DNA from: Lobosporangium transversale
Taxonomy: Eukaryota
NCBI RefSeq assembly: GCF_002105155.1
Contig: NW_019028989.1
Coordinates: 682,001-746,000, forward strand
Reading direction: 5' to 3'
Length of the DNA stretch: 64,000 bases
Part shown: positions 1 to 64,000 of the stretch, one piece after another
Layout of the letters: each line of letters opens with the position of its first letter
How positions within the stretch are numbered: position 1 is the stretch's first letter
Program-made: the position numbers and the translations under genes
The notes under the pieces: model-generated
The model's database searches: none
What the model was told of the DNA's origin: nothing
The model's input: only the letters and a program-made list of their open reading frames with translations

Positions 1-880
1 TTTGTTTTAGCCAACTCCCACACAGCTTTCAATCGGACCTTAGGATCTCTGATTCGACGTGCGCGAACAAACTTGCTATTGTTCTATAAAGATGATGCAA
101 TTATCCAGTAGATGCGATTGGCACTTTGTCATTGAGTGTCTTTTTTTTTTTTTTTTTTTTTTTTTTGTTTTTGTTTTTCTCTGTAGAGAGTTTATGTGGA
201 AAAAAAAAAAAAAAAAAAAAAAATACTAAACGACCAAATCCTTACATCGTCCACTTTGAGTTTTGAGCAGGAGTAGCATACACACTCAAGGATCTTTTTG
301 ACTTTTGTGAGGAAGCCTAGAAAGTTTAAACAGATATAGATCAGATTATAGATAATAAATGGATAATAAAGATTAACAATAGTAATTAAAAATAATAAAT
401 AATAAATTACAGTAACAAATAGTAAATAAATAAATGATAATAGTAGAAATGCTGTTTGATTAGAGCCAATTAAGTGTACCGTTGAGATAGACAGGCTTAG
501 CAAGCTCAATGTGCCCAAAGTGGCCAGGACACTCAGCCATGCCTTCAGAGCAAGTTTGGCACTTGAAGTTTCGGTTAATAGTTCCCATTCTAGGGTCATG
601 CAGGCCACCAATCTTAGGTCTCTTAGTGGCTTCGTCGATCAGTTCTGCATGCTCAATCTTGGCCACTGACATATTTTTCTATATTAAAAGAAAAAAAGAA
701 ATGTGAGAAACCGATAAGCATTTATTAATATTGCTTTACTTTACGGGAAGCAGCGATAATACATCTTGTTTCTCTTTTCATCATGAAACGTACAATTTCC
801 TCAGGTGAAAGGATGCCAAACTGTACGCAGTCCACACGCCGCAGCGGTGCTGATGAATATGCGAAACGTGTATTACTCAT
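1..880 (-). pseudogene. RPB1: Inverted duplicate of the RPB1 5' end (exons 1-3 and start of exon 4), running off the window edge
   Basis: Mirror of 9005-9885; encodes [30 protein letters not shown]. It could be a real duplicate or an assembly artefact, and completeness cannot be judged. Confidence 0.7.
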
Positions 881-3012
881 GATAGAGAAGGACAGATGAC
901 AGATGACAGAGCAAAGAGAGAATCAGATGGGAAAACTCCTGTCTTTATAGCTATTCTCCACTTTCTGCTGCGCATACGTAAAAATAAATCTTGGTGACGT
1001 ACGTAGCTGCGTGTCTAGAGCTTGAGCGCTAGCTAACACCTCAGCTAACACTTTTTTTTTGTTAAATGCACCTCAGCTAATACTTTTTTTTTTTTTTAAC
1101 ACTTTGTACCCTCACTCACGTTTCCAGCAGACGCCTAACGTTCTCACCCAATGCACCTCTTTTCCTCATTTTCCGATTACATGTCTAACGACCTAATTCA
1201 ATTCTATTGAAGTCCTCTCTTTTTTCTAGTCATTAAACCTTACAGCAGTAGACAAGTTTGTGAGTGATCCTTTCCCAAGCTTGTATTCATCACTAGGCTC
1301 AGAACCTTAAGAGGCTTCACCACCTTTACACGCATTACATGAGTCCTACATTGTCATAAAAAATTTACATTATATAACACATAAAAAATAATAAATAATT
1401 AAAGGATCTTTATTTTTCAGTGGGTGTCCATGAATTTGTACCTTGACCGCCCTTCAAACCTAGTCTTTAGGCAATTTGGCTGACTTAGTAGGATAGGTAG
1501 TTGATTTTCTGCTGCACTCAAGCCGAGGCTGTCTGAGTCTTTATCTCTTTCTTGCTCTCTCTTCATAGGCAGTATACAATCGACTCACCATGTTGACTAT
1601 GGCCGATCAGAATCTAGGAGAATAACAGGAAGATATTGGTACTAATATTTATTGACTCTCCTTGCTGCAATAGACATTTCATTTTATCTCGCACATTTGA
1701 ACTTCTTTTCACTCTGTCGTTGCTATCGTCCATAATTTCACCTGCTTTGTGCCTCCTTTCCCCTTCACGGCGGCCTTCCTCTGCCTCCTCCTCTCCTGCT
1801 TCGCTCTCTTCTCATTCTCTTCTTCTCTCTTTTTCTCCACTTCTTCCTTCCTAGCCAATATTTATCTTAAATGATCAAAATCATTTGATATGTAAACGGA
1901 TTATTCAGTAGGCGGCGGTCGTGTCCATTTTCTATAGTTTAGTTCCTTATGAAACTTGTAAGACTTCACTTCATTTATCCCTGGCCTTTCTGATTCCACG
2001 CACCTTCCTGATTCCGGATTCGGGGAGCCGTCGCTAACAAGAGACCATCACTTTCTAAAAAGTAGGAAAGCATATTAAACTTAGATTTATGTATAACTCC
2101 CATAAATTCTGAATGATAGGGACGATGATACTCCACTTACTTAGAGTAGACGTGCCCAATTCATGTACCAGTGTTATCTAATACAAAAATAACATAAACC
2201 TAGGACCGTAATCTACCCAGAAAGAGAGTTGATGTCATGTCCAAGCCATCCAGAATCTGAGTTTCAAGAGGAGCAGTACCTCGAGTCCAAATATGGCACT
2301 CTTGGAGGCAACATCAAAGTTGGGGCATACTTTAAGGTCTTGACTTTTAATGAATTCACAAGACTAATTTGAGTGCTAGAGTCAAAGGGAACGAAGCAGA
2401 CAACTTAAGGCAAGCTACGAAGAGAAATGAAGCGTAGCTTACAGCAGATACGCCAAAACAACCCATGCAGGGCCAAACAAAAGAAAGTTGGCTCCGAACC
2501 GCTTGTTTGGCAAACTCTGTTGCGATTAGCAGTCATTTACATGGGTTTTTACTATAGCTAAGATTTTTACCCTTTTTATTTAACGAAGATCCCTGGATCA
2601 TAATAAACACATCTTTCTTTCGTTCTCGTTACTTATTATGATCCTGGCATATTTCAAACTCCAAAACAAGCTCTGATATTAAGTAACCGTTATCTTAAAT
2701 ATACGACAAGACCTGGATCGTACATATTATAAGGGAAGAATCCATGGCCAGTGCCTGTATCCCATGAAAATGGCAAACATGAGAGAAGTCCATGTCCGCG
2801 AAACACAGATTTTTTTAATAAAAAAAAGAAAACTAATGAATCAGTCAAACTCTCCTGAAATCATCCATGTTTGGCCTCAGGCGCGTTCATTTTTTTTAGT
2901 TCGCTTAATATGGTGCTTTGCATTTTGTCCATTTTGTCCAAGGTGCTCTTCAGCTCGGCTGTGGTGCAGATCACAAGTAGACATGGCAAAGCATATTAGG
3001 CAAAAAATAACA

Positions 3013-3612
3013 TTAAAAAAATAAAAAATAAAAAGTACAGATATCAGAAAGCCTGTTGTCTGTTGTTCTCAACTGAATTGAATTGATATCAACTAACTTA
3101 CAGACATTCTCTTCTAGAGATCTTAGACGAGATGCTATAGTACCACCATCAGCTTCACTACCATACTTGCCGGGATCTGGTGAAGGAGAAAATGCCTTGC
3201 TGGGATCTGGTGGAGAGAAGAATTCTGCGGATATGACGACCGGGGTCGGGTCGAGATAATGGTGGTGCCTGCTGCGGTTGTCAGGCAGTGCCACAATCGT
3301 GGCGTTTTTTGGACATTTTTTTTTCTCCGTAAATATATCTAAAATCATCGTCTGGCACGCATGGCATCTGTGGACATGCCGAGGAAACCTTACATGTCCA
3401 ACTTCACTACATTCTTCCCCGGGCGGTTTGAACGTGCCAGTTTTTGTCGGTGTAGTAGTGTAGGCGATGCACAGCTTGTTGGGAATAAGTGGTTTGATGT
3501 AAACGATGGCACTTGTAGGTGTAGGGGAAGAAAGGCTTTCTTTATCATCGTAAGGAGGAGGGAGGGTATTAAGCGTGACAGCCTTGAATTTTTTTGTTAT
3601 AGCTTTAGGCAT
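3013..3612 (-). CDS. Hypothetical 199-aa ORF in the left IR arm (identical to 6273..6872)
   Basis: Longest ORF in the arm; no recognisable domain. Confidence 0.3.
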   Translation of the reverse strand: MPKAITKKFKAVTLNTLPPPYDDKESLSSPTPTSAIVYIKPLIPNKLCIAYTTTPTKTGTFKPPGEECSEVGHVRFPRHVHRCHACQTMILDIFTEKKKCPKNATIVALPDNRSRHHHYLDPTPVVISAEFFSPPDPSKAFSPSPDPGKYGSEADGGTIASRLRSLEENVCKLVDINSIQLRTTDNRLSDICTFYFLFF

Positions 3613-3948
3613 TACAAAAAAAAAAAGGAACTTGATGACAGGAGGAGAAGGTGTGAATTTCTTTTCATGTTGGCTGCCTTTTAAGTTGCGAGTACCCCAA
3701 CTTTTTTACACGACTTACTGCGTCGATATTATTTGAGCAGCATGCTTACATTTTACAGTCGATATTGATTTTTATAGGCGTTTTCTTAAGAAAAACGTCT
3801 ACAAATTTGATTAAATTGACCTCCCTAAATGTTTTATTCTAAAATGACGTTTGGAAAGTCACACATATATATTTCTCACATGACATGTGATGAGAAACAA
3901 AAATTTTTATTTTTTTTACTCATTGCTGCTTATAACAAAAAAAAAAAA

Positions 3949-5913
3949 CTACCCATTGCTGCTTCTCGACGTGTCAGTATCCACTTCATCCCTGCAGCTT
4001 GCACAAGTACGCACCAAGTCCTTCACTATCTTTCGGATCTCCCGTTTCTTTGCCGAGCCTTGGCTAGTCTTCTGTCTGATGTGTTTAAGGCCTTCATGAC
4101 TGAGTACTTCGTGATCTCCTGCTAAACGCTTCAATATTTGAAGGTCACATCCATATCCATATCGGCAAGCGGTGAGCTTTCAGCTTCAGCAGGGCTGGAA
4201 GTAGCACTACTAGGTTCTGCTACGTATTCGCTGCTTGTCCTATCTCCCATGGCCCTCTCCTGTTGCAGGGCTTCTTCAACTAGCTCTTGCTCATCCTTTT
4301 TCTGTACTACTTCGAAATGCCAGCCTTTGATCATAGAGACCTCAGCGATCAACTGCTGGAAGTATGCTCTCTCTTGATTTTTGTATCGGTTATGTCGAAT
4401 AAGCAGCCGCATTTCTTCATCGACTGCCGGCCTTTGACAACGGAGACGCTCACGCATTTCAGTCGGAAGGATTGGCGTTTTGGCAAAACAGTTTCGAAGC
4501 GTATGTGGCTTGATGTAACTCCATGCCTCAGGGATTAGTGCCCATGCTTCGCCGTTAGAAATAGATTTTTTGTTGCCAAAATTCTGAACGAGATACGTTT
4601 CGGAAGTAAGTAATTCCAAGAACGCCCGCTTGAAAACGCTTATCACCCCAGCATCGAGAGGCTGAGTTACTGGAGTGGTAGTCGCTGTATTCGGATATGC
4701 CTCCAAGGGATCCCTTCCTCTGGAACGCGCATGTCGATGTCGTTGTGCGCTGTCGCGGAGTCAAGGAGAAGAAGTGTGGGTTGCCAAAGCTCATCATCAA
4801 ACTTTTGCAACTACTTGATGAATATACATCGATTCATCCATCCTGAATCCGCTTTCTCTATAGTCATTTTCAATGCCTTATCTTGTTCGACTTGTCTCGC
4901 GAAGTGTTTGGCTAACGAATATCAAACAAATGCAATTGTCACGAAAAGAAATAAGAAAAAATAACAGCCAACATAGACTATTACATTCAATGTATTACCG
5001 ATGACTAATGGCTTCAATGAAGTCATTGTATTGGCCATAGAGAGAGAAGTGCCAGAGGCATTGATGCAAAATAAGATAGACACCTTGCATTCTCTGAGAG
5101 CTTTGGCACCAGTTTTGGAGGTTGGTATCGTATAGGATTTGGAATCCAGCTCTTTCAAATAGAACCCTGTTTCATTGCAATTAAATATATTATCGGGGGT
5201 GTACTCAGCGCAGATCTGGCGAATTTTTTTGAACTCAGGTTCAATTGCGTCCAAGAGCTGCCTCTCCATGAAGTTGACAATATGAAATACGATGGCGCTT
5301 CTTAAAAGTATCGAACCAATAAGCCGAAAATGATGGCTGTGCTTCAGATAGTGTATTTCCTGATTCATCTTGAAGATCACAGAGAACCGTGTATGTTACA
5401 TTGGCTGCGTGTTTGAGCATCCTGCCGTTGATATACCGACTTTTCTTTCGTTGTCGCTGTATCCAGTAGTAGAGGACTTCCTCGAGAACCACGTTTTTTC
5501 GCTCAACGATATAATGTGAGCCCGGGGGGTATACCTCGGCTGCAGCTCGAATTTTGTTTTCATTACGAAGTATTCGCTGAAAGCTACTTTTTGGAACGTA
5601 TAACTCCTATTAAGCATCCGAAAGATTTAGGAGAAAGCTTGACTGGGAGGCAGTCTTTCCGCTGTTCAAGGTAATGATAAATATCCAATAGCTCAACTTG
5701 TTTTTCAAGGGAGTATGAGAACCTAGACATCGGGATCTCAAACTGTTTGGGGTTTGGGAGCAAAATAACAGCGGACATGTCATTTTTTCGGGCACTCTTT
5801 AAAAGCTCACTATACCTCTGTTCATGAGTGCGGTCGAGCTCTTCCAGCTCGCACTTTGTATATTTTTTATCATACTTAGTGGGGAGGAGAAGGAGTTTTT
5901 TATTGTTTGGCAT
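3949..5913 (-). mobile_element. Decayed pogo/Tigger-type (CENP-B HTH + DDE_1) transposase
   Basis: Frameshifted fragments: LEEVLYYWIQRQR..INGRMLKHAA (CENP-B-type HTH), FSAYWFDTFKKRHRI..LHGEA, YTPDNIFNCNETGFY (usually N-x-DETG), VSILFCINASG..KPLVIG, TQPLDAGVISVFK. Confidence 0.85.
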
Positions 5914-5999
5914 CGTTTTAATTGAACTGTGGTGATGACTGTAAAAAGATGTAGACTTTTTTTGATTGTAAAGGGATGTAAAAGCTAACAAAAAAAGTG

Positions 6000-8900
6000 T
6001 GTCATGTGAGAAATATATATGTGTGACTTTCTAAACGTCATTTTAGAATAAAACATTTAGGGAGGTCAATTTAATCAAATTTGTAGACGTTTTTCTTAAG
6101 AAAACGCCTATAAAAATCAATATCGACTGTAAAATGTAAGCATGCTGCTCAAATAATATCGACGCAGTAAGTCGTGTAAAAAAGTTGGGGTACTCGCAAC
6201 TTAAAAGGCAGCCAACATGAAAAGAAATTCACACCTTCTCCTCCTGTCATCAAGTTCCTTTTTTTTTTTGTAATGCCTAAAGCTATAACAAAAAAATTCA
6301 AGGCTGTCACGCTTAATACCCTCCCTCCTCCTTACGATGATAAAGAAAGCCTTTCTTCCCCTACACCTACAAGTGCCATCGTTTACATCAAACCACTTAT
6401 TCCCAACAAGCTGTGCATCGCCTACACTACTACACCGACAAAAACTGGCACGTTCAAACCGCCCGGGGAAGAATGTAGTGAAGTTGGACATGTAAGGTTT
6501 CCTCGGCATGTCCACAGATGCCATGCGTGCCAGACGATGATTTTAGATATATTTACGGAGAAAAAAAAATGTCCAAAAAACGCCACGATTGTGGCACTGC
6601 CTGACAACCGCAGCAGGCACCACCATTATCTCGACCCGACCCCGGTCGTCATATCCGCAGAATTCTTCTCTCCACCAGATCCCAGCAAGGCATTTTCTCC
6701 TTCACCAGATCCCGGCAAGTATGGTAGTGAAGCTGATGGTGGTACTATAGCATCTCGTCTAAGATCTCTAGAAGAGAATGTCTGTAAGTTAGTTGATATC
6801 AATTCAATTCAGTTGAGAACAACAGACAACAGGCTTTCTGATATCTGTACTTTTTATTTTTTATTTTTTTAATGTTATTTTTTGCCTAATATGCTTTGCC
6901 ATGTCTACTTGTGATCTGCACCACAGCCGAGCTGAAGAGCACCTTGGACAAAATGGACAAAATGCAAAGCACCATATTAAGCGAACTAAAAAAAATGAAC
7001 GCGCCTGAGGCCAAACATGGATGATTTCAGGAGAGTTTGACTGATTCATTAGTTTTCTTTTTTTTATTAAAAAAATCTGTGTTTCGCGGACATGGACTTC
7101 TCTCATGTTTGCCATTTTCATGGGATACAGGCACTGGCCATGGATTCTTCCCTTATAATATGTACGATCCAGGTCTTGTCGTATATTTAAGATAACGGTT
7201 ACTTAATATCAGAGCTTGTTTTGGAGTTTGAAATATGCCAGGATCATAATAAGTAACGAGAACGAAAGAAAGATGTGTTTATTATGATCCAGGGATCTTC
7301 GTTAAATAAAAAGGGTAAAAATCTTAGCTATAGTAAAAACCCATGTAAATGACTGCTAATCGCAACAGAGTTTGCCAAACAAGCGGTTCGGAGCCAACTT
7401 TCTTTTGTTTGGCCCTGCATGGGTTGTTTTGGCGTATCTGCTGTAAGCTACGCTTCATTTCTCTTCGTAGCTTGCCTTAAGTTGTCTGCTTCGTTCCCTT
7501 TGACTCTAGCACTCAAATTAGTCTTGTGAATTCATTAAAAGTCAAGACCTTAAAGTATGCCCCAACTTTGATGTTGCCTCCAAGAGTGCCATATTTGGAC
7601 TCGAGGTACTGCTCCTCTTGAAACTCAGATTCTGGATGGCTTGGACATGACATCAACTCTCTTTCTGGGTAGATTACGGTCCTAGGTTTATGTTATTTTT
7701 GTATTAGATAACACTGGTACATGAATTGGGCACGTCTACTCTAAGTAAGTGGAGTATCATCGTCCCTATCATTCAGAATTTATGGGAGTTATACATAAAT
7801 CTAAGTTTAATATGCTTTCCTACTTTTTAGAAAGTGATGGTCTCTTGTTAGCGACGGCTCCCCGAATCCGGAATCAGGAAGGTGCGTGGAATCAGAAAGG
7901 CCAGGGATAAATGAAGTGAAGTCTTACAAGTTTCATAAGGAACTAAACTATAGAAAATGGACACGACCGCCGCCTACTGAATAATCCGTTTACATATCAA
8001 ATGATTTTGATCATTTAAGATAAATATTGGCTAGGAAGGAAGAAGTGGAGAAAAAGAGAGAAGAAGAGAATGAGAAGAGAGCGAAGCAGGAGAGGAGGAG
8101 GCAGAGGAAGGCCGCCGTGAAGGGGAAAGGAGGCACAAAGCAGGTGAAATTATGGACGATAGCAACGACAGAGTGAAAAGAAGTTCAAATGTGCGAGATA
8201 AAATGAAATGTCTATTGCAGCAAGGAGAGTCAATAAATATTAGTACCAATATCTTCCTGTTATTCTCCTAGATTCTGATCGGCCATAGTCAACATGGTGA
8301 GTCGATTGTATACTGCCTATGAAGAGAGAGCAAGAAAGAGATAAAGACTCAGACAGCCTCGGCTTGAGTGCAGCAGAAAATCAACTACCTATCCTACTAA
8401 GTCAGCCAAATTGCCTAAAGACTAGGTTTGAAGGGCGGTCAAGGTACAAATTCATGGACACCCACTGAAAAATAAAGATCCTTTAATTATTTATTATTTT
8501 TTATGTGTTATATAATGTAAATTTTTATGACAATGTAGGACTCATGTAATGCGTGTAAAGGTGGTGAAGCCTCTTAAGGTTCTGAGCCTAGTGATGAATA
8601 CAAGCTTGGGAAAGGATCACTCACAAACTTGTCTACTGCTGTAAGGTTTAATGACTAGAAAAAAGAGAGGACTTCAATAGAATTGAATTAGGTCGTTAGA
8701 CATGTAATCGGAAAATGAGGAAAAGAGGTGCATTGGGTGAGAACGTTAGGCGTCTGCTGGAAACGTGAGTGAGGGTACAAAGTGTTAAAAAAAAAAAAAA
8801 GTATTAGCTGAGGTGCATTTAACAAAAAAAAAAGTGTTAGCTGAGGTGTTAGCTAGCGCTCAAGCTCTAGACACGCAGCTACGTACGTCACCAAGATTTA

Positions 8901-9885
8901 TTTTTACGTATGCGCAGCAGAAAGTGGAGAATAGCTATAAAGACAGGAGTTTTCCCATCTGATTCTCTCTTTGCTCTGTCATCTGTCATCTGTCCTTCTC
9001 TATCATGAGTAATACACGTTTCGCATATTCATCAGCACCGCTGCGGCGTGTGGACTGCGTACAGTTTGGCATCCTTTCACCTGAGGAAATTGTACGTTTC
9101 ATGATGAAAAGAGAAACAAGATGTATTATCGCTGCTTCCCGTAAAGTAAAGCAATATTAATAAATGCTTATCGGTTTCTCACATTTCTTTTTTTCTTTTA
9201 ATATAGAAAAATATGTCAGTGGCCAAGATTGAGCATGCAGAACTGATCGACGAAGCCACTAAGAGACCTAAGATTGGTGGCCTGCATGACCCTAGAATGG
9301 GAACTATTAACCGAAACTTCAAGTGCCAAACTTGCTCTGAAGGCATGGCTGAGTGTCCTGGCCACTTTGGGCACATTGAGCTTGCTAAGCCTGTCTATCT
9401 CAACGGTACACTTAATTGGCTCTAATCAAACAGCATTTCTACTATTATCATTTATTTATTTACTATTTGTTACTGTAATTTATTATTTATTATTTTTAAT
9501 TACTATTGTTAATCTTTATTATCCATTTATTATCTATAATCTGATCTATATCTGTTTAAACTTTCTAGGCTTCCTCACAAAAGTCAAAAAGATCCTTGAG
9601 TGTGTATGCTACTCCTGCTCAAAACTCAAAGTGGACGATGTAAGGATTTGGTCGTTTAGTATTTTTTTTTTTTTTTTTTTTTTTTCCACATAAACTCTCT
9701 ACAGAGAAAAACAAAAACAAAAAAAAAAAAAAAAAAAAAAAAAAAGACACTCAATGACAAAGTGCCAATCGCATCTACTGGATAATTGCATCATCTTTAT
9801 AGAACAATAGCAAGTTTGTTCGCGCACGTCGAATCAGAGATCCTAAGGTCCGATTGAAAGCTGTGTGGGAGTTGGCTAAAACAAA
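6000..9885. repeat. Right arm of giant inverted repeat
   Basis: Reverse complement of 1-3885. Differences I could see are homopolymer lengths and one substitution (3853 G vs 6032 T). Confidence 0.97.
6273..6872 (+). CDS. Hypothetical 199-aa ORF, divergent from the transposase
   Basis: ORF track; possibly spliced and element-associated; no domain recognised. Confidence 0.3.
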   Translation: MPKAITKKFKAVTLNTLPPPYDDKESLSSPTPTSAIVYIKPLIPNKLCIAYTTTPTKTGTFKPPGEECSEVGHVRFPRHVHRCHACQTMILDIFTEKKKCPKNATIVALPDNRSRHHHYLDPTPVVISAEFFSPPDPSKAFSPSPDPGKYGSEADGGTIASRLRSLEENVCKLVDINSIQLRTTDNRLSDICTFYFLFF

Positions 9886-12800
9886 AATGGTCTGCGAGGG
9901 CGGCGATGAAATTGACGGTGAGATGGGCAACGAAATGGAAATTGATGAGCATGGAAACCCACAGCCAAAGAAAAAGTCACATGGAGGATGTGGGCATCGT
10001 CAGCCCATCTTCCGCAAAGAAGGTCTGGGACTGAGCGTTAATTTTAAGGCCAATGCCAACGATGACTCACAACCCGAAGGCAAGCGCACATTATCACCCA
10101 GCGATGCTTATCATATTCTCAAACGTATCTCTGACGAGGATATTGAGGCGATGGGATTGTCACCAGAATTTGCTCGGCCAGAGTGGATGATCATGACGGT
10201 CCTGCCCATTCCTCCTCTAGCAGTTCGTCCTAGTATTCAGATGGATGGATCAAGTACAGGAGAGGATGATCTGACTCACAAACTGTTCGCCATTATTAAG
10301 ACTAATGCTGATGTTTATCGATGTGCGCAAGATGGAACACCGGCTCATTTGATTCAGCAGCACGAACAACTGCTTCAATATCATGTGGCAACATACATGG
10401 ACAATGATATTGCTGGCCAGCCAGCAGCCGCGCATAAAAATGGACGACCTGTAAGGATAACTTATGACGTTATCTCAAGATTATTAAGTCCGAATATTGC
10501 GGGCATATCCATAACTGACATCTTTTTTTTTTTTTTTTTTTTTTTCTCTTCTTCTGGTTGATTATACATAGTTGAAATCAATCCGTGCACGTCTGAAGGG
10601 CAAAGAAGGTCGTTTGCGTGGGAATTTGATGGGTAAACGTGTGGATTTCTCGGCACGTACGGTCATTACAGGAGATCCTAACCTATCGATTGATGAGGTT
10701 GGTGTTCCGCGCAGTATTGCCCGAACGCTCACATTTCCAGAGCTGGTCACGCCTTACAACATTGACAAATTGCAGGAGTTGGTGAGAAATGGTCCGACGG
10801 AACATCCTGGCGCAGTATATGTGATTCGCGACGATGGGCAACGTATTGATTTGCGGTGGAACAAGCGCGAAGTACCTCTCCAGCTTGGATGGAAGGTTGA
10901 GCGCCATATCAATGACGGCGATGTGGTCATTTTCAACCGACAGCCTTCGTTGCACAAAATGTCTATGATGGGCCACAGGATTCGTGTTATGCCTTACTCG
11001 ACATTTCGCTTGAATTTGTCTGTTACATCTCCATATAATGCCGATTTCGACGGAGACGAGATGAATTTGCATGTGCCCCAGTCAGTAGAGACTCGAGCTG
11101 AGATCACAGAGATTTGCATGGTCCCTCGCCAAATTGTATCACCACAATCCAACAAACCAGTCATGGGTATCGTACAAGATACTTTGTGCGGTATCCGCAA
11201 GTTTACAAAGCGCGATTGTTTTCTGACCAAGGAGATGGTGATGAATCTGGTGATGTGGGTTCCTGGCTGGGAGGGCTTTTTGCCGACGCCTGCTATCCTG
11301 AAACCTAAGCCGCTATGGACTGGAAAACAATTAGTGAGCATGATTATCCCTAAGGGTATCAATTGTATTACATTTCATTCGACCCACCCTGATAATGAGG
11401 AAAGCGATATTTCACCTGGGGATACCAAAGTAATTGTCGAGAATGGCGAGCTGATCTGTGGTATTATTTGCAAGAAGACCGTTGGTACATCTGGAGGTGG
11501 ACTGATCCATGTTATTATGAATCAGCATGGGCCTGAAATTGCGAAAACATTTTTCAATGGATGCCAAACAGTTGTAAATTACTGGCTTCTTCATCACGGA
11601 TTCAGCATTGGTATTGGAGATACAGTCGCTGATCGTAACACTGTCATGACAATTACTTCAATTATCAACAATGCAACTACGAATGTGAGTGATTTGATTA
11701 TTCAAGCACAACAGGATAAGCTAGAGTGCAAACCTGGTATGACACTGCGTGAGACATTCGAGTCAAATGTCAACAGAGCATTGAACACAGCCCGTGATGA
11801 TGCTGGTAAGATGGCGCAACAGAGTTTGCGCGAGGATAACAATGTCAAACAGATGGTTATCTCAGGATCGAAGGGTTCGTTCATCAACGTTTCGCAAATG
11901 ACAGCCTGTGTGGGTCAACAAAACGTGGAAGGAAAGCGTATTCCTTTCGGTTTCAAGTACCGCACATTACCTCATTTTACAAAAGACGACCACTCACCTG
12001 AGAGCCGTGGATTTGTCGAGAATTCATATCTCCGAGGTCTTACTCCTCAGGAATTCTTTTTCCATGCCATGGGAGGTCGTGAAGGTAAGGATCAAAGACC
12101 GGATCACATATATTATATAAACGGTACTAATGTTAGTGAGCGTAATAATCAACGTTATGATACATTTCGATTGCTTTATTTCTCTTGCAATTTAAAGGTT
12201 TAATTGATACCGCTGTTAAGACTGCCGAGACTGGCTATATCCAGCGTCGTCTCGTCAAAGCTTTGGAGGATGTGATGGTCAAGTATGATGGCACTGTGAG
12301 AAACTCTCTCGGGCACGTGGTTCAATTCTGTTACGGCGAGGACGGTATGGATGCTTGCCACGTTGAGAAGCAGCGCATTGACACCGTGAAGATGTCGAAC
12401 GCACAGTTTGAGAAGAAGTTTCAGATTGATCTTACAGATAAAGCTAAAGGCTTCAAGCCGGGTGCTTTAGATTACTCTGTGATCAAGGCAATGGAGGAGG
12501 CAGATATAGAGTCAGTGAAGCGTGGTGAACCTGACATGCAGACACTATTGGAGCAGGAATTCAGGCAGCTTGAGGCCGACCGCCATCTTCTGCGCAACTA
12601 CATCTTCACCGAAGGCGATGACTCGTGGCCCCTTCCCACTAACATCAAGCGATACATTTGGAACTCGAAACAAATGTTTCACGTAGATCATAAGCGACCA
12701 AGTGACCTTGATCCCCGCCACATTTTGGAGAGTGTTAAGAATTTGGAGAAGCAGCTTATAGTGGTACGCGGCACGGACCGTATCAGTGTAGAGGCTCAAG

Positions 12801-15217
12801 ATAACGCAACATTGTTGTTCCGTATGTTGATCCGATCGACATTGGCGGTGCGTAGGGTGATTGAAGAGTTCCATTTGACTCGTGAAGCATTTGATTGGGT
12901 TGTAGGTGAGATTGGTTCGCGTTTTGCACATGCAATTGTCAATCCTGGTGAGATGGTTGGAACGGTTGCAGCACAATCGATTGGAGAGCCTGCAACGCAG
13001 ATGACGCTCAACACGTTCCATTATGCTGGAGTGTCGTCGAAGAATGTGACACTTGGTGTTCCTCGTTTGAAAGAGATTATCAATGTGGCGACGAACATCA
13101 AGACGCCTTCGCTGAACGTCTATCTGACACCAGAATGTGCTCGTAACATGGAGCGTGCTAAGCAGGTGCAGGTTGCTTTGGAGTACACTAACTTGAAGAA
13201 AGTTACGTCGGCGACTGAGATTCATTATGATCCTGATCCCGAGAACACTAATATTGAAGAGGATCAGGACTTTGTATCTGCATACTATGCGATGCCCGAT
13301 GAGGATCTGAATTTATCCAGGACATCACCTTGGTTGCTTCGTATTGAGTTGGACCGTAAGATGATGCTTGATAAGAAGCTGACAATGGCGGATGTCTCGA
13401 ACAAGATATCAGAGGACTTTCAACGTGATTTGATGTGTATTTGTTCAGATGACAACGCTGAGAGGTTGATCATTCGCTGCCGTATTATCAATGAGGAAGC
13501 AGCGGACAAGCAGCCCGACGTACAAGACGAGGAAGATGTGTTTTTAAAGAAGATTGAGAACAGTTTGCTTAGTTCAATCAGCCTGCGTGGCATCAAGAAT
13601 ATTGCACGCGTTTACATGGTGGAGAAGAAGAAGACATACATCAAATCAGATGGAACGTTCGACTCTCAGAAGGAATGGTACCTAGAAACAAGTGGATCGA
13701 ATCTGAAGGCGGTCATGTGCGAGGAGGACGTCGATGCCACACGTACATACTCGAACAACTGTGGAGAAGTGATGGCCGTACTAGGTATCGAGGCGGCACG
13801 TCAGGCATTGTTGAAAGAGTTGCGCGGAGTTATCGAGTTTGATGGTTCTTATGTCAACTATCGCCACTTGTCGTTGCTGTGTGATGTGATGACGCACCGT
13901 GGCCACTTGATGGCCATCACACGTCATGGTATCAATCGTGCTGAGACGGGTGCACTGATGCGCTGTTCTTTTGAGGAGACTGTTGAAATTTTGATGGAGG
14001 CTGCAGCAGTAGGAGAGCTGGATGACTGCCGTGGTGTTGCTGAAAATATCATGTTAGGTCAGTTGGCACCTTTGGGCACGGGTGAATTTGATCTAATGCT
14101 GGATGAGAAGATGCTCAGTACTGTTGTTGAAGGACCACGTCCAGGCATGATGGGTGTGAATATGGGCATGGGTATGAACAGTGATAATTTAGCATCACAG
14201 ATGACACCATACGATGGACGGTCACCGCAGTATGTGGACTTTTCACACCCAGGATCGCCAATGGATGCGGTGTTCTCGCCAATGGGCAATTCTGGAGCAA
14301 GTTCTCCGATGGGAGCAGGTACATGGGATGCAGCAAGCCCGTTTGGCGCGACCAGTCCTGGATACTCCCCAGCTTCGCCTGGCTATTCACCCAGTTCGCC
14401 AATGTATGCAACAAGTCCTGGGTATAGCCCCACATCACCCAGCTATAGCCCTACATCACCCAACTATTCCCCTACATCCCCATCATATTCCCCTACGTCC
14501 CCATCGTACTCACCTACCTCGCCTTCTTACTCGCCGACATCACCCTCATATTCTCCTACGTCGCCATCTTACTCACCTACATCGCCGTCTTATTCGCCAA
14601 CATCACCAAGTTACTCACCCACATCTCCAAGCTATTCGCCTACGAGCCCGAGCTACTCCCCTACGAGCCACGGCTATGGAGCGACATCGCCGGCTTACTC
14701 TCCTACATCACCTTCATACTCTCCAACATCGCCATCGTACTCACCTACATCGCCATCATATTCGCCTACGTCGCCATCGTATTCACCCACATCACCTTCA
14801 TACTCTCCTACATCACCTTCGTATTCTCCTACATCGCCTTCGTATTCTCCTACTTCGCCCTCGTATTCTCCTACGTCGCCTTCGTATTCTCCTACATCAC
14901 CTTCGTATTCACCCACGTCACCAAGCTACTCGCCCACGAGCCCGAGCTATTCCCCAACGTCGCCTTCGTATTCGCCAACAAGTCCTAGCTACTCACCTAC
15001 GAGCCCGAGCTATTCACCAGCGAGTCCAAGTTATTCTCCAAGTTACTCTCCTAGCGCGACGTCATTCTCGCCGATGGATTACTCATCTGGTGGACAAGGC
15101 AGTGGTTCAGCGACACCAGGACGACCTGGATACAACCCTGTGGGAGGCAGCAACAGCTCTAGTTCTTCTGGCCAAGGTAAATCCTCAAATGCCAAGTACT
15201 CTGATGATGAAGAGTAA
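9005..15217 (+). CDS. RPB1: RNA polymerase II largest subunit, 6 exons (approx. 9005-9091, 9207-9405, 9569-9639, 9803-10450, 10572-12084, 12198-15217)
   Basis: [11 protein letters not shown], clamp zinc motif [28 protein letters not shown], catalytic [11 protein letters not shown], bridge helix [16 protein letters not shown], trigger loop [12 protein letters not shown], heptad CTD; GT-AG introns. Confidence 0.99.
14360..15060 (+). repeat. RPB1 CTD 21-nt coding repeat (roughly 30 YSPTSPS-type heptads)
   Basis: Tandem YSPTSPS in ORF 12185..15217 with synonymous codon variation. Confidence 0.97.
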
Positions 15218-16096
15218 ATCTGATTCTGCAAGCAAAGAACTCGGAGGGAAAAGATGTTTGTGTACGGTCTTGATTAGTTTTGTAAAGTATGTTAGTAAAA
15301 GGAAATACATTAAAGAAATAAATAGGAGTTTAAAAAAATCTTCAGTAGCCAAGAAATGAAATGAATGTGCTGTGTGAAGTAATTAAGCACCCGAAGTTGA
15401 AGTTGAGGACGGTTGTTCCTGGATCGCATTGAGCATATAAAGATGTTTGATTGATAAACCAAATTGGTGACAAGATAATATAGATCCACAGTGTTTGAAC
15501 CATGAACTTTTTATTGTATTCTTGCGCTTTCATTTGTCCCCTCCTTCGGCAGAACATTGGCTCTATACGATTCCTCTCGTTTACCGCAGTGCTTTCAAAT
15601 TATAATATGCGTATTTGTCCATGTCATTATGAAATAAAACCTCTTAACATTCACAGCTTTGATAGTGAAATTGGCTTTATCTACGGGATTGCAGGAGCTT
15701 TTCAAAAATTCTGTCATTTGCACGTCCAATAATGACCATCCTCTTCTGTACTCCCATCATGTACTGCCCTCGGGAGGTATGCATCTCTGACTTCCAGATG
15801 AGTTATCTATACTCTCCGTCATGTTCTCTACTAAGGCCTGTGTGATGTAAACGGCCAGGGATTCACTTTTGGTAACTACTGGACTGTCTTTTGGCCACAC
15901 TTGGCACTCTTTTCGGTGGCAATTGTTGTCCGTGATCATTGTGTATACCAATATGAGGTGCGCCACTAAAATAAAAGCAAGATATTTGACCGTCACCTGT
16001 AAACAATTTTTTTTTTTTTTTTTTTGTGCTCTGGTTTTTGGTTTCGTCTCTTTCTCATTCACAAACTCACAAACAGGACACGCATTCAGTAGAGCA

Positions 16097-17858
16097 ATGG
16101 GGATTGACAAGAAAAGAAAGCGCTCCAAAGAAGAGGAGCCAACGATTACCTCTGGAGGAAGTAGAGCGAAACGTGTGGAGGTGATTGAAGAAACTTCTAG
16201 AAAGATGGCCGAAGTTATCAGTGCCAGCACCGGTAGTAACATGAGGAATAGCAAGGAAAGCAAGGAAGACAAAAAGGAAATAAAAGACAAAAAGAATAAG
16301 AAGGAAAAGAAAGAAAAGAAGAAGAGAGGGAAAGAAAAAAAAGAGAAGAAACGTATCGTTTCTGAATTGCCTCTATCATCACTTCACAGCGAAGCTGATT
16401 CTGATACTACAACAAGCCTCGGCATGGATATGGATGTAGATTTAACCCCTACAGCCACTACAGAGGAACAGAGAATTATGAAAGCGCTTACTGAGGTCAA
16501 AGAGACTTCTGATCAAGGGAGAGATTCCAAGAAAGCCAAGGACATGATACTGGTCAAGTCAGTGAAATTTAATTCAAAGGATGCGCCTCCGACACTTGTC
16601 ATGAACACTTCAAACATCACGGCTGACCATAATATTAGCAGTAGCGATGACTCGGGTGATTCAAGAAAGGACAATGAGAGCGGAAAGGATGGAGACAAGA
16701 AAAAGACTAATCAACTCAAATGTACAGGCTCATTTCGTGCTCTTCTTTTGCACCATGGCTAGGTTAGAATAAACCAGTCTTCAAATGGTGGACTAATATA
16801 GACTTGTCCTTGTATCTTATTACTTCCTATTACATAGTGGATGGTTTGACAAAGAAGGAACGGAAACTTCTAAAGATCAAAGAGAGACAATTTAACAGGA
16901 AAAGCGAAGGAGATGGTGAACCTGCTTTTATACTTAAAGATGGTCACGATCTAACTTTGGGGGTATGAGTTCAGGCAATGCGCTTAGTTATCATATATAA
17001 CCCGGGTAATGCGTTTACTGGATTTATCAATTCAAAATTTTTTTAATTCTTGCTGCTACTGTAGGAGTTACGTGACCTTGTTGTTTTTATCCTGACAGAG
17101 ACCCCATCATTGCCATGGATCCAAGTTCTCAACAAATTCAAAATTGAAAAGGTTTTATTACTTTACATCTCAGGCCTTGACCCAAAACTGTTTCATATGA
17201 ATGCAAGATCCTCAGATGCGCACAAGTCCATCGCATGGGCCCAGCGTGCAGACACCCATATGGGCCCCGTTGAAGAATTTGAACATCTAAGAGAGTATTT
17301 TGACCGGGCTAATGTTGTCAAAGCAGCTGGAGACAAATTCAGAATCTTTTCGCCAACAAATACACTGTTGAATGTACCACTGAGTAACTCGGAGAAAGTC
17401 AAACGAGAAAAGGAAAAGGAAAGAAAAGGTATCTCCATAGAGCGTTATGGGTTCTTCTCAACATTGATTATATACTTAAATTTCTATCTACTCTTTTGTT
17501 TATATTGCCTTACAATTTATACTTTCAATTATTGTTTCCAATCTAGAAAAAAGCGCAGGGAGGAAAACAAAACCAGAAAACTATATGATGTCGTTGGAAG
17601 AGCTGCAGGAAAATAAGTTTCCTCTGCCACGATACCTTCTTGAAGAGGCATCGAATCTGGGTGAAGGTTGGATTGAGACACCAAAGCTCAAAAAGACCAC
17701 ATTAACACCTCCTCCCAAGACAATGATTGCCATAGACTGTGAAATGGTTAGTATCATTACTACCATTCTTTTGTTTTCTTCCTATCAGTCATGTTGCGCT
17801 ATCTATCGCCACCGAATGTTGCCTAGAGTGGTTTATCTTTACTCATTCTTGCATTTAT

Positions 17859-17937
<79 letters not shown>

Positions 17938-19099
17938 CAGTGTAAAACAACAGCTGGTACGGAGTTGACGCGTGTGACTTTGATAAATCATGAAGGCAAA
18001 GTCATCTTAGATGAACTAGTGAGACCAGAAAACCCTGTATTGGATTATCTTACTCAATACTCAGGCATGACCGCTGCGAAGCTTGAAGGTGTCACCACAA
18101 GGCTAGTAGATGTTCAGAAGAAACTGAAAAAAATCATCAACTACAACACTATTCTTGTGGGCCACTCTCTTGAGAATGATATGACTGTGTTAAAGGTACA
18201 AATACAAAAAAATGGCCTAAAACCTGGTGTATTAGGCTTGCTGAAACTAATCGTTGACCCTAATGGTTACCGTTGGTCCTTTTTTTTCCCCCAAGCTCGC
18301 TCATCCATTCATTATCGATACTAGTTTAATCTTCCACCATACTCGTGGACCCCCATATCGCCCTGGATTAAAATGGTTAGCACAAAAATGGCTGCAACGT
18401 CATATTCAAGATAATGTAGAGCGAGGACATGATTCTGCAGAGGATGCGCTTGCATGTATGGATCTTGTTAAGCTCAAGTTGTTAAAACCTAAAGGGTTCG
18501 GCGAATATGAACAAGATCAAGAGTCACTGTTCTCAAGATTGCATCGGTTCAACACCCTGAGGACCTCCGCTTTAGTCGATTCAGACGCTTTTGCGGGACA
18601 GTCCGCAACGACTACCATCCGGACTGCAAGTGATGAAGAGGTTGTGAAGGCTATTCCTGAGGTTATTCAGAAACACAATTTTGTGTGGGCACGTCTAAGA
18701 GACATTGAGATTAATCATGGAAAGGTTCCTGAACAAACTCCAGTAGAAAGGCAAGAAGTAGACAAAGGGCGGGGTGCGAAAATTAGCAGTGCGGACAAGA
18801 TCCAAGCTTCAGAGGAAGAGATTCGTGCAGGTATTCGATCTATTGACAAGAGCGTGAAGGCGATTATGGACTCACTGCCATCACGTACTGCTGTGATTAT
18901 TACGAGTGGACAAGGTGATCACCGCGAAGTGTCGAGGTTGCAAGCAAGGCAAAAGGTGTTTCAAGAACTGCTTAAGCAGAAAGGTTCAATCAATGAAGTT
19001 CCACAGCAAAACCGCTTTCTGGAAGAGGATATGCGCAAGCTGGAAATAGCTGTAGAAGATGCAAAGGGTGGTATTTGTCTTTTAACAGTAAAGAAGTAG
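16097..19099 (+). CDS. REX1/RNH70-like DEDDh 3'-5' RNA exonuclease (multi-exon)
   Basis: IAIDCEM (ExoI), DYLTQYSGMT, LVGHSLENDM (ExoII), IIDTS, GHDSAEDALAC (ExoIII); Lys-rich N-terminus. Confidence 0.9.
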
Positions 19100-19326
19100 C
19101 GAGAAGAATAAAATTGCACCAGAAGAATGTCAAGGAAATGAAGTCGATATTTAGTCACGTTTCAGACATCAAGAAACTCCATGAACTTAATAAAATATGT
19201 CGATCAATTAGACCATATTGGCCCGAAAAAGAAAAAAAAAAAAAAAAAGAAAAAAGAAAAAAAAAAACACTACGCAGGTATTAAATATTGTACAAAATGC
19301 AGTTTATCCATAGTAATATCTCTTAG

Positions 19327-20351
19327 CTATTCTTCATCGTAATTGTCTTCATCCTCAGCCCGTTTGCGTTTCCAAAGATCATGGTTTAGCAGATTCTGCT
19401 GATTCTGTGTCAACGACTGCTCCACAACAGCATCTTTCATTTCCTCATCTTCGTCCTCGTCTTCACTCTTAACTTTGAATAGTGATGGTGGTTCTGCTGA
19501 TAACGGTGACGCCAATGGCGCTTCTCCTACTCCTCTTCCTCCTATTGACGTGCTTATAGCATCTGATGAAAGACGCTGAACACCCGATGGCGGTAGCTAT
19601 TAAGCAATGAGTCATAGGACATTAAAAAAAAAACTGTTTAGTACAAAGACGTAGTTGGATTAAAGACCATATCCAAGGGGTATATCGCTCTTACCTCTGG
19701 AATAAGTTGAAAATTGACTGCTGTAAGACAATGTCGTTCATGAGGCAATCGGATACCGTATTTTTCTGGGATTAAAGGAAGAGGGACCTTATTCTTTTCT
19801 TCTGCAAGCTCGAGCAAGAACTTAGGAAAAATAAAAATAGTAATGGTCAGCATGTGCACAGAGGTACACTATTTTCACCATATTTCAATCAATTACCTCT
19901 TTGAGCGGCGGTGATGTGAAGGAATGGTTAACACGGCCCTGGATAGCTAACTTCACATCCTCTAGTCCGACTTCGGTCCTGCCTGCATGTTCAGAGTAGA
20001 GAAGTGCATCCTGAAAAACATCCGTGGTATATCCTAAAGACACATTATATGTATAAAAATAATATTGCTACGCGCTATGAGTATTAAGCATAAACCATAG
20101 CACATGCTGAACAAGAGAAATAAGACATACTATGCGCGAACTCGAGTAATTGATGAATGACTTTTTGCTCAGTATCCTCCACTGAGAGTGACTGAAGGAT
20201 CAGCGAGATGACTAATTGAAAGTTGAGCAAAACAGTATTGAAGAATAAAAAAGTCAGAATGTCTGCGCTATTTTTGGCCCATGAGCGGCTCCATTGAATG
20301 CAATCCTCTGCGTGTACCTTTTGCATCCCTAGGCTGAGTTGTCTGTGCCAT
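19327..20351 (-). CDS. TAF9: TFIID/SAGA subunit TAF9 (multi-exon)
   Basis: Spliced MAQTTQPRDAK|..LILQSL..VIHQLLEFAH|RYTTDVFQDALLYSEHAG..DVKLAIQ..FTSPP..FLLELAEEKNKVPLP..GIRLPHERHCLTAVNF histone-fold motifs. Confidence 0.93.
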
Positions 20352-20683
20352 TTCTGACGTCTTTAATGGATGTTTCTCAGATTATGCCCTCTCTGTTCTT
20401 TTCTGATTAAGAATAATTAAGAATAATATTTATAATGATTGTTGAATATCACCTGACTAATACCCGATATGATCTGTGCAAACCAATCAAAATGGACTTT
20501 ACAACCTTTACAAGGGCCTAATGACCGTTCTATTCAAGTGGGGACTACCCACCAAGCAGAAACAAACCACCAGTAGCGGAAAAAGCTGCAATCAAAATGA
20601 TATCGCATCTAGTACAGCATTGGCCCACCAGCTAATGAGCATGGATAGATATGACGAGACCCTTACAGTTACTATCTGTTGAT

Positions 20684-23219
20684 CTGTACGGTTTTTGCAA
20701 AAGATTAGAGAGGATACAGGAGACGAAAATAAACAGAACTTACAAATTTTTTGTGGGTGTGCCGGCACCCAAATACTTGTGTCTAGCGTCGTGCGCGCTT
20801 TGCAGCCGGAGCAGGGACTCTTCCGTGGGCTTGTACTTTGCAGGCCTCTCTTGCCTCTCAATTTGAGCAAGACCGATTCTTGCGATGTTTTCCGCCCCTA
20901 CTGCGTCACGGTCGAAGAATACCTTACATGTCCAGCAATATTTAGAGCGAGGGTACACCGTCTCTAAAAAGCTATCGCAGAGAGGTCGGGGACAGCGGGC
21001 GCTGGTGTAAAATTCGTGCGCCCCTACAGTGAAGTGTCCTCGTGCTTTGACCTAAGCGTTTCAAATGGCAGTCGTTTATTAACAAGGGCTCTATGGCTTT
21101 CCAGCTTTTCTTACTTTTTTTAAAAAAAGCCATACCTGTGTGACAAGGTGTCTCGTTATAGCAGTGTGCTTGCTGGGAACTCCTTTACTACTTTCAACGG
21201 ACCCTAGGCCGACGAAAAGCACCCCTTTTCCCCGAGCATCTTCAACACTCGCTGCACCGCGTAGTCGAACGTAGCTCGTTGAGCCTTTCGTAGGTCCCAT
21301 TTTTTTTTCAGGTCCACCTGGACTCGTAGAATTCTTGAAGCACATCCAAATTCTTTGATCCTATCTGTGTCTGGGACTCCTCGTTCATCCATTGAAAGTA
21401 CTCATTGTACGTATCCCTTCCAAACACAGGGATGGCGCTCTCAACCTCAATCATTCCTTTTTCACGCTTCCTTTTGTTCAACAGGTGATTGAAGCGGAGG
21501 ACGGGGAGGTACAAGAACCTGCTTCTCACCTTTACCTTTTGCCGCAAGTTAGGGTTGTGAGGATCCAGGGAGGAAAACGTAAGGGCGTTAACAATACCAG
21601 TATCACATCCGACGATAGTTGTGGTGTTTACGGATGGGCATCGCCCTGGTTTGTTGAATGTGAGCTCAACGTTTTCAAGCAGTTTGGAGCTCCTCTTCCA
21701 GTTTATGTTTGCGTAGTCTTCATCTGTTAGGTCTTCACCGGCCGCCTCTGAACACGTCGTGTTGAGAAATCCCTGAGAAAGCTCCAGTTCTTGGCTGGGG
21801 TCTTCTTCATCTACGTCAGACTGCTGCTGTCTCTTCTTCGTCTGGGTTGTGTCATAGGCAAGTAGATTCAGAACTAGACCGTTGGTAGAAACTGTTCCTT
21901 TGAGTTTGAACCGAGTTAGATCCTTGTCCTGTGACTGCAGGGATACTTTGTCTCGATATCCAAGAACCATGCGATCGCCTCCAATGTCACAAAAGAGAGC
22001 CTGAATCAAAACCCCTTTTGTTCCCTGTACACACTCAAACATTGCAGTCTTGGAAGGATTGTCGAGAGGCAGAATACGCTCCAGCAGCTGCTTGGTATCT
22101 TCGTTCGCCCAGAGGGTGTCAACTAGGGCGTGTTCAGACAGATACACATACCCGGGTGACCAGGGGGACGTAGGAAAGTCTGAGTATTTTTTCACTTTTT
22201 TGTTCTCCCGCAAAAAAAACTCAATGTCGCTCATATCTTCGTTTGTTTTCTCGACATCAAACTAGGAAAAAAAAAATAAAAATAAAAAATAAAAGTCTGA
22301 ATAAAGAGCATTTGATTGCAGAATATACATGAAAATACCTTACACAAGGTTATACCATTGCGTTCCTGTACTGCCGCGTTCCCTCCCAACATCTCACTAG
22401 CTTCCCTTAGGTAATCTCGAAGCATTTTATTGTAGTTCTCGTTCCACGCAACCTTTCGAATTAATCGAAGATTATTAATCGGGCCAACGTCTCGAGGTTC
22501 CTTGAGTAATCATTGCCTGCGATGGCACAGAATAACACCAGATGTTCATGTGATGACGGGCTTAGTGCTTGGATAACGTTGTCTACATCGTAAACCCCAA
22601 ACTTCCGTCTACGGTGTGGAAGGGGTCGCGCTAGGAAGCAGACTCGTTCGCACGCAAAAAAATCAGAGTCTTGGGATATCACGATTCTATCATTCTCCTC
22701 ATTATGGCACCCTATGCATGGGTCCGCTTCATATGTACACAGACAGACATCGAAGACAGAGCTAAGGCCTGTTGCCAGCTGATCCTTTTCCTGGACGCTA
22801 AGGGTGTGGACTTCTCGAAGACCCTTCTGGATGCGCCTCATGACTTGAGGACGAGTCCATACCCCACTCCGAGAATTTCTCTCGAAGGTGCTCATATCGT
22901 TCTCCAAAGCATCCATATTTTTTTCTCTTATGGCTTGCCGTTCTGTCCTTGCTTTTTCTTTCTCAGTACAAGGTTCCCCATCAATATGTATAGTCAGATT
23001 GTCCTTTATCACGAGAGCCAGGGACCTTCCTACATCAATGATGGATTCGCTTTTCATCTTGGCATGGACGACTCTGCGGAGGGTGTCGTAATAGAACGTA
23101 CCGAGGAGATCTACATGAACAGAATGGTCAGGGTTTGCCGCCAAGAAATTGCCCACGTCAGTTTCCGAAGGTAAAACCCCGCGATCCGCAACCAGTTTGA
23201 AGAAGGACTTCAGCCCCAT
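20684..23219 (-). mobile_element. XPG/FEN1-like PIN nuclease fused to Fanzor-type RuvC, copy 1 (frameshifts, internal deletion)
   Basis: N-term MGLKSFFKLV, VHVDLLG, IHIDG..EK, YEADPCI, SQDSDFF, GNDYS. C-term TTIVGCDTG (RuvC-I), FVGLGS..GVPSKH, VGAHEFYTSARCPRPLC..KYCWTC..FDRDAVGAENIA (RuvC-II Glu, Zn finger, RuvC-III). GT-AG introns. Confidence 0.85.
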
Positions 23220-23284
23220 GGTCAATATCTAAGCGAAAGAGAAAGAAAAAGGAAAAATGGTGGTGATGAAAAGAAATGAAAAAG

Positions 23285-23317
<33 letters not shown>

Positions 23318-26229
23318 GACAAAGGTATAAAAGGATGAGATTTTTTATGGTTTAAAGATCCAAAGTGAATAGATAAAGAATATTGAGGGAAAGATACAGG
23401 AACAAGTGGCAGTGGTAAAAGGGATGGGACTTTGAAGGAGGAAGGCAATGGTCCCTTTTTATATCCTGGATTGATCATGAATTTTAACATTGTCTCATAT
23501 AGTTTTGATATCGATCCTTTGCTTCACAGGCCACATCAATCTTTATTCAGTTTCTTTGTTTGGATTGGGGTTTGTTCAAGTCAATAGCAGAGATTGACAA
23601 ATAAATACAAGCTCTCGCATGAACGGCAGATTGGAAACAATAGCATTGAGATACCAAAGTGAGCATTCGAAAATCATCTCCATATACAGCATACAGTGTC
23701 GATGTCGATCCTTTGTTACACAATTTTTTTTTTTTTTTTTCAGTTTCTTTTGTTTGTACTGGCCCTTGCTTTGTGCTTTGTGAGGAATTTAATGAATAAA
23801 AGAAGATTTATAATTTTGAACAGGGGTAATAAATGCATTGACAGATATGACTCGGTGATTATAGGTAACAACTAAAGAAAAAAAGTCTTTTTTTATCAGA
23901 GAATGGCTTCAAATGATGCTCTTTGCTCCAACAGCCCCAGTACTATTGCGTTAAAGCAGAGATATTCGTTGACTCTCAGATTCCGGCATCAATGGCGGAG
24001 ATAGGAGTGATGTAGTTGCATGCGCTTATTGCTTGGAGTTAAAGCTATCTAAGCACCCTTTCTTACTGGACGATGCCTTGTTAATGGTGATATTGCGCAG
24101 CGCCTTGTGGATGGAGGGAGAGCAGAAGCGAGAGTGGTGGTTTTTGGCGGTCGTTTGGTGTGTGTATGTGTGAATTTGATAGTTGATACCAATCGCCAAA
24201 ACATATGCATCTAGAAATACAGAAGCGAGATTGATACCGACGCGTTTGATCCTTTCCTAGGGATTGTTATAACCATGGGATGATTGTGGAGTGGCCACCA
24301 AAATAAAGTTTGTTTGGAGGCACCAATGGAAAACGCTTGTGTTTTGAACAAAAAAAGACGCCGCGATGTAAAATGTGTTTATACATGTACAGAAACCAAA
24401 GAGATGCTTCAGCTGCTTATTCGTGCACACAGTGATTGACGAACAAAAAAGGAAAAAAAAGCCCGCGATGAAAGAAGGCATGTGCAGACAACAAATAAAC
24501 ACAGCAACTGTTTGCTCACATACATTTTTTTCACCGTTGTCTGTATCTCTTCTAAGCTTTCTGTCTGGCCGTCTAACACAAGGAACCCTCAGAAAGAGAA
24601 ATACCTCGCATGATTGGTGCCAGGTCTGAAAACAACAATAATGCAATGCTGTACGTGGAAGATAGGGTCTAGAAACTATACCATTGATCACAACTGCTAC
24701 TCATGCCCTCTTGCCAAGGACTTGAACATGCATACCAACCCCTTCTTCCTTGCTCTCATAACCGCTCACATCCTTTCGATGCATTCTTCCGCCGTTTATG
24801 TCCACTACATCTGAACCACACACAGTTCACCACTCACTCCAACAGAGATATTTGTATCACCTTGGGTATGATATGTTGTTGTGGTTCCCTCTGGTTTCAA
24901 CAGGCCCAACAAACTCTATTAGCAGTGTTTACCAACCCAGATACATCAAGGGAACGCAAGAAGACGAGCAAGTAAATGATGTGACAAATCAAGTCTTGCC
25001 GAGCTTTACAGGGTGCGGTAGAATGAATCAACTCAGATTGCCCTCCTTTCAAGTCGAGACTACGGCGGCGAATATTATCACTGCTATATTACACCTGTCA
25101 ATAAATAAACGATACAATGGACTCCCAAGAGGATGCTAGGGTCATGCGAAAGTCTTCATGAGTTTTTTATTTGCACAAATAAAGAAGCCAGGATAGCTCC
25201 ATGACAATTTAGTTTTCGGTCATTTATTTCGACATCGAAATGAATTTTCAAGACAATGCCCATGGATTGCTGGATTTTAAGCCCATTTATAATGGCAAAT
25301 TTGCCCTTGTTACGGACGAAGGGATAAGGCACCTTTGGGTCAACTACTTTGATAATGACCAGTCAATATGTAAAGTGGATAAGTTGCATTTCCGAATGAA
25401 GGGAAGTTTCGAGGAAGAACAACATAGATAACCTCTGTTTCAAGCGATTTTCGCTTTTACCTCAAAGTTTTTCATTTTTTTTCATTTGAAAAGTATACAA
25501 TTAGCCGCCGTGTAAGAAGGCGTTGATGTGATTATTCTCAAGAGTTTACACTAAAGTGCTTTTGGTCACGCAGTCATTTGAATCTGAAGTTTACTTGATA
25601 CAGGGTTTACGACAGATCAGACATGATGGCAGCAGCATTCAAATCATATTCAGTCTCTCAAGGCTCCCACAGGACTGTATTGGCAACCTTTATGGTGAAG
25701 GTGTTCACAGAGTACAGATATAAACGCAGAGACAAGCGTTAATGAGCTTCTTAATGAGAACACAGCATAGATCAAGCAAACTCCTACATGATACGTGTCT
25801 CACTGCAGACGTTCAATAGTGGCAACGTCTATCGTGACAATACAACAGCGATGCTACTTCCAAGTGGAGGAGAAATTATTCAAGAGCTCACCAAGATTAT
25901 CCCATGAAGCACACTCATATTAATAATCTCAATGGTCTATCCGATATAGTTCTACTCTTTAGCGGGTTGAGTCTGGACACCTTGAAGCGCCTCTCCAATT
26001 GGGAGCAAAGGCCCCTTAGTTCAAAGCAGATCCTACATTGATTGCAGCATGAATTTATGCAAGCCTCATGTGTCCACGCAGAATTCAATAAGTATTTTAT
26101 CATTCCATAACCCCGTAATCCCACGAAAAGTCATCTTTAATGAATACTTTTATCGAGCTATACTAGACATTTTTGAATTTTTATTTTACTTTTTTTTTTA
26201 AAAAAAAAGAAAAGAAAAATCAATCGTCT

Positions 26230-28976
26230 TCATCCTTCAACGGAAGTAGAGTTGGCCTTGTGTTTAGGATCAAAGCGGAATGCCTCAGGAGCTGGCCCTA
26301 AAATCATTTCACTCAGCTTAATCCAGTCCTTGACATCAGGAGAAGCCATCAGTGTCTCAAGGTCATTACGTCCAAAGAAAAGAGGCGGCCGATCATTCAT
26401 CTTTTGCGGAAGGACCTCAAGCAGGCCAACTGGGACATAGCGATGCAAAAAGCCTATGTAGGGTATAGCAATAATAACAGGACGATAACAACAGGTCAAC
26501 TGAATAAATCGATTCAATGACCGCTTCCAAAACTTTTATCAATGGATACATACTTTGCCACTCTAACAAAAAACGACGGGTTTGGTTAACGCCTTGAGTA
26601 TCGGAACCCCAGTGTTCTAGCCCATAATTACAAAATCTCTTCATCATATCGAAGCGCTCGCCAGAAGAAATGTCCCAGTCGCGGTTTGACTTTATCTCCT
26701 CAAAGATCCAGGGCTTCATCAATGCACCACGTGCAATCATGCATCCGTCCACATTGTGCTCCTTCATATGACGATAGTAATCTGAGGGTCCGAGGATATC
26801 TCCATTGCCAAAGAGTGGCATATAATCATCTGCACCTAGAGATCCACGATTGATTTTAGTACATTGGCTAATATAGTCCCAATCAGCTAACTTGGTGTAC
26901 CGTTGTTGTCGTGAGCGGCCATGAAGAGTACCAAGAGCCGCTCCAAAATCATAGAAAAGAGATGTCATAGTTTCGCCAATTGGCTTCTTGTCATGTACAG
27001 CCATCCTAAATTTGACTGTGACAGGAACATCCAGTACTGTCTTCATTCCCTTGATCATTCTCTTGATCTTATTGGGAGAGTTTAGTAGTCCACTTCCAGA
27101 GCCCTAGCAATGCAAAAAGAATAACGTTCATCAACTTTCGAGATCTAACTAGGGCAAATACACAATGTATAGTTATGTTCTAGCCACTGGATTTTTTACA
27201 TTGTTGTAAACAAGGTCGATCGGGCACCCCATGTTCAAATCAACAAAGTCTACATTAGCCACCTGGTTGATCATATCACAGGCTCTAACAACAACATCGA
27301 CCTTGTTACCAGTCAACTGCACGCCAAAAATGTCTTCGCTTTTGTGTCTTCTCAAAAGAGCCAGCTCTCCCTTTTGTCCCTGTACTAGATTTGAAGCCAT
27401 GGCCATCTCGCCACACGTGATGTCAACACCATATTCTTTGCAAATGCGTCGAAAAGGTAGGTTTCCAACCGTAGTGAGAGGTGCCAAGTATGTCTTGCCC
27501 CTAAAATCGATCTATGAATGATAGGACATTTAAGTTAAATATATTAGGTAAAAAACGATACGTCTGCTTGATATATGCTCATGCCGTATTGAGCATCACC
27601 TACCTTCTTCTTCTCGCATGGGCGTAATGGAACATCAGGCGTGTCGGCAAGTGTAGGACCATCTATAGCAGTTGATGTTGTAATACTCTTGATATTTCTG
27701 CCTTCCAAATCTAAATCCTGATCCGATATAATCGTCTCTGTTTCTTTAGTAGCTGTGTTGGACGGGGACAGCGTCTCATTGCTACTAATTTTATCTACTA
27801 TTTGCTCTTCAGACTTATTTGGCGCATTTTGTGCAATCTCCTCTGCCATTTTCTTGACATATGCCTCTGATCGTGAAAAATCGAACTAAATATAAAATAT
27901 TATAATAACAATTAATAATTGCGAACATCTCTTGAAGAGTATGTCAATATCAGTTCAGCCATTTGTAGCGGATGGCATTTTACATACGTTGAAAGATCGG
28001 AGCTTAAGAGTAAGATCATGAGTGAAGACATTGAGAGACTGGGGTTCATATTTAGCGATTTTTTCTTTATCCTTAATAAGTTTCCCGTCTGCGTCTAGAT
28101 GAGCGCTCAAATATCTGCATTTATATCCGTAGTGACAGCTAATCCACAATGTAAGGACGAAGCCTTGTGTTAAAAAAGGGAAAAGGATTAACTTGATAAA
28201 ACATATTATGCGCTAAATGGGACATTAAAATGACCTATTATAGCAAATCAATAAGACGTACTCTCCAGTCAGTTCATAGTTAGGGCAACGGTCACCTAGA
28301 TCCTTCCCTTTTGCTTCCAGATACTTTTGAACATTATGATTAAACTTGCAGCTATAGTGTAAAATCATCCACGGAGCAGAGTACCAGTTAGAAAATATAC
28401 ACCTGGTATCATTTCATTTGCAACACTAATGTATGGGCAATACCTATCGCCTTTATCGCATTCCTCGCCTCTTGCAACTTTAAAGCAGATCTGAACCTCA
28501 TCTTCGATGCGACGTGTAACAACTCGATCCTGAGTTTGCCCTCCACGCTTCTTCTTATTATTCTTGACATGCTTCTAAAATATTCGATGAAGAGAAAATA
28601 TAGTGTTAACACATTGATCAATGAAAGAAGCCATACCTTTCGGTGGCCTTTTAGGCAAAATAAAATGAAATGAAAATAAATAATAATAATAGATAACAAT
28701 AATTACATCTTTACGGCTTCGCTTGTTATTATCATTCTTAGTATCCTCGTCTTCTTTTAAGCTATTATTGTCACCCTCTCCAGTTCGTCCCTCATCGCCT
28801 TCTTTCTCGACCGTTTCACTTAAGGAAGCTATGGTTTCCTCCTGCTGAACTGCCGCTGCTTTGGGGCGAATATACTGGGGTTTTATGGGTGAAATTCCCT
28901 TTTGATAGGTTGTACTTGAGGAAGATTCATCTTCATTCAACATGGTTGCTGTCGGTGCAGGGTTTTCAGAAGACAT
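26230..28976 (-). CDS. DUS3: tRNA-dihydrouridine(47) synthase Dus3 (multi-exon)
   Basis: [99 protein letters not shown]-terminal CCCH fingers. Confidence 0.95.
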
Positions 28977-29523
28977 GTCTGTTGCCTGTCTGTCGTGAAG
29001 AATTATAATGGTACATCAGACAGTTGAAAAGCCCGACGTTATCCTCAAATAAGCAGTCATTTCTGTTGATCCGCGAAAAAAAAAAAAAAAAAAAAAAAAA
29101 AGCAGCACATGCGATGCTAGTCTACCTTCTTTTATTTCACAGCATATTAAGCTTTTTTTTTTTCTGCGAGCTTTTGCTAATGAAGCTTCCTCCCTGAGTT
29201 AATCAGAGAAATGGTTGGTGACGTGAAAGAACAGAGCCAAAGATGCATCAAACGGGCTCTACTCTCTTTTCCGAGATGAACTTGGCTAGAGCTTTGTTAG
29301 CTTTTTTTTACATCTATTTTTCTCTGTTGCATCGCATTCAATATACCTCTCAGAAAGCTTTTATTGAACGAGCCATTGACATACTTTATAGCGGTATGTA
29401 ACCCCTACAAACGCATTTATCCCATCTAAAGGAAGACTGCTTTCTAATAATGCCATTCAAAATACTAATTCTTTGAAAATTGATAGTCTTGACCTATACA
29501 AGAAAAAAGGAAGGCAGTATCCA

Positions 29524-32500
29524 ATGTTTGGTTCTACGTTGACTTCATCACGAGGCGTCCTCTTGCCATCAAAGGCTCTTAAGCTCTTCAATCTTTACAT
29601 GGAGGATACTCGGAGAATAGACAATGACCATGCCATCCTCATGGAGCTGTGTCTCGATGCAGACTTTGCGCTGTCTCGAATTGGGCGATCGGAGAGAAAG
29701 AATCTGGCCTCTTCAGGTTCCATTGAAGACAAGATGCTTTATCAAAGTATCGGCTCGGCCCATTATGAAGTTGCTCGCTTATTCGAACGTTTGGGTCGCT
29801 CAAATGATGCCAAGAAGAGCGACATAAAAGCAGAGAAATGGGGATATGTCCCAGGAAGCAGCAATATATGTCAACAACCATCACGATTCGGTAGCTTTAC
29901 TAACAATAACAACAACAACAATAATATCAATGCTAAGCAGGAGAGCGGCGGCAACAGCATCAGCAAATTGAAGGAGATGAATAAAGCAACAAAATTTGAA
30001 ACGACACACAGCATCGCAGTTATTCCCTCAGATATTTTTGACCGCGACGTAACTCAAGCGACCTTCAAGTGTAACCTGCCAGATCCAGATACTCCATTAA
30101 ATAATACCCAGCAGCTAGCCTACTGTCTCACTTTGCTTTCGACTGCACAACAACCACTAAAGGATCTTACAGCTCAGGAGCAAGAGTGGTCTTCGGCCAC
30201 ATCGAAAGATCAAGATGAGAACGCTAGACTTTATAACTTGGCTTCAGATGTAATTGCAGTGTTCATCGAGGATGATATCAAGACTGAGGCTGCTGTTGCT
30301 GAGGTCGTGATGCTGGCTCCAGTTCTCAAGCATGAACAATATAGGAAAGTGCTCATGACCTTGGTCAATGGAATCAGCCAGAATATCATGCTGGCGACTT
30401 ACTTGCTTGAAGGGTTGGCTCAGCTGATTCAGCATGCTTCTCCTGGATACCTCGACTCTGATGATCTGGTCAATATCCTCAACACTCTCAATTCTCGCTT
30501 ACAGGGAACGCACATGGAGTCCAGCAGCCATATCTATCGGCTTTGTGTTACAGTCTCACATGTGCTTGATGCCATGATAAACAATCAGGTTAAGGGTCTA
30601 AAACGGGAACAGCTCCATGAGCCATTAGCAGCCTACTTGAAAGAACTAAAAGGCAGCTCAGATCCTCATCTGGTATACCATGCAGCCTATGCTTTCCAAG
30701 CTCTGCTATATATCCCAAATGATGAGTCATCAATGCAGGCCATGCTTCGACGTACATCAGCAGTGGCTCGAGGAGTATTTGGACTAGTGAGTGCAGTCAA
30801 AGAATTAAATCTAAATGACTTTATGGATGAACTAGCCAATATTCAGAATGAGCTTCATTATGTAACAGACATTGTTGATAAGAGTCTGGATGTGTACAAA
30901 GGCGCGGTTTCACTATACGAGAGTGGAGCGGCATTCAAACAGGATATGGAAGAAGGGCTCAGCTTTAACCGCAAGACTGCATGGTATCCAGCGCTCCGCG
31001 GAGCTGATGCACTCCTCCAGACTGGCGAGTTCACCAAGTTCAAGACTCTTGTGTGTGAAACATCCTGTCGAAATGATACAGCATTCCAATGGGGACTATG
31101 CCAGCGGTTAGGACAGATTGCAGCCAATCCACAATGGGACCTGAAGGTTCGACAAGATGCCATCGCATTCCTTGGAGAGATGTACAAGAATGACAAGGAT
31201 TGGGGCCAACATGTGAAGATCAAACAATGGATTGTAACTATACTGAAGGGATTGACCTCGTTACCAATCGATGGTCTACAAGGTATGTAGATATGATATG
31301 GTGTCTCCGTCATCATTGAGTCGGTTATGAGAAGCGAAGATACTGATGCTGATGGTATATTATCTATATACATTTCATTGTAGTTGTAGAGTCACTCCTG
31401 CATGATCTTGCTACGGATGGAGATACCAACAAGCAACAGCTCTTCAGCAATTGCTCTCAAGAGGCAATAAGACAATACCCTTTTATTGTCGCTCTGCCTC
31501 CGCCTGCATCTCCATCATTGATTAATCGTGCACAGAATAGGCCCGATGTGGAAAAGAGTCTGCGTCTACTCATGCGACAGCGGATGGCGAACAGAGATGA
31601 TAAATACTTTTACATTCAACAATATGCCAAAGCCAGTCCACAAGCGAATGACGACGACTCGTTCTTGCTGATGGACAAGGTGAATGAGTTCCTGGACAGC
31701 GATCAGAAAGTTCTACTTATCCAAGGTGATTCAGGGGCAGGCAAGTCGACATTCAACCACGCTCTAGAGCACACTCTGTGGGAAGCATATCAAAAGAACC
31801 ATGATCGAATCCCACTATTCATCAATCTACCAGCCATCGATGACCCATCCAAGGATGTGGTCACAAAACAGCTGCGAATGTATGATTTCACCAAGGAGGA
31901 GATCAAGGAACTGAAGATGACCCGGTCATTCATCTTGATTTGTGATGGGTATGATGAGGCTATGCAGACTAATAATCTGTATTTCACCAACCACCTCAAT
32001 CAGCCTGGTGGGTGGAAGTGTCAGATGGTGATCAGTTGTCGTAGTGAATATCTTGGAAATGATTATCGAAGCCGCTTCCAGCCTATGAACCGCAATTACC
32101 AAGTAAACGCAGAGTTGTTCCAAGAGGCTGTGATTGTACCATTCTCTGAGGCTCAGATCGATGACTATATCAAGCAATATGTCGCAACAATGGACATACT
32201 GTGGGGTGCAGAAGACTATCTGCGTGCACTTAAGATGGTCCCTAGTCTACGAGAACTTGTGAAGAATCCATTCATACTATTGATGACGCTAGAAGTATTG
32301 CCACGAATGGTAGATCCGGATCAAGATATCTCCAAAACGCAAATCAAGCGCGTCACGCTGTATGACCAATTCGTTGAGCTGTGGTTTGAGCGAGGCAAGA
32401 AGCGATTAGGCGAGATATCGATGCCAGAGGATAGGAAAATGTTCAGAATACTATGCGATGAAGGGTTCGCACAAAATGGGATCTTGTACTTGAAAGAGCT

Positions 32501-35500
32501 TGCTGTGGCAGTCTACAAGAATCAAGATGGCAATCCAGTGGTGGATTACTCCCCATCCAAGGATAGGAGTACATGGAAAGAGGAGTACTTTAGCAGAGAT
32601 AGCAGGAATAATCTCCTGCGAGAAGCATCACCTATGAGCCGCACAGGTGGCCAGTACCGGTTTGTGCATCGGTCTATTCTGGAATACTGTGTGGTACGAG
32701 CGATGTTTGAACCACAGAAAGTGACAAAAATGAACGCTATTGATACAGAAGCAACAGCGATACCGAATTCCCGCCGAAGGAGCATCAGCTCTGTATTCAG
32801 TTTTGAGGCGGAAGAGAGCCAAGCAGTTGAGCAGGCAGCAGATCCAGCCGAAGCGAATGAGACCTCGCCTTTGGTGTGGAGAAGCTTTGTGAATGAGCCA
32901 TCGATTCTTGAGTTCCTGAAAGACCGAGTTGGAATGGAAGCAAAGTTCAAACGGCAGCTATATGAGTATGTTGAACTGTCGAAGAGCGACAAGCAATGGC
33001 GGACAGCAGCAGCAAACGCAATGACGATCTTAGTCCGAGCAGGAGAGTCGTTTATTGAAGCAGACTTGCGAGGCATCCAGATCCCAGGAGCCGACCTTAG
33101 CCATGGAATATTCGATGGAGTTCAACTACAAGGAGCAGATTTGAGGAATGTCAACCTTCGTAGCTGTTGGCTTCATAACGCAGACTTGAATGGAGCAAAG
33201 ATGGCAGGTGTACAGTTTGGAGAATGGCCACTTCTTCATGCAGGAGGGAAGATACTCCAGGTATCATATTCGCCTGATGGTCAGACATTAGCTGCAGCTG
33301 TGTACGATTATGATACCGATGAGTATTATGTCAGGATCTATAATACGTTGACATGGGAGAGGTGTATGAATTTGGGGACGGAAGAATACGGCCAGAACTT
33401 TATCTACTCCCCAGACAGTCGACACATTGCCATATGGCATAAGGAGAAGAGTGCGGTTCTTGTGTTCGATGCAACATTAGGCACAGTAGTTCATAGGTTC
33501 GAGGGTCATACAGATGTTATCTGCTCAGTAGCATACTCTCCAAATGGTGATTATCTCGCCTCAGCTAGCAAGGATGGATCAGTGCATGTGTGGGATGCCA
33601 GGTCTGGAATGACCCAATACATAATAGAGGCTCATGCTAGTAAGGTAGCAAGCCTGGTGTATTCACCTGATGGAAAGCAGATTGCAACTGGAGGTGAAGA
33701 CAAGGCGGTACGGTTATGGGATGCTGCATCAGGGAAGCTGATGCTAATGCTTCAAGTCTATAGTTCGCAAGTTTTGCAAATCGTATATTCACCTAATGGT
33801 CAGGAAATCATCACTCGCTATGAGGCCCGTAAATCATTGGATGTATGGGATGCTAGATCTGGTCAGAAGAAATGGGCCCTAGAGCATAAGGGCGATGTTG
33901 ACGGCGTTCAATATCCTCCTGATGGAAAATACGTCGCTTCATTCTCCAAGAATACAGCATTTCAGTGGGATATGCAAACAAGGGAAATCATTCATACTCT
34001 TACTGGTACTTCCAGTACCATTAATGGCTTGAAATATTCGCCAAATGGAGAACAGATTGCCACTTACGGCAAAACAGTGCGACTTTGGGATGCTCGATCA
34101 GGACAGCTGGTCAACACATTTTGTGCCCATTTTATTAATGTAAGGGGTATGGCATACCCACCAAACGGCTCTCAGGCTGCATCATTCGGTGAAGATGGGA
34201 CGATACGGCTGTGGGACACACAATCACAGCAATCCAACCACGATCAATATGGCCATACAGATATCATTAGACAAGTGAGGTTCTCACCGAATGGTCAGCA
34301 TATGGCCTCATTCAGCAGGGACGGTACAGTGCGTATGTGGAATGTTCGAACAGGACAGTGTATCCATGTCTTACAAAGCCGAGCAAAGGACATTAAGTAT
34401 TCGCCTAGCGGCCAGCTGCTCGTATCTATCGATCCCTTAGTTGATCCCATTTACTATTGGGACACTGAATCAAGCCAGATTATTCAAGTCTTACGCTCGC
34501 AACACCAAAGCGGAGGCATCAATGCCTTTGATATTTCACTCATTGGCCAACAAATTGCTTGTGGCCATGGAAAGGGGAACGTGACTGTATGGGACGCGCG
34601 AACAGGACAGCTCATACATACTCTGCAAGGGGGTAGATATCTTGTGCGTTCTGTGCTATTCTCGCCTAATGGTCATCAGATTGCTTCTTATGATAACAAC
34701 AGTAGGATCAGAGTCTGGATGGTGCACTCAGGAGAGCTCCGGTATGAATTAGAAGCCATGGGACTGGATAAGCCTTATTTGGTTTACTCGCCTGACAGTC
34801 AGAAGATAGCATTTGTTCAAGACTACAAAAAGCTACAAGTACGGAATGCGGAAACAGGCGAGCTCTGCCACGAAACAATCTTCGATGGTATTCCACCACA
34901 GATAGCATTTTCGCCATCCGGTCGACTGGTAGTTGTTGGAAGTGCAAAAGGGCCAATTAATATGATGGATACTGAGACAGGGACTGTGCTACATACGCTC
35001 GAAGGGCATACCAACTGCACAGTCAGCATATCTTATTCTTGCGATGGCCAGTACATTGCCTCAAGCAGTGAAGACGCGACTGTACGACTGTGGGATACAG
35101 AGTCAAGCCGGTGCTTGGCTACTATCCCAATCGCAGCTGGATATGTTCATACCCTTGGATGGAGTATTTCCGAGGAGGATTACTTTCTGGCGACAGGACA
35201 TGGTGATGGCTGTATTCGGATGTGGCAAATTGTCAAGAGTAAGGATGGCCAATGTCATACCCGCTTGAAGTGGAGCACAAAGCAAACAGTTCTATGCGCT
35301 ACAGGAGCAAGCATTCGAGATGTAGCGGGCTTGAGTCAAGCTAATAGAAAGCTTTTGGAACAACTTGAGGCTGTTGGTGATCCAACACAGTGTCCGACTT
35401 CCCAAGCATCAAATCATGAGACAAAAGCAGTGCCATCTACGCCATCTGAGCTGGGAAGCGACGTTTTGAGTACGATATCAAAGAGGAGCAATTCTAGAGC

Positions 35501-35675
35501 AGGGCTATTAATCGCTAAAAGTGAAGGAATCAAAGAATATCAATTTATTTGCAGCAAATGTAATGAATGCAACGAGTGCGATGTTGCGCATTTTATCTTA
35601 TGTGGCTCATACGACAGTATCGATAGCACTGATCTGCACAAGGTGAAGAGCGCACATATCGATCTAATAGAGTGA
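29524..35675 (+). CDS. NLR-like STAND protein: Arm-like N-terminus, NACHT, pentapeptide repeats, WD40 repeats (intron ~31283-31383)
   Basis: Walker A GDSGAGKST, Walker B LICDGYDE, ISCRSEYL, FVHRSILEY, ADLRGIQIPGADLS pentapeptides, many GH..YSP.G...A....D..VRLWD repeats. Confidence 0.93.
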
Positions 35676-36456
35676 AAATACCCTACTCTTCCATTGCTCT
35701 TTCTTTATTTCACTTGAAATAAAAGCCGCATAATCTACTTGCCGAGTTGAAACTCCTTGGCGTCTTGTCTTTTCTAACGACATGAGTGATATAAATAGCC
35801 TGTGACAAGTTCTGTTATTTCTAGCATAGATGCAGTAATTGAAAGGTAATCTAAGACGAGGGTAGACTAAGCATTCGTTTGGGTTCGTAGGTGGGTGATT
35901 GGTTATTGATCATGAATTGTGAAGGGATGGTGTCTCCCACCTAGTCATACATTGGGGAGGAAGCGAATGTTCTCGCTGACTATCACATGTATCATCAAGA
36001 GTGGTCTTCTCTTTTCAAGTTTCATTTACTGGATTTTTAATTTTTTTATTCTGGTACTGTGATTTGAACATCCATTGAAACCAACGCATTTAGTATCGTC
36101 CCTTGCAGTTCATTTTTTACACCCCAGAACATCTCGGTGAAACCCAGTTCGCGGTGGACTTTAGGAGCCATATCAGCTGTACTCTAAAATACATGAAGCG
36201 CAACATCCATTTCTACCATGGGAATGGCCGTCTGCCCCGAAGCTCGTACGGAACATTAAAACATCAAGTTGTTACGGAGAAGTGAATCAAGGACTTTGTT
36301 CCACCTGATCCTCACTGTGATGCGCACTTTAAGATGAGCCATGAAATGAATGGTGATTGAAATGTGCTTTGACACTTTATAAACAATGTGACTGTTACCG
36401 AAATAAGTTCTTTATCTGTTGCAAGCGCACTCATTCAACTTCCAAAAGGACCCGTC

Positions 36457-37444
36457 ATGCTTGCATCAGTTCTAAGAAGAGCAACAGTGAGACACTTATC
36501 AGGAACGGCAGCAGCGCTCCCAAATGTATCTTCACGAATGCGTGTGGCTACTACGAGGCTGTCTGTCGCTTTGGTCCATTCACGAAATATCACGTCAAAT
36601 AGTACTAGTTCTCAGCAACAGCAACAGCAACAACCACAGTCTGCAGCGGCACGCCAGTTTATTGAAGGTCTTCGTCAAAAGAATATCCCATCTCCAGGAT
36701 CAAATGAAGACGCAGCTGGCGCTATATCAGGTTTCATGAATATGTTCAATGATAAGGAGTCTAAGACTGTTACGATCACTGCCTGTACAAAGCATGGTTT
36801 CGTCACCACAGAAGCCATTACTCTACAAGGGCCTGTACTTTGTATTGGCGGACAAGTTTTCCTATGGGATATCTTCAAAGAATCCGGAGCAATAGCACAG
36901 TCACTGGAAAAGAGCTCCGATTCTGCACAAAAATTAAATTCCTCCCAGCGATCCATCTTTGAAACCATAGATGAAAAAACTGCACAGGAGATCTTTAAAA
37001 TATTTGAGTTAATGAATCCTCGGCCAGGTAATACAGACTGATATACCCCTAGAAAGGCAATATACGTAAGATTAGTATATGGTGGAAGAAGACGACTAAT
37101 TCTTTTTATTCTTCACTTCTTATAGAGATCTTAGTCATTGGGACTGGAAAGGCTTTCGCGCCATTAAGCCCAGCTATTCGGTCTGTGATCCGTAATTTAG
37201 GAATACAAGTTGATATGATGAGCACAGTAAGTCTGAGGCTAAGGGCCATTGGGTATATGCCTAAAGGTAAACATGATTAAAAGTTAATACAGTGCTCTGA
37301 CCATCTGCTTACTCCCTTCCTATTTGGTTTTAGGCCAATGCGGCGGCGACTTACAATATGCTGGCAGAAGAGGGTCGTGACGTTGCTGCTGCTCTCTTAC
37401 CATTGGAACCTTCAACAGTTCAAATTGTCCATGGTAGTCAATAA
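36457..37444 (+). CDS. Mth938-domain protein (NDUFAF3-like complex I assembly factor), 3 exons
   Basis: Mitochondrial-presequence-like N-terminus; FELMNPRP|EILVIGTG..LGIQVDMMST|ANAAATYNMLAEEGRDVAAALLP. Confidence 0.85.
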
Positions 37445-37477
37445 TCTATTTATTTATTATTTTTTTTTTTTTTCAAA

Positions 37478-37602
<125 letters not shown>

Positions 37603-37719
37603 TATACTCGTTCCGCTATTTGGATCTTTGTATCATGACCATTCTATCTTTTATACAGTTAAGGCGTGTCTATGTCTACAAGTACATGCATGTGTTTAAT
37701 ATTTCTGAATTATCTTCTC

Positions 37720-39713
37720 TCAAGTCCTTTTGCTCTCTGAATCAACAGTTGGCTCATGGTTGGGCATATTCTCAAGCAATATAACGCTGGCTCTCTCTTG
37801 TGAATCTGCTACCTCACCAAATGGACCCTGTTGAAGCTTGAGGCTCCGAATTTGATGTTGTTCACAGTCAAAAGTGCCTATGGCTCTCATATGGTCCCGA
37901 CAGCAGTGTTTACATCGTTGATGCACACATTTTAATGAGTAAGAATGATGACAGGCGCCACTCAGGCAAAGGTTGTACACGGGCTTTATCTTCTTAACCC
38001 TTTTGTTTGATATGATTGAATTAATATCCTGTGCTTGATCTGACTCTGTTGCAGCGGTAATAATACTGAGCTCATCCTTGTGCTGTTCCGTAGTCATTAT
38101 GTCTACCTTGCCACTAGCTATCATCGTTGTGCCTAGTACCTCCTGTTCGTTGTTGCTCTTGCATTTCTGTTGCTGCTGCTGTTGTTGCTGCTCAGGCCTA
38201 ATATACGGCTGGACGAACCAGTGGGGCAGAGTTGGGAAACCTTGGTTATCAGCTTGGTCTTTAGAGTCTCCTCTAGTCGAACGTGATGCCTCTGCATCCG
38301 CCATAAGCCTTGCTTTCAATTTCTTCGTAACTGCCCACATTTGCTCGTTGCTCTCTGCCAGTCCGAGCTCCGATCTGAGATCTGTATGAACTAATAGACT
38401 GGTTCTGAAGATCTTGAACAAATGCCCACGAATATGTGCTAGTTTGGTTTCAACTTGATCACAGATAGTCAGGTACTCTTCAGCAAGCTTCCAAGCTTCT
38501 AAATGTCCTGGCTGAAATATACCAGGATTGTATAGGTTTCCTTCTGCTGTCATGACTCCAGCACATCCTGTTTTCTCAAGGCACTTAGCAAGGTCTTCAT
38601 GATAGAGGATGTTACCGTTGGCAATGACAGGCACTAAATCCCCAACGGCCTCTTGAACGAGTCGAATCTTTTCCCAATCTGCTATTCCAGTCAAATGGCC
38701 TTTCATCTCACGCAAACGACCATGGACAACGAGCATCTGTGCACCTGATTCTACAACCATCTTTGCGTACTCGATAGTCTTTTCTACCTCAGGGAAGACT
38801 CGAATCTTTGCTGTGACAGGAATGGGAAGGTGCCTGTGAAGTGTTGAGATGAGAGATGATATCAGGGGCCAATCTTCCATAAGAAACGAGCCGTAATGTC
38901 CACGTCTGGCGATGTGCTGTGGACATCCTAGATTAAGATCAACAGCATCACAATATGGTGCCACCATCAGTGCAGCTTGAAGTAAACATTCTGGATCGTT
39001 TGCACAAAACTAAAATTCAGGAACAAAAAAAAAATTTTTTTTCAAGATCAATGAAATGTAATCAAACTGTATACATGAAGCATAAACATTTTTTTTTTTT
39101 CCTTTACCTGTGCAATCAACGGTCTATCATTAAGTCCTCCACCTTCAAGACCTTCTTCGAGCCCAGTCCATTGCTCATCTCTGTAACGTTTATTTTCAAT
39201 AAACAGTTTGGCGTTGAACATGGGTGTATAACACAGATCAGCATTGTATCTACGACTGAGGATCCGCCACGCTAGTTCTGACTGATCGACCATTGGTGCA
39301 ACTATGTATTTGGGTGATCCGATGGATCTGTAGAATTCCCATCCGGATAGTTTCGGAGGGAAGGAATGCTCGGCTCTACATTTGGCTGCTGCTGCTAGGT
39401 TACGCTGTTCAGCCTGGTTCTTTATGGGGTTGATCATCAAATCGGTGTAATACTGAAGATGAGGAAACTTCTTGAACATTTTTTGTCGATGGCCATCAAG
39501 GTGTGTAGAAGTGAGAGGCTTTGGATAAGACCGATGTGATGTTACTGGTGTTGCCGGTATTGATTCTGATGGAGACGAAGAGGCAGGGGTATATGAGGGA
39601 GTGAAGAAGGACGAGAGGATGGCTGCATTATGAGAGGCAGAAGTGGAGATGTATTTCGGAGTTGAGAGGACAGAAGAGAACGTTCTGCCAGACAGCAGAG
39701 TAGCAAGTCGCAT
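37720..39713 (-). CDS. DUS1: tRNA-dihydrouridine(16/17) synthase Dus1 (2 exons)
   Basis: [74 protein letters not shown]-terminal Cys-rich CHH..C..QRCKHCC. Confidence 0.93.
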
Positions 39714-39765
39714 TATAAAAAAAAAACACAAAGTGAAAGGGGGGAAGAGAAATGAGAAAGAAAGG

Positions 39766-39804
<39 letters not shown>

Positions 39805-40316
39805 AATAAAGGGTGACTGTGGCCATTATGAAAGAAAGCACAGACAGAACTTACCCCTGGGCGAGTGACATGCCCCCAATTATAGGTCACAATTGCATTG
39901 CTCTCTGTCTCTTTCATTCATCTATTCATCCTCTTCATCCTCTTCATCTGATCTGTGTTCAACCGCATCAAACCATCACCCAAAATATAAACTGCTCATC
40001 AACTAATGAAGAAGACTTGGCACATATTTGTCAAGCTGTAAACACTCTATCAGTCCAAGTGCGCGTTTATAATAGTAGACTGTTGCTCTTTCCTTCTTAC
40101 AACTCAAAGCATAAGGTAAAATGGAGCGCCATGTTTTTGCAGACAACACAAGCCAATCCAAGTGCAGGTGAAAGCTTCATACTTGTATGGATCAGATACT
40201 GCAGATACTGTCTTCCTTAGTTGATACTGACCAAGAGTAAATTGACCATTTGGTTTTTTTTTTTGAATTCTGTCTGGCTGTTAGATTGAAATTAACGGAG
40301 CAATTGATTGTACGTT

Positions 40317-41979
40317 ATGGGATTACCGCAACCTATAGCAAAGCTGCTGCGATACGGCGTGCTGGCATACCTCGCAGGCTCAGTTGTATTTACGCTACAC
40401 ACCCATTTCAACCAGATCCAGGATTCTGAAGTTATACAGGACCTCAAACCTAGAGCTTTGCTGGAGCCGGGACAAGCAATATTCGATGTCGAGAGCATAG
40501 TTTACTCGAACCAGCTCATAGAATGGAAGTGTATGTTCAACAGCGGGGCTTTAAGTTCATTAACACACGTAGTCAACATTGGCTTTAAAATACAACAAAA
40601 GCCCAATAGAGTTTTTTTTTTACTCACATATTGAATTGTTGAACTCTTTTAGCGCCCAGCGATTTTCCCACCCACCAGACCAAAGAAGACGCTGTGATTC
40701 ATAAGATTTTTGCAAACACCATGCAACCGTCAAAAGTCTTGCCGTACTACTTCAAGGCAGGGAGGAAATTTGATCCAGAGGCAGTGACCATTACAACTTT
40801 AATTACTTTCGATCGATACCCTATTTTCAGTAAATTAGTCACCAACTACCAGGGCCCTATCTCAGTCAGTATCCATGTCAACGACGACGAGAACCGGGAC
40901 GAGAACCTGTCAAAGTTGCATGACATGTACAATTCCAACCCATTTATGAAAGAATTCGTAGATGTGCATGTCGTCGTTGATAAATTTGACCGTCAATTCA
41001 ACATGTGGCGCAATGTTGCCAGGTTCTTTGCTAGAACAAATTACTTTATGATGCTCGATGGTAAAAACTCAATGGAAGTATAGACCATGTTATTGTAACT
41101 CTATTCTAATCGACTTGCTGACATATATCTTCATTCATGGTCTACATTTGCTTTGTATTCCTTGCCTAGTTGACTTTCATATCTGCACAAATTTAAAGCA
41201 TCATTTATCATTGGACCCCGAGGCTCAGAAGCTTATGCGGTCAGGAGCAGCAGTGTTATTACCCGCATTCGAATATGTTAATCAGGATGATGGAATCGAC
41301 TCGGCGACATTCCCAAAGGACAAGGAGTCGGCAATCCGCCTGGTGCAGGAAAAGAAGTTGACAGTATTTCATGACTTTTTTCTCAAGGGCCATGGCGCGA
41401 CAAACTACGAGCGTTGGTACAAAACTGATTCTGTCTACAAAGTGACGGAGTATCAGCACTCGTATGAACCATACGTGATCCTCAAAAAGGAAGGAACACC
41501 ATGGTGTGACGAGCGATTTGTTGGCTACGGAGCTAATAAAGCAGTACGTTCCGGTTTCTTTCACGACTTGGCTTTTTTTTTTTTTTTTTTTTTTTCCGCA
41601 ATGATTGAGAAAAGAGGAAAGAAAGAAAACGATTACTTACTCTCACCCTTCTATTTACTATTTTTTTTTTTTTTTTTTTTTTTCAACATCTGCTCAGGCA
41701 TGCCTATTTGAGATTTATATCTCTGGAATTGACTACTATGTACTGCCTCACGACTTTTTGATCCACCAATCTCATCCATACAAAGAGGAAACTCGGAAAC
41801 AAGAACGCAAGTACAATCGAAAGCTTTATCAAAACTTCCAAGAGGAGGTCTGTTTCCGATACGCTATGAGGTTCGTACACGCCAATCTCTGGGATTCTCC
41901 GAAGGCTAATAATCTAAAGGAACAGTGTAACAAAATTCGAGGCTTCAAGCAGGCTATGACACAGTTCAGTCAGCTCTGA
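40317..41979 (+). CDS. Glycosyltransferase family 49 (LARGE/B4GAT1-like), type II membrane protein, multi-exon
   Basis: N-terminal TM segment; YQGPISVSIH, FNMWRNVAR..TNYFMMLD|VDF (DxD), LPAFEY, SYEPYV, WCDERFVGYGANKA, FLIHQSH. Confidence 0.85.
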
Positions 41980-42308
41980 ACAGGAAAATAAGACTGATCT
42001 TACGATATAGAAATGCATAGAGTATAAATAATAAAAAAGAAGAGTAAAGATGTGTAATCAGCTGGGGAGATTTCCTTCCAAGGATCACTTAATAAATACG
42101 TGAATCTGCTCAGCCTTCAAAATTATTTGCTTTTATTAAGAAGATTGGCAACATCGATTCTACAAAACAAGAGCATTGGCATAAAAAAAAAAAAAAAAAA
42201 GAACTTGTATAAACAAATTCACCTCTAGGATCACCTCATTGTCCTGTTCAATCCGATACAACAGCAACAGCTACAGTAGCAGCTACATTTCTCTCTTCTC
42301 AAACAATA

Positions 42309-43979
42309 ATGACATCAGGATCATCATCCACTAGTTCCGCAGCTCCTTCGCCCACAGCATTTCCTGGACCTTCTGCTGCTTCCACTCCAACTCCATCGAC
42401 ACCCACTACAGTAGCAGGCGTTACTGCACCTGCACCACGGAAACGAAAGAATGCAGCTGTGATGCCTTCATTACCCAAACCCAAAAAACAAAAGCTACAT
42501 CGAAACCTTGATAATATTGTTGCAAGAAAGCAATTACCTGATGTTCCCACTGGCGCGAATGCGGGTGGTAACAAGACAGGACAACGTATGGTCAAGGGGC
42601 CTTACAAGAAACGAGAAAAGAAAGCGGATAATAAGGACGGCAAGAAGGGCGCTGGAGGAGATACAGCTCCTTCGACACCTGGAGGAGGAATAGGAGCATC
42701 GTCTTCTAAAAAAGGTAAAGGAGGAAAAGGAAATATGGGTAATACTGCTTCAGCTGCGGGGTCTATAGCATCAGGAATGGCAGCATCAACAGCAGCAGCA
42801 CATTCCTTAGGAGGGATTGGAGGAGTAGATGCGGATGGAACTAATGGATTTGGACAAGGTGGGTATCAACTGGGCATCAAGAACGAGGATGATGATGAGA
42901 CAGAAAGCCGTGCAGGACCGAGTCAAGCTATTGATGGAGATGGAAATCCCATTACCGGAGAGGCTGGAGGTGACGCTGGAGGTGAAGGCAAAGAGGATGA
43001 GGATGATGAACATGAAGAGGAACCAGAGTATACTGATTATGAATGGAGTCAGGAGGCCAATGCTAGGGGACGAAGTAAAGAGGAACTCAAGTAAGCCTAC
43101 AATGCAGCTGAAAAAAAAAAAAAAAAAAAAAAAAAAGGCTGAACTGTATGATTATTTGTAGTAACCATGTATCCTTCTCTGGGTAGAGCGCTACTCGACT
43201 GCTTCTCTGAGGAACAACTACAACGCTATGAAGTGTACCGTCGATCTGTACTTAGTAAATCAACTATTAAGAAGGTAAAAAAAAAAAAAAAAGGAATTTT
43301 TTATTTTTTATTCTATCCTTTTAATTTTATTTTGATTCCAATTAAATCTTGATTTAAAACTAATCTCATTTTTATTCTCACTTTTATTTATTTTGATTTT
43401 CTATCTCCTAACTCTTGATTTATTAAAAAAAAAAGTTGGTAGGAACCATCTTGAATCAGCAAGTCACCCAAACAATGGCATTTGTTGTAGCAGGCTTTTG
43501 TAAGGTCTTTGTGGGCGAGATGGTTGAAAAGGGTAAGTAAAACCTAACTTTCATTCACTTGCTCTACTTTGTTATATGACACTTTTTTTTTTTTTTTTTT
43601 TTTTTTTTCACTTGACTTGACTTGACTTGGCTTGGCACTGACTTTACATTGCTCGTCTCTTTTAACTTCTTAATTTTCTATTCATTTTACTTGCTTTGGT
43701 TTGGTTAATGTTATTAATATCACTATTATTTTTGTTTACCATTATTATTATTGATATTGATATTGATGTTGTTATTGTTATTGCTATTGTTATTGATATT
43801 GTTATTATTAATATTGTTTACTATAAGCTCGGGAAGTAATGGAAGACTGGGGTGAGACAGGCCCAATTCGACCTGAACACCTTCGAGAAGCTCAGAGGCG
43901 GCACAAGAAAAAGGAGCTTCAACGAGGACAAGGTGTCAGGACTCCCTATGGATACAAACGACGCATGTTTTGTAGATAA
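42309..43979 (+). CDS. TAF11: TFIID subunit TAF11 (multi-exon)
   Basis: FSEEQLQRYEVYRRS.LSKSTIKK|LV..ILNQ..VAGFCKVFVGEMVEK|AREVMEDWGETGPIRPEHLREA histone fold after a low-complexity N-terminus. Confidence 0.92.
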
Positions 43980-45708
43980 AAATATTGAAAGTTAGAAAAA
44001 TCAATTTGTCAATAAATTGTCCGCCCTGCCCTCTTCTTCCGATCATCCCCATTCACGTTCATGACATATGAATACACATGTGTGCATCTTTGCTTGGCTT
44101 GGTTTATAACCCATCTTGTTCCTCACATCTCTCGCCCTCTTTCATATTCTTTCTCTCCTTCTCCCAACTTTTCTCTCTCTATCTCTATCTCTCTCTCGCA
44201 CATGTATATACAATAAAAGAAAACAGGGGTAGTGGAGAAAAGAAGAGAGAGAGAGCGGGGGGGAGGGGTAAGAGGGGGATGTGTATAACAAGTGTGAGAG
44301 AGACAAATCTTTGGCGGGATCAAGTTGAGCCAAATCACATGTAACATTTTTCCGTAGAAGATGTAGACGATTTCGTAGGACAAATTTTGGCGGGATGGCG
44401 GGAAGAAAAAGAGAGGGAGTAAAAAAAAAAAAAAAAAAAAAATGTATGGTCTAGAATAATAAAATAGCGCACAAAGAGTTGTGTGAATGTGCGTAATTTG
44501 TTTTGGTGCCTTGCTTGTCGCATGCATATTACGTATCCGATGGCATGTTCTCTCTTCTCTCTCTTTTTCTCTCTCTCTTCTTTCTCCTAATTATATTTAT
44601 ATATTCATATTTTATATAAATATATAATGTATTTGTCTATTTGTATATATTTGTATTTGTATTAAATTAACGAAATAAACAAATGAATACAAAAAGTAAA
44701 AATACACTTTGGTTTACTATTGTCCCCCCCTTTTTATATATGTATTAACATTAATTATGTGTTTTTCTCTGTTCCTTGATGACTCCATTCACCGTTGGAA
44801 GAAATGTTGTAGGGTCAATGTATTTATAAAAGATTGTGGATATTCGGAATATGTAAAACAGAAGGTGACAAATAGCATTGTCGATTCATTAATAACGTTG
44901 AAAGTGTAAATTAAAAAGAATAAAAAAAAAGGGGCGATAGATAGTTTGATTGTATATACTTTTTTTTTTTTGATTTGACTCCAACTCTTTTTATTTTTCC
45001 CTTCTTTTTTTTTTTTTTTTGTTTTACAACGTCTTTGTCTCTTTTTTTCCATTCCTCTTATGTTTCTTATGATTCACTTGATCAACAATGGCCATGCCAA
45101 CAATCCAGTATTGTCTACCTTTTTTGGTACTTTTTGGTCGTATGGCCCTTTTCTTCTCTTTTTTACTTTCAACCGTTGTTACTCAATAACCCAATTCAAT
45201 AAAAAAAATAAAAAAACTTTTTTTTAAATTTTTTTTTATTAAGTCTTTTTACGATACTGATTACTACATAATTGGCTTGGATATACAACAAAATCAAAAA
45301 GAAAAATGTAATTGGAATTGCATGCTTAAATAGACCTGATCTGACTCAGGCCCATTTCACGCGTCTTGCCAACAAGAAACCAAAAATAAAAAAAAAATAA
45401 AGTAAATAAAAATAAAGAGAGCACAAATCGGAAATGCAAAAAATAAAAAAGAAAAGAAAAAATAAATAAATGCAGACTGAAAAAGGTATCAAAAAGTAAA
45501 ACTAAACCTATCTTTAAAAAAGAAATATTATAGTACAACAAAAAAAAAAAAGAAAAGATAAAATAAAATAAAATAAAATAAAATAAAGGGTAACCAAGTG
45601 CTAGACTGCAATCAAGTGATGCAATCTGGTCACAAGAATGGGTAACAAAAAGGTGACATACGAGACTACACACGAGCTAAATAAGCAGCAGATCATCAAA
45701 TCAACCGT

Positions 45709-48700
45709 TTACTCGCTCATGCACTCATTCTCGCTCTCCTCTGCCTCCTCAAGGGCAGCACGGTGAATGATGTCGACCTCCTGTTGAGGAACACTCGAGA
45801 GGATCATGTTCTTGCCAACCATCGTCTTGTACAACGGTGTCGTTGGCAAATCCTCATCGTCCGAAGATGAATAATCAGATGATTCGTCGCTGTAATCATC
45901 CGATGAAGACGAGTAATCTGAATCATCTGTAGACTCATCATCCTGTGAAGAGTAATCATCCAAGGACGAATAATCGGTCGATCCCTCCGTAGACGAATCA
46001 GACGACTGCGAAGCTGACTCGTTGCAACGAGGAGGAACAACAAATGAGCTCAGCTTGACATCGCCAGATTGTGTCTTGTGTTCCAAATTCATAACAAATG
46101 GCTTTGTGAGCTAATTTCATCAAAAATCAGAGCACAGAATAAAATAATAATAATAATAATAATAACAAAAAAAAAAAAAAAAAAAAAAGTTAAAAATCAT
46201 AAAGTCATTTTAAAATTGAAGAACAAAGAGACAATAGAGTACCAACTTACATCTGCGGAACCATCATCGACTTGCATATAAGTCTCATAGGGAGTATTCA
46301 CAGCCAGAACCAGGGAATCTTGCAAAGAGTCAACCTTTTTGATATCATCCATGGTAACATAGGCATATCTATAGATTTGTCAAAAATAACTTGCGTCAGT
46401 TTCAAAAAAAGTTTAAAAGTGTCCAAGCGTGCAACATTCCAAGGTCTAAAGAAGATTATACACAATATGAAAAAGAAAAAGAAAAAAAAAAAAAAAGCTA
46501 CTGAATACATACCGAGCAGTGTTTTCATTGGTAAGAGTATCTCTGATGGCACCATCCACCTGGGACCTCATCTGCATCAAACGTGCATGTTCCTGCTCCA
46601 GACGAGCCTTCTCTTGCAATAGCTCCTCTTTACGCTGGCGGATGAGAGAGGGCGAGGCCGTTTTGCAACCCGCCGTTGATTTGTTGACTTTGCTCGTGGC
46701 GGAGACACCCCTAATGCACAAAATTAAAATTGCGGGAAAAAATAAATAAATAAATAAATAAGCGTCGGGTCAGTAAGGGGAGATGAGCAAAGATTCAATG
46801 ATAAACATGAAATAGACCCCTCTCCTTCAATTGTGTTGCATTCCTCTGTCCTCGCCTCTTCTCCCCTCCCCCTGGTCAGAAGTGATATTTAGTTGTCATC
46901 GACCTGCTGACCAGTCTGAGCGGAGCTACTCTGTGTTCGATCGCAAACCAAATGGTAACACAATAAACAATACCAAATATGCCAGTGCCACTATTGTCCG
47001 GGACAGACATGGTGCGCGCGCGGCTGTTCTGTCATTCGCTATTCTGTTTCCCTTTCTCGCCCTCACCCCTCACCCTTGTCACTTCTCTCCCCCCGTATTT
47101 TGTTCCATCTTGCTGTGCATGTCATCCAAGTCTGCCTTGTACCTTCTTGTTGAAGTTGTTGTAGTCTTTTTTTTTTTTTTTTTTTTTTTTTTAATAATGT
47201 TCGATCAAACATCCCTTTTTCGTTCTGCTCTGTATGTGTAAATCCCCATAGCCAACCTTACACAAAGACAACACGCATCACCAATGCTGTATCCCTCTTT
47301 GTCCTCAAGCACAATTCTTTTCTTTTTTTTCTTTTTTTTTTTTTTGGTGTGCCATTTCATTTGTCCCATGACCGCAAGGGCAGTAAGATGCACAAGAAAT
47401 TCCCGCATTATCAATGCTCCATGACTGATGGTCGAGACTCAAAATATACGCTTGACGTTTTGATATCCTGATCTGAGGATGGTGATGAGGATGATAGCAG
47501 TGTATAGGATTAAATAAAAGAACACTTACTTCCAGCGGACGTTATTCTTCTTGAACTTCTCAATAAGGTCAATTCCTTCCAAAACGTTCGTGATGTCATA
47601 GATTCGGCGCTTCTGCACATGGAGTCTCTCCGCAGTTTTGTTGAGATCCAATGTGCCACTCTCGTCCTTAAGAAGCTGAATGAACTGCCTGGTCAGCATC
47701 CCGAGAGAGCGTTCCGAGCGGCTAGAATCTAGTATGCCGTAGGATGAATGACAGACATAGAATAAAGTTAAGTAAGAGAGAAATAAGGATAGAAATAAAC
47801 AATCAGGAGCGTGGATCAAAGAGCATTTTTTTGTTGAATATTGATTTCCATCAAAACGGGACGGGAGATTTTTGGATCGCGCAAAAACACACGAATTAGT
47901 TGTTTGTATGCTGTACGAGTATGTATCTCTGTCTCTCCTTTGGCACTGCTTCTTCGTCCACCTATCCTCTGTCCTGCCGTTTCCTTTTTTTTTTTTTTTT
48001 TTTTTTTTTTTGTTGTTGTTGTGGTCGCAAATACTGGGCTTTGTACGGAGCAAATAGATATAGAGGAGAGGACGAAGGGTAGATGAGCAACCTACTCACT
48101 TCAGGAGTTGCTTCATCCTGCATCCAGTCGTCCAGTCACCCTCTTCAAAAGGTAAAAAAAATGTCCGGAATTTTTTGCTTAATGTGTCCATCATCCTGTC
48201 TCTGATCCGATAAATATATGGCGTGTCCATGAAACTATCTCCTTGAGTTGAGCCAAATGATCCGAAGAAGAAAAAATAAATAAATAAAAGTCTTTAATAT
48301 TTTACCTTTAGGAGCAGCAGATCCCTTTGGCTTGGCATTGTTTGCGGGGGAGTTATTGCCCTTGCGGCCACGCTTGCCAGTTGCCTTGACCAACGAAGGT
48401 ACGGGCTCGTGAGCAACATTCGATCGGTTCTAATAGTATGCGTGTGAAAATAATAAGAAATTTGAAGGTGTGAAAGAGCAATAGGGAGAGTTGAGAGCGA
48501 GAGAGAGGAAAGAATAAAGAAGTAAAGAGAGAGGTGAGCAACATGTTCATCAATCAAGGGTGCAACCACACTTCAACTATGATAAAATGCAATAAGACAG
48601 AAAAAGAGACGGATGAAGTGGGCGGCAGACGAAGAAAAGGGAAAGTAATAAAAATTGATTGAATGGGCAATTGGGTTGGAATATAGACTCAGGATATGGC

Positions 48701-49797
48701 GGACTATAGTAAACCGTAGGAAACACTTTGCTTCCAAAAGGCGGGAAAATTTTAAAAAAAAAAATGCTTATCAATTGAAATCAATAGGAGTGAATACTCC
48801 ATCCATAAAAAGGGCAGCTCCACCCGTAACTCGCTCAAAGAAGTACAAGAGTCACAACAACAAAAAAAAAAAAGACATTACGCTCATGTCATAAAGAGCG
48901 TGCACAGAGTTTAGAATGAATAAAGTAAAACAATACGAAATAAATAAATAGCCCGACAGTTACATCGAAACAAGCGCCCATAATCAAGTGGTGGTGTGAA
49001 CAAAAATAAAACCTGATTTCAATGAAGCGTGCAATGAAGCCAGAATGAGTGCAGTGTTTTTTTTTTTTTTGTCTGTGTCCTTCTTGTGCTGCTCTGTTCG
49101 TTTGAAACTTCCATTGCGCAAACGAGATCTCAATTGACCCGCCTCCGATGAGGAGAACATAATGAAATAATAAAATATGGTGGAACGGTGTATACTGTAT
49201 GAAGTATATTGTGTGTCTCCATATTGTCAGTGCCAGCCGCCATTCAGACTCCTGCCTGGCTCATCCCAAAAGAATCTTTTTTTTTTTTTTTTACAGGTGC
49301 TAATCCCGAGAGGCGCAGAGTGTGTGCTGTGTTGTTGTGTTTTCTGGTCACCTTTTTTTTCCCTCTCGTCTTTATCCTGGTTGACAGTGTCGAACTGTTT
49401 TGCTGTGTCTGCTTGTTTTCCAGTTGCGGTTTTGAAGGAATGGCGACAATTGAGCTCCATTCCTGTGATCACCCCATTGTGGACCCGAAATGCACTCATT
49501 CATCGAACAGAGGAGGGGAAGGAAAAGGAGAAAAAAGAGAAAACCAAAAAAGAACAGAAGAACATGGCTCCTTCAACTCTTGCCACACGAGACACAGCGC
49601 AATAATAACCATAATAATGATAATTATAAAAAATAAAAGAAAAAAGCTTCCTCTTCCATCCCATACAAAATAAAAACCTTTTGTTCGTTCTTTTTTCTTT
49701 TTTTGCTTACCTCTCTTTCGACCCAGGCGTGGTCCGGGTACGAGGACATGGTGGGCATGGTTGGCATCGCGGCCATGACATGAGCGGCTGAGGACAT
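45709..49797 (-). CDS. E2F: E2F-family transcription factor (multi-exon)
   Basis: [59 protein letters not shown] winged-helix DBD; coiled coil [10 protein letters not shown]; marked-box-like exon; acidic C-terminus. The first exon (MSSAAHV..ERE|gtaagc) is inferred. Confidence 0.9.
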
Positions 49798-52700
49798 GGT
49801 TATTGTGAACTGTGAGTGTTGAGAAAGAAGTTTATGAAAAAAAAGGCCTCGGAGGAAACCAGCGAGAATAGTGGGTTGAGGTGGTTGTGTGTGTGGATCG
49901 AGGTCTACAGGTGCTTGCTTGAGTGTCAAAGGCAGGTCCGAAAGGATTCTGTCCTTGTCTTGATAGAGAAACTTGTTTTTTTTTCTGGACGAGTGTCTTG
50001 ACGGATAGATAATCGACAGACGAATTCTGTTTTGGAGCGCGGTGTTCGATTCGATCTTGGGGTTACGAGCAAGGTCTTGTTTTTTCGAGAAGAGAATGCG
50101 ATCGCTTGATTTTTTCCTTTTTACGATGGCTCTTGGTTCGTCTTGAGCTTGAACTTGAACTTGGCTAGACTTGAACAAACGACGATGAGAGTACTTGTAG
50201 AATGAGAGTGGAAGTGGGAAGAGCGAGGGAGTGAGTTTGAGTGTGTGGTAGTGTAGAAGGTGGAAGGAAGTTGTAGTGTTGGAAAGTGGAAGAGGAGTGG
50301 ATGAGTGAAGAAGAAAGAAAAAAGAGAAAGCAGAGTTGAGAAGAATTGAACGCTTTTTATACCTGTCAGAAAAGCGAAAAAGTCGATGAAGGCGACGATG
50401 ACAAGCTCAAGAAAGAGCCGGATGGTCCTTGGACTGTTTTGTCTCTCTTTGGGGAAGGAGTGTCCTTTGGCTTGGACGGGTCCTTTGGGATGGAGGCAAT
50501 CCCAGCGACTGCTGAGCAGAGCAAAAAGTCAAAAAAAAGTGGGTGGAGTTCCCTCACTTTTTTTATTTTTTGGTTTTAGCACGCACGCAGAAAAAAAATT
50601 TCTTGCAGCAAAAAAAAAAAAAAAAAAAAAAGAAAATGCTGCCCTGAGCCTTTTGGTGGTGATTGAGATGTATTTATTATATTACAGTTGCTAGACTCGT
50701 ATAAACTTCCTTGACTCTGTCTTTTCTTCGTGCTTCACAAGGATATCAAGTATAAGGATAACGATATGGTGGACTGCACTGTATTAGATACTATGCGGAG
50801 GAAACAGTAGGCTGACTTATGTGATTCTTAAACAGATGTATGATATGTGATGTATGGTGTGCGTTGTGTAATGTATGTTGTGGATAAATGAAGGATGTTC
50901 TCGGTTTACGTTACTTTGCTTAGCGTTTGAATACCAATGTCTATTACCGGAAAGCCATAGTTCAGTACCAACGTAATATTAGATGAACAGAAGTGTAGCA
51001 TCTATCGCCTTGATCTAAGAACGTGTGCTAGAAACATTACCTCTTATGCTTTCTCTGCTTGAATGTTCACTTACATCTTTCCTTGCTTCGCGTGACGATG
51101 TAGATGTTGTGAACACGATTGAATTGTCATTTTGTTATATCTGAACATATAAAGAGAAAGCAATGAATTCCAGCATGCCTAAACCAACGAAGGATAGGAA
51201 TGGCGCGTCTAAGGAAAAAGGTGGCGGTCATTGAGACCAAAAAAGTATAAAAGGCTAGTCATGGAAGCATTCAAAAAGTTTATGAATATGATACATATTT
51301 GCGATGTTGCTGCAAGGTCCAACTCAAAAGGGAAGAGAGGGGGGGAAGGGGGGAAGGGGAAGGGAAAAAAGGAAGGAGAAAAGAATGGAAAGGTAAAGGT
51401 GAGAGTGCAATATCACCAAGACAGATAATATTGCTGTGTTTCTGCAGTCATGATAATGATGATGATGACGATGCTTATCGTTAGTTTACAATGATTCATA
51501 GCTACATTGGATACAAAAGAAACCAAAGCAATTGTTCTGGATCTGCAAACAACTTGAACTGTTGCTTGTTACTCGAGCTTTTGGCTTTAGAAATGAATAA
51601 AATGATTTCGGATACATGCACATGTCCAGACAAAGTGACAATCATTAGCAATACCAGCTTACACTGCAAACCAACTGTCGCTGCAAATTGTAAATAGAAA
51701 TACAGCTACAGCTACAACTACAATATCAGTCTCGATAACAATGATTACAACAAAATTGAGAACCGGTGCGAGAGGATGTCATTATGATCTGTTGTCATTT
51801 ACAGATCGCAAGTTACACTCAGTACCCCTGTCTGTTCTTGTCTTTCTTTCCAACCAACAAACTAAGAACGGGGATTTTTTATATTTTTTTACTTTTTATT
51901 TTATTAGTAAAACAGATATTGTTATTGTTTCTCAGATTATAGTAGCAGGAAAAAAAAAAAAAAAAAGAGTAATAAGGGGTAGGATTATGAGGATGAGATG
52001 AGAGGATGAAAGGATGTGAAAGTTGGTTCAAACAGGATACATACAGCAAGCACACAGCAACTTTCTCTTTTTGTTTTTGTTTTTTTTTTTTTTTTTTTTC
52101 TCCTGATGCTCTCTTCTTTGTCCTACCACTGGTCCATGTGCCAGTGCCAAACGTGCGTCTGCTTCCTGCTCTGTTCAGTTTGTTCTGTTTTTGCTCTATT
52201 GCCTTTGCTTGCGCTCATACTTGGAACCTATCGGGGCATGGACATGGACATTAAACATGTCCTAAATAAATTTGGAATGGTGTGGTGAATGGTATGAAAA
52301 TCCAAGTCTATGCAGTAGTTGGTTTTGAAAGTCAACTTTCTTTTTTATTCGATTAACGCCTTTTTATTTCAATCAATCAATCATTCAAGGACACTAACTA
52401 TGGCTCGCTTGCAATATACACATGTTCACCAAATACTCTGACTAGAACCACTTCACGTATCTGTACTTATCCTGCAATTGTTGTTCTCTTGTGTGTGTAC
52501 ACACCAAAAAGGAAGTTCAACTTGCGCCAATTGTCATCATCATGACCAAAAAGAAATTTAAAAGGACTCATCTCTTTTGCTTCTTCATTTTAACATCTTC
52601 ACTCACTTGACACACTCACTTTTTATCGTGTTATCTCTTCTACAAGATTATGTTTTTATTTTTTATTTTTTATTTTTATTTGTCTAAAAGAGTCAGGGGA

Positions 52701-53096
52701 TCATGGATAGAAGCAATGAGGTTTTGAGGCTTTAGATGTTGTATGCATATCGGGATGATTTCTACTTTTTGGAATAAAGCGTCTGTGAAAATGGATGGTG
52801 TGAATGTGGAGATGTGTTTGTGTAAATAATGTTTGTTGGTGATAGATTGCCACCAATAGCAACAACATCACGATCAGTGAAATAAGGGCATACCGCGGAA
52901 TCTTCCCGCCCTTTTTCCTACGGTAGATTTTTCTTTTCTTATCCCTCCTAGACAAACCCAGCTGCAAGCATAAACAAATTGGGACAGCCTACAGATACAT
53001 ATGAAACAGATTTAAACAAGGTAAACAGGAAAAAAAAAGGCGTAGACTCCATTCTAAATCTGGTTACATGTATACCATCCATATATTATTTATACT

Positions 53097-53215
53097 ACAC
53101 ACACTCACACACTCACACACTCACACTCACACTCACTCACCATGCACTCACACTCATCCATGCACTCACACTCATCCATGGACCCATACTCACACCTACA
53201 TTCACACCTACACTT
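53097..53215. repeat. (CACACT)n-like low-complexity repeat
   Basis: Visible acactcacacactcac.. array with degenerate 18-mers (catgcactcacactcatc). Confidence 0.8.
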
Positions 53216-53826
53216 GTGTGAAGACTATTGTTCAATAGAGAGAAAAAGAGCGACAGTGAGAGAGACAAAGAAAGAAGTTATAAAATGTGGCACCCCTAGT
53301 TGACTAACATTCCACATTGGTATGAAGCCATGAAGGTAATGGGGTGTAACATAGTCTTGAACGACGCCATGTGCTGTGTAGAGTTTGGGTTTTTGAGAAG
53401 TTTTGATCCCACGGCTGGTTTTCAGTCGTTCGTTTAAAAAATATGTATGATGGAATCATAACTTTTTCGGACCGGATCATCAAATGGCTTTGTGACTGGC
53501 CACATTTTTCAACTCGTTGTCTTGTCCTTGGTGTTTACTCAAGGGGACAAGAATCCGCCCTTCAACAAAACAACCCTCCAATTGGATAAATTTGGGGACT
53601 GTTCAAAAAGCTCCTATCATATACCGGCTCGGATGTTGACTGAACGGTTCATCTCATGCATGTCAGTAACATTGCAACACTATTCATCTTTTATCTCTCT
53701 TCTTTCTCTTCTTCTCTGCTTTCTACGCTCCCCTTTTCTTGTGCTCTTACTCTCACTTATCCCTTGGGCTTCTCCAAAAACATCCTTTTTCCCGGCTCTC
53801 TTTTTCAAAAAAAAAAAAAAGAAAAA

Positions 53827-55372
53827 ATGTGTCAAGGTGCTGTGCCTGAATATTTCAAGTTTAAAGAGGCTCCTCCAGAGCTACCCCCAGGTTGGCTAGG
53901 GTCTCGGTTCCTACACGAATTAGATGTTATCGATCCTCATACACAGACGAAGGAGTACGTGGTGTCCAAAACAGCTCCATGTCCTATCATTGATGCCCAT
54001 GTTCATGGTAAATAATAATAAAAAAAAAAACACGATTTGTGATTAACATTGAACGAGATAACTTCAATTGGAGACTTTTCCCTCTTATTTAATGCATACT
54101 CGTGGGTTTCATTGTTAGTTTTCCCTCAGAAACTCATGGATGCTGTGTGGACGTTCTTTGACAACTTTTATTGGCCTGTTCGTTATAAGGGAACATATCT
54201 TGAAAGTAGAGCTGATTTCTTGATCGAGCATGGTGTCACTCATGTTGTGCTTCTGGTGTAAGTCTACCACACTAAAAAAGACGGATGAGCCAAGAAGCAG
54301 AGCACGAAAAGTAACAAAGTTTCTTTCACTCTACCTATTTTTTTTTTTTTCATTTTTTATTTTCATTATTATTATTACAAGATATGCACACAAGAACGGT
54401 ATTGCGCGCGATTTAAACAAATATCTCGCTCAAGTCGTCAACGACATGAATACACGCTATAATAAAAAGTTCTCAAAGGAAGAGGCATCCGGCCAGATTC
54501 AGAAACAAAAGAGAAGAAGAGTGGCTACGGGTCTTGCAACGGTCATGCCTGGAGAACCTGGAGCTAAAGACATCCTAGCAGAAGCATTTACAACATTGGG
54601 ATTATCAGGAATTAAAATGCATTCACATGTTCAGTCTGTTCCAGCGAATCATCCAAGCATGGATGAGGTCTATGAGACCTGTATCCGTTTCAACAAGCCT
54701 GTACTCATCCATGCAGGCAAAGCCCCCAATAGCTCTGCCTACAAGGTCGATGCAGGCAAGATTTGTGATGCTAGCATTGTGGAGGATGTACTCAAACGTT
54801 ATCCTCGCCTACGCATGTGTGTTCCTCATCTCGGTATGACTCCTTGGCCCATCTCTCTCTTTTTGGTCTAATCGGATACTGTGACTTGGCTTATTAACTA
54901 CTGTTTCGTATTCTCTTTTATACGTCTAGGCATGAACCAATATGAAGAGTTCTTTGATTTATTGGATCGATACCCTAATTTCTATCTGGATACGACCATG
55001 ACATTCGGCTCATTCTTTCAGACGTTTGAAGAAAACAAGCCTCTAGCAGAACTGCTTCGGACAATGTTTCTTAAGCACAGTGATCGGATCCTCTACGGGT
55101 CAGATTGGCCTAATATTCCATATTCATGGAGTCGTGAGATAGCTAACTTGGTTAGTTTGATGGATGGTGATGGTGATGTTATTTCTTCGGCTGTAGCAGG
55201 AGGAGGAAATCAAAAAGGTATACACCGTACAGCGGAAGGCGATACGGTATTAGAAAAGATCCTGTGGCGTAATGCAAGCCGATTCTATGGCATCTCTGAA
55301 GAGGACTTGGGATTGTCCGACATTAACTCTAGTGGCAGTCAAAATTCCACGCCATTCCCATCAAATCTGTAG
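53827..55372 (+). CDS. Amidohydrolase_2-family metal-dependent TIM-barrel hydrolase (multi-exon)
   Basis: IIDAHVH, GIKMHSHVQ, PVLIHAG, YPRLRMCVPHLG, FYLDTT, RILYGSDWP, ILWRNASRFY. Confidence 0.88.
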
Positions 55373-56034
55373 TTTAACATGGCGCTTTTTATATTCCAAA
55401 ATGTGTTTAAATGCTGTGCAAGTTATGGAGGGACATTGATGTAAAGATATTTTTAGTGTAGCCCGTTCCATTTGGTCGCGATCCCTTATATTTTTTGAAT
55501 ACTCTTAAATGTATTGGCAGCCAATTGACTCGCTTGTTATTGCAAGTGGTGTGACTGGTCAACTGGTCATTAAAATTAATTTCAGTTTATCTTGTATCCA
55601 CTAATCTGTCGAACCAGCTTAAAGGAATCTTTGCGCAAAGCCTTTGTAGTCATAGGCGGGTCCGCCTCACCTAGAAACTACCGAGTATAAAAGCCAAAGA
55701 AACTTCCTTCTTAATAAAGTCTTCAGTTTTCCCCACATGTCTTATTCTTCATCCGCAGTTCATCTTGCCATTTATCTTTTTCCCCTTTTCACAACAAGCA
55801 TTTGTCTTCCGGTAACTCATTTTGTGAGCTCACCTATAAAGCTCCCATCTTTTCTTTTGACATTCTATGGCGCTGTTTGTAGTCAAGGTTATTTGACTCT
55901 ATTTTCTCTTGTCAATCTTGTTGACACTCTTTGTCCTGCCTTTTCCTGATTGTGTCTATCTTTCTGTCCCTTAAGCAAAGATATTTTTTACAACAATGCC
56001 ACCAAACCAATTTATTATGATTAAGATATGTGGG

Positions 56035-56186
56035 GTCTATATGTTGTCTAAATAGTCCTCCTTATAAAAAAACACCATCTAGACCAAGCATAGAAATAAA
56101 GAGATTAGTCAAGAAAGCACTGTCGAGCTAATACTTACAACTTTTTCAAGACGAAGGCCTTTCCCGACCTAGTCATGTTTGTAGTA
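56035..56186 (-). repeat. Diverged copy of the 3' flank of the PIN-Fanzor gene (inverted relative to 60982-61175)
   Basis: Reverse complement tactacaaacatgactaggtcgggaaaggccttcgtcttgaaaaagttgtaagtatt matches 60982-61038 tactacaaacatgactaggtccagaaaggccttcgtcttaaaaaaattgtaagtatt; weaker similarity continues outward. Confidence 0.85.
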
Positions 56187-56540
56187 TCTCATGAAAAATT
56201 TTAGACAGACAAATAGTAACCAGGGAGCAGAAGTGAGAATAGGATGTGGGTTCACACATCACATCCATGGGGCATTTATCCAAATTTGTATCAAAATAAA
56301 ACTGCAAGTTTGTCTCGGGCACCACACCATGGGGCATAGAGCTGTTAGTATGTCTGTATTATAAATTTTCATGTAACACGTGTACTGTGAAATATGCAAC
56401 TGATCATATCCTATTGTTGTTGCCGGCTTGGTGTCTTTCCTCCCCATGGATTCAACGAAGGCTATTTTGGTATCTCGAGTTTGGACTCAACCTGTCAGTG
56501 AGCATTGGTGCAACGCATATAAGGCACACAGGCTGTTGAC

Positions 56541-57150
56541 GAGCCTACTTCTCACCTTCACCGTTTGACGCAGGTCAGGGTTGTGACGGTCTAGCGAAGA
56601 AAACGTAAGGGCATTAACAATACCAGGATCGGATTAGACGGTAGTTGTGGTATTTGCAAATGAGCATCGCCCTGGCTCATGGAATATGAGTCCAACGTTT
56701 TCAAGAAGTTTGGGGCCCCTCTTCCAGCTTATGTTTGCGTAGTCTTCATCTATCAGGCCTTCACCGGCTGCCTTTAAAACACGCCGTGTTAAGGAATCCT
56801 TGAGAAAGTTTCAATTCCTGGCTGAGATCTTCTTCATCTACGTCAGACTGCTGCTGTCTCTTCGTCTGGACTGTGTCATAGGCAAGTGGATTCAGAACAA
56901 GGCCATTGGTAAAGTCGTTCCTTTGAGTTTGAACCGAGTTATACCTTTGTCTTGTGCCTGTAGGGGTACCTTGTCTCGATAGCCATGAAACATGCGATCT
57001 CCTTCAATGTCACAAAGAGAGCCTGTATCTAGACTTCTTTTGTTCCCTGTACACATTCAAACACTGCAGCCTTGGAAGGATTGTCGAGAGGATGTCAGTT
57101 AGGACGTGTTCAGACAGATACACATACCGAGGGGGGACGTAAGGAAGTCT
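56541..57150 (-). pseudogene. PIN-Fanzor copy 3: degenerate fragment around the RuvC-I region
   Basis: Collinear nucleotide similarity to 21514-22181 (shared gaaaacgtaagggc.ttaacaatacca, cagactgctgctgtctcttc, aatgtcacaaa.gagagcctg, gttcagacagatacacata) with indels. Confidence 0.88.
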
Positions 57151-57327
57151 ATTTTTTTTATTTCTTGTTGATTGTCATGGCGAAGGCTTGATTTGGTAAA
57201 TGTAGATGATTGGAGAAGAGCTGTAAACAATACTCGAAATCCAAAAAGTTAAAACCTGTCGCTGAGAATCTTATTGTTTCGAGTTGTTCCAAATTCATCA
57301 GCCTTTTGTTTCGTTCTCTTTCATACA

Positions 57328-57337
57328 CCTATAAATA
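57328..57337 (+). promoter_or_regulatory. Putative TATA box of PIN-Fanzor copy 2
   Basis: CTATAAATA, then a pyrimidine-rich leader and a putative 5' UTR intron (gt 57463 to tag 57553) abutting the ATG. Copy 1 has TATAAAAA on the minus strand near 23455-23463. Confidence 0.4.
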
Positions 57338-57553
57338 CGTCCTGCCTCCTTCTCTTTTTCCCTCTCTCTCTCTCTCATTTACAACGACATTGCTTTCGCG
57401 CTCTCACCCGTACTCTTACACCCTCATCCCCTCACAGACCATAACTTTTTGCTTTCTTAAAGGTAAACTATCTCTACTCTAACAACTTCAGCTTCAATCT
57501 TTAGCCGCTTAAACCAACATTGCTTGCACTGTTTTACACTATACTTTCTCTAG

Positions 57554-60500
57554 ATGGGTATTAAAGGACTCTATTCATACCTTTCAAGGAGAGACCTGCC
57601 ACCAAAGGAGATTGATGTACATGAGCTTGCTGCTGAACCCCATTCATCTTTTGAGCTGGATCTGCTTGGCACTTTCCACAGCGATATACATAATATCATC
57701 CTAAGGAGATTCAGCCGGCAGAGTTCTTTCACTGCCTGCGGCCATGCTATGGCTAGTATCATTCGAAAGATCTTTGGTCCTCTTGCCACAGTGACGATAC
57801 ACATTGATGGGCCTCGCTGCGAAGAAAAAACGCGTGCCTATAGGGACCGAGATGCTAAGCGTACAGCAGCGGATGCAAAACTCGATACGCTCATAGCCAA
57901 CATGGAAACCAAGTCCAATGAAGGCAAATGGGAATCTCGAAGCCATATGATTGCCATTAAAAAGAATCTTCGACAGCTCTTCACATTCAGTCATAACGAG
58001 AAGAGGGAGCTCGTGGCGCCATTCGGTCGATACAATAACTTTGTGATTTGCCATTGTAGAAATGAGGCTGATGTGTGTATTGCCGCCAAATGTACACCAA
58101 CCAGTATCGCTGTGTCTGGGGACTCTGACCTTCTCATCTATCCTTCTATAAAAAGAGTTCTTCGTCCAATCCCTCGTCGCCATCACATGTTTGCACTCTA
58201 TGAGAAACAAGAGGTCCTGCAAGCCCTTGGGTTTTCAAGGAACAGTCAACTCCTGGTCTATGGCATTATATCCGATAACGATTACACCCCAAATATCCCA
58301 ACCTTTGGTCTTGCTACAAATGCTGAGATTATCTCCGCGCTCACTGACACTGATGCCGAAAAGTTGACGGTATCATATGTTCGTGAGGTCCATGCCCGTA
58401 GCCGTCGAACTCCTGCAGAAGGCCAGTTTGACCATTCAATTAATGTTTTCTTTGGTGGGATCCAAACCCAGGCCTCGCAGCAACCAACCGCTGAAAGATT
58501 CCTTCATTACCATGATAGAATGAGGACTGCGATATCTGCTAGGTACCAGAATAAAAATAATCAACCTCAACCCAGGTAAGCTCCTTCAAATGAACATTTT
58601 CCAAAGCATATACAAAAAAAAAAAAAAAAAAAAAAAAAAAGTCATCTAACCCTTGACATTGTTGTTCCTAATTAGATTCTATATCCCTAAACGCGCAAAG
58701 CCGAATCGCTATCGGCCTGTTTTCCCTACCCAGAAAAAGGAACTTTCCCCTAAGAAATATGACCTGACCAACTGCAAACAACACGACCGTCCCGTCAGCT
58801 CCAGCCGTCAAAGAAAGTCCCCCAAAAAAAAAGGAAAAGGAAAAAAAAGAGGATGACAAAGAAGAGGAGGTTAAGGAGGAAAAGAAGAAAAAAAAGAAGA
58901 ACAAAGGGAAGGCCAAGTATATCAGAAAGACTGATAAGACCAGGAAAGTGAAGGAGGCTACTGCCGAGGACCGACGGTTGAAGAGGGCCCACCCCACTGT
59001 TGCATTAACTCTGGGCACGTTAAAGACATGTGTAGTTGCCAAGCTGGACTCTACTTCCGATCCCAATCTCAATCCCGAGCAACTTGCTGCAACAATTCAA
59101 GGGCTCAATCAATCATTTATTAAAATGTTGAATGAGGCACGGATTCGAGCTTTCTGGGCCTGCGCCTTGTGGATCGATAACCTGCTTACCACTGGGCCAT
59201 CCAATCCAGCTGATCTCCCACAACTCCTAGATGAAGTTCTTGATAGCAGGGACTTTATTTACGGCCTTGCTGCGTTGTTGTATCACGGAGTGATGAGTCC
59301 ATTATCTAGGTATAGCAGGGAAGTGAAGAAAAAAGGCGAAGGGAACGTAGCCAAGCCGTCCCAGCTCAAAGCATACGAAAACTTCTATGCAAAGACAGGG
59401 CTTGGTCCTTTAAACCAGATCTATCCCGATTTGGTGATCAGCAAGTCGTCTCGGATGGTCATGGTCCCTGTTCGAGCAGCGCTAAGGTCTCACTATCGGA
59501 ATGCGCAGGTAAATATAATATTATAATATTTTGAGGTTATCTTATAATATGTTTATAGAAATGTTCCTAATCATTTCTTCAATATAATGTCTAGTTTGAC
59601 ATAGATATTCCAGGCGATGGAAGAAGTTCCATCCAATTCTTTTTTGAGCAAAATGCAACTGCCAAAAAATATCTGGATTTCCCTACGTCTGCTTTCCCGC
59701 CTCGGTCTCTCTGCCTAACGGAAGCCTGCCTCCTGGATATATTATGGTCTAACCCAACAGTTCGAGAGGAAATAGTCCAATTGTTGGAACTAAACATGAG
59801 TACCAAGGGGGCTGCGGAGGACAAGATCCTTAACCACAAGGGGATATTGTTGCAGGAGCTGTTTTCCTTGAAAGGATACAAGGACGTTGGACTGCAATCT
59901 GATGATGGCCCTAGAAGGAAACTACGGACATCGTTCTTTACAAACGGCCTTACCCTAACACTTCTTGCCTATGACACATCGAAGCAAAAAAGAGGTAGAG
60001 GTTCGCAAGCTGCCCAACCTTCGGATACTCAAAGATCTCAAGCAGTCCAGGCTTCTTCAAGTGCTCAGCAGGGATCCTCGTCTTCAGGCCATGGTGCAGG
60101 TGATGGTGGTGATGATGGAGACGACGACGGAAATGAAGATGACGATATCTTGCTGGGTATCAGCGATATTGACTTGCTGGAAGTTGATGAACCATTCTTA
60201 GATGGCGACGAGGGAGAAGAAGCAGCTGAAGAAGGTACATCGAGCACAAATCCACTGTCCCCGGTGAGTCCCAGTCCCCGGCGTGAGATCAACTGGAAGC
60301 AGAGATCCCGTCTCCTCGAGAATGTAGAAGTTAAATATGACACCCAGGCAGCATGCCCTCCCCCCGAAAGTACCATTATCATTGGGATCGATCCAGGCGA
60401 GAGGTACTCGATGACAATTGCAAAGTTGGATCCAAGGAAACCTAACGAACGTGAGATCCTCCGGATTTCTAGAGCGTACCTTTACAAACCATCCAAGAAG

Positions 60501-60972
60501 TTTCAGGGCGAGCTAGAGAGGCGAAAGCTTAGAAGAGGAATTACAGAGATTGAAAGCCATTGTAGGTTATCATGAATACTACACATCTGCCAAGTGTCCA
60601 CGACCTCACTGTGACAGTATATTGGAGAATGTTCCTTTTCGATCCAAGTACTGTCGAAATTGTAAAACATACTTTGATCGAGATGCTGTTGGTGCTGAGA
60701 ACATCGCAAGGGTCTGTGAGTCGCAGATAAGAGAGCAAAAACGACCTGCAAAATATATGCCACCGGACGGAGGAACTCAAGGCCAAGCTTCTAGCGGTAG
60801 TGGCGACGGTGGAGGTAGTGGTGGCAGTGGTGGCAGTGGTGGTGGTAGTAGCAGATCCACAAAAAGGGAATTTTCAGATGAAGGAGGAGGAGGAGTAGAG
60901 GGATCAAGACCACCGAAAGGACCTTTGCTGGGTCCAGGAGGAGGGGGAGAGACAAGCCGGCAACAACAGTAG
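57554..60972 (+). mobile_element. XPG/FEN1-like PIN nuclease fused to Fanzor-type RuvC, copy 2 (exons ~57554-58575, 58676-59508, 59595-60972; frameshifts and a deletion between RuvC-I and RuvC-II)
   Basis: MGIKGLYSYL, FELDLLG, IHIDG..EK, NEADVCI, SGDSDLL, DNDYTPNIPTFG (H3TH); Lys-rich linker; TVALTLGTLK; FTNGLTLTLLAYD; IIIGIDPGE (RuvC-I); VGYHEYYTSAKCPRPHC..KYCRNC..FDRDAVGAENIA. Confidence 0.88.
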
Positions 60973-61587
60973 GACACAATCTACTACAAACATGACTAGG
61001 TCCAGAAAGGCCTTCGTCTTAAAAAAATTGTAAGTATTGGCTTGATAGTACTTTTTTTTCTTGGTTAATTTATTTATTTATTTATTTCTGTGTTCTAATA
61101 CATTTCTTCTTTTTACAATTGATGGAATGTCTCGTTTTTTAATGGGACGGACTACACATGGGATAGACACAGCCCAAACGCCTCGAGGCGTCGTGGCTTT
61201 CTTCTGATGACATGAATCCCATGCCTGTGTTCCGTTGGGCAAAAAAGAGAAGCCAACACAGCATGCGGCGAAATCGTGGCTCTGTATGCGGGAAAAAAGA
61301 ATCGCGGGACGTACTATTTGCATGTAATTCACTCACTGAAAAAAAAGTTTTCTTTCTTTCTCACACAGTTGTTCTCTTTCTTTTTTTCTTTCTTCCTTTC
61401 TGATTGTTCATTTTGCATAATTATTAATTTCATTTTATTTCGCTCCACTTCATTTCATCGCAACTGTTGCTTTTTATACAAATCTACTCATTATAAAAAA
61501 TAAAAAGACATTCCAAACACTCAATCTCCTGTTTAATCTTTCTCTGATCCACAACAAAAATATCAGCAAAAAGAGAAAAAAAAAAAA

Positions 61588-62148
61588 TGTCACGACAAAG
61601 ACAGCATTGTTGTTGGTGCATTCCTCTACGATTAGCCACTTTCATCGGTGGGTTTCTTCTCGCTGTAAGTACACACCAAGCTACAAAACTATTGCCTTCA
61701 AAGTAAACTTCACCTTCTCTTTTTTCAACCCCTATTTCTATTTTTTTTTTTATCTACATTGCCTGTAAAGCGTGATCATCTTCAACCCAATGAACAATCC
61801 TAATGCTATTCTTGAATACTATCAATTTAGGCTCTCGGCGGTGTAGGAACCTGGCTTTACTTCACAAACCCCGATCTGCGTAAGTCTTGTTTCAGCAACG
61901 CTTTCACTTTTGTTCCTGATATCCCTTTCTAACTCAATCTTTTATTTTATTTTTCTCGCTCGCTTAGCTAAGCGCACTTTCTCTGTATCAGGTACATCCC
62001 AAAACCAGAACAATACCAACGATGAACAATAAAAAAAAAAAAAAGAGCAGATCCAGGTTGAATAGGATCTTGGATAGGGGCAATAGCAGAACAGGGATGA
62101 CATTTTTTTTATCTCCAAGGACCAAGGTTGCTATTATCATGTGTTGAC

Positions 62149-62179
<31 letters not shown>

Positions 62180-63492
62180 CCTTTCACTTAATAGGCGTCA
62201 CGTTATCCCCCTTAGAATCAGGACAGATACTTTGGTATTATTTTGCAGGTGTCAGTGTTCTGGCAGCAGCTGTAGGATTGTTTGGGATGTTTTCAGCTCT
62301 TGCAGCCAACAGGAAGGCTGTAAAAGCATTCGAGGCGTTGTACTTTTTGGCATTGATGACACAGGTGGCTTTTGTGATCTGGGCCATGACTTGGTGCAGG
62401 AAGAACAAGAGTAACTTCCTTACAGTCTGCAATGCTTCTAAAGATGGTCTGTTTGACCTCCCAGCCCCTGGATTTGTCTCGGGATGGTCCTGTGATAACA
62501 TGTTCTTGGCTCTGATGCTCTCCCTTGGCTTTGGTAATGCAATTTGGCTCATTTTCCATGTAAGTATATTATTGATTTGACATAAAAAAAAGACCGCTTG
62601 GGCTATTTACTATTTTAGTGGCGCATAGCCACAATGGAAAATTGGATTAGAAACAACACAAATTACATAGAGCGCAATTTATTGAGCTTGGATTGACCAA
62701 TCGTACCTCTCTTCCGTATTTGAAAATAACCACTAATCCATTTAAACAATAATTCAGATTTACATGACCAATCGTGTGATCCACTACGCTCGCGAGCTCT
62801 TTGCTGAGAAGGCGAACCGTTACAAGGTTCTGGGTGAGGCTGCAGTTAAGGAGCTGGATCGAGAGCAACAGATTCCTCTCAACTACACTAATATTGGAGG
62901 TTCTTCAAACGACCGCGAGCCTCCTCAACCTTCATACAGTGATGAGATTGAGTACAAAAATCCTCGCTCAGATGATTATCACCAGCAATCCAGAGCTGCA
63001 GCTGCAGGTTTTGGTTCTTATGGACATGACCTGCCTTCTCATCAGCAGCAGTTCCACCAGGGTTACCAGCCTTATACTCACCAACCTGCTGCTCCTGGAT
63101 TCAGCCATCGCGACTCTACTCAAGGACTGGATCTTGTGAATCCATACTATGATGATGGAACCATCCCTGCACCTCCGCCTCCACCTGTCGCTTCGTCTGC
63201 TCCTTTCGTGACTGTGCCAGGAGTTGGTCAATCGTTTGTTCATGGGTCCACCAATAAGATTCCCTCGCCATTTGATGATGATGTACCTGTTACTACACCT
63301 CCAGCACCAGCAACAGCACAGTCACCTAGCCAGGATATCAAAGTGCCAATGCCTCCATCACCACGCGACGAAGATGTTAAATCACCATCTTATCCTCCTG
63401 TGGATCTGCTTTCGCCTACTCTTGCTACACAACAAGCTAGTGGGAGTGGCAGCAACAACAATGGAAAGAGTGGTGAACCTTATCAATTTTAA
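61588..63492 (+). CDS. Multi-pass membrane protein with a Pro/Gln-rich cytoplasmic tail (multi-exon)
   Basis: MSRQRQHCCWCIPLRLATFIGGFLLA| N-terminal exon, hydrophobic helices in 62128..62580, long C-terminal exon 62764..63492. Confidence 0.75.
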
Positions 63493-63619
63493 AGAAAGGG
63501 ATTTAAGAGAGCATTATTTTTTCATATCCATCAATCTTTTCGTTCTAAATACCAAATACCAAATACCAAGCAAATATACGGTGTGTTCATCATATGTAAA
63601 TAAACTACAATAACATTTC

Positions 63620-63653
<34 letters not shown>

Positions 63654-63793
63654 GTCATAAAAGCAATGTTCTCTGGTAAAGATGGATCTGCTATTATGTT
63701 GTGTGTCTGGCTTTGTTTAATAGAGATAGATCTGCAAGCCATTTTAGACCAATTTTTTTAAAAAAAAAAGACTTGTCAGCAAACTAAAAAACC

Positions 63794-63824
<31 letters not shown>

Positions 63825-63877
63825 CGTAATATCTTTTCCCGGATAATTTGTCGCTTGTTTATCCCTTTTGAACAATG

Positions 63878-63921
<44 letters not shown>

Positions 63922-64000
63922 TTAGAAACCGATAAAAGCAAACTCTTGGCTTTGGATGGGCTGTATACTGTGTGTGGCGTTGCCAATGAGAAAGGTCCTA

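Follow-up and report, generated by a model that had tools for sequence, protein, structure and literature searches.

The closest described systems are the Fanzor1 elements, represented by SpuFz1 of Spizellomyces punctatus (9ceu/8gkh), PpFz1 and GtFz1, with proteins of about 600-800 aa and a WED-REC-RuvC-zinc finger fold. In the sections of the sources available to us, the Fanzor1 RNA is described as carrying a 3' end stem that includes the target duplication (PMC13565253; PMC10711439, section 28), homing is described for TnpB and Fanzor (PMC13565253), and Fanzor1 elements known so far frequently lack autonomy (PMC3627910, section 12; PMC10432273).

Fanzor proteins of the Mortierellaceae are already catalogued. 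The Fanzor HMM table of Yoon 2023 (supplement of PMC10711439) lists 96 occurrences in Mortierella, 106 in Linnemannia and 1 in Lobosporangium, and one of its rows, KAI8351750.1 (1186 characters), starts, as judged by eye, with the PIN motifs discussed below. The terms "PIN" and "XPG" have no occurrence in the text and supplement of PMC10711439, i.e., these sequences are catalogued as Fanzors with their head undescribed. "Fendons" (Buck et al. 2024 preprint, PMC11071296) are presented as "candidate Fanzor flap endonuclease homologs" from two large DNA viruses, with a guessed role in recombination; the main text holds no definition or sequence, and whether they are fusions cannot be told from it. 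Neither a FEN1-Fanzor fusion nor a spliceosomal intron in a guide RNA is described in the accessible parts of the Fanzor/OMEGA literature covered, i.e., Saito 2023, Jiang 2023, Yoon 2023, Bao and Jurka 2013, Xu 2024, a 2026 OMEGA review, an ESM preprint, Matelska 2017 and a poxvirus recombination review. What is new here is an intron-split predicted guide-RNA region.

The locus was found in a stretch of 64,000 nucleotides of Lobosporangium transversale DNA, referred to as the window, which contains three copies of the element (copies 1-3) and also carries RPB1, Dus and WD40 genes with introns.

Layout of the copies

The features of the three copies are collected in Table 1. A preliminary description, made from the letters of the window, presented copy 1 as a strongly diverged counterpart of copy 2 with the same PIN-Fanzor architecture. 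Upon reading in three frames, all PIN and RuvC motifs that it listed, as well as the four Cys, were located at exact positions on the minus strand, and the divergence is indeed strong (identity of 32% in PIN, 40% in the WED/REC columns and 52% in RuvC). An intron at the same codon of both copies was also borne out: the phase-0 junction between QYRNAM and FDV in copy 1 is that between HYRNAQ and FDI in copy 2 (59509-59594), and the annotated relatives P0177 and P0003 are spliced at the same place. The acceptor-like AG near the ATG is present in both copies, 9 nt upstream in copy 1 and immediately upstream in copy 2 (57553); at a locus of a distant family, L004, it lies 2 nt upstream. An upstream coding exon was considered and rejected, as none is seen in the 5' exon of copy 2. 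A TATA-like box is found upstream of copy 2, near 57331. The nearest named proteins, all from L. transversale, are 91-93% identical over the copy 1 PIN open reading frame and 97% over the last exon.

Table 1. Features of the three element copies (window positions; Cys, cysteine)
Feature	Positions	Strand	Basis or remark
Copy 1, non-coding 5' arm of element	23464..24400 (reaches at least 24400)	-	high-depth contigs
Copy 1, TATA-like box, inferred Pol II promoter	23456..23463	-	sequence
Copy 1, pyrimidine tract and AG, predicted 5'-UTR intron acceptor	23229..23237	-	
Copy 1, start ATG	23219	-	
Copy 1, 5' nuclease of the FEN1/EXO1 type (XPG/PIN), including helical arch and H2TH/H3TH; frame lost near 22485	22379..23219	-	model, Foldseek, profile
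Copy 1, PIN motifs	VDLLG 23114; IDG 22985; EAD 22730; DSD 22670; NDY 22514	-	exact positions
Copy 1, internal-deletion junction	22372..22378	-	loose ends of other copies at 22374, 22376, 22377
Copy 1, phase-0 intron common to copies 1 and 2	22262..22355	-	P0177 joined across it
Copy 1, Fanzor1 WED (TNG), acidic insert, RuvC-I (GCDTG; Asp 21604-21602), REC2 helices, GLG; frameshifts near 21313 and 21228	21136..22261	-	
Copy 1, Fanzor motifs (with four Cys)	TNG 21886; GCDTG 21610; HEFYTS 21018; DRD 20913	-	exact positions
Copy 1, predicted intron ahead of RuvC-II (RHLVTQ/VKARG)	21052..21135	-	in-frame GT..AG; P0106 reads through join
Copy 1, RuvC-II Glu (21015-21013), C4 zinc finger, RuvC-III Asp (20907-20905); frameshift near 20815	20783..21051	-	
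Copy 1, family stop	20785-20783	-	P0177 ends there
Copy 1, hairpin 1 of predicted omega RNA	20755..20770	-	
Copy 1, A-rich linker ending TT	20744..20754	-	alignment of 9 ends
Copy 1, predicted 60-nt spliceosomal intron within predicted omega RNA (GTAAGT..CTAAT..CAG)	20684..20743	-	
Copy 1, last exon of element, ends in TA	20673..20683	-	loose end at 20673, run X7
Copy 1, flank, would-be guide sequence	20655..20672	-	inference from Fanzor architecture; not high-depth
Copy 2, member of another subfamily: exon for FEN1, two introns in the coding part, and Fanzor1 with a deletion in RuvC	57554..61064	+	
Copy 3, 5'-truncated fragment	56051..57170	-	coding part resembles copy 1 (84%), 3' end resembles copy 2 (83%)

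The FEN1/EXO1-type head

The structure predicted for positions 22464-23219 of copy 1 (pLDDT 90.5) is matched in Foldseek by FEN1 (3q8k, E 4.7e-7) and also by EXO1, and the family profile matches FEN1 at E 2.2e-9, with alignment to FEN1 D34, D86, E160, D179, D181 and D233. In an alignment of 21 proteins, D34 is present in 17/17 filled rows and D85, K92 and R99 in 19/19 each; E171, D173 and D193 are found in 20/21, D191 and D243 in all 21. The helical arch corresponds to helix 85-117 of the model, and its Lys and Arg occupy all 19 filled rows. Four invariant Asp, two acidic residues before H4 and an Asp of the H2TH/H3TH, which define FEN-like nucleases in the available text of Matelska 2017 (PMC5499597), are all found. 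A toxin PIN domain of the VapC type was rejected because the helical arch and the H3TH are present. The label "PIN" of the preliminary description is to be understood as a 5' structure-specific nuclease of the FEN1/EXO1 type, not a VapC-type RNase. In Pfam, the copy 1 open reading frame matches no family, and XPG_I is matched at E<=0.01 by 4 of 36 members.

The fold, the arch Lys/Arg, the seven acidic residues and the H2TH/H3TH are the same as in FEN1/EXO1/XPG, the giant-virus FEN1-like proteins and poxvirus G5, but identity to these is only 11-21%, and here the domain is tethered to a predicted RNA-guided nuclease in a repeat element. Models of giant-virus FEN1-like proteins, drawn from a different library, match the copy 1 head about equally well or slightly better (E 2.5e-9, TM 0.68-0.73), and in the Atlas the head adjoins the Nucleocytoviricota XPG and Pox_G5 clusters (0.94-0.95). 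There is a hint of a viral origin of the head; four scans of viral contigs yielded no relatives among 52, 2, 6 and 112 pattern matches.

The Fanzor1 half

An intact relative from Mortierella alpina, P0008 (1186 aa), is modeled (pLDDT 83.4) as a whole FEN1/EXO1 joined to a whole Fanzor1. Its fold is matched by SpuFz1 (9ceu, E 7.3e-11 over 871 columns), FEN1 (3q8k, E 1.4e-9), PpFz1 and GtFz1. Among the 21 aligned proteins, the RuvC-I Asp is present in all, the RuvC-II Glu in 15 of 16 filled rows and the RuvC-III Asp in 16/16; RuvC-I reads DPG in 13/21 and D(L/F/S/T)G in the remainder. The catalytic Glu is repositioned as defined in Yoon 2023 (PMC10711439, in the text available), i.e., six residues ahead of the zinc finger (ExxxxxxC; HEFYTSARC in copy 1). 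Copy 1 also has the C4 zinc finger followed by RD that is given by Bao and Jurka 2013 (PMC3627910, available part). The WED motif is TNG in copy 1 and TNG or TDG in 17/21, and an enlarged REC is indicated by the whole-chain fold match. Sequence-based searches are less telling: the sole match below E 0.001 in a profile search of the PDB is a Fanzor2 (9b0l, E 9e-4), an earlier PDB search with a 4-sequence alignment gave none, and Pfam Cas12f1-like_TNB matches 20783..21051 of copy 1 at E 1.2e-5 with 25.8 bits (cut-off 26.3).

The family thus has the same whole WED-REC-RuvC-zinc finger fold as Fanzor1, the same repositioned Glu, RD and TNG/TDG in WED, and DPG in part of its members; a 3' RNA with a terminal stem ending in TA is predicted, as in Fanzor1, and the element is likewise multi-copy, with no transposase seen inside it. 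In contrast to Fanzor1, it adds a FEN1 head of ~340 aa and a basic linker, which brings the total to 1100-1500 aa, and has predicted introns inside the guide scaffold.

Distribution and linkage of the two domains

Word-based searches returned 2, 7 and 16 proteins, and an HMMER scan with P0008 gave 920 matches (E<=0.001), the best 150 of which were considered. Domain counts cover 166 proteins, and the set is biased by the query, which is the fusion itself. Within it, 16 of the 17 proteins of at least 900 aa have both domains, the 17th being N-truncated (PIN cover 0.24), as do 8 of the 26 proteins of 500-899 aa. The other 123 matches are shorter than 500 aa and mostly single-region (39 PIN only, 36 RuvC only); they are colinear with P0008, and many of the PIN-only ones end where the first intron of copy 2 begins. 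Judged from sequence, these short records look like exons or partial gene models, and genuine stand-alone forms may be among them. A majority of homologues with a single domain, which would have refuted the preliminary proposal, is not seen among the long proteins.

The named long fusions are from Mortierella, Linnemannia, Entomortierella, Dissophora, Actinomortierella and Benniella, and three further long ones are metagenome records. Across Mortierellaceae genera the fusion recurs at 21-74% identity, and copy-1-type proteins are found on 9 L. transversale scaffolds, which differ in length. These sequences indicate that the fusion family is real and old. That a Fanzor insertion came to lie next to a FEN1 gene by chance, for which nothing was found in favor, is refuted by relatives at 21-50% identity, which keep this order in one uninterrupted frame, and by the 16/17 long proteins with both domains; we assign it a negligible probability.

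Trees and selection

Trees were built for 19 fusions, P0032 and P0034 of the 21 being dropped for low RuvC fill. The PIN and Fanzor trees have 9/16 splits in common (random mean 0.22, maximum 3 in 2000), the distances are correlated (Mantel rho 0.80, 0/5000), and no splits conflict at support >= 95 (5 and 10 such splits, 3 of them common). However, AU tests reject the full topology of either domain when it is imposed on the data of the other (p 1e-41 and 7e-7; 5000 replicates, which the program reports as too few). A group made up of the M. alpina set, P0171 and P0071 is rejected by the PIN data (p 0.024, AU), whereas the PIN clade is not rejected by the Fanzor data (p 0.16, AU). The trees expected to be congruent if the fusion is old are thus largely so, but not identical. 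Such congruence follows from physical linkage alone and is no proof that both sites act on one substrate.

Between copies 1 and 2, synonymous sites are saturated (pS 0.74-0.90), and dN is 0.75 in PIN, 0.62 in WED/RuvC-I and 0.26 in RuvC-II/Zn. Unsaturated pairs were found for the Fanzor part alone and none for PIN; dN/dS is 0.16 for L003-L006 (8 changes) and 0.28 for copies 1 and 3 (201 codons). The proposal of an old family under selection on both nuclease sites agrees with the recurrence and near-invariant sites of the family, but does not extend to copy 1, which is a pseudogene.

Decay of the window copies

Copy 1 is a dead element copy because of four single-base frameshifts, a deletion of 323 residues and the change of DPG to DTG. 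The frameshifts lie near 22485, where the PIN frame breaks off inside the H3TH, and near 21313, 21228 and 20815; contigs of four public runs have one additional base at each. Relative to P0177, 323 residues are missing at about 22376, which takes away the end of the FEN1 part together with the basic linker and the greater share of the REC region of Fanzor; contigs of the four runs have loose ends at 22374-22377, where other copies continue past the deletion point. RuvC-I is DPG in 3/3 close relatives that cover the motif. The architecture said to be preserved in copy 1 therefore survives as motifs and intron position, not as an intact whole. Relative to the majority letters, copy 1 has 16 synonymous and 20 replacement changes, i.e., a ratio of 0.38 (36 coding rows among 40 of 261 rows).

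All three window copies are broken. In copy 2, the frame is shifted in an A-run near 58826, and at 60557 its RuvC is short of at least 146 residues; the 3' splice donor of this copy lies after 61029, and the acceptor has decayed. The coding part of copy 3 is copy-1-like and its 3' end copy-2-like, and therefore the subfamilies recombine.

A predicted spliced omega RNA at the 3' end

Ten 3' ends were compared, those of the three window copies and of seven loci (L001-L007) from 123 metagenome pattern matches. In all ten, the stop codon is followed by a hairpin of varying sequence, an A-rich linker and TT. In eight, i.e., all window copies and five metagenome loci, a GTAAGT donor comes next; the 3' donor motif occurs 3 times in the 64 kb, once per copy, and a stricter form has 2 matches with 0.02 expected. 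L001 and L005 are without the 3' intron and read straight on in the joined form, where TTT-ATGG of L005 is the join predicted for L002, L003, L006 and copy 3. L002, L003 and L006 have a second predicted intron, with micro-exons of 12, 6 and 6 nt.

In the predicted spliced form of copy 1, the last exon is paired with the last base of the preceding exon in a 4-bp terminal stem; generally, the upstream exon contributes its last base as the start of the predicted post-splicing stem, which closes on TA. The closing point coincides exactly with element ends that were observed, i.e., at 20673 in copy 1 (one X7 loose end) and at the point where L003 and L006 diverge (39/40 positions alike before the end, 9/40 after). 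With fixed ends, the terminal stem differs from shuffles with p 0.005 for copy 1, 0.018 for L003 and 0.001 for L002, the last with its end placed by homology; with a free 3' end, the junction stem reaches p<0.05 in 1/10 ends. The terminal stems were placed manually, with the splice junction as the anchor. At pair 4 of the stem, copy 1 and L001 have C-G; L002, L003 and the other two window copies have G-U. One terminal-stem pair is broken in each of copies 2 and 3. Hairpin 1 of copy 1 has a 6-bp stem (-8.9 kcal/mol, z -1.14), and no single hairpin is significant against shuffles (z +0.7 to -2.25). MAFFT and alifold gave no consensus structure for 8 spliced ends, and Rfam had no match in 6 loci and elsewhere one chance MIR408 match (27.5 of 64 bits). 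Contigs of run X7, guessed to be RNA, have no joint at the predicted introns, which was weighed neither way on splicing. The guide RNA of the family is probably completed by spliceosomal splicing. In IStrons, which combine a group I intron with TnpB, the intron overlaps the guide RNA as well, but, as far as the source consulted goes, splicing there is self-catalyzed and in competition with the guide RNA; here, the guide RNA would be completed by the spliceosome.

Extent of the element

Upstream, the repeat of copy 1 continues for 1.2 kb or more and reaches 24400, if not further: high-depth contigs in 3/4 runs fill 30/30 bins of 23330-24400, where contig depth (about 130-230 as compared to 6-13) was taken as a sign of a repeat alone and not as copy number. 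Its left end was not found out to 24400. Upstream open reading frames (27 pieces of 23387-26198 and one more) gave no credible Pfam family, including transposases, and three weak sub-cut-off matches at E 0.02-0.04. No inverted copy of the right end, i.e., no TIR, was found in the window with up to 3 mismatches, and the right-end 18-mer matches itself only. Spu-1, in contrast, has TIRs of 30-33 nt in the accessible parts of PMC10432273 and PMC3627910; none was found in the element described here, the left end of which was not reached. Element ends are seen for three subfamilies, and Helitron ends were rejected since CTRR is not general.

Proposed mechanism and alternatives

In addition to the observed domain order, conserved catalytic residues, repeated copies, decay of copy 1 and conserved 3' donor motif, we propose, with confidence evenly poised, that the family encodes one protein, a FEN1/EXO1-type 5' nuclease joined to a whole Fanzor1, which acts in RNA-guided cut-and-trim homing with a guide that needs splicing. 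A Pol II transcript would run past the 3' end of the element into the flank. The spliceosome would then remove one or two introns, which would join hairpin 1, the A-rich linker and the terminal stem into an omega RNA carrying a flank-derived guide. RuvC would cleave the empty allele or sister site, and the tethered FEN1/EXO1 domain would resect 5' ends or trim flaps, leading to gene conversion from the occupied allele; movement to new sites would by default depend on a transposase in trans. According to the available part of a poxvirus recombination review (PMC9415595), break repair and recombination depend on a virus-encoded FEN1-like nuclease. A more far-reaching view, offered tentatively and with more doubt than belief, is that of a two-nuclease fungal OMEGA class with a spliceosome-assembled scaffold of up to three exons (with the 6/12-nt micro-exons), in which splicing would be a switch and which, in the boldest version, would spread without a classical transposase.

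The fusion might also be its own mobilization enzyme, where RuvC would open the target and FEN1 would trim flaps in copy-in, without a DDE, HUH or recombinase transposase. The many copies, the lack of a transposase family in the upstream pieces and of an inverted right end in the window, and an intron 11 nt from the end, which suits a TIR poorly, are in line with this unlikely alternative. However, a transposase or TIR could lie further out because the left end was not reached, and the often non-autonomous nature of known Fanzor1 elements noted above speaks against it. Neither a FEN1 nor a Fanzor domain is known to join DNA. Improbable, too, is an action of the FEN1-type domain on RNA or RNA:DNA, i.e., trimming of the omega RNA 5' end from the mRNA or clearing of the R-loop after the cut: the best fold matches are DNA-bound FEN1 and EXO1, with XRN1 45th, and RNA maturation in ordinary Fanzors needs no domain of this kind, even though the predicted omega RNA begins near or inside the end of the reading frame (the L004 and L007 donors lie 35-45 nt beyond the conserved C-terminus) and XRN and herpes vhs RNases are among the FEN-like families in the available text of PMC5499597.

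Retention of the first coding intron could yield a FEN1-only protein, so that the halves would be co-inherited yet separate products. The first intron of copy 2 opens with an in-frame stop directly after the FEN1 domain, and many PIN-only records of 342-390 aa stop at the first-intron position, but those checked are mostly metagenome gene calls or "partial", and P0006 (Logan), P0119 and P0143 (ENA) and P0166 (JGI/IMG) are single full-length records, which leaves this alternative quite improbable. The many decayed copies with differing flanks, the several subfamilies in one genome and the three broken window copies likewise favor a selfish element over a domesticated host system, e.g., one that defends the host from viruses or elements. 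We give domestication only a slim chance, despite the inferred Pol II promoter, the several introns, the deep conservation and the Atlas neighbors of both halves, which are often giant-virus proteins.

Implications of the proposed cut-and-trim reading

If cut-and-trim homing is considered, a FEN1/EXO1 head with both active sites kept over deep divergence makes the homing model for eukaryotic Fanzors directly testable. A guide RNA completed by the spliceosome, if true, would be a new way of making and regulating OMEGA RNA and would account for failures when the raw 3' flank of intron-rich Fanzors is cloned. The window copy is dead, and the value lies in the intact relatives P0008, P0006 and P0009. 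The family is a natural counterpart of the exonuclease-Cas12f fusions built for higher editing: in exoCasMINI (T5-exonuclease-Cas12f, PMC12337685, available part), as here, a 5' exonuclease is tethered to a TnpB-family nuclease, but exoCasMINI is man-made.

Element copies and distant relatives

Copy 3, the 5'-truncated fragment that lies back to back with copy 2, is a mosaic of a copy-1-like coding part and a copy-2-like 3' end; its coding part is 84% alike to that of copy 1, while its 3' end is 83% alike to that of copy 2. The intron 3' of the FEN1 exon of copy 2 contains a 27-nt A-run, and many metagenome PIN-only records end at its position. The distant metagenome fusions P0119 and P0166 have lost three of the four zinc-finger cysteines, despite which the RuvC triad and every FEN1 residue are retained.

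The non-coding 5' arm of copy 1 holds a 33-nt direct repeat (23496-23528 and 23690-23722, 82%, spacing 194 nt) accompanied by more in-register matches, possibly a degenerate 194-nt tandem duplication.

Surrounding sequence

Positions 1-3885 and 6000-9885 form an inverted duplication (3887 nt at 99.9% identity), whose arms enter an RPB1 gene and whose 2.1-kb spacer carries a pogo/Tc5-type transposase remnant (HTH_Tnp_Tc5 and DDE_1 domains); either the palindrome is genuine or the assembly has folded back on itself here. The two dihydrouridine synthase (Dus) genes are <13 kb apart, and the ARM_5/WD40 gene presumably resembles fungal NLR-like proteins.

Features of the element copies and their surroundings
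Feature	Position	Strand	Remark
DDE_1	4134-4760		in spacer of inverted duplication
HTH_Tnp_Tc5	5244-5606		in spacer of inverted duplication
Dus gene	26417-27103	-	apparently partial
Large gene, ARM_5 + multi-WD40	29392-35675	+	
Second Dus gene	37720-39797	-	
Copy 3	56051-57170	-	
Copy 2 intron	58576-58675		in-frame stop at its start

Follow-up and report, generated by a model that had tools for sequence, protein, structure and literature searches.

In the 64-kb stretch of Lobosporangium transversale DNA analysed here (the window), a single spliced gene at 57554..60972 joins a FEN1/EXO1-type PIN 5′ nuclease to a complete Fanzor1 (Table 1). The fusion is real and family-wide; this gene is a copy broken by a deletion, and intact relatives exist in related fungi. 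It sits in a likely non-autonomous, TA-bounded fungal DNA transposon of 5.7 kb, apparently multi-copy.

Table 1. Features of the fusion gene and its element (window coordinates)
Feature	Position	Strand	Remarks
AGTG just upstream of left end	55455..55458	+	candidate TAM-defining flank; predicted TAM about GTGTA
Left end, TA and short terminal inverted repeat	55459..55472	+	14 nt with TA; 2 mismatches to right end
Inverted decayed fragment of related Fanzor gene inside element	56053..57169	-	own 3′ hairpin, intron and end motif
5′ untranslated exon	57152..57462 (start approximate)	+	covered by X7 contig; GT..AG joint to 57552
5′ UTR intron	57463..57553	+	terminal AG abuts ATG
Coding exon 1, FEN1/EXO1-type PIN 5′ nuclease	57554..58575	+	open, catalytic residues complete
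Intron between PIN exon and linker/Fanzor exon	58576..58675	+	GT..AG; X7 contig 11 shows the splice
Coding exon 2, low-complexity basic linker followed by Fanzor1 start	58676..59508	+	WED/REC, from about 58990
Intron in REC/WED region	59509..59594	+	spliced in X7; same position in L001
Coding exon 3, first part: WED, acidic insertion, RuvC-I	59595..60557	+	catalytic Asp 60390-60392
Deletion junction	60557..60558	+	about 100-124 RuvC residues and probably one intron gone; frame change
Coding part after the junction: RuvC-II Glu, Cys4 zinc finger (TNB), RuvC-III Asp, Gly/Ser tail, stop	60558..60972	+	
Conserved 3′ non-coding block with hairpin	60982..61029	+	candidate 5′ part of omegaRNA scaffold
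Intron in candidate omegaRNA region	61030..61121	+	joint 61029>61122, X7 only
Last exon, containing a hairpin, the right inverted repeat (61141-61154) and TA	61122..61154	+	candidate 3′ part of scaffold
Right flank, predicted guide for this locus	61155..61170	+	by inference from Fanzor1 RNAs

Gene structure and damage in the window copy

All motifs listed in the initial annotation were present: MGIKGL, ELDLLG, IDG..EK, EAD, DSD and NDY fall within 57554-58575, GIDPG lies at 60384-60398, and HEYYTS, CPRPHC..CRNC and DRDAVGAENI lie within 60571-60705. The codons of the RuvC-II Glu and RuvC-III Asp are at 60574-60576 and 60682-60684, and the part from 60558 to 60972 matched PF07282 with an E value of 8.9e-07, which passes the family cut-off. 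The proposed PIN-to-Fanzor junction (58575/58676) was spliced in a contig of run X7 (shorter side 214 letters), a run taken as RNA by an automated guess and by its splice joints; the joint was not listed for DNA run X1. At the relative locus L001 this intron is missing and the frame is continuous, and the placement of the 5′ UTR intron directly before the ATG was also found in the relative loci L001 and L004. The host is eukaryotic, with introns of spliceosomal type in X7, an Rpb1 with CTD repeats encoded in the same 64-kb window, and named relatives that all belong to Mortierellaceae.

The metagenome relative L001+L002 has an open frame of 1,260 aa, and its PIN domain, linker and Fanzor start lie in one 703-codon exon (L001). 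Proteins assigned by name to Podila, Mortierella, Benniella and Linnemannia also carry the fusion, and the PIN-linker-Fanzor order and the linker motifs are common to all full-length relatives aligned. Low-sensitivity scans gave no relative in 587 metagenome contig stretches (query P0010), in two sets of viral contigs (0/19 and 0/43) or in 215 prokaryote genomes. The fusion of a FEN-superfamily nuclease to a Fanzor is borne out by the X7 splice, the L001 exon and the family-wide catalytic residues; the reading as two adjacent genes or a gene-prediction artefact, which could point to the twice-broken window frame and to the automatic NCBI models of relatives, is contradicted by the junction, the single exon and the shared order, and we give it almost no weight.

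One spliced reading path had been proposed for the whole gene. The junction is indeed spliced, but the frame stops at codon 401 and is changed again at 60557/60558 by the RuvC deletion. The stop at codon 401 comes from a surplus base within the A-runs (58814-58856): an X1 contig (58650-59528) and an X7 contig (58674-58887) each have one letter fewer than the window there, and the +1 slip near 58830 is not in the sibling copies, while relative P0010 reads through. An X7 contig has one A added after 58887, which with the upstream -1 leads to a translation stop at 58932; therefore no full-length open transcript is shown in X7.

The residues lost at 60557/60558 are present in the aligned full-length relatives. 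Loose contig ends at 60557, in 4/4 runs, run on into the lost RuvC sequence, most of which P0010 has. An intron or alternative acceptor was rejected as cause of both breaks, with X7 using the 58675 acceptor and sibling contigs carrying the missing RuvC; GT..AG candidates exist on paper and none explains the lost residues. Because of this deletion the window copy cannot encode a working Fanzor, and the dual-nuclease effector initially proposed does not hold for it. It cannot cut, and would be at most a source of PIN protein or guide RNA.

The PIN and Fanzor halves

Seven acidic residues of the active site of FEN-like PIN nucleases were found in exon 1 (D36, D85, E171, D173, D190, D192 and D243), which we take, by motif, to be equivalent to the FEN1 active-site positions; G2, K92 and R99 complete the catalytic set. 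Conservation was counted among 15 aligned relatives, only over the rows covering each position: D36 was kept in 12/12, D85 in 11/11, E171 and D173 each in 13/13, D190 in 14/14, D192 in 13/14 and D243 in 14/14, and the arch residues K92 and R99 in 11/12 and 11/11. Identity of the PIN domain among these relatives is roughly 27-42%.

The model of relative P0006 matched FEN1 (E 1.6e-09) and EXO1 (9e-09) over the whole domain in Foldseek, and XPG/Rad2 structures ranked after both. It also shows long helices at 85-137, consistent with a helical arch that carries the basic K92 and R99, and the whole-domain match fits an H2TH/H3TH region. In XPG/Rad2 proper a long spacer sets the N region apart from the I region; here both motifs lie within 250 residues. 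The XPG/FEN1-like label given at first stands for the superfamily, but the modelled fold is nearer to FEN1/EXO1 than to XPG. In common with FEN1 and EXO1, members of the FEN-like PIN group (Matelska et al. 2017, PMC5499597), the domain has the fold, the acidic active site, the arch Lys/Arg, the HnTH region and the N-terminal Met-Gly; it differs in being about 15% identical, scoring under the Pfam XPG_I cut-off (E 0.092), being joined to a predicted RNA-guided nuclease and lying in a mobile element. TnpB and OrfB had no hits in that paper (PMC5499597).

The initial annotation recognized a RuvC signature at the C-terminus. It is a Fanzor RuvC, but by the fold of relative P0009 it belongs to a complete Fanzor1 that begins near 58990. 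The model of the P0009 Fanzor half (pLDDT 81.5, pTM 0.80) had its top hits, 7/7, in Fanzor1; in VIA it aligned with PpFz1 (Z 18.7, rmsd 3.8, 436 aligned) and with SpuFz1 residues 18-633 (Z 15.6, rmsd 3.3, 437 aligned). The full WED-REC-RuvC-TNB fold of P0009 is nearer to Fz1 than to Fz2, TnpB or Cas12. Fold comparison with SpuFz1 and FEN1, run on relatives, therefore matched both halves. The P0006 full model has a low-confidence linker (residues 330-446, pTM 0.40), and no geometry in it ties the PIN domain to the cut.

The RuvC-I Asp was kept in 14/15 aligned relatives. The rearranged Glu claimed for this Fanzor was confirmed, six residues ahead of the zinc finger, as E-YYTSAK-C in the window and in 8/9 aligned rows covering the site. 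The Fanzor motif of Bao & Jurka 2013 (PMC3627910), D-X(125,275)-[TS][TS]-X-X-C4 zinc finger-X(5,50)-RD, was found in L001+L002, from Asp991 to Thr1175 with zinc finger and DRD. In the window copy only about 64 residues separate Asp882 from Thr947, outside the motif spacing because of the RuvC deletion.

Element ends and the candidate omegaRNA

Read depth, used solely as a step at the element ends and not as copy number or expression, rose in X1 from 11.7 in 55200-55406 to 448 in the next bin, and was down to 6.2 in 61203-61400. The element ends coincide with this step and with loose contig ends, and copies carry foreign flanks. At least three contigs from other loci (at least two of X1 and at least one of X7) cease matching at 55455; AGTG is common to these loci because their contigs match the window down to that position. 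Past 61154 contigs of other loci again cease matching, and X7 contigs run into the flanks.

The score of the terminal inverted repeat was reached by 6/300 shuffles. TA is present at both ends, and could be part of the repeat rather than a duplication. Inverted ends were not found for copy 2 or L002 (98, 41 and 255 of 300 shuffles, the chance level). A Helitron end reads CTRR; as a source of the terminal hairpin it was rejected, the end here not being CTRR and inverted repeats being present.

Over 556 nt the decayed minus-strand fragment is 84% identical to a copy at 21515-22069, and over 98 nt it matches 60982-61079 at 83% identity; in tblastn it hit the regions of WED and RuvC-I. No transposase ORF was found inside the element, in agreement with the initial remark that none lies beside the gene; yet the TA-bounded inverted ends make a DDE transposase, acting in trans, the likely mover. 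A DDE_1 gene at 4.1-5.9 kb of the window showed no match to the element ends with fewer than 3 mismatches.

The conserved 3′ block has 88% identity over 76 nt to the inverted fragment, and a hairpin was found in the 3′ region of 4/4 copies (z -0.9 to -2.0 each). The intron that follows has a GTAAGT donor in register in 4/4 copies; its window letters end in TG, not AG, and the other three copies have the AG acceptor. Against shuffles the candidate spliced scaffold scored weakly (z -1.8 to -2.2 in the window copy; the other three gave -0.8 to +0.5), folding of the whole scaffold favoured neither the spliced nor the unspliced form, and Rfam gave no match in 55300-61400. Fanzor1 RNAs reach about 15 nt past the TSD. 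The spliced mRNA probably yields the guide RNA from its 3′ end. If an omegaRNA does contain a spliceosomal intron, its biogenesis would follow a new route.

Known systems and proposed function

The nearest known case is SPu-1/SpuFz1 of Spizellomyces punctatus (Bao & Jurka 2013, PMC3627910; Saito et al. 2023, PMC10432273; PDB 8gkh), also a single-gene element with TIRs, a putative TA duplication and no internal transposase. SPu-1 has a conserved CA upstream of the IR and a CATA TAM, analogous to the AGTG flank here; for the fusion subfamily the predicted TAM ends in GTGTA or TGTA. SpuFz1 shares the whole WED-REC-RuvC-TNB fold, and among PDB sequences the family profile scored best against it (E 0.0022). 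The fusion differs in an extra N-terminal 340-aa PIN domain and linker (1,150-1,500 aa versus 633), an acidic insertion before RuvC-I, and several introns, one of them in the predicted omegaRNA; the inverted repeats are 14 nt, versus 30 nt in SPu-1. The top VIA match of P0009, PpFz1 of Parasitella parasitica (Xu et al. 2024, PMC11423790; PDB 9cf0), is another fungal Fanzor1. In the available part of that paper its extra portion is an about 100-aa RuvC insertion binding cyclophilin, most Fz1 are 600-700 aa, and a nuclease fusion is not mentioned.

Mortierellaceae FZ1 entries in the available parts of Saito 2023 Supplementary Table 1 and Yoon 2023 Table S2 include long Fanzor hits which, by eye over the first ~400 letters, open with the same PIN motifs (e.g. 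KAF9430362.1, KAF9216096.1, KAI8351750.1 and GJJ71697.1). They are hypothetical proteins or bare hits, with the N-terminal domain unnamed (XPG and FEN1 had no hits in the files searched). The initial view that no such fusion had been characterised stands in that no paper naming it was found in the literature searched, Repbase, subscription journals, bioRxiv supplements, figure images and Saito supplementary file 2 being outside its scope; its relatives, however, already stand unannotated in published Fanzor lists.

Characterised Fanzor1 are single nucleases of 600-850 aa, and a conserved second nuclease of a break-resecting class bears on the role of Fanzors. It touches the open question of how they help eukaryotic transposons where end joining competes with the homologous repair needed for restorative homing. 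Our preferred reading, with a probability of about 0.55, is that the window holds a broken transposon copy whose intact members make an RNA-guided double-strand cut followed by 5′ resection that favours homing. A DDE transposase in trans would excise a copy; RNA from the right end of the element plus about 15 nt of flank would then guide Fanzor1 to the empty site beside the TAM, as established for Fanzor1, and the empty allele would be cut. SpuFz1 cuts leave 5′ overhangs, a substrate of FEN/EXO1. The flexibly tethered PIN domain might trim the 5′ strands at the cut and leave 3′ tails, which would push repair away from end joining and towards homologous recombination, with the sister chromatid or a different nucleus as partner, so that the element would be restored by cutting, resecting and copying. 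That this fungal clade of Fanzor1 has evolved into a one-protein homing machine, with guided cut, EXO1-like resection to HR and a guide RNA spliced from two exons, is a more tentative proposal; such a machine would be a natural HDR-biased editor with a spliced omegaRNA.

Alternatively, the PIN domain may act on RNA, trimming the 5′ part of the spliced mRNA to free the omegaRNA or clearing R-loop RNA for Fanzor turnover. The candidate scaffold is the 3′ end of a spliced mRNA, so processing is needed, and XRN and herpes vhs, both RNases, belong to the FEN-like group (Matelska et al. 2017, PMC5499597). But the nearest folds are the DNA nucleases FEN1 and EXO1, the arch Lys/Arg are kept, and SpuFz1, GtFz1 and PpFz1 get their RNAs without a PIN domain; we consider this unlikely. 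Somewhat less probable still is a target shredder, in which the copies would form a guide library, Fanzor1 would cut, and the PIN domain would degrade the DNA of viruses, rival elements or element-free nuclei in a shared cytoplasm. The decayed copies, which are numerous, differ in their flanks and have internal deletions, would supply many guides, and the right-end region is well covered in X7, where depth cannot rank expression. The predicted guides, however, are host flanks beside insertions, the low-sensitivity scans found no viral or prokaryotic relative or target, and the gene lies in a mobile unit instead of a fixed locus.

We regard as doubtful, slightly more so than the shredder, that the fusion protein itself mobilises the element by guided cut, flap processing and host repair, needing no DDE transposase. 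The lack of a transposase ORF in the element and the seemingly many, nearly identical copies would suit it, but TA at both ends with inverted repeats is a hallmark of DDE transposition, SPu-1 shares this anatomy, lacks a PIN domain and is read as moved in trans, and a flank-derived guide targets the occupied site and not new sites.

The cut-and-resect reading is directly testable, since the family offers intact natural members, the ends of the element, a predicted TAM and a candidate guide RNA. If true, it would offer a natural template for editors that favour precise repair or larger deletions. Tethering a nuclease does not automatically help, because the engineered TREX1, TREX2 and T5 exonuclease fusions lowered the indel editing of MmeFz2 (PMC12923547), although indels measure end joining. 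In those a nuclease is also tethered to a Fanzor, but they are man-made and use a Fanzor2, whereas the PIN-Fanzor1 pairing is natural and conserved.

The PIN-Fanzor fusion and its relatives

The PIN and Fanzor motifs were present at the positions claimed by the initial annotation. Through comparison with the sequencing runs, we found GT..AG joints in contigs of run X7, absent from DNA run X1, at 57460>57552, 58573>58674, 59506>59593 and 55810>55975; X7 is RNA by guess only and leaves the right flank uncovered. In one X7 contig the complete exon 1 is spliced directly to exon 2, in agreement with the proposed PIN-to-Fanzor junction. An intact relative was also found outside the window: two metagenome loci, L001 and L002, share 127 identical overlapping bases and together give an open frame of 1,260 aa with all PIN and RuvC motifs. 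Its first exon, 703 codons long, begins at the ATG, takes in the PIN and the linker and reaches into the Fanzor, and the protein is identical to P0001 of Benniella at 1054 of 1150 aligned residues. Long relatives were drawn from separate searches with 3, 7, 96 and 5 matches; those bearing a species name come from Podila, Mortierella, Benniella and Linnemannia. The PIN-Fanzor fusion is real and family-wide, and we give hardly any credence to its being an artefact.

Among the papers listed by full-text literature searching, none was seen to name this fusion, and searching the PMC10530073 supplement gave no match. The pairing is not named in the available portions of PMC3627910, PMC10711439, PMC10530073, PMC10432273, PMC13565253, PMC5499597, PMC11423790 and PMC12923547. 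The tables of Saito and Yoon, in their accessible parts, contain long Mortierellaceae Fanzors starting with PIN motifs; therefore the sequences are already catalogued but the domain pairing, as far as searchable, is not. A Fanzor1 variant with a fused PIN is apparently undescribed.

The 55810-55975 joint (+) lies near the left end of the element, away from any long ORF, and may stem from a non-coding transcript or from transcription that reads in from genes alongside. Low-depth contigs of about 86% identity in X1, X2 and X4 (55800-61400), several with large internal skips (57828>59577 and 59171>60209, among others), point to subfamilies of greater age that have given rise to many deletion derivatives. 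Locus L003 carries another PIN-Fanzor gene, and the 1.1 kb that precede it contain tandem and dispersed repeats (3952-4856).

An apparently multi-copy element and its broken copy

To the left of 55407 the X1 depth was 11.7 and to the right of 61203 it was 6.2, against 100-448 within the element; the longest near-identical contigs inside reached 107-199, read depth not being equal to copy number. At 55455 and 61154 contigs switch to foreign flanking sequence, which, like the depth step, points to a multi-copy element. Between its two TAs lie 5,692 bases, and its terminal repeats were equalled by 6 of 300 shuffles. AGTG stands upstream of at least three other left ends among the contig ends listed, just as SPu-1 copies, in the available part of PMC10432273, have CA in common upstream, which with TA forms the CATA TAM. 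ORF and domain searches found no transposase ORF inside the element, in line with the reported lack of one beside the gene. An inverted relic derived from a related gene lies within the element, which has apparently spread recently; the window copy is a broken copy of it.

The initial annotation had claimed a single spliced reading path, but the window frame is interrupted twice. Once 58576-58675 is spliced out, the frame is shifted by one base relative to the ORF at 58768 and meets a stop at codon 401. At 60557/60558 the frame changes a second time, and at this same point the window lacks 100-124 residues present in full-length relatives (in 13 of 15 aligned rows, the remaining two ending early). 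Four runs were compared over 55800-61400 and two over 55200-61400. In 4/4 runs contigs diverge from the window at 60557 into the missing RuvC sequence, most of which is found in P0010 (97% identical to exon 3); therefore the window copy, not its siblings, bears an internal deletion.

An X1 contig over 58650-59528 has 878 letters against 879 window bases, with one gap whose location we infer, the gap row being absent from the output at a repeat, and an X7 contig over 58674-58887 has 213 against 214. Both contigs thus lack one letter, and the A-run slip must be either private to the window copy or an assembly error. A different X7 contig has an extra A after 58887, which would give a stop at 58932; no open full-length transcript is seen in X7. 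Linker A-run lengths set whether Fanzor is translated after PIN, and their variation may reflect decay; alternatively, slippage might switch expression between the PIN alone and the full-length protein.

Folds, candidate omegaRNA and proposed mechanism

In exon 1, XPG_I matched below the Pfam threshold (E 0.092), and phmmer against PDB (E up to 10) gave seven sequences, every one of them an XPG or FEN1 entry, with a best E of 4e-04. Across an alignment of 15 long proteins selected from all matches (about 27-42% identity), nearly all rows that reach these positions retain the seven acidic residues of the PIN and its arch Lys/Arg; by motif we take the conserved residues to correspond to FEN1 D34, D86, K93, R100, E158, E160, D179, D181 and D233. 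Both nuclease halves look catalytically kept. Folds were computed on relatives, the window copy itself being broken. For P0006, an AlphaFold model built with 7 sequences (mean pLDDT 57.9; PIN mostly 70-90, linker <50) shows the FEN-type fold of the suggested XPG/FEN1-like nuclease; in structure search its best matches are FEN1 and EXO1, with XPG/Rad2 ranking lower. For P0009, a relative without PIN (70 sequences, pLDDT 81.5, pTM 0.80), the seven top Foldseek matches were SpuFz1, PpFz1 and GtFz1. Since this model aligns with SpuFz1 residues 18-633 (VIA Z 15.6, rmsd 3.3, 437 aligned) and PpFz1 (VIA Z 18.7), the C-terminal 700 residues are predicted to be a whole Fanzor1, bearing out the proposed TnpB/Fanzor fold.

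A conserved hairpin block 3' of the stop codon, followed by a GTAAGT donor, was found in 4/4 examined copies (window copy, inverted relic, copy 2 and L002); by chance, 0.009 such donors would be expected in 50 bases. The hairpin-intron arrangement of copy 2 matches the window copy. X7 joins 61029 to 61122, where the window acceptor reads TG. The candidate spliced piece to TA, about 80 nt with two hairpins, resembles SpuFz1 and PpFz1 RNAs, for which the available part of PMC11423790 gives an SL1-SL2 layout, 75-90 nt and a region after SL1 reported as unconstrained; Fz1 scaffolds include TIR and TSD (PMC10711439, in part). Folding analysis gave weak support, and by analogy a spliced omegaRNA is a candidate lead.

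Considering the observed anatomy and folds, we favour, at roughly 55%, a mechanism in which a DDE enzyme transposes the element in trans and Fanzor1, by analogy with Fanzor1 biology, would make a guided cut at the empty site; the tethered PIN, we infer, would then resect 5' ends and homologous repair would restore the element. That the PIN processes RNA is doubtful, and target shredding slightly more so. Self-mobilisation by the fusion protein seems less probable again.

Other features of the window

Coordinates of features in the window
Feature	Position	Strand	Remarks
Inverted repeat	1-3885, 6000-9885		at least 3.9 kb, 99.9% identical; extends past window start
DDE_1 transposase gene	~4131-5900	-	spliced, pogo/Tigger-like
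Copy 2	20742-23219	-	divergent PIN-Fanzor lacking about residues 250-645 of P0006; stop near 21308
Dihydrouridine synthase (Dus) genes	26417-27103, 37720-39797	-	two, ~11 kb apart
Large gene	29392-35675	+	ARM-like repeat, many WD40 repeats
Element ends	55459-55472, 61141-61154		TA and short inverted repeat
Inverted relic	56053-57169	-	decayed Fanzor fragment
PIN-Fanzor gene	57554-60972	+	broken
Linker A-runs	58814-58895		two, varying in length among window, X1, X7
Cas12f1-like_TNB	60517-60969		Pfam, above cut-off, E 8.9e-07
3' intron	61030-61121		

The arms of the inverted repeat flank the transposase gene, the right one extending to the Rpb1 gene start region; the whole may be a foldback-type element of giant size, or else the assembly has produced an artefact. 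The large ARM/WD40 gene presumably resembles fungal NLR-like genes.

Follow-up and report, generated by a model that had tools for sequence, protein, structure and literature searches.

A probable spliceosomal-type intron within a predicted Fanzor1 omegaRNA scaffold of Lobosporangium transversale

Directly behind the stop codon of a Fanzor gene in Lobosporangium transversale (contig NW_019028989.1) lies a short conserved block that contains a GTAAGT splice donor and recurs on the opposite strand nearby. Whether this block belongs to the guide RNA of the Fanzor, to an exon of another gene or to the terminus of a transposon is the question addressed here for a window of 64,000 nt (positions 682,001 to 746,000 of the contig). 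We propose, with a probability of roughly 0.7, that the block forms the 5' portion of the scaffold of a Fanzor1 omegaRNA, and that this scaffold is split by a spliceosomal intron and becomes a working guide RNA only after splicing by the host. In all features that could be assessed with the present data the region agrees with a Fanzor1 omegaRNA, and it is a predicted member of this class; the novelty would lie in the intron inside the scaffold, the Fanzor1 omegaRNA itself being known. The following features are referred to below, where A, B and C are the scaffold copies of the window, X marks sequencing runs and L marks metagenome loci.

55459..61154, + strand: multicopy composite element holding an XPG/FEN1-like ORF, the Fanzor1 gene and two scaffold copies, with 14-bp imperfect terminal inverted repeats
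55459..55472, + strand: left terminal inverted repeat, 12/14 bases matching the right end; X7 loose contig ends at 55459 and 55465
56053..56186, - strand: copy B, the second, internal scaffold; exon 1 56186-56139, canonical 60-nt GT-AG intron 56138-56079, exon 2 56078-56053
56402..57170, - strand: decayed Fanzor fragment (~56535-57170, related to a copy at 21515-22204) and A-type ORF-end remnant, from sequence comparison
57554..58579, + strand: XPG/FEN1-like nuclease ORF (phmmer to XPG, E 4e-4)
58674..60972, + strand: Fanzor1 coding pieces (tblastn)
60973..61029, + strand: predicted omegaRNA scaffold exon 1 of copy A, with stem-loop 1 at 60994-61018 (loop 61003-61008) and an A-rich linker at 61019-61029
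61030..61121, + strand: spliceosomal-type intron of 92 nt, with the GTAAGT donor at 61030, a CTAAT branch-like motif and, in the window copy, a TG (not AG) acceptor
61122..61154, + strand: predicted scaffold exon 2 with stem-loop 2 (fold; X7 and X1 loose ends at 61154; depth drop)
61141-61154, + strand: right terminal repeat, closing the predicted scaffold exon 2
61155..61171, + strand: target-site dinucleotide (CA here, TA in other copies) and single-copy flank, the predicted guide (loose ends with TA; L002, L003 and L004 diverge after CTATA)
20684..20782, - strand: copy C, behind a different Fanzor family; hairpin of different sequence and A-rich linker 20782-20744, canonical 60-nt GT-AG intron 20743-20684

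The composite element and its right end

Judged from its sequence, the gene upstream of the block is a Mortierellaceae-type Fanzor1. Its family profile matches the SpuFz1 structure 8gkh (E 2.4e-4), its C-terminus scores 28.1 bits with the Pfam Cas12f1-like TNB domain (cut-off 26.3), and its nearest named homologues come from L. transversale and other Mortierellaceae. The DPG, HEYYTS and DRD motifs (the RuvC D-E-D, with the E right before the zinc finger) are present in the family members P0001 and P0007. The window Fanzor is without ~159 residues (256-414 of P0001), with the frame broken, at ~60557-60560. The window copy is probably a dead donor, its nuclease having lost this part and its acceptor being TG. 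The preceding XPG/FEN1-like ORF is probably the first exon of a fusion with Fanzor; homologues of it are located upstream of Fanzor at window copy C (22464-23219, - strand), in L007 (288-1088) and in L008 (249-1037).

Read depth in the DNA runs is high between the bins 55267-55533 and 61134-61160, both included, and low on either side of them. Across 61160/61161 it drops from 570.9 to 7.4 in X3 and from 11436.6 to 136.6 in X1, a fall of ~80-fold, these depths being sums and not copy numbers. Loose contig ends at 61154, two in X7 and two in X1, come from other copies, and all of their flanks begin with TA. On the left side of the element, the flanks at two loose ends point to a TAM that may end in GTA. 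A degenerate 13-letter pattern of the element end has exact matches in the window only at 55459 and 61142. Outside its ends the window copy has TG and CA instead of TA. With the flanking GTG (55456-55458) and CAC (61155-61157) its inverted repeat lengthens to 15/17, while other copies have TA at both ends. A TA duplication is not compatible with the window copy, for which blunt insertion into a palindrome might be an alternative. The composite element appears to have been amplified as one unit; no transposase was seen inside it. Its part 55459-57300 consists of the inverted decayed Fanzor fragment of another family, the A-type ORF end and scaffold B. Elsewhere in the window, 1-3885 and 6000-9885 form a 99.9% inverted duplication of 3.9 kb around a stretch with transposase-like ORF remnants, which is either a real repeat or an assembly artefact.

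The match on which the preliminary description was founded, 57 nt with four mismatches to the minus strand at 56130-56186, proved exact: 60982-61038 (+) and 56186-56130 (-) are identical at 53/57 positions, and a BLAST search of the window against itself extends the match to 98 nt (83%, E 2e-21). The block starts at the 10th base past the Fanzor stop codon (TAG, 60970-60972), and all four mismatches between A and B (61003, 61004, 61021 and 61027) fall into the loop or linker of the stem-loop 1 region. As had been described, the second copy lies 3' of the minus-strand Fanzor fragment at ~56535-57170 and on the same strand. The weaker similarity reported further downstream holds in part. Past a poorly conserved stretch it resumes weakly and stops at GGACTA (61154 and 56053), and the resemblance of 61122-61154 to 56078-56053 was equalled by only 7/3000 random window pieces; the 30 nt that come after GGACTA, with the 'tagac' stretch, are at chance level (equalled by 394/3000 pieces) and sit in DNA of single-copy read depth. 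The limits first proposed, 61175 and 56035, were consequently ~20 nt too far out, and the sharp boundary sought 3' of the block is found at 61154, where depth drops and the loose ends begin to differ, both at the DNA level only.

The suggestion that 56035-61175 is bracketed by inverted termini does not hold in that form: 56035-56186 is an internal scaffold copy, and the true terminal inverted repeat is at 55459-55472. Copy B is accompanied by a remnant of the ORF end (56402-56430, matching 60953-60981) ~220 nt away from the block copy, and multicopy contigs cross its end. B is accordingly no terminus but a passenger inside the element, and its flank is fixed. The would-be guide of scaffold B is the element's own fixed sequence.

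A hairpin, linker and donor follow the stop codon at 3/3 Fanzor ends in the window, and TTGTAAGT occurs four times in the window, three times at these three 3' ends. The idea put forward initially, that an omegaRNA region marks the element end, is supported by the position of the block, the sharp end at 61154, a covarying hairpin and the relatives described below.

Evidence for splicing and distribution of the predicted intron

A single contig of a single run provides the splice evidence. In X7, record 17 (519 nt, depth 241.5) covers 60557-61029 and continues directly with 33 nt from 61122, a joint that is absent from the four DNA runs X1, X3, X4 and X8. X7 is a probable RNA run, its RNA nature being guessed, and none of the runs listed is recorded as RNA; it alone among them contains three GT-AG joints in a neighbouring gene. 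The contig comes from another copy of the element, for 21 of its letters are missing from the window copy at the site of the deletion. X7 also carries private variants (e.g., at 57615, 58719, 59250 and 59776) and is not matched to any of the DNA runs, so that a genomic intron-less copy could be the source of the joint. X7 contains unspliced contigs as well: the donor is crossed by contigs with depths of 25.6, 16.8 and 8.85, the acceptor by contigs with depths of 433 and 54.1, and copy B is found there in the unspliced form only (depth 16.8).

Two further observations concern the same stretch. X7 and X3 have a loose end at 61025, from another copy without the donor and part of the intron, in which the linker is joined to the branch-like motif. 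X8 looks bisulfite-converted on 60861-61039, with C>T at 44 places and G>A at 11; one X8 contig shows 31 other letters over a stretch with 30 C, which suggests that the element part in that contig is unmethylated at C.

Relatives of the block were found in metagenomic data. The 11 loci considered (36-79% identity, 44.8 kb in total) include eight under one dataset prefix. In 5/11 loci (L002, L003, L004, L007 and L011), the hairpin is followed by an A-rich linker that leads over TT into GTAAGT, and TTGTAAGT occurs five times in the 44.8 kb, each time at 26-66 nt past the Fanzor stop. L001 and L005 possess a scaffold without the donor-linked intron, the hairpin and linker running directly into the stem-2 sequence. 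L001 looks genomic, its ORF match being ~77 nt longer than the protein requires, and is continuous across the junction seen in X7. No scaffold was seen in L006, L008 and L009 (3/11 loci); L010, which has no flank, is outside the scaffold count. L002, L003 and L004 end sharply at CTATA and then diverge. Two pairs, L002/L004 and A/B, are near-duplicates.

All eight intron-bearing copies have the GTAAGT donor, and CTAAY or CTGAY, judged by eye, lies upstream of the acceptor. The acceptor is TG in window copy A and AG in B, C, L002, L003, L004, L007 and L011. Intron lengths range from 60 to 106 nt at a constant junction position, and the canonical 60-nt introns of B and C are located as in A. A second donor is present 6-12 nt into exon 2 of L002, L003 and L004, and also there in L001. 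The second intron predicted from it would lie in the stem-2 loop (L002 1797-1885, L004 547-642, L003 755-835, L001 from 1359), leaving a micro-exon of 6-14 nt, and its acceptor would fall in the terminal 7 bases of the element.

Nonsense-mediated decay is triggered by junctions more than 50-55 nt past a stop codon. The distance of the junction from the stop is 57 nt in A, L001, L002 and L004 and 25-39 nt in C, L005, L007 and L011, and a role of the junction in this decay was rejected as not general.

A tree of the 72-column C-terminal peptide (L011 frameshifted; L006, in which the motif is absent, omitted) had 0/9 starred branches and is neutral as to whether the intron was gained or lost. When 108.8 kb were scanned at E values up to 5 with a model of the sequence alone, the 10 scaffolds from which it had been built were recovered, by construction, and nothing else. 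Viral contigs gave no match by protein or block pattern, and an Rfam scan of 55300-61500 returned one chance match (E 1.3) outside the block and no group I intron, IStron or other family. The C-terminal peptide of P0004, an Entomortierella gene model, resembles the translated block, and this protein sequence hints that the same scaffold lies behind a Fanzor in another genus.

Folding of the predicted joined scaffold and the alternative readings

A hairpin of 4-8 bp, stem 1, is found in 10/10 scaffolds, with varying sequence. Stem 1 covaries, and the support for stem 2 is mixed. In a MAFFT alignment of the six best-aligning of the 10 scaffolds, RNAalifold gave five pairs for stem 1, three of them changed on both sides; 92% of the cells were paired compared with 28-68% in slid controls, and 1/500 shuffles was as high for pairing and covariation score, relatedness being known to inflate such scores. 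Run on all 10 scaffolds, in which the arms are out of register, RNAalifold returned no consensus pair. Over the 38 nt that precede the junction, folding is better than in shuffled sequences (Stouffer z -3.78 over eight families, 3/8 reaching z -1.5) and than in the sequences upstream of 21 other GTAAGT donors (Mann-Whitney p 0.0017). Folded by itself, the unspliced block did not reach significance (z -0.6 to -1.6), and folding of the whole scaffold was weak, with z -2.05 for A and -1.74 to +0.40 for the other eight.

When the exons are joined, a two-stem minimum-free-energy fold is obtained for six of the eight intron-bearing copies (A, B, C, L003, L007 and L011) and not for L002 and L004; in C, L003, L007 and L011, stem 2 crosses the junction. 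The intron-less L005 has a two-stem fold at 47 nt, whose stem 2 refolds with 15 nt of extra flank. With 15 nt of flank, the probability of stem 2 is higher in the spliced than in the unspliced form for C (0.51 versus 0.07), L002 (0.20 versus 0.00), L003 (0.93 versus 0.05), L004 (0.22 versus 0.00) and L007 (0.98 versus 0.16). The values are 0.63 and 0.56 for A and 0.02 and 0.00 for L011, and B is lower when spliced (0.37 versus 0.93). Only in A, B and L002-L004 do the ends have an independent basis; in C, L005, L007 and L011 they were picked from the fold, and there the reasoning is circular. B, L007 and L011 have 2, 7 and 4 candidate AGs, respectively, and in each the acceptor chosen is the one with the best pairing from junction to end, two of these ends being derived from the fold. 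Between L002 and L003, a double compensatory change connects the start of exon 2 with the terminal bases.

According to the mechanism that we propose, the Fanzor mRNA would read through the right end of the element into the flank, and the spliceosome would excise 61030-61121, bringing stem-loop 1 and the linker beside stem-loop 2. The TA of the target site would pair with the two bases that meet at the junction, the last U of exon 1 and the first A of exon 2, and so close stem 2 just before the guide. Trimming would leave an RNA of ~60-100 nt with ~15 nt of flank as the guide, a guide length taken over from SpuFz1 (PMC10432273), and this RNA would direct Fanzor to cut the empty site. Release of the small RNA, loading and cleavage are presumed here by analogy with published Fanzor1 systems. 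Observed in support are the location of the block, which lies between the stop codon and an element end mapped to 61154, the conserved order of hairpin, linker and donor, the contig of probable RNA that leads from the ORF through the block and is joined exactly at the donor, and relatives with and without the intron.

That the region is an omegaRNA for which splicing is optional, the intron being a tolerated loop-out between the stems or serving expression tuning only, appears possible but unlikely. Such tolerance would agree with GtFz1, in which stem 1 is separated from the guide by additional stem-loops, the region past stem 1 being described as poorly constrained (PMC11423790), with the formation of stem 2 of A and B in unspliced RNA and with the unspliced contigs of X7. 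However, in C, L003 and L007 the stem 2 that crosses the junction is lost without splicing, stem 1 too is lost in unspliced L007 and L011, and the junction stays in place although the intron varies in length.

An ordinary 3' UTR intron beside subterminal transposon DNA, with the hairpin acting in mRNA control or end recognition and no guide scaffold present, is a still less probable reading. It would accommodate the weak global folding and the broken nuclease of the window, but it leaves unexplained a hairpin that varies in sequence and is conserved in structure at a constant place in 10 copies of eight families, intron-less relatives included, as well as a position and size that fit the omegaRNAs described in PMC10432273.

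Very improbable is the alternative raised in the preliminary description, that a partner gene begins here with a short coding exon. The GTAAGT donor that it called for is real, and A and B do have an ATG and an open frame up to it, in which three differences would be synonymous; but this donor lies inside the predicted scaffold, the ATG at that place is confined to the A/B family (there is none before the junction in C, L001, L002, L003, L004 and L007, and that of L011 is elsewhere), and the joined frame enters non-conserved flank, stopping at 22 codons in B and running past the element end in A. A coding micro-exon is thus refuted by the relatives. Least probable of all, spliceosomal 3'-end cleavage at the donor to give a guide-less RNA ending at 61029, as for fungal telomerase RNA, would draw on a mechanism known in fungi (PMC4299874) and suit a window copy without an AG acceptor, but the X7 contig has passed through both splicing steps, B, C and five loci have a canonical AG acceptor, and the guide must derive from the variable flank.

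Returning to the split scaffold, the chances appear evenly balanced that a fungal Fanzor1 lineage has come to need the host spliceosome for making its guide RNA. The scaffold would be split by one or two introns, the stem that determines where the guide starts would form only across the junction, the DNA end would be freed from a double role in RNA structure, and targeting would come under splicing control.

Comparison with known guide RNAs of transposon-encoded nucleases

In published Fanzor1 omegaRNAs, which PMC11423790 lists as uninterrupted stretches of the genome, a first stem of 7 bp is followed by a linker and then by a terminal stem that takes in the target duplication; this duplication thus lies inside the Fanzor1 scaffold (PMC10711439). 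The class is also marked by the absence of a pseudoknot, by a discrete small RNA that reaches ~14-15 nt beyond the element end and by guided DNA cleavage adjacent to a TAM. The joined fold obtained here has the same order of stem 1, linker and stem 2 as SpuFz1 and PpFz1 (PMC11423790). The omegaRNA of SpuFz1, from the Spu-1 elements of Spizellomyces punctatus, has a contiguous scaffold of 75 nt (PMC10432273, PMC3627910, Xu 2024 Table S3), whereas here a GT-AG-type intron of 60-106 nt is found at the boundary between linker and stem 2, and a second intron is predicted in the stem-2 loop of L001-L004. The elements differ also in their terminal repeats, of ~14 bp here and 30-33 bp in Spu-1 (PMC3627910), and in the XPG/FEN1-like ORF that precedes Fanzor here. 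The minimal omegaRNA of PpFz1 from Parasitella parasitica, with a 7-bp stem 1, a short linker and a 4-bp stem 2 (PMC11423790), resembles the fold of the intron-less L005 at 47 nt. It is contiguous over 71 nt, with no intron, in Table S3 of PMC11423790 and belongs to a protein subfamily other than the one studied here. According to the same table, a donor-like CAG-GTAAGC occurs in its apparent second stem-loop, like the second donor of L001; this may be chance or a relic.

The literature searched, for the most part openly accessible main texts, contained no omegaRNA scaffold split by a spliceosomal intron. The word 'intron' occurs 0 times in the main texts of PMC10432273, PMC11423790, PMC10711439 and PMC3627910, and 10 times in PMC10530073, among others in passages on the intron density of Fanzor loci and on an intron-containing gene. 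OmegaRNAs are identified from their conservation in genomes or by having yeast or a cell-free system express the genomic DNA (PMC10432273, PMC10530073), and a split scaffold, if real, would be mis-called or inactive in such assays. The joined forms, with ~45-75 nt before the guide, would then represent natural minimal scaffolds, drawn from a family that counts at least 367 protein clusters. According to PMC10690162, it is still to be determined whether guide processing is done by the Fanzors themselves; with an intron in the scaffold, the guide would derive from a spliced, messenger-type precursor.

A parallel is provided by IStrons, in which a TnpB omegaRNA overlaps a group I intron, so that splicing and guide RNA share one transposon end, as they do here (PMC10690162). 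In the IStron, however, the self-splicing intron contains the scaffold, and splicing severs the guide from it (PMC10690162), whereas here an intron spliced by the host would lie within the scaffold and its removal is predicted to assemble it. If this holds true, the logic of the IStron, in which splicing destroys the guide RNA, would be reversed at the end of this fungal element.
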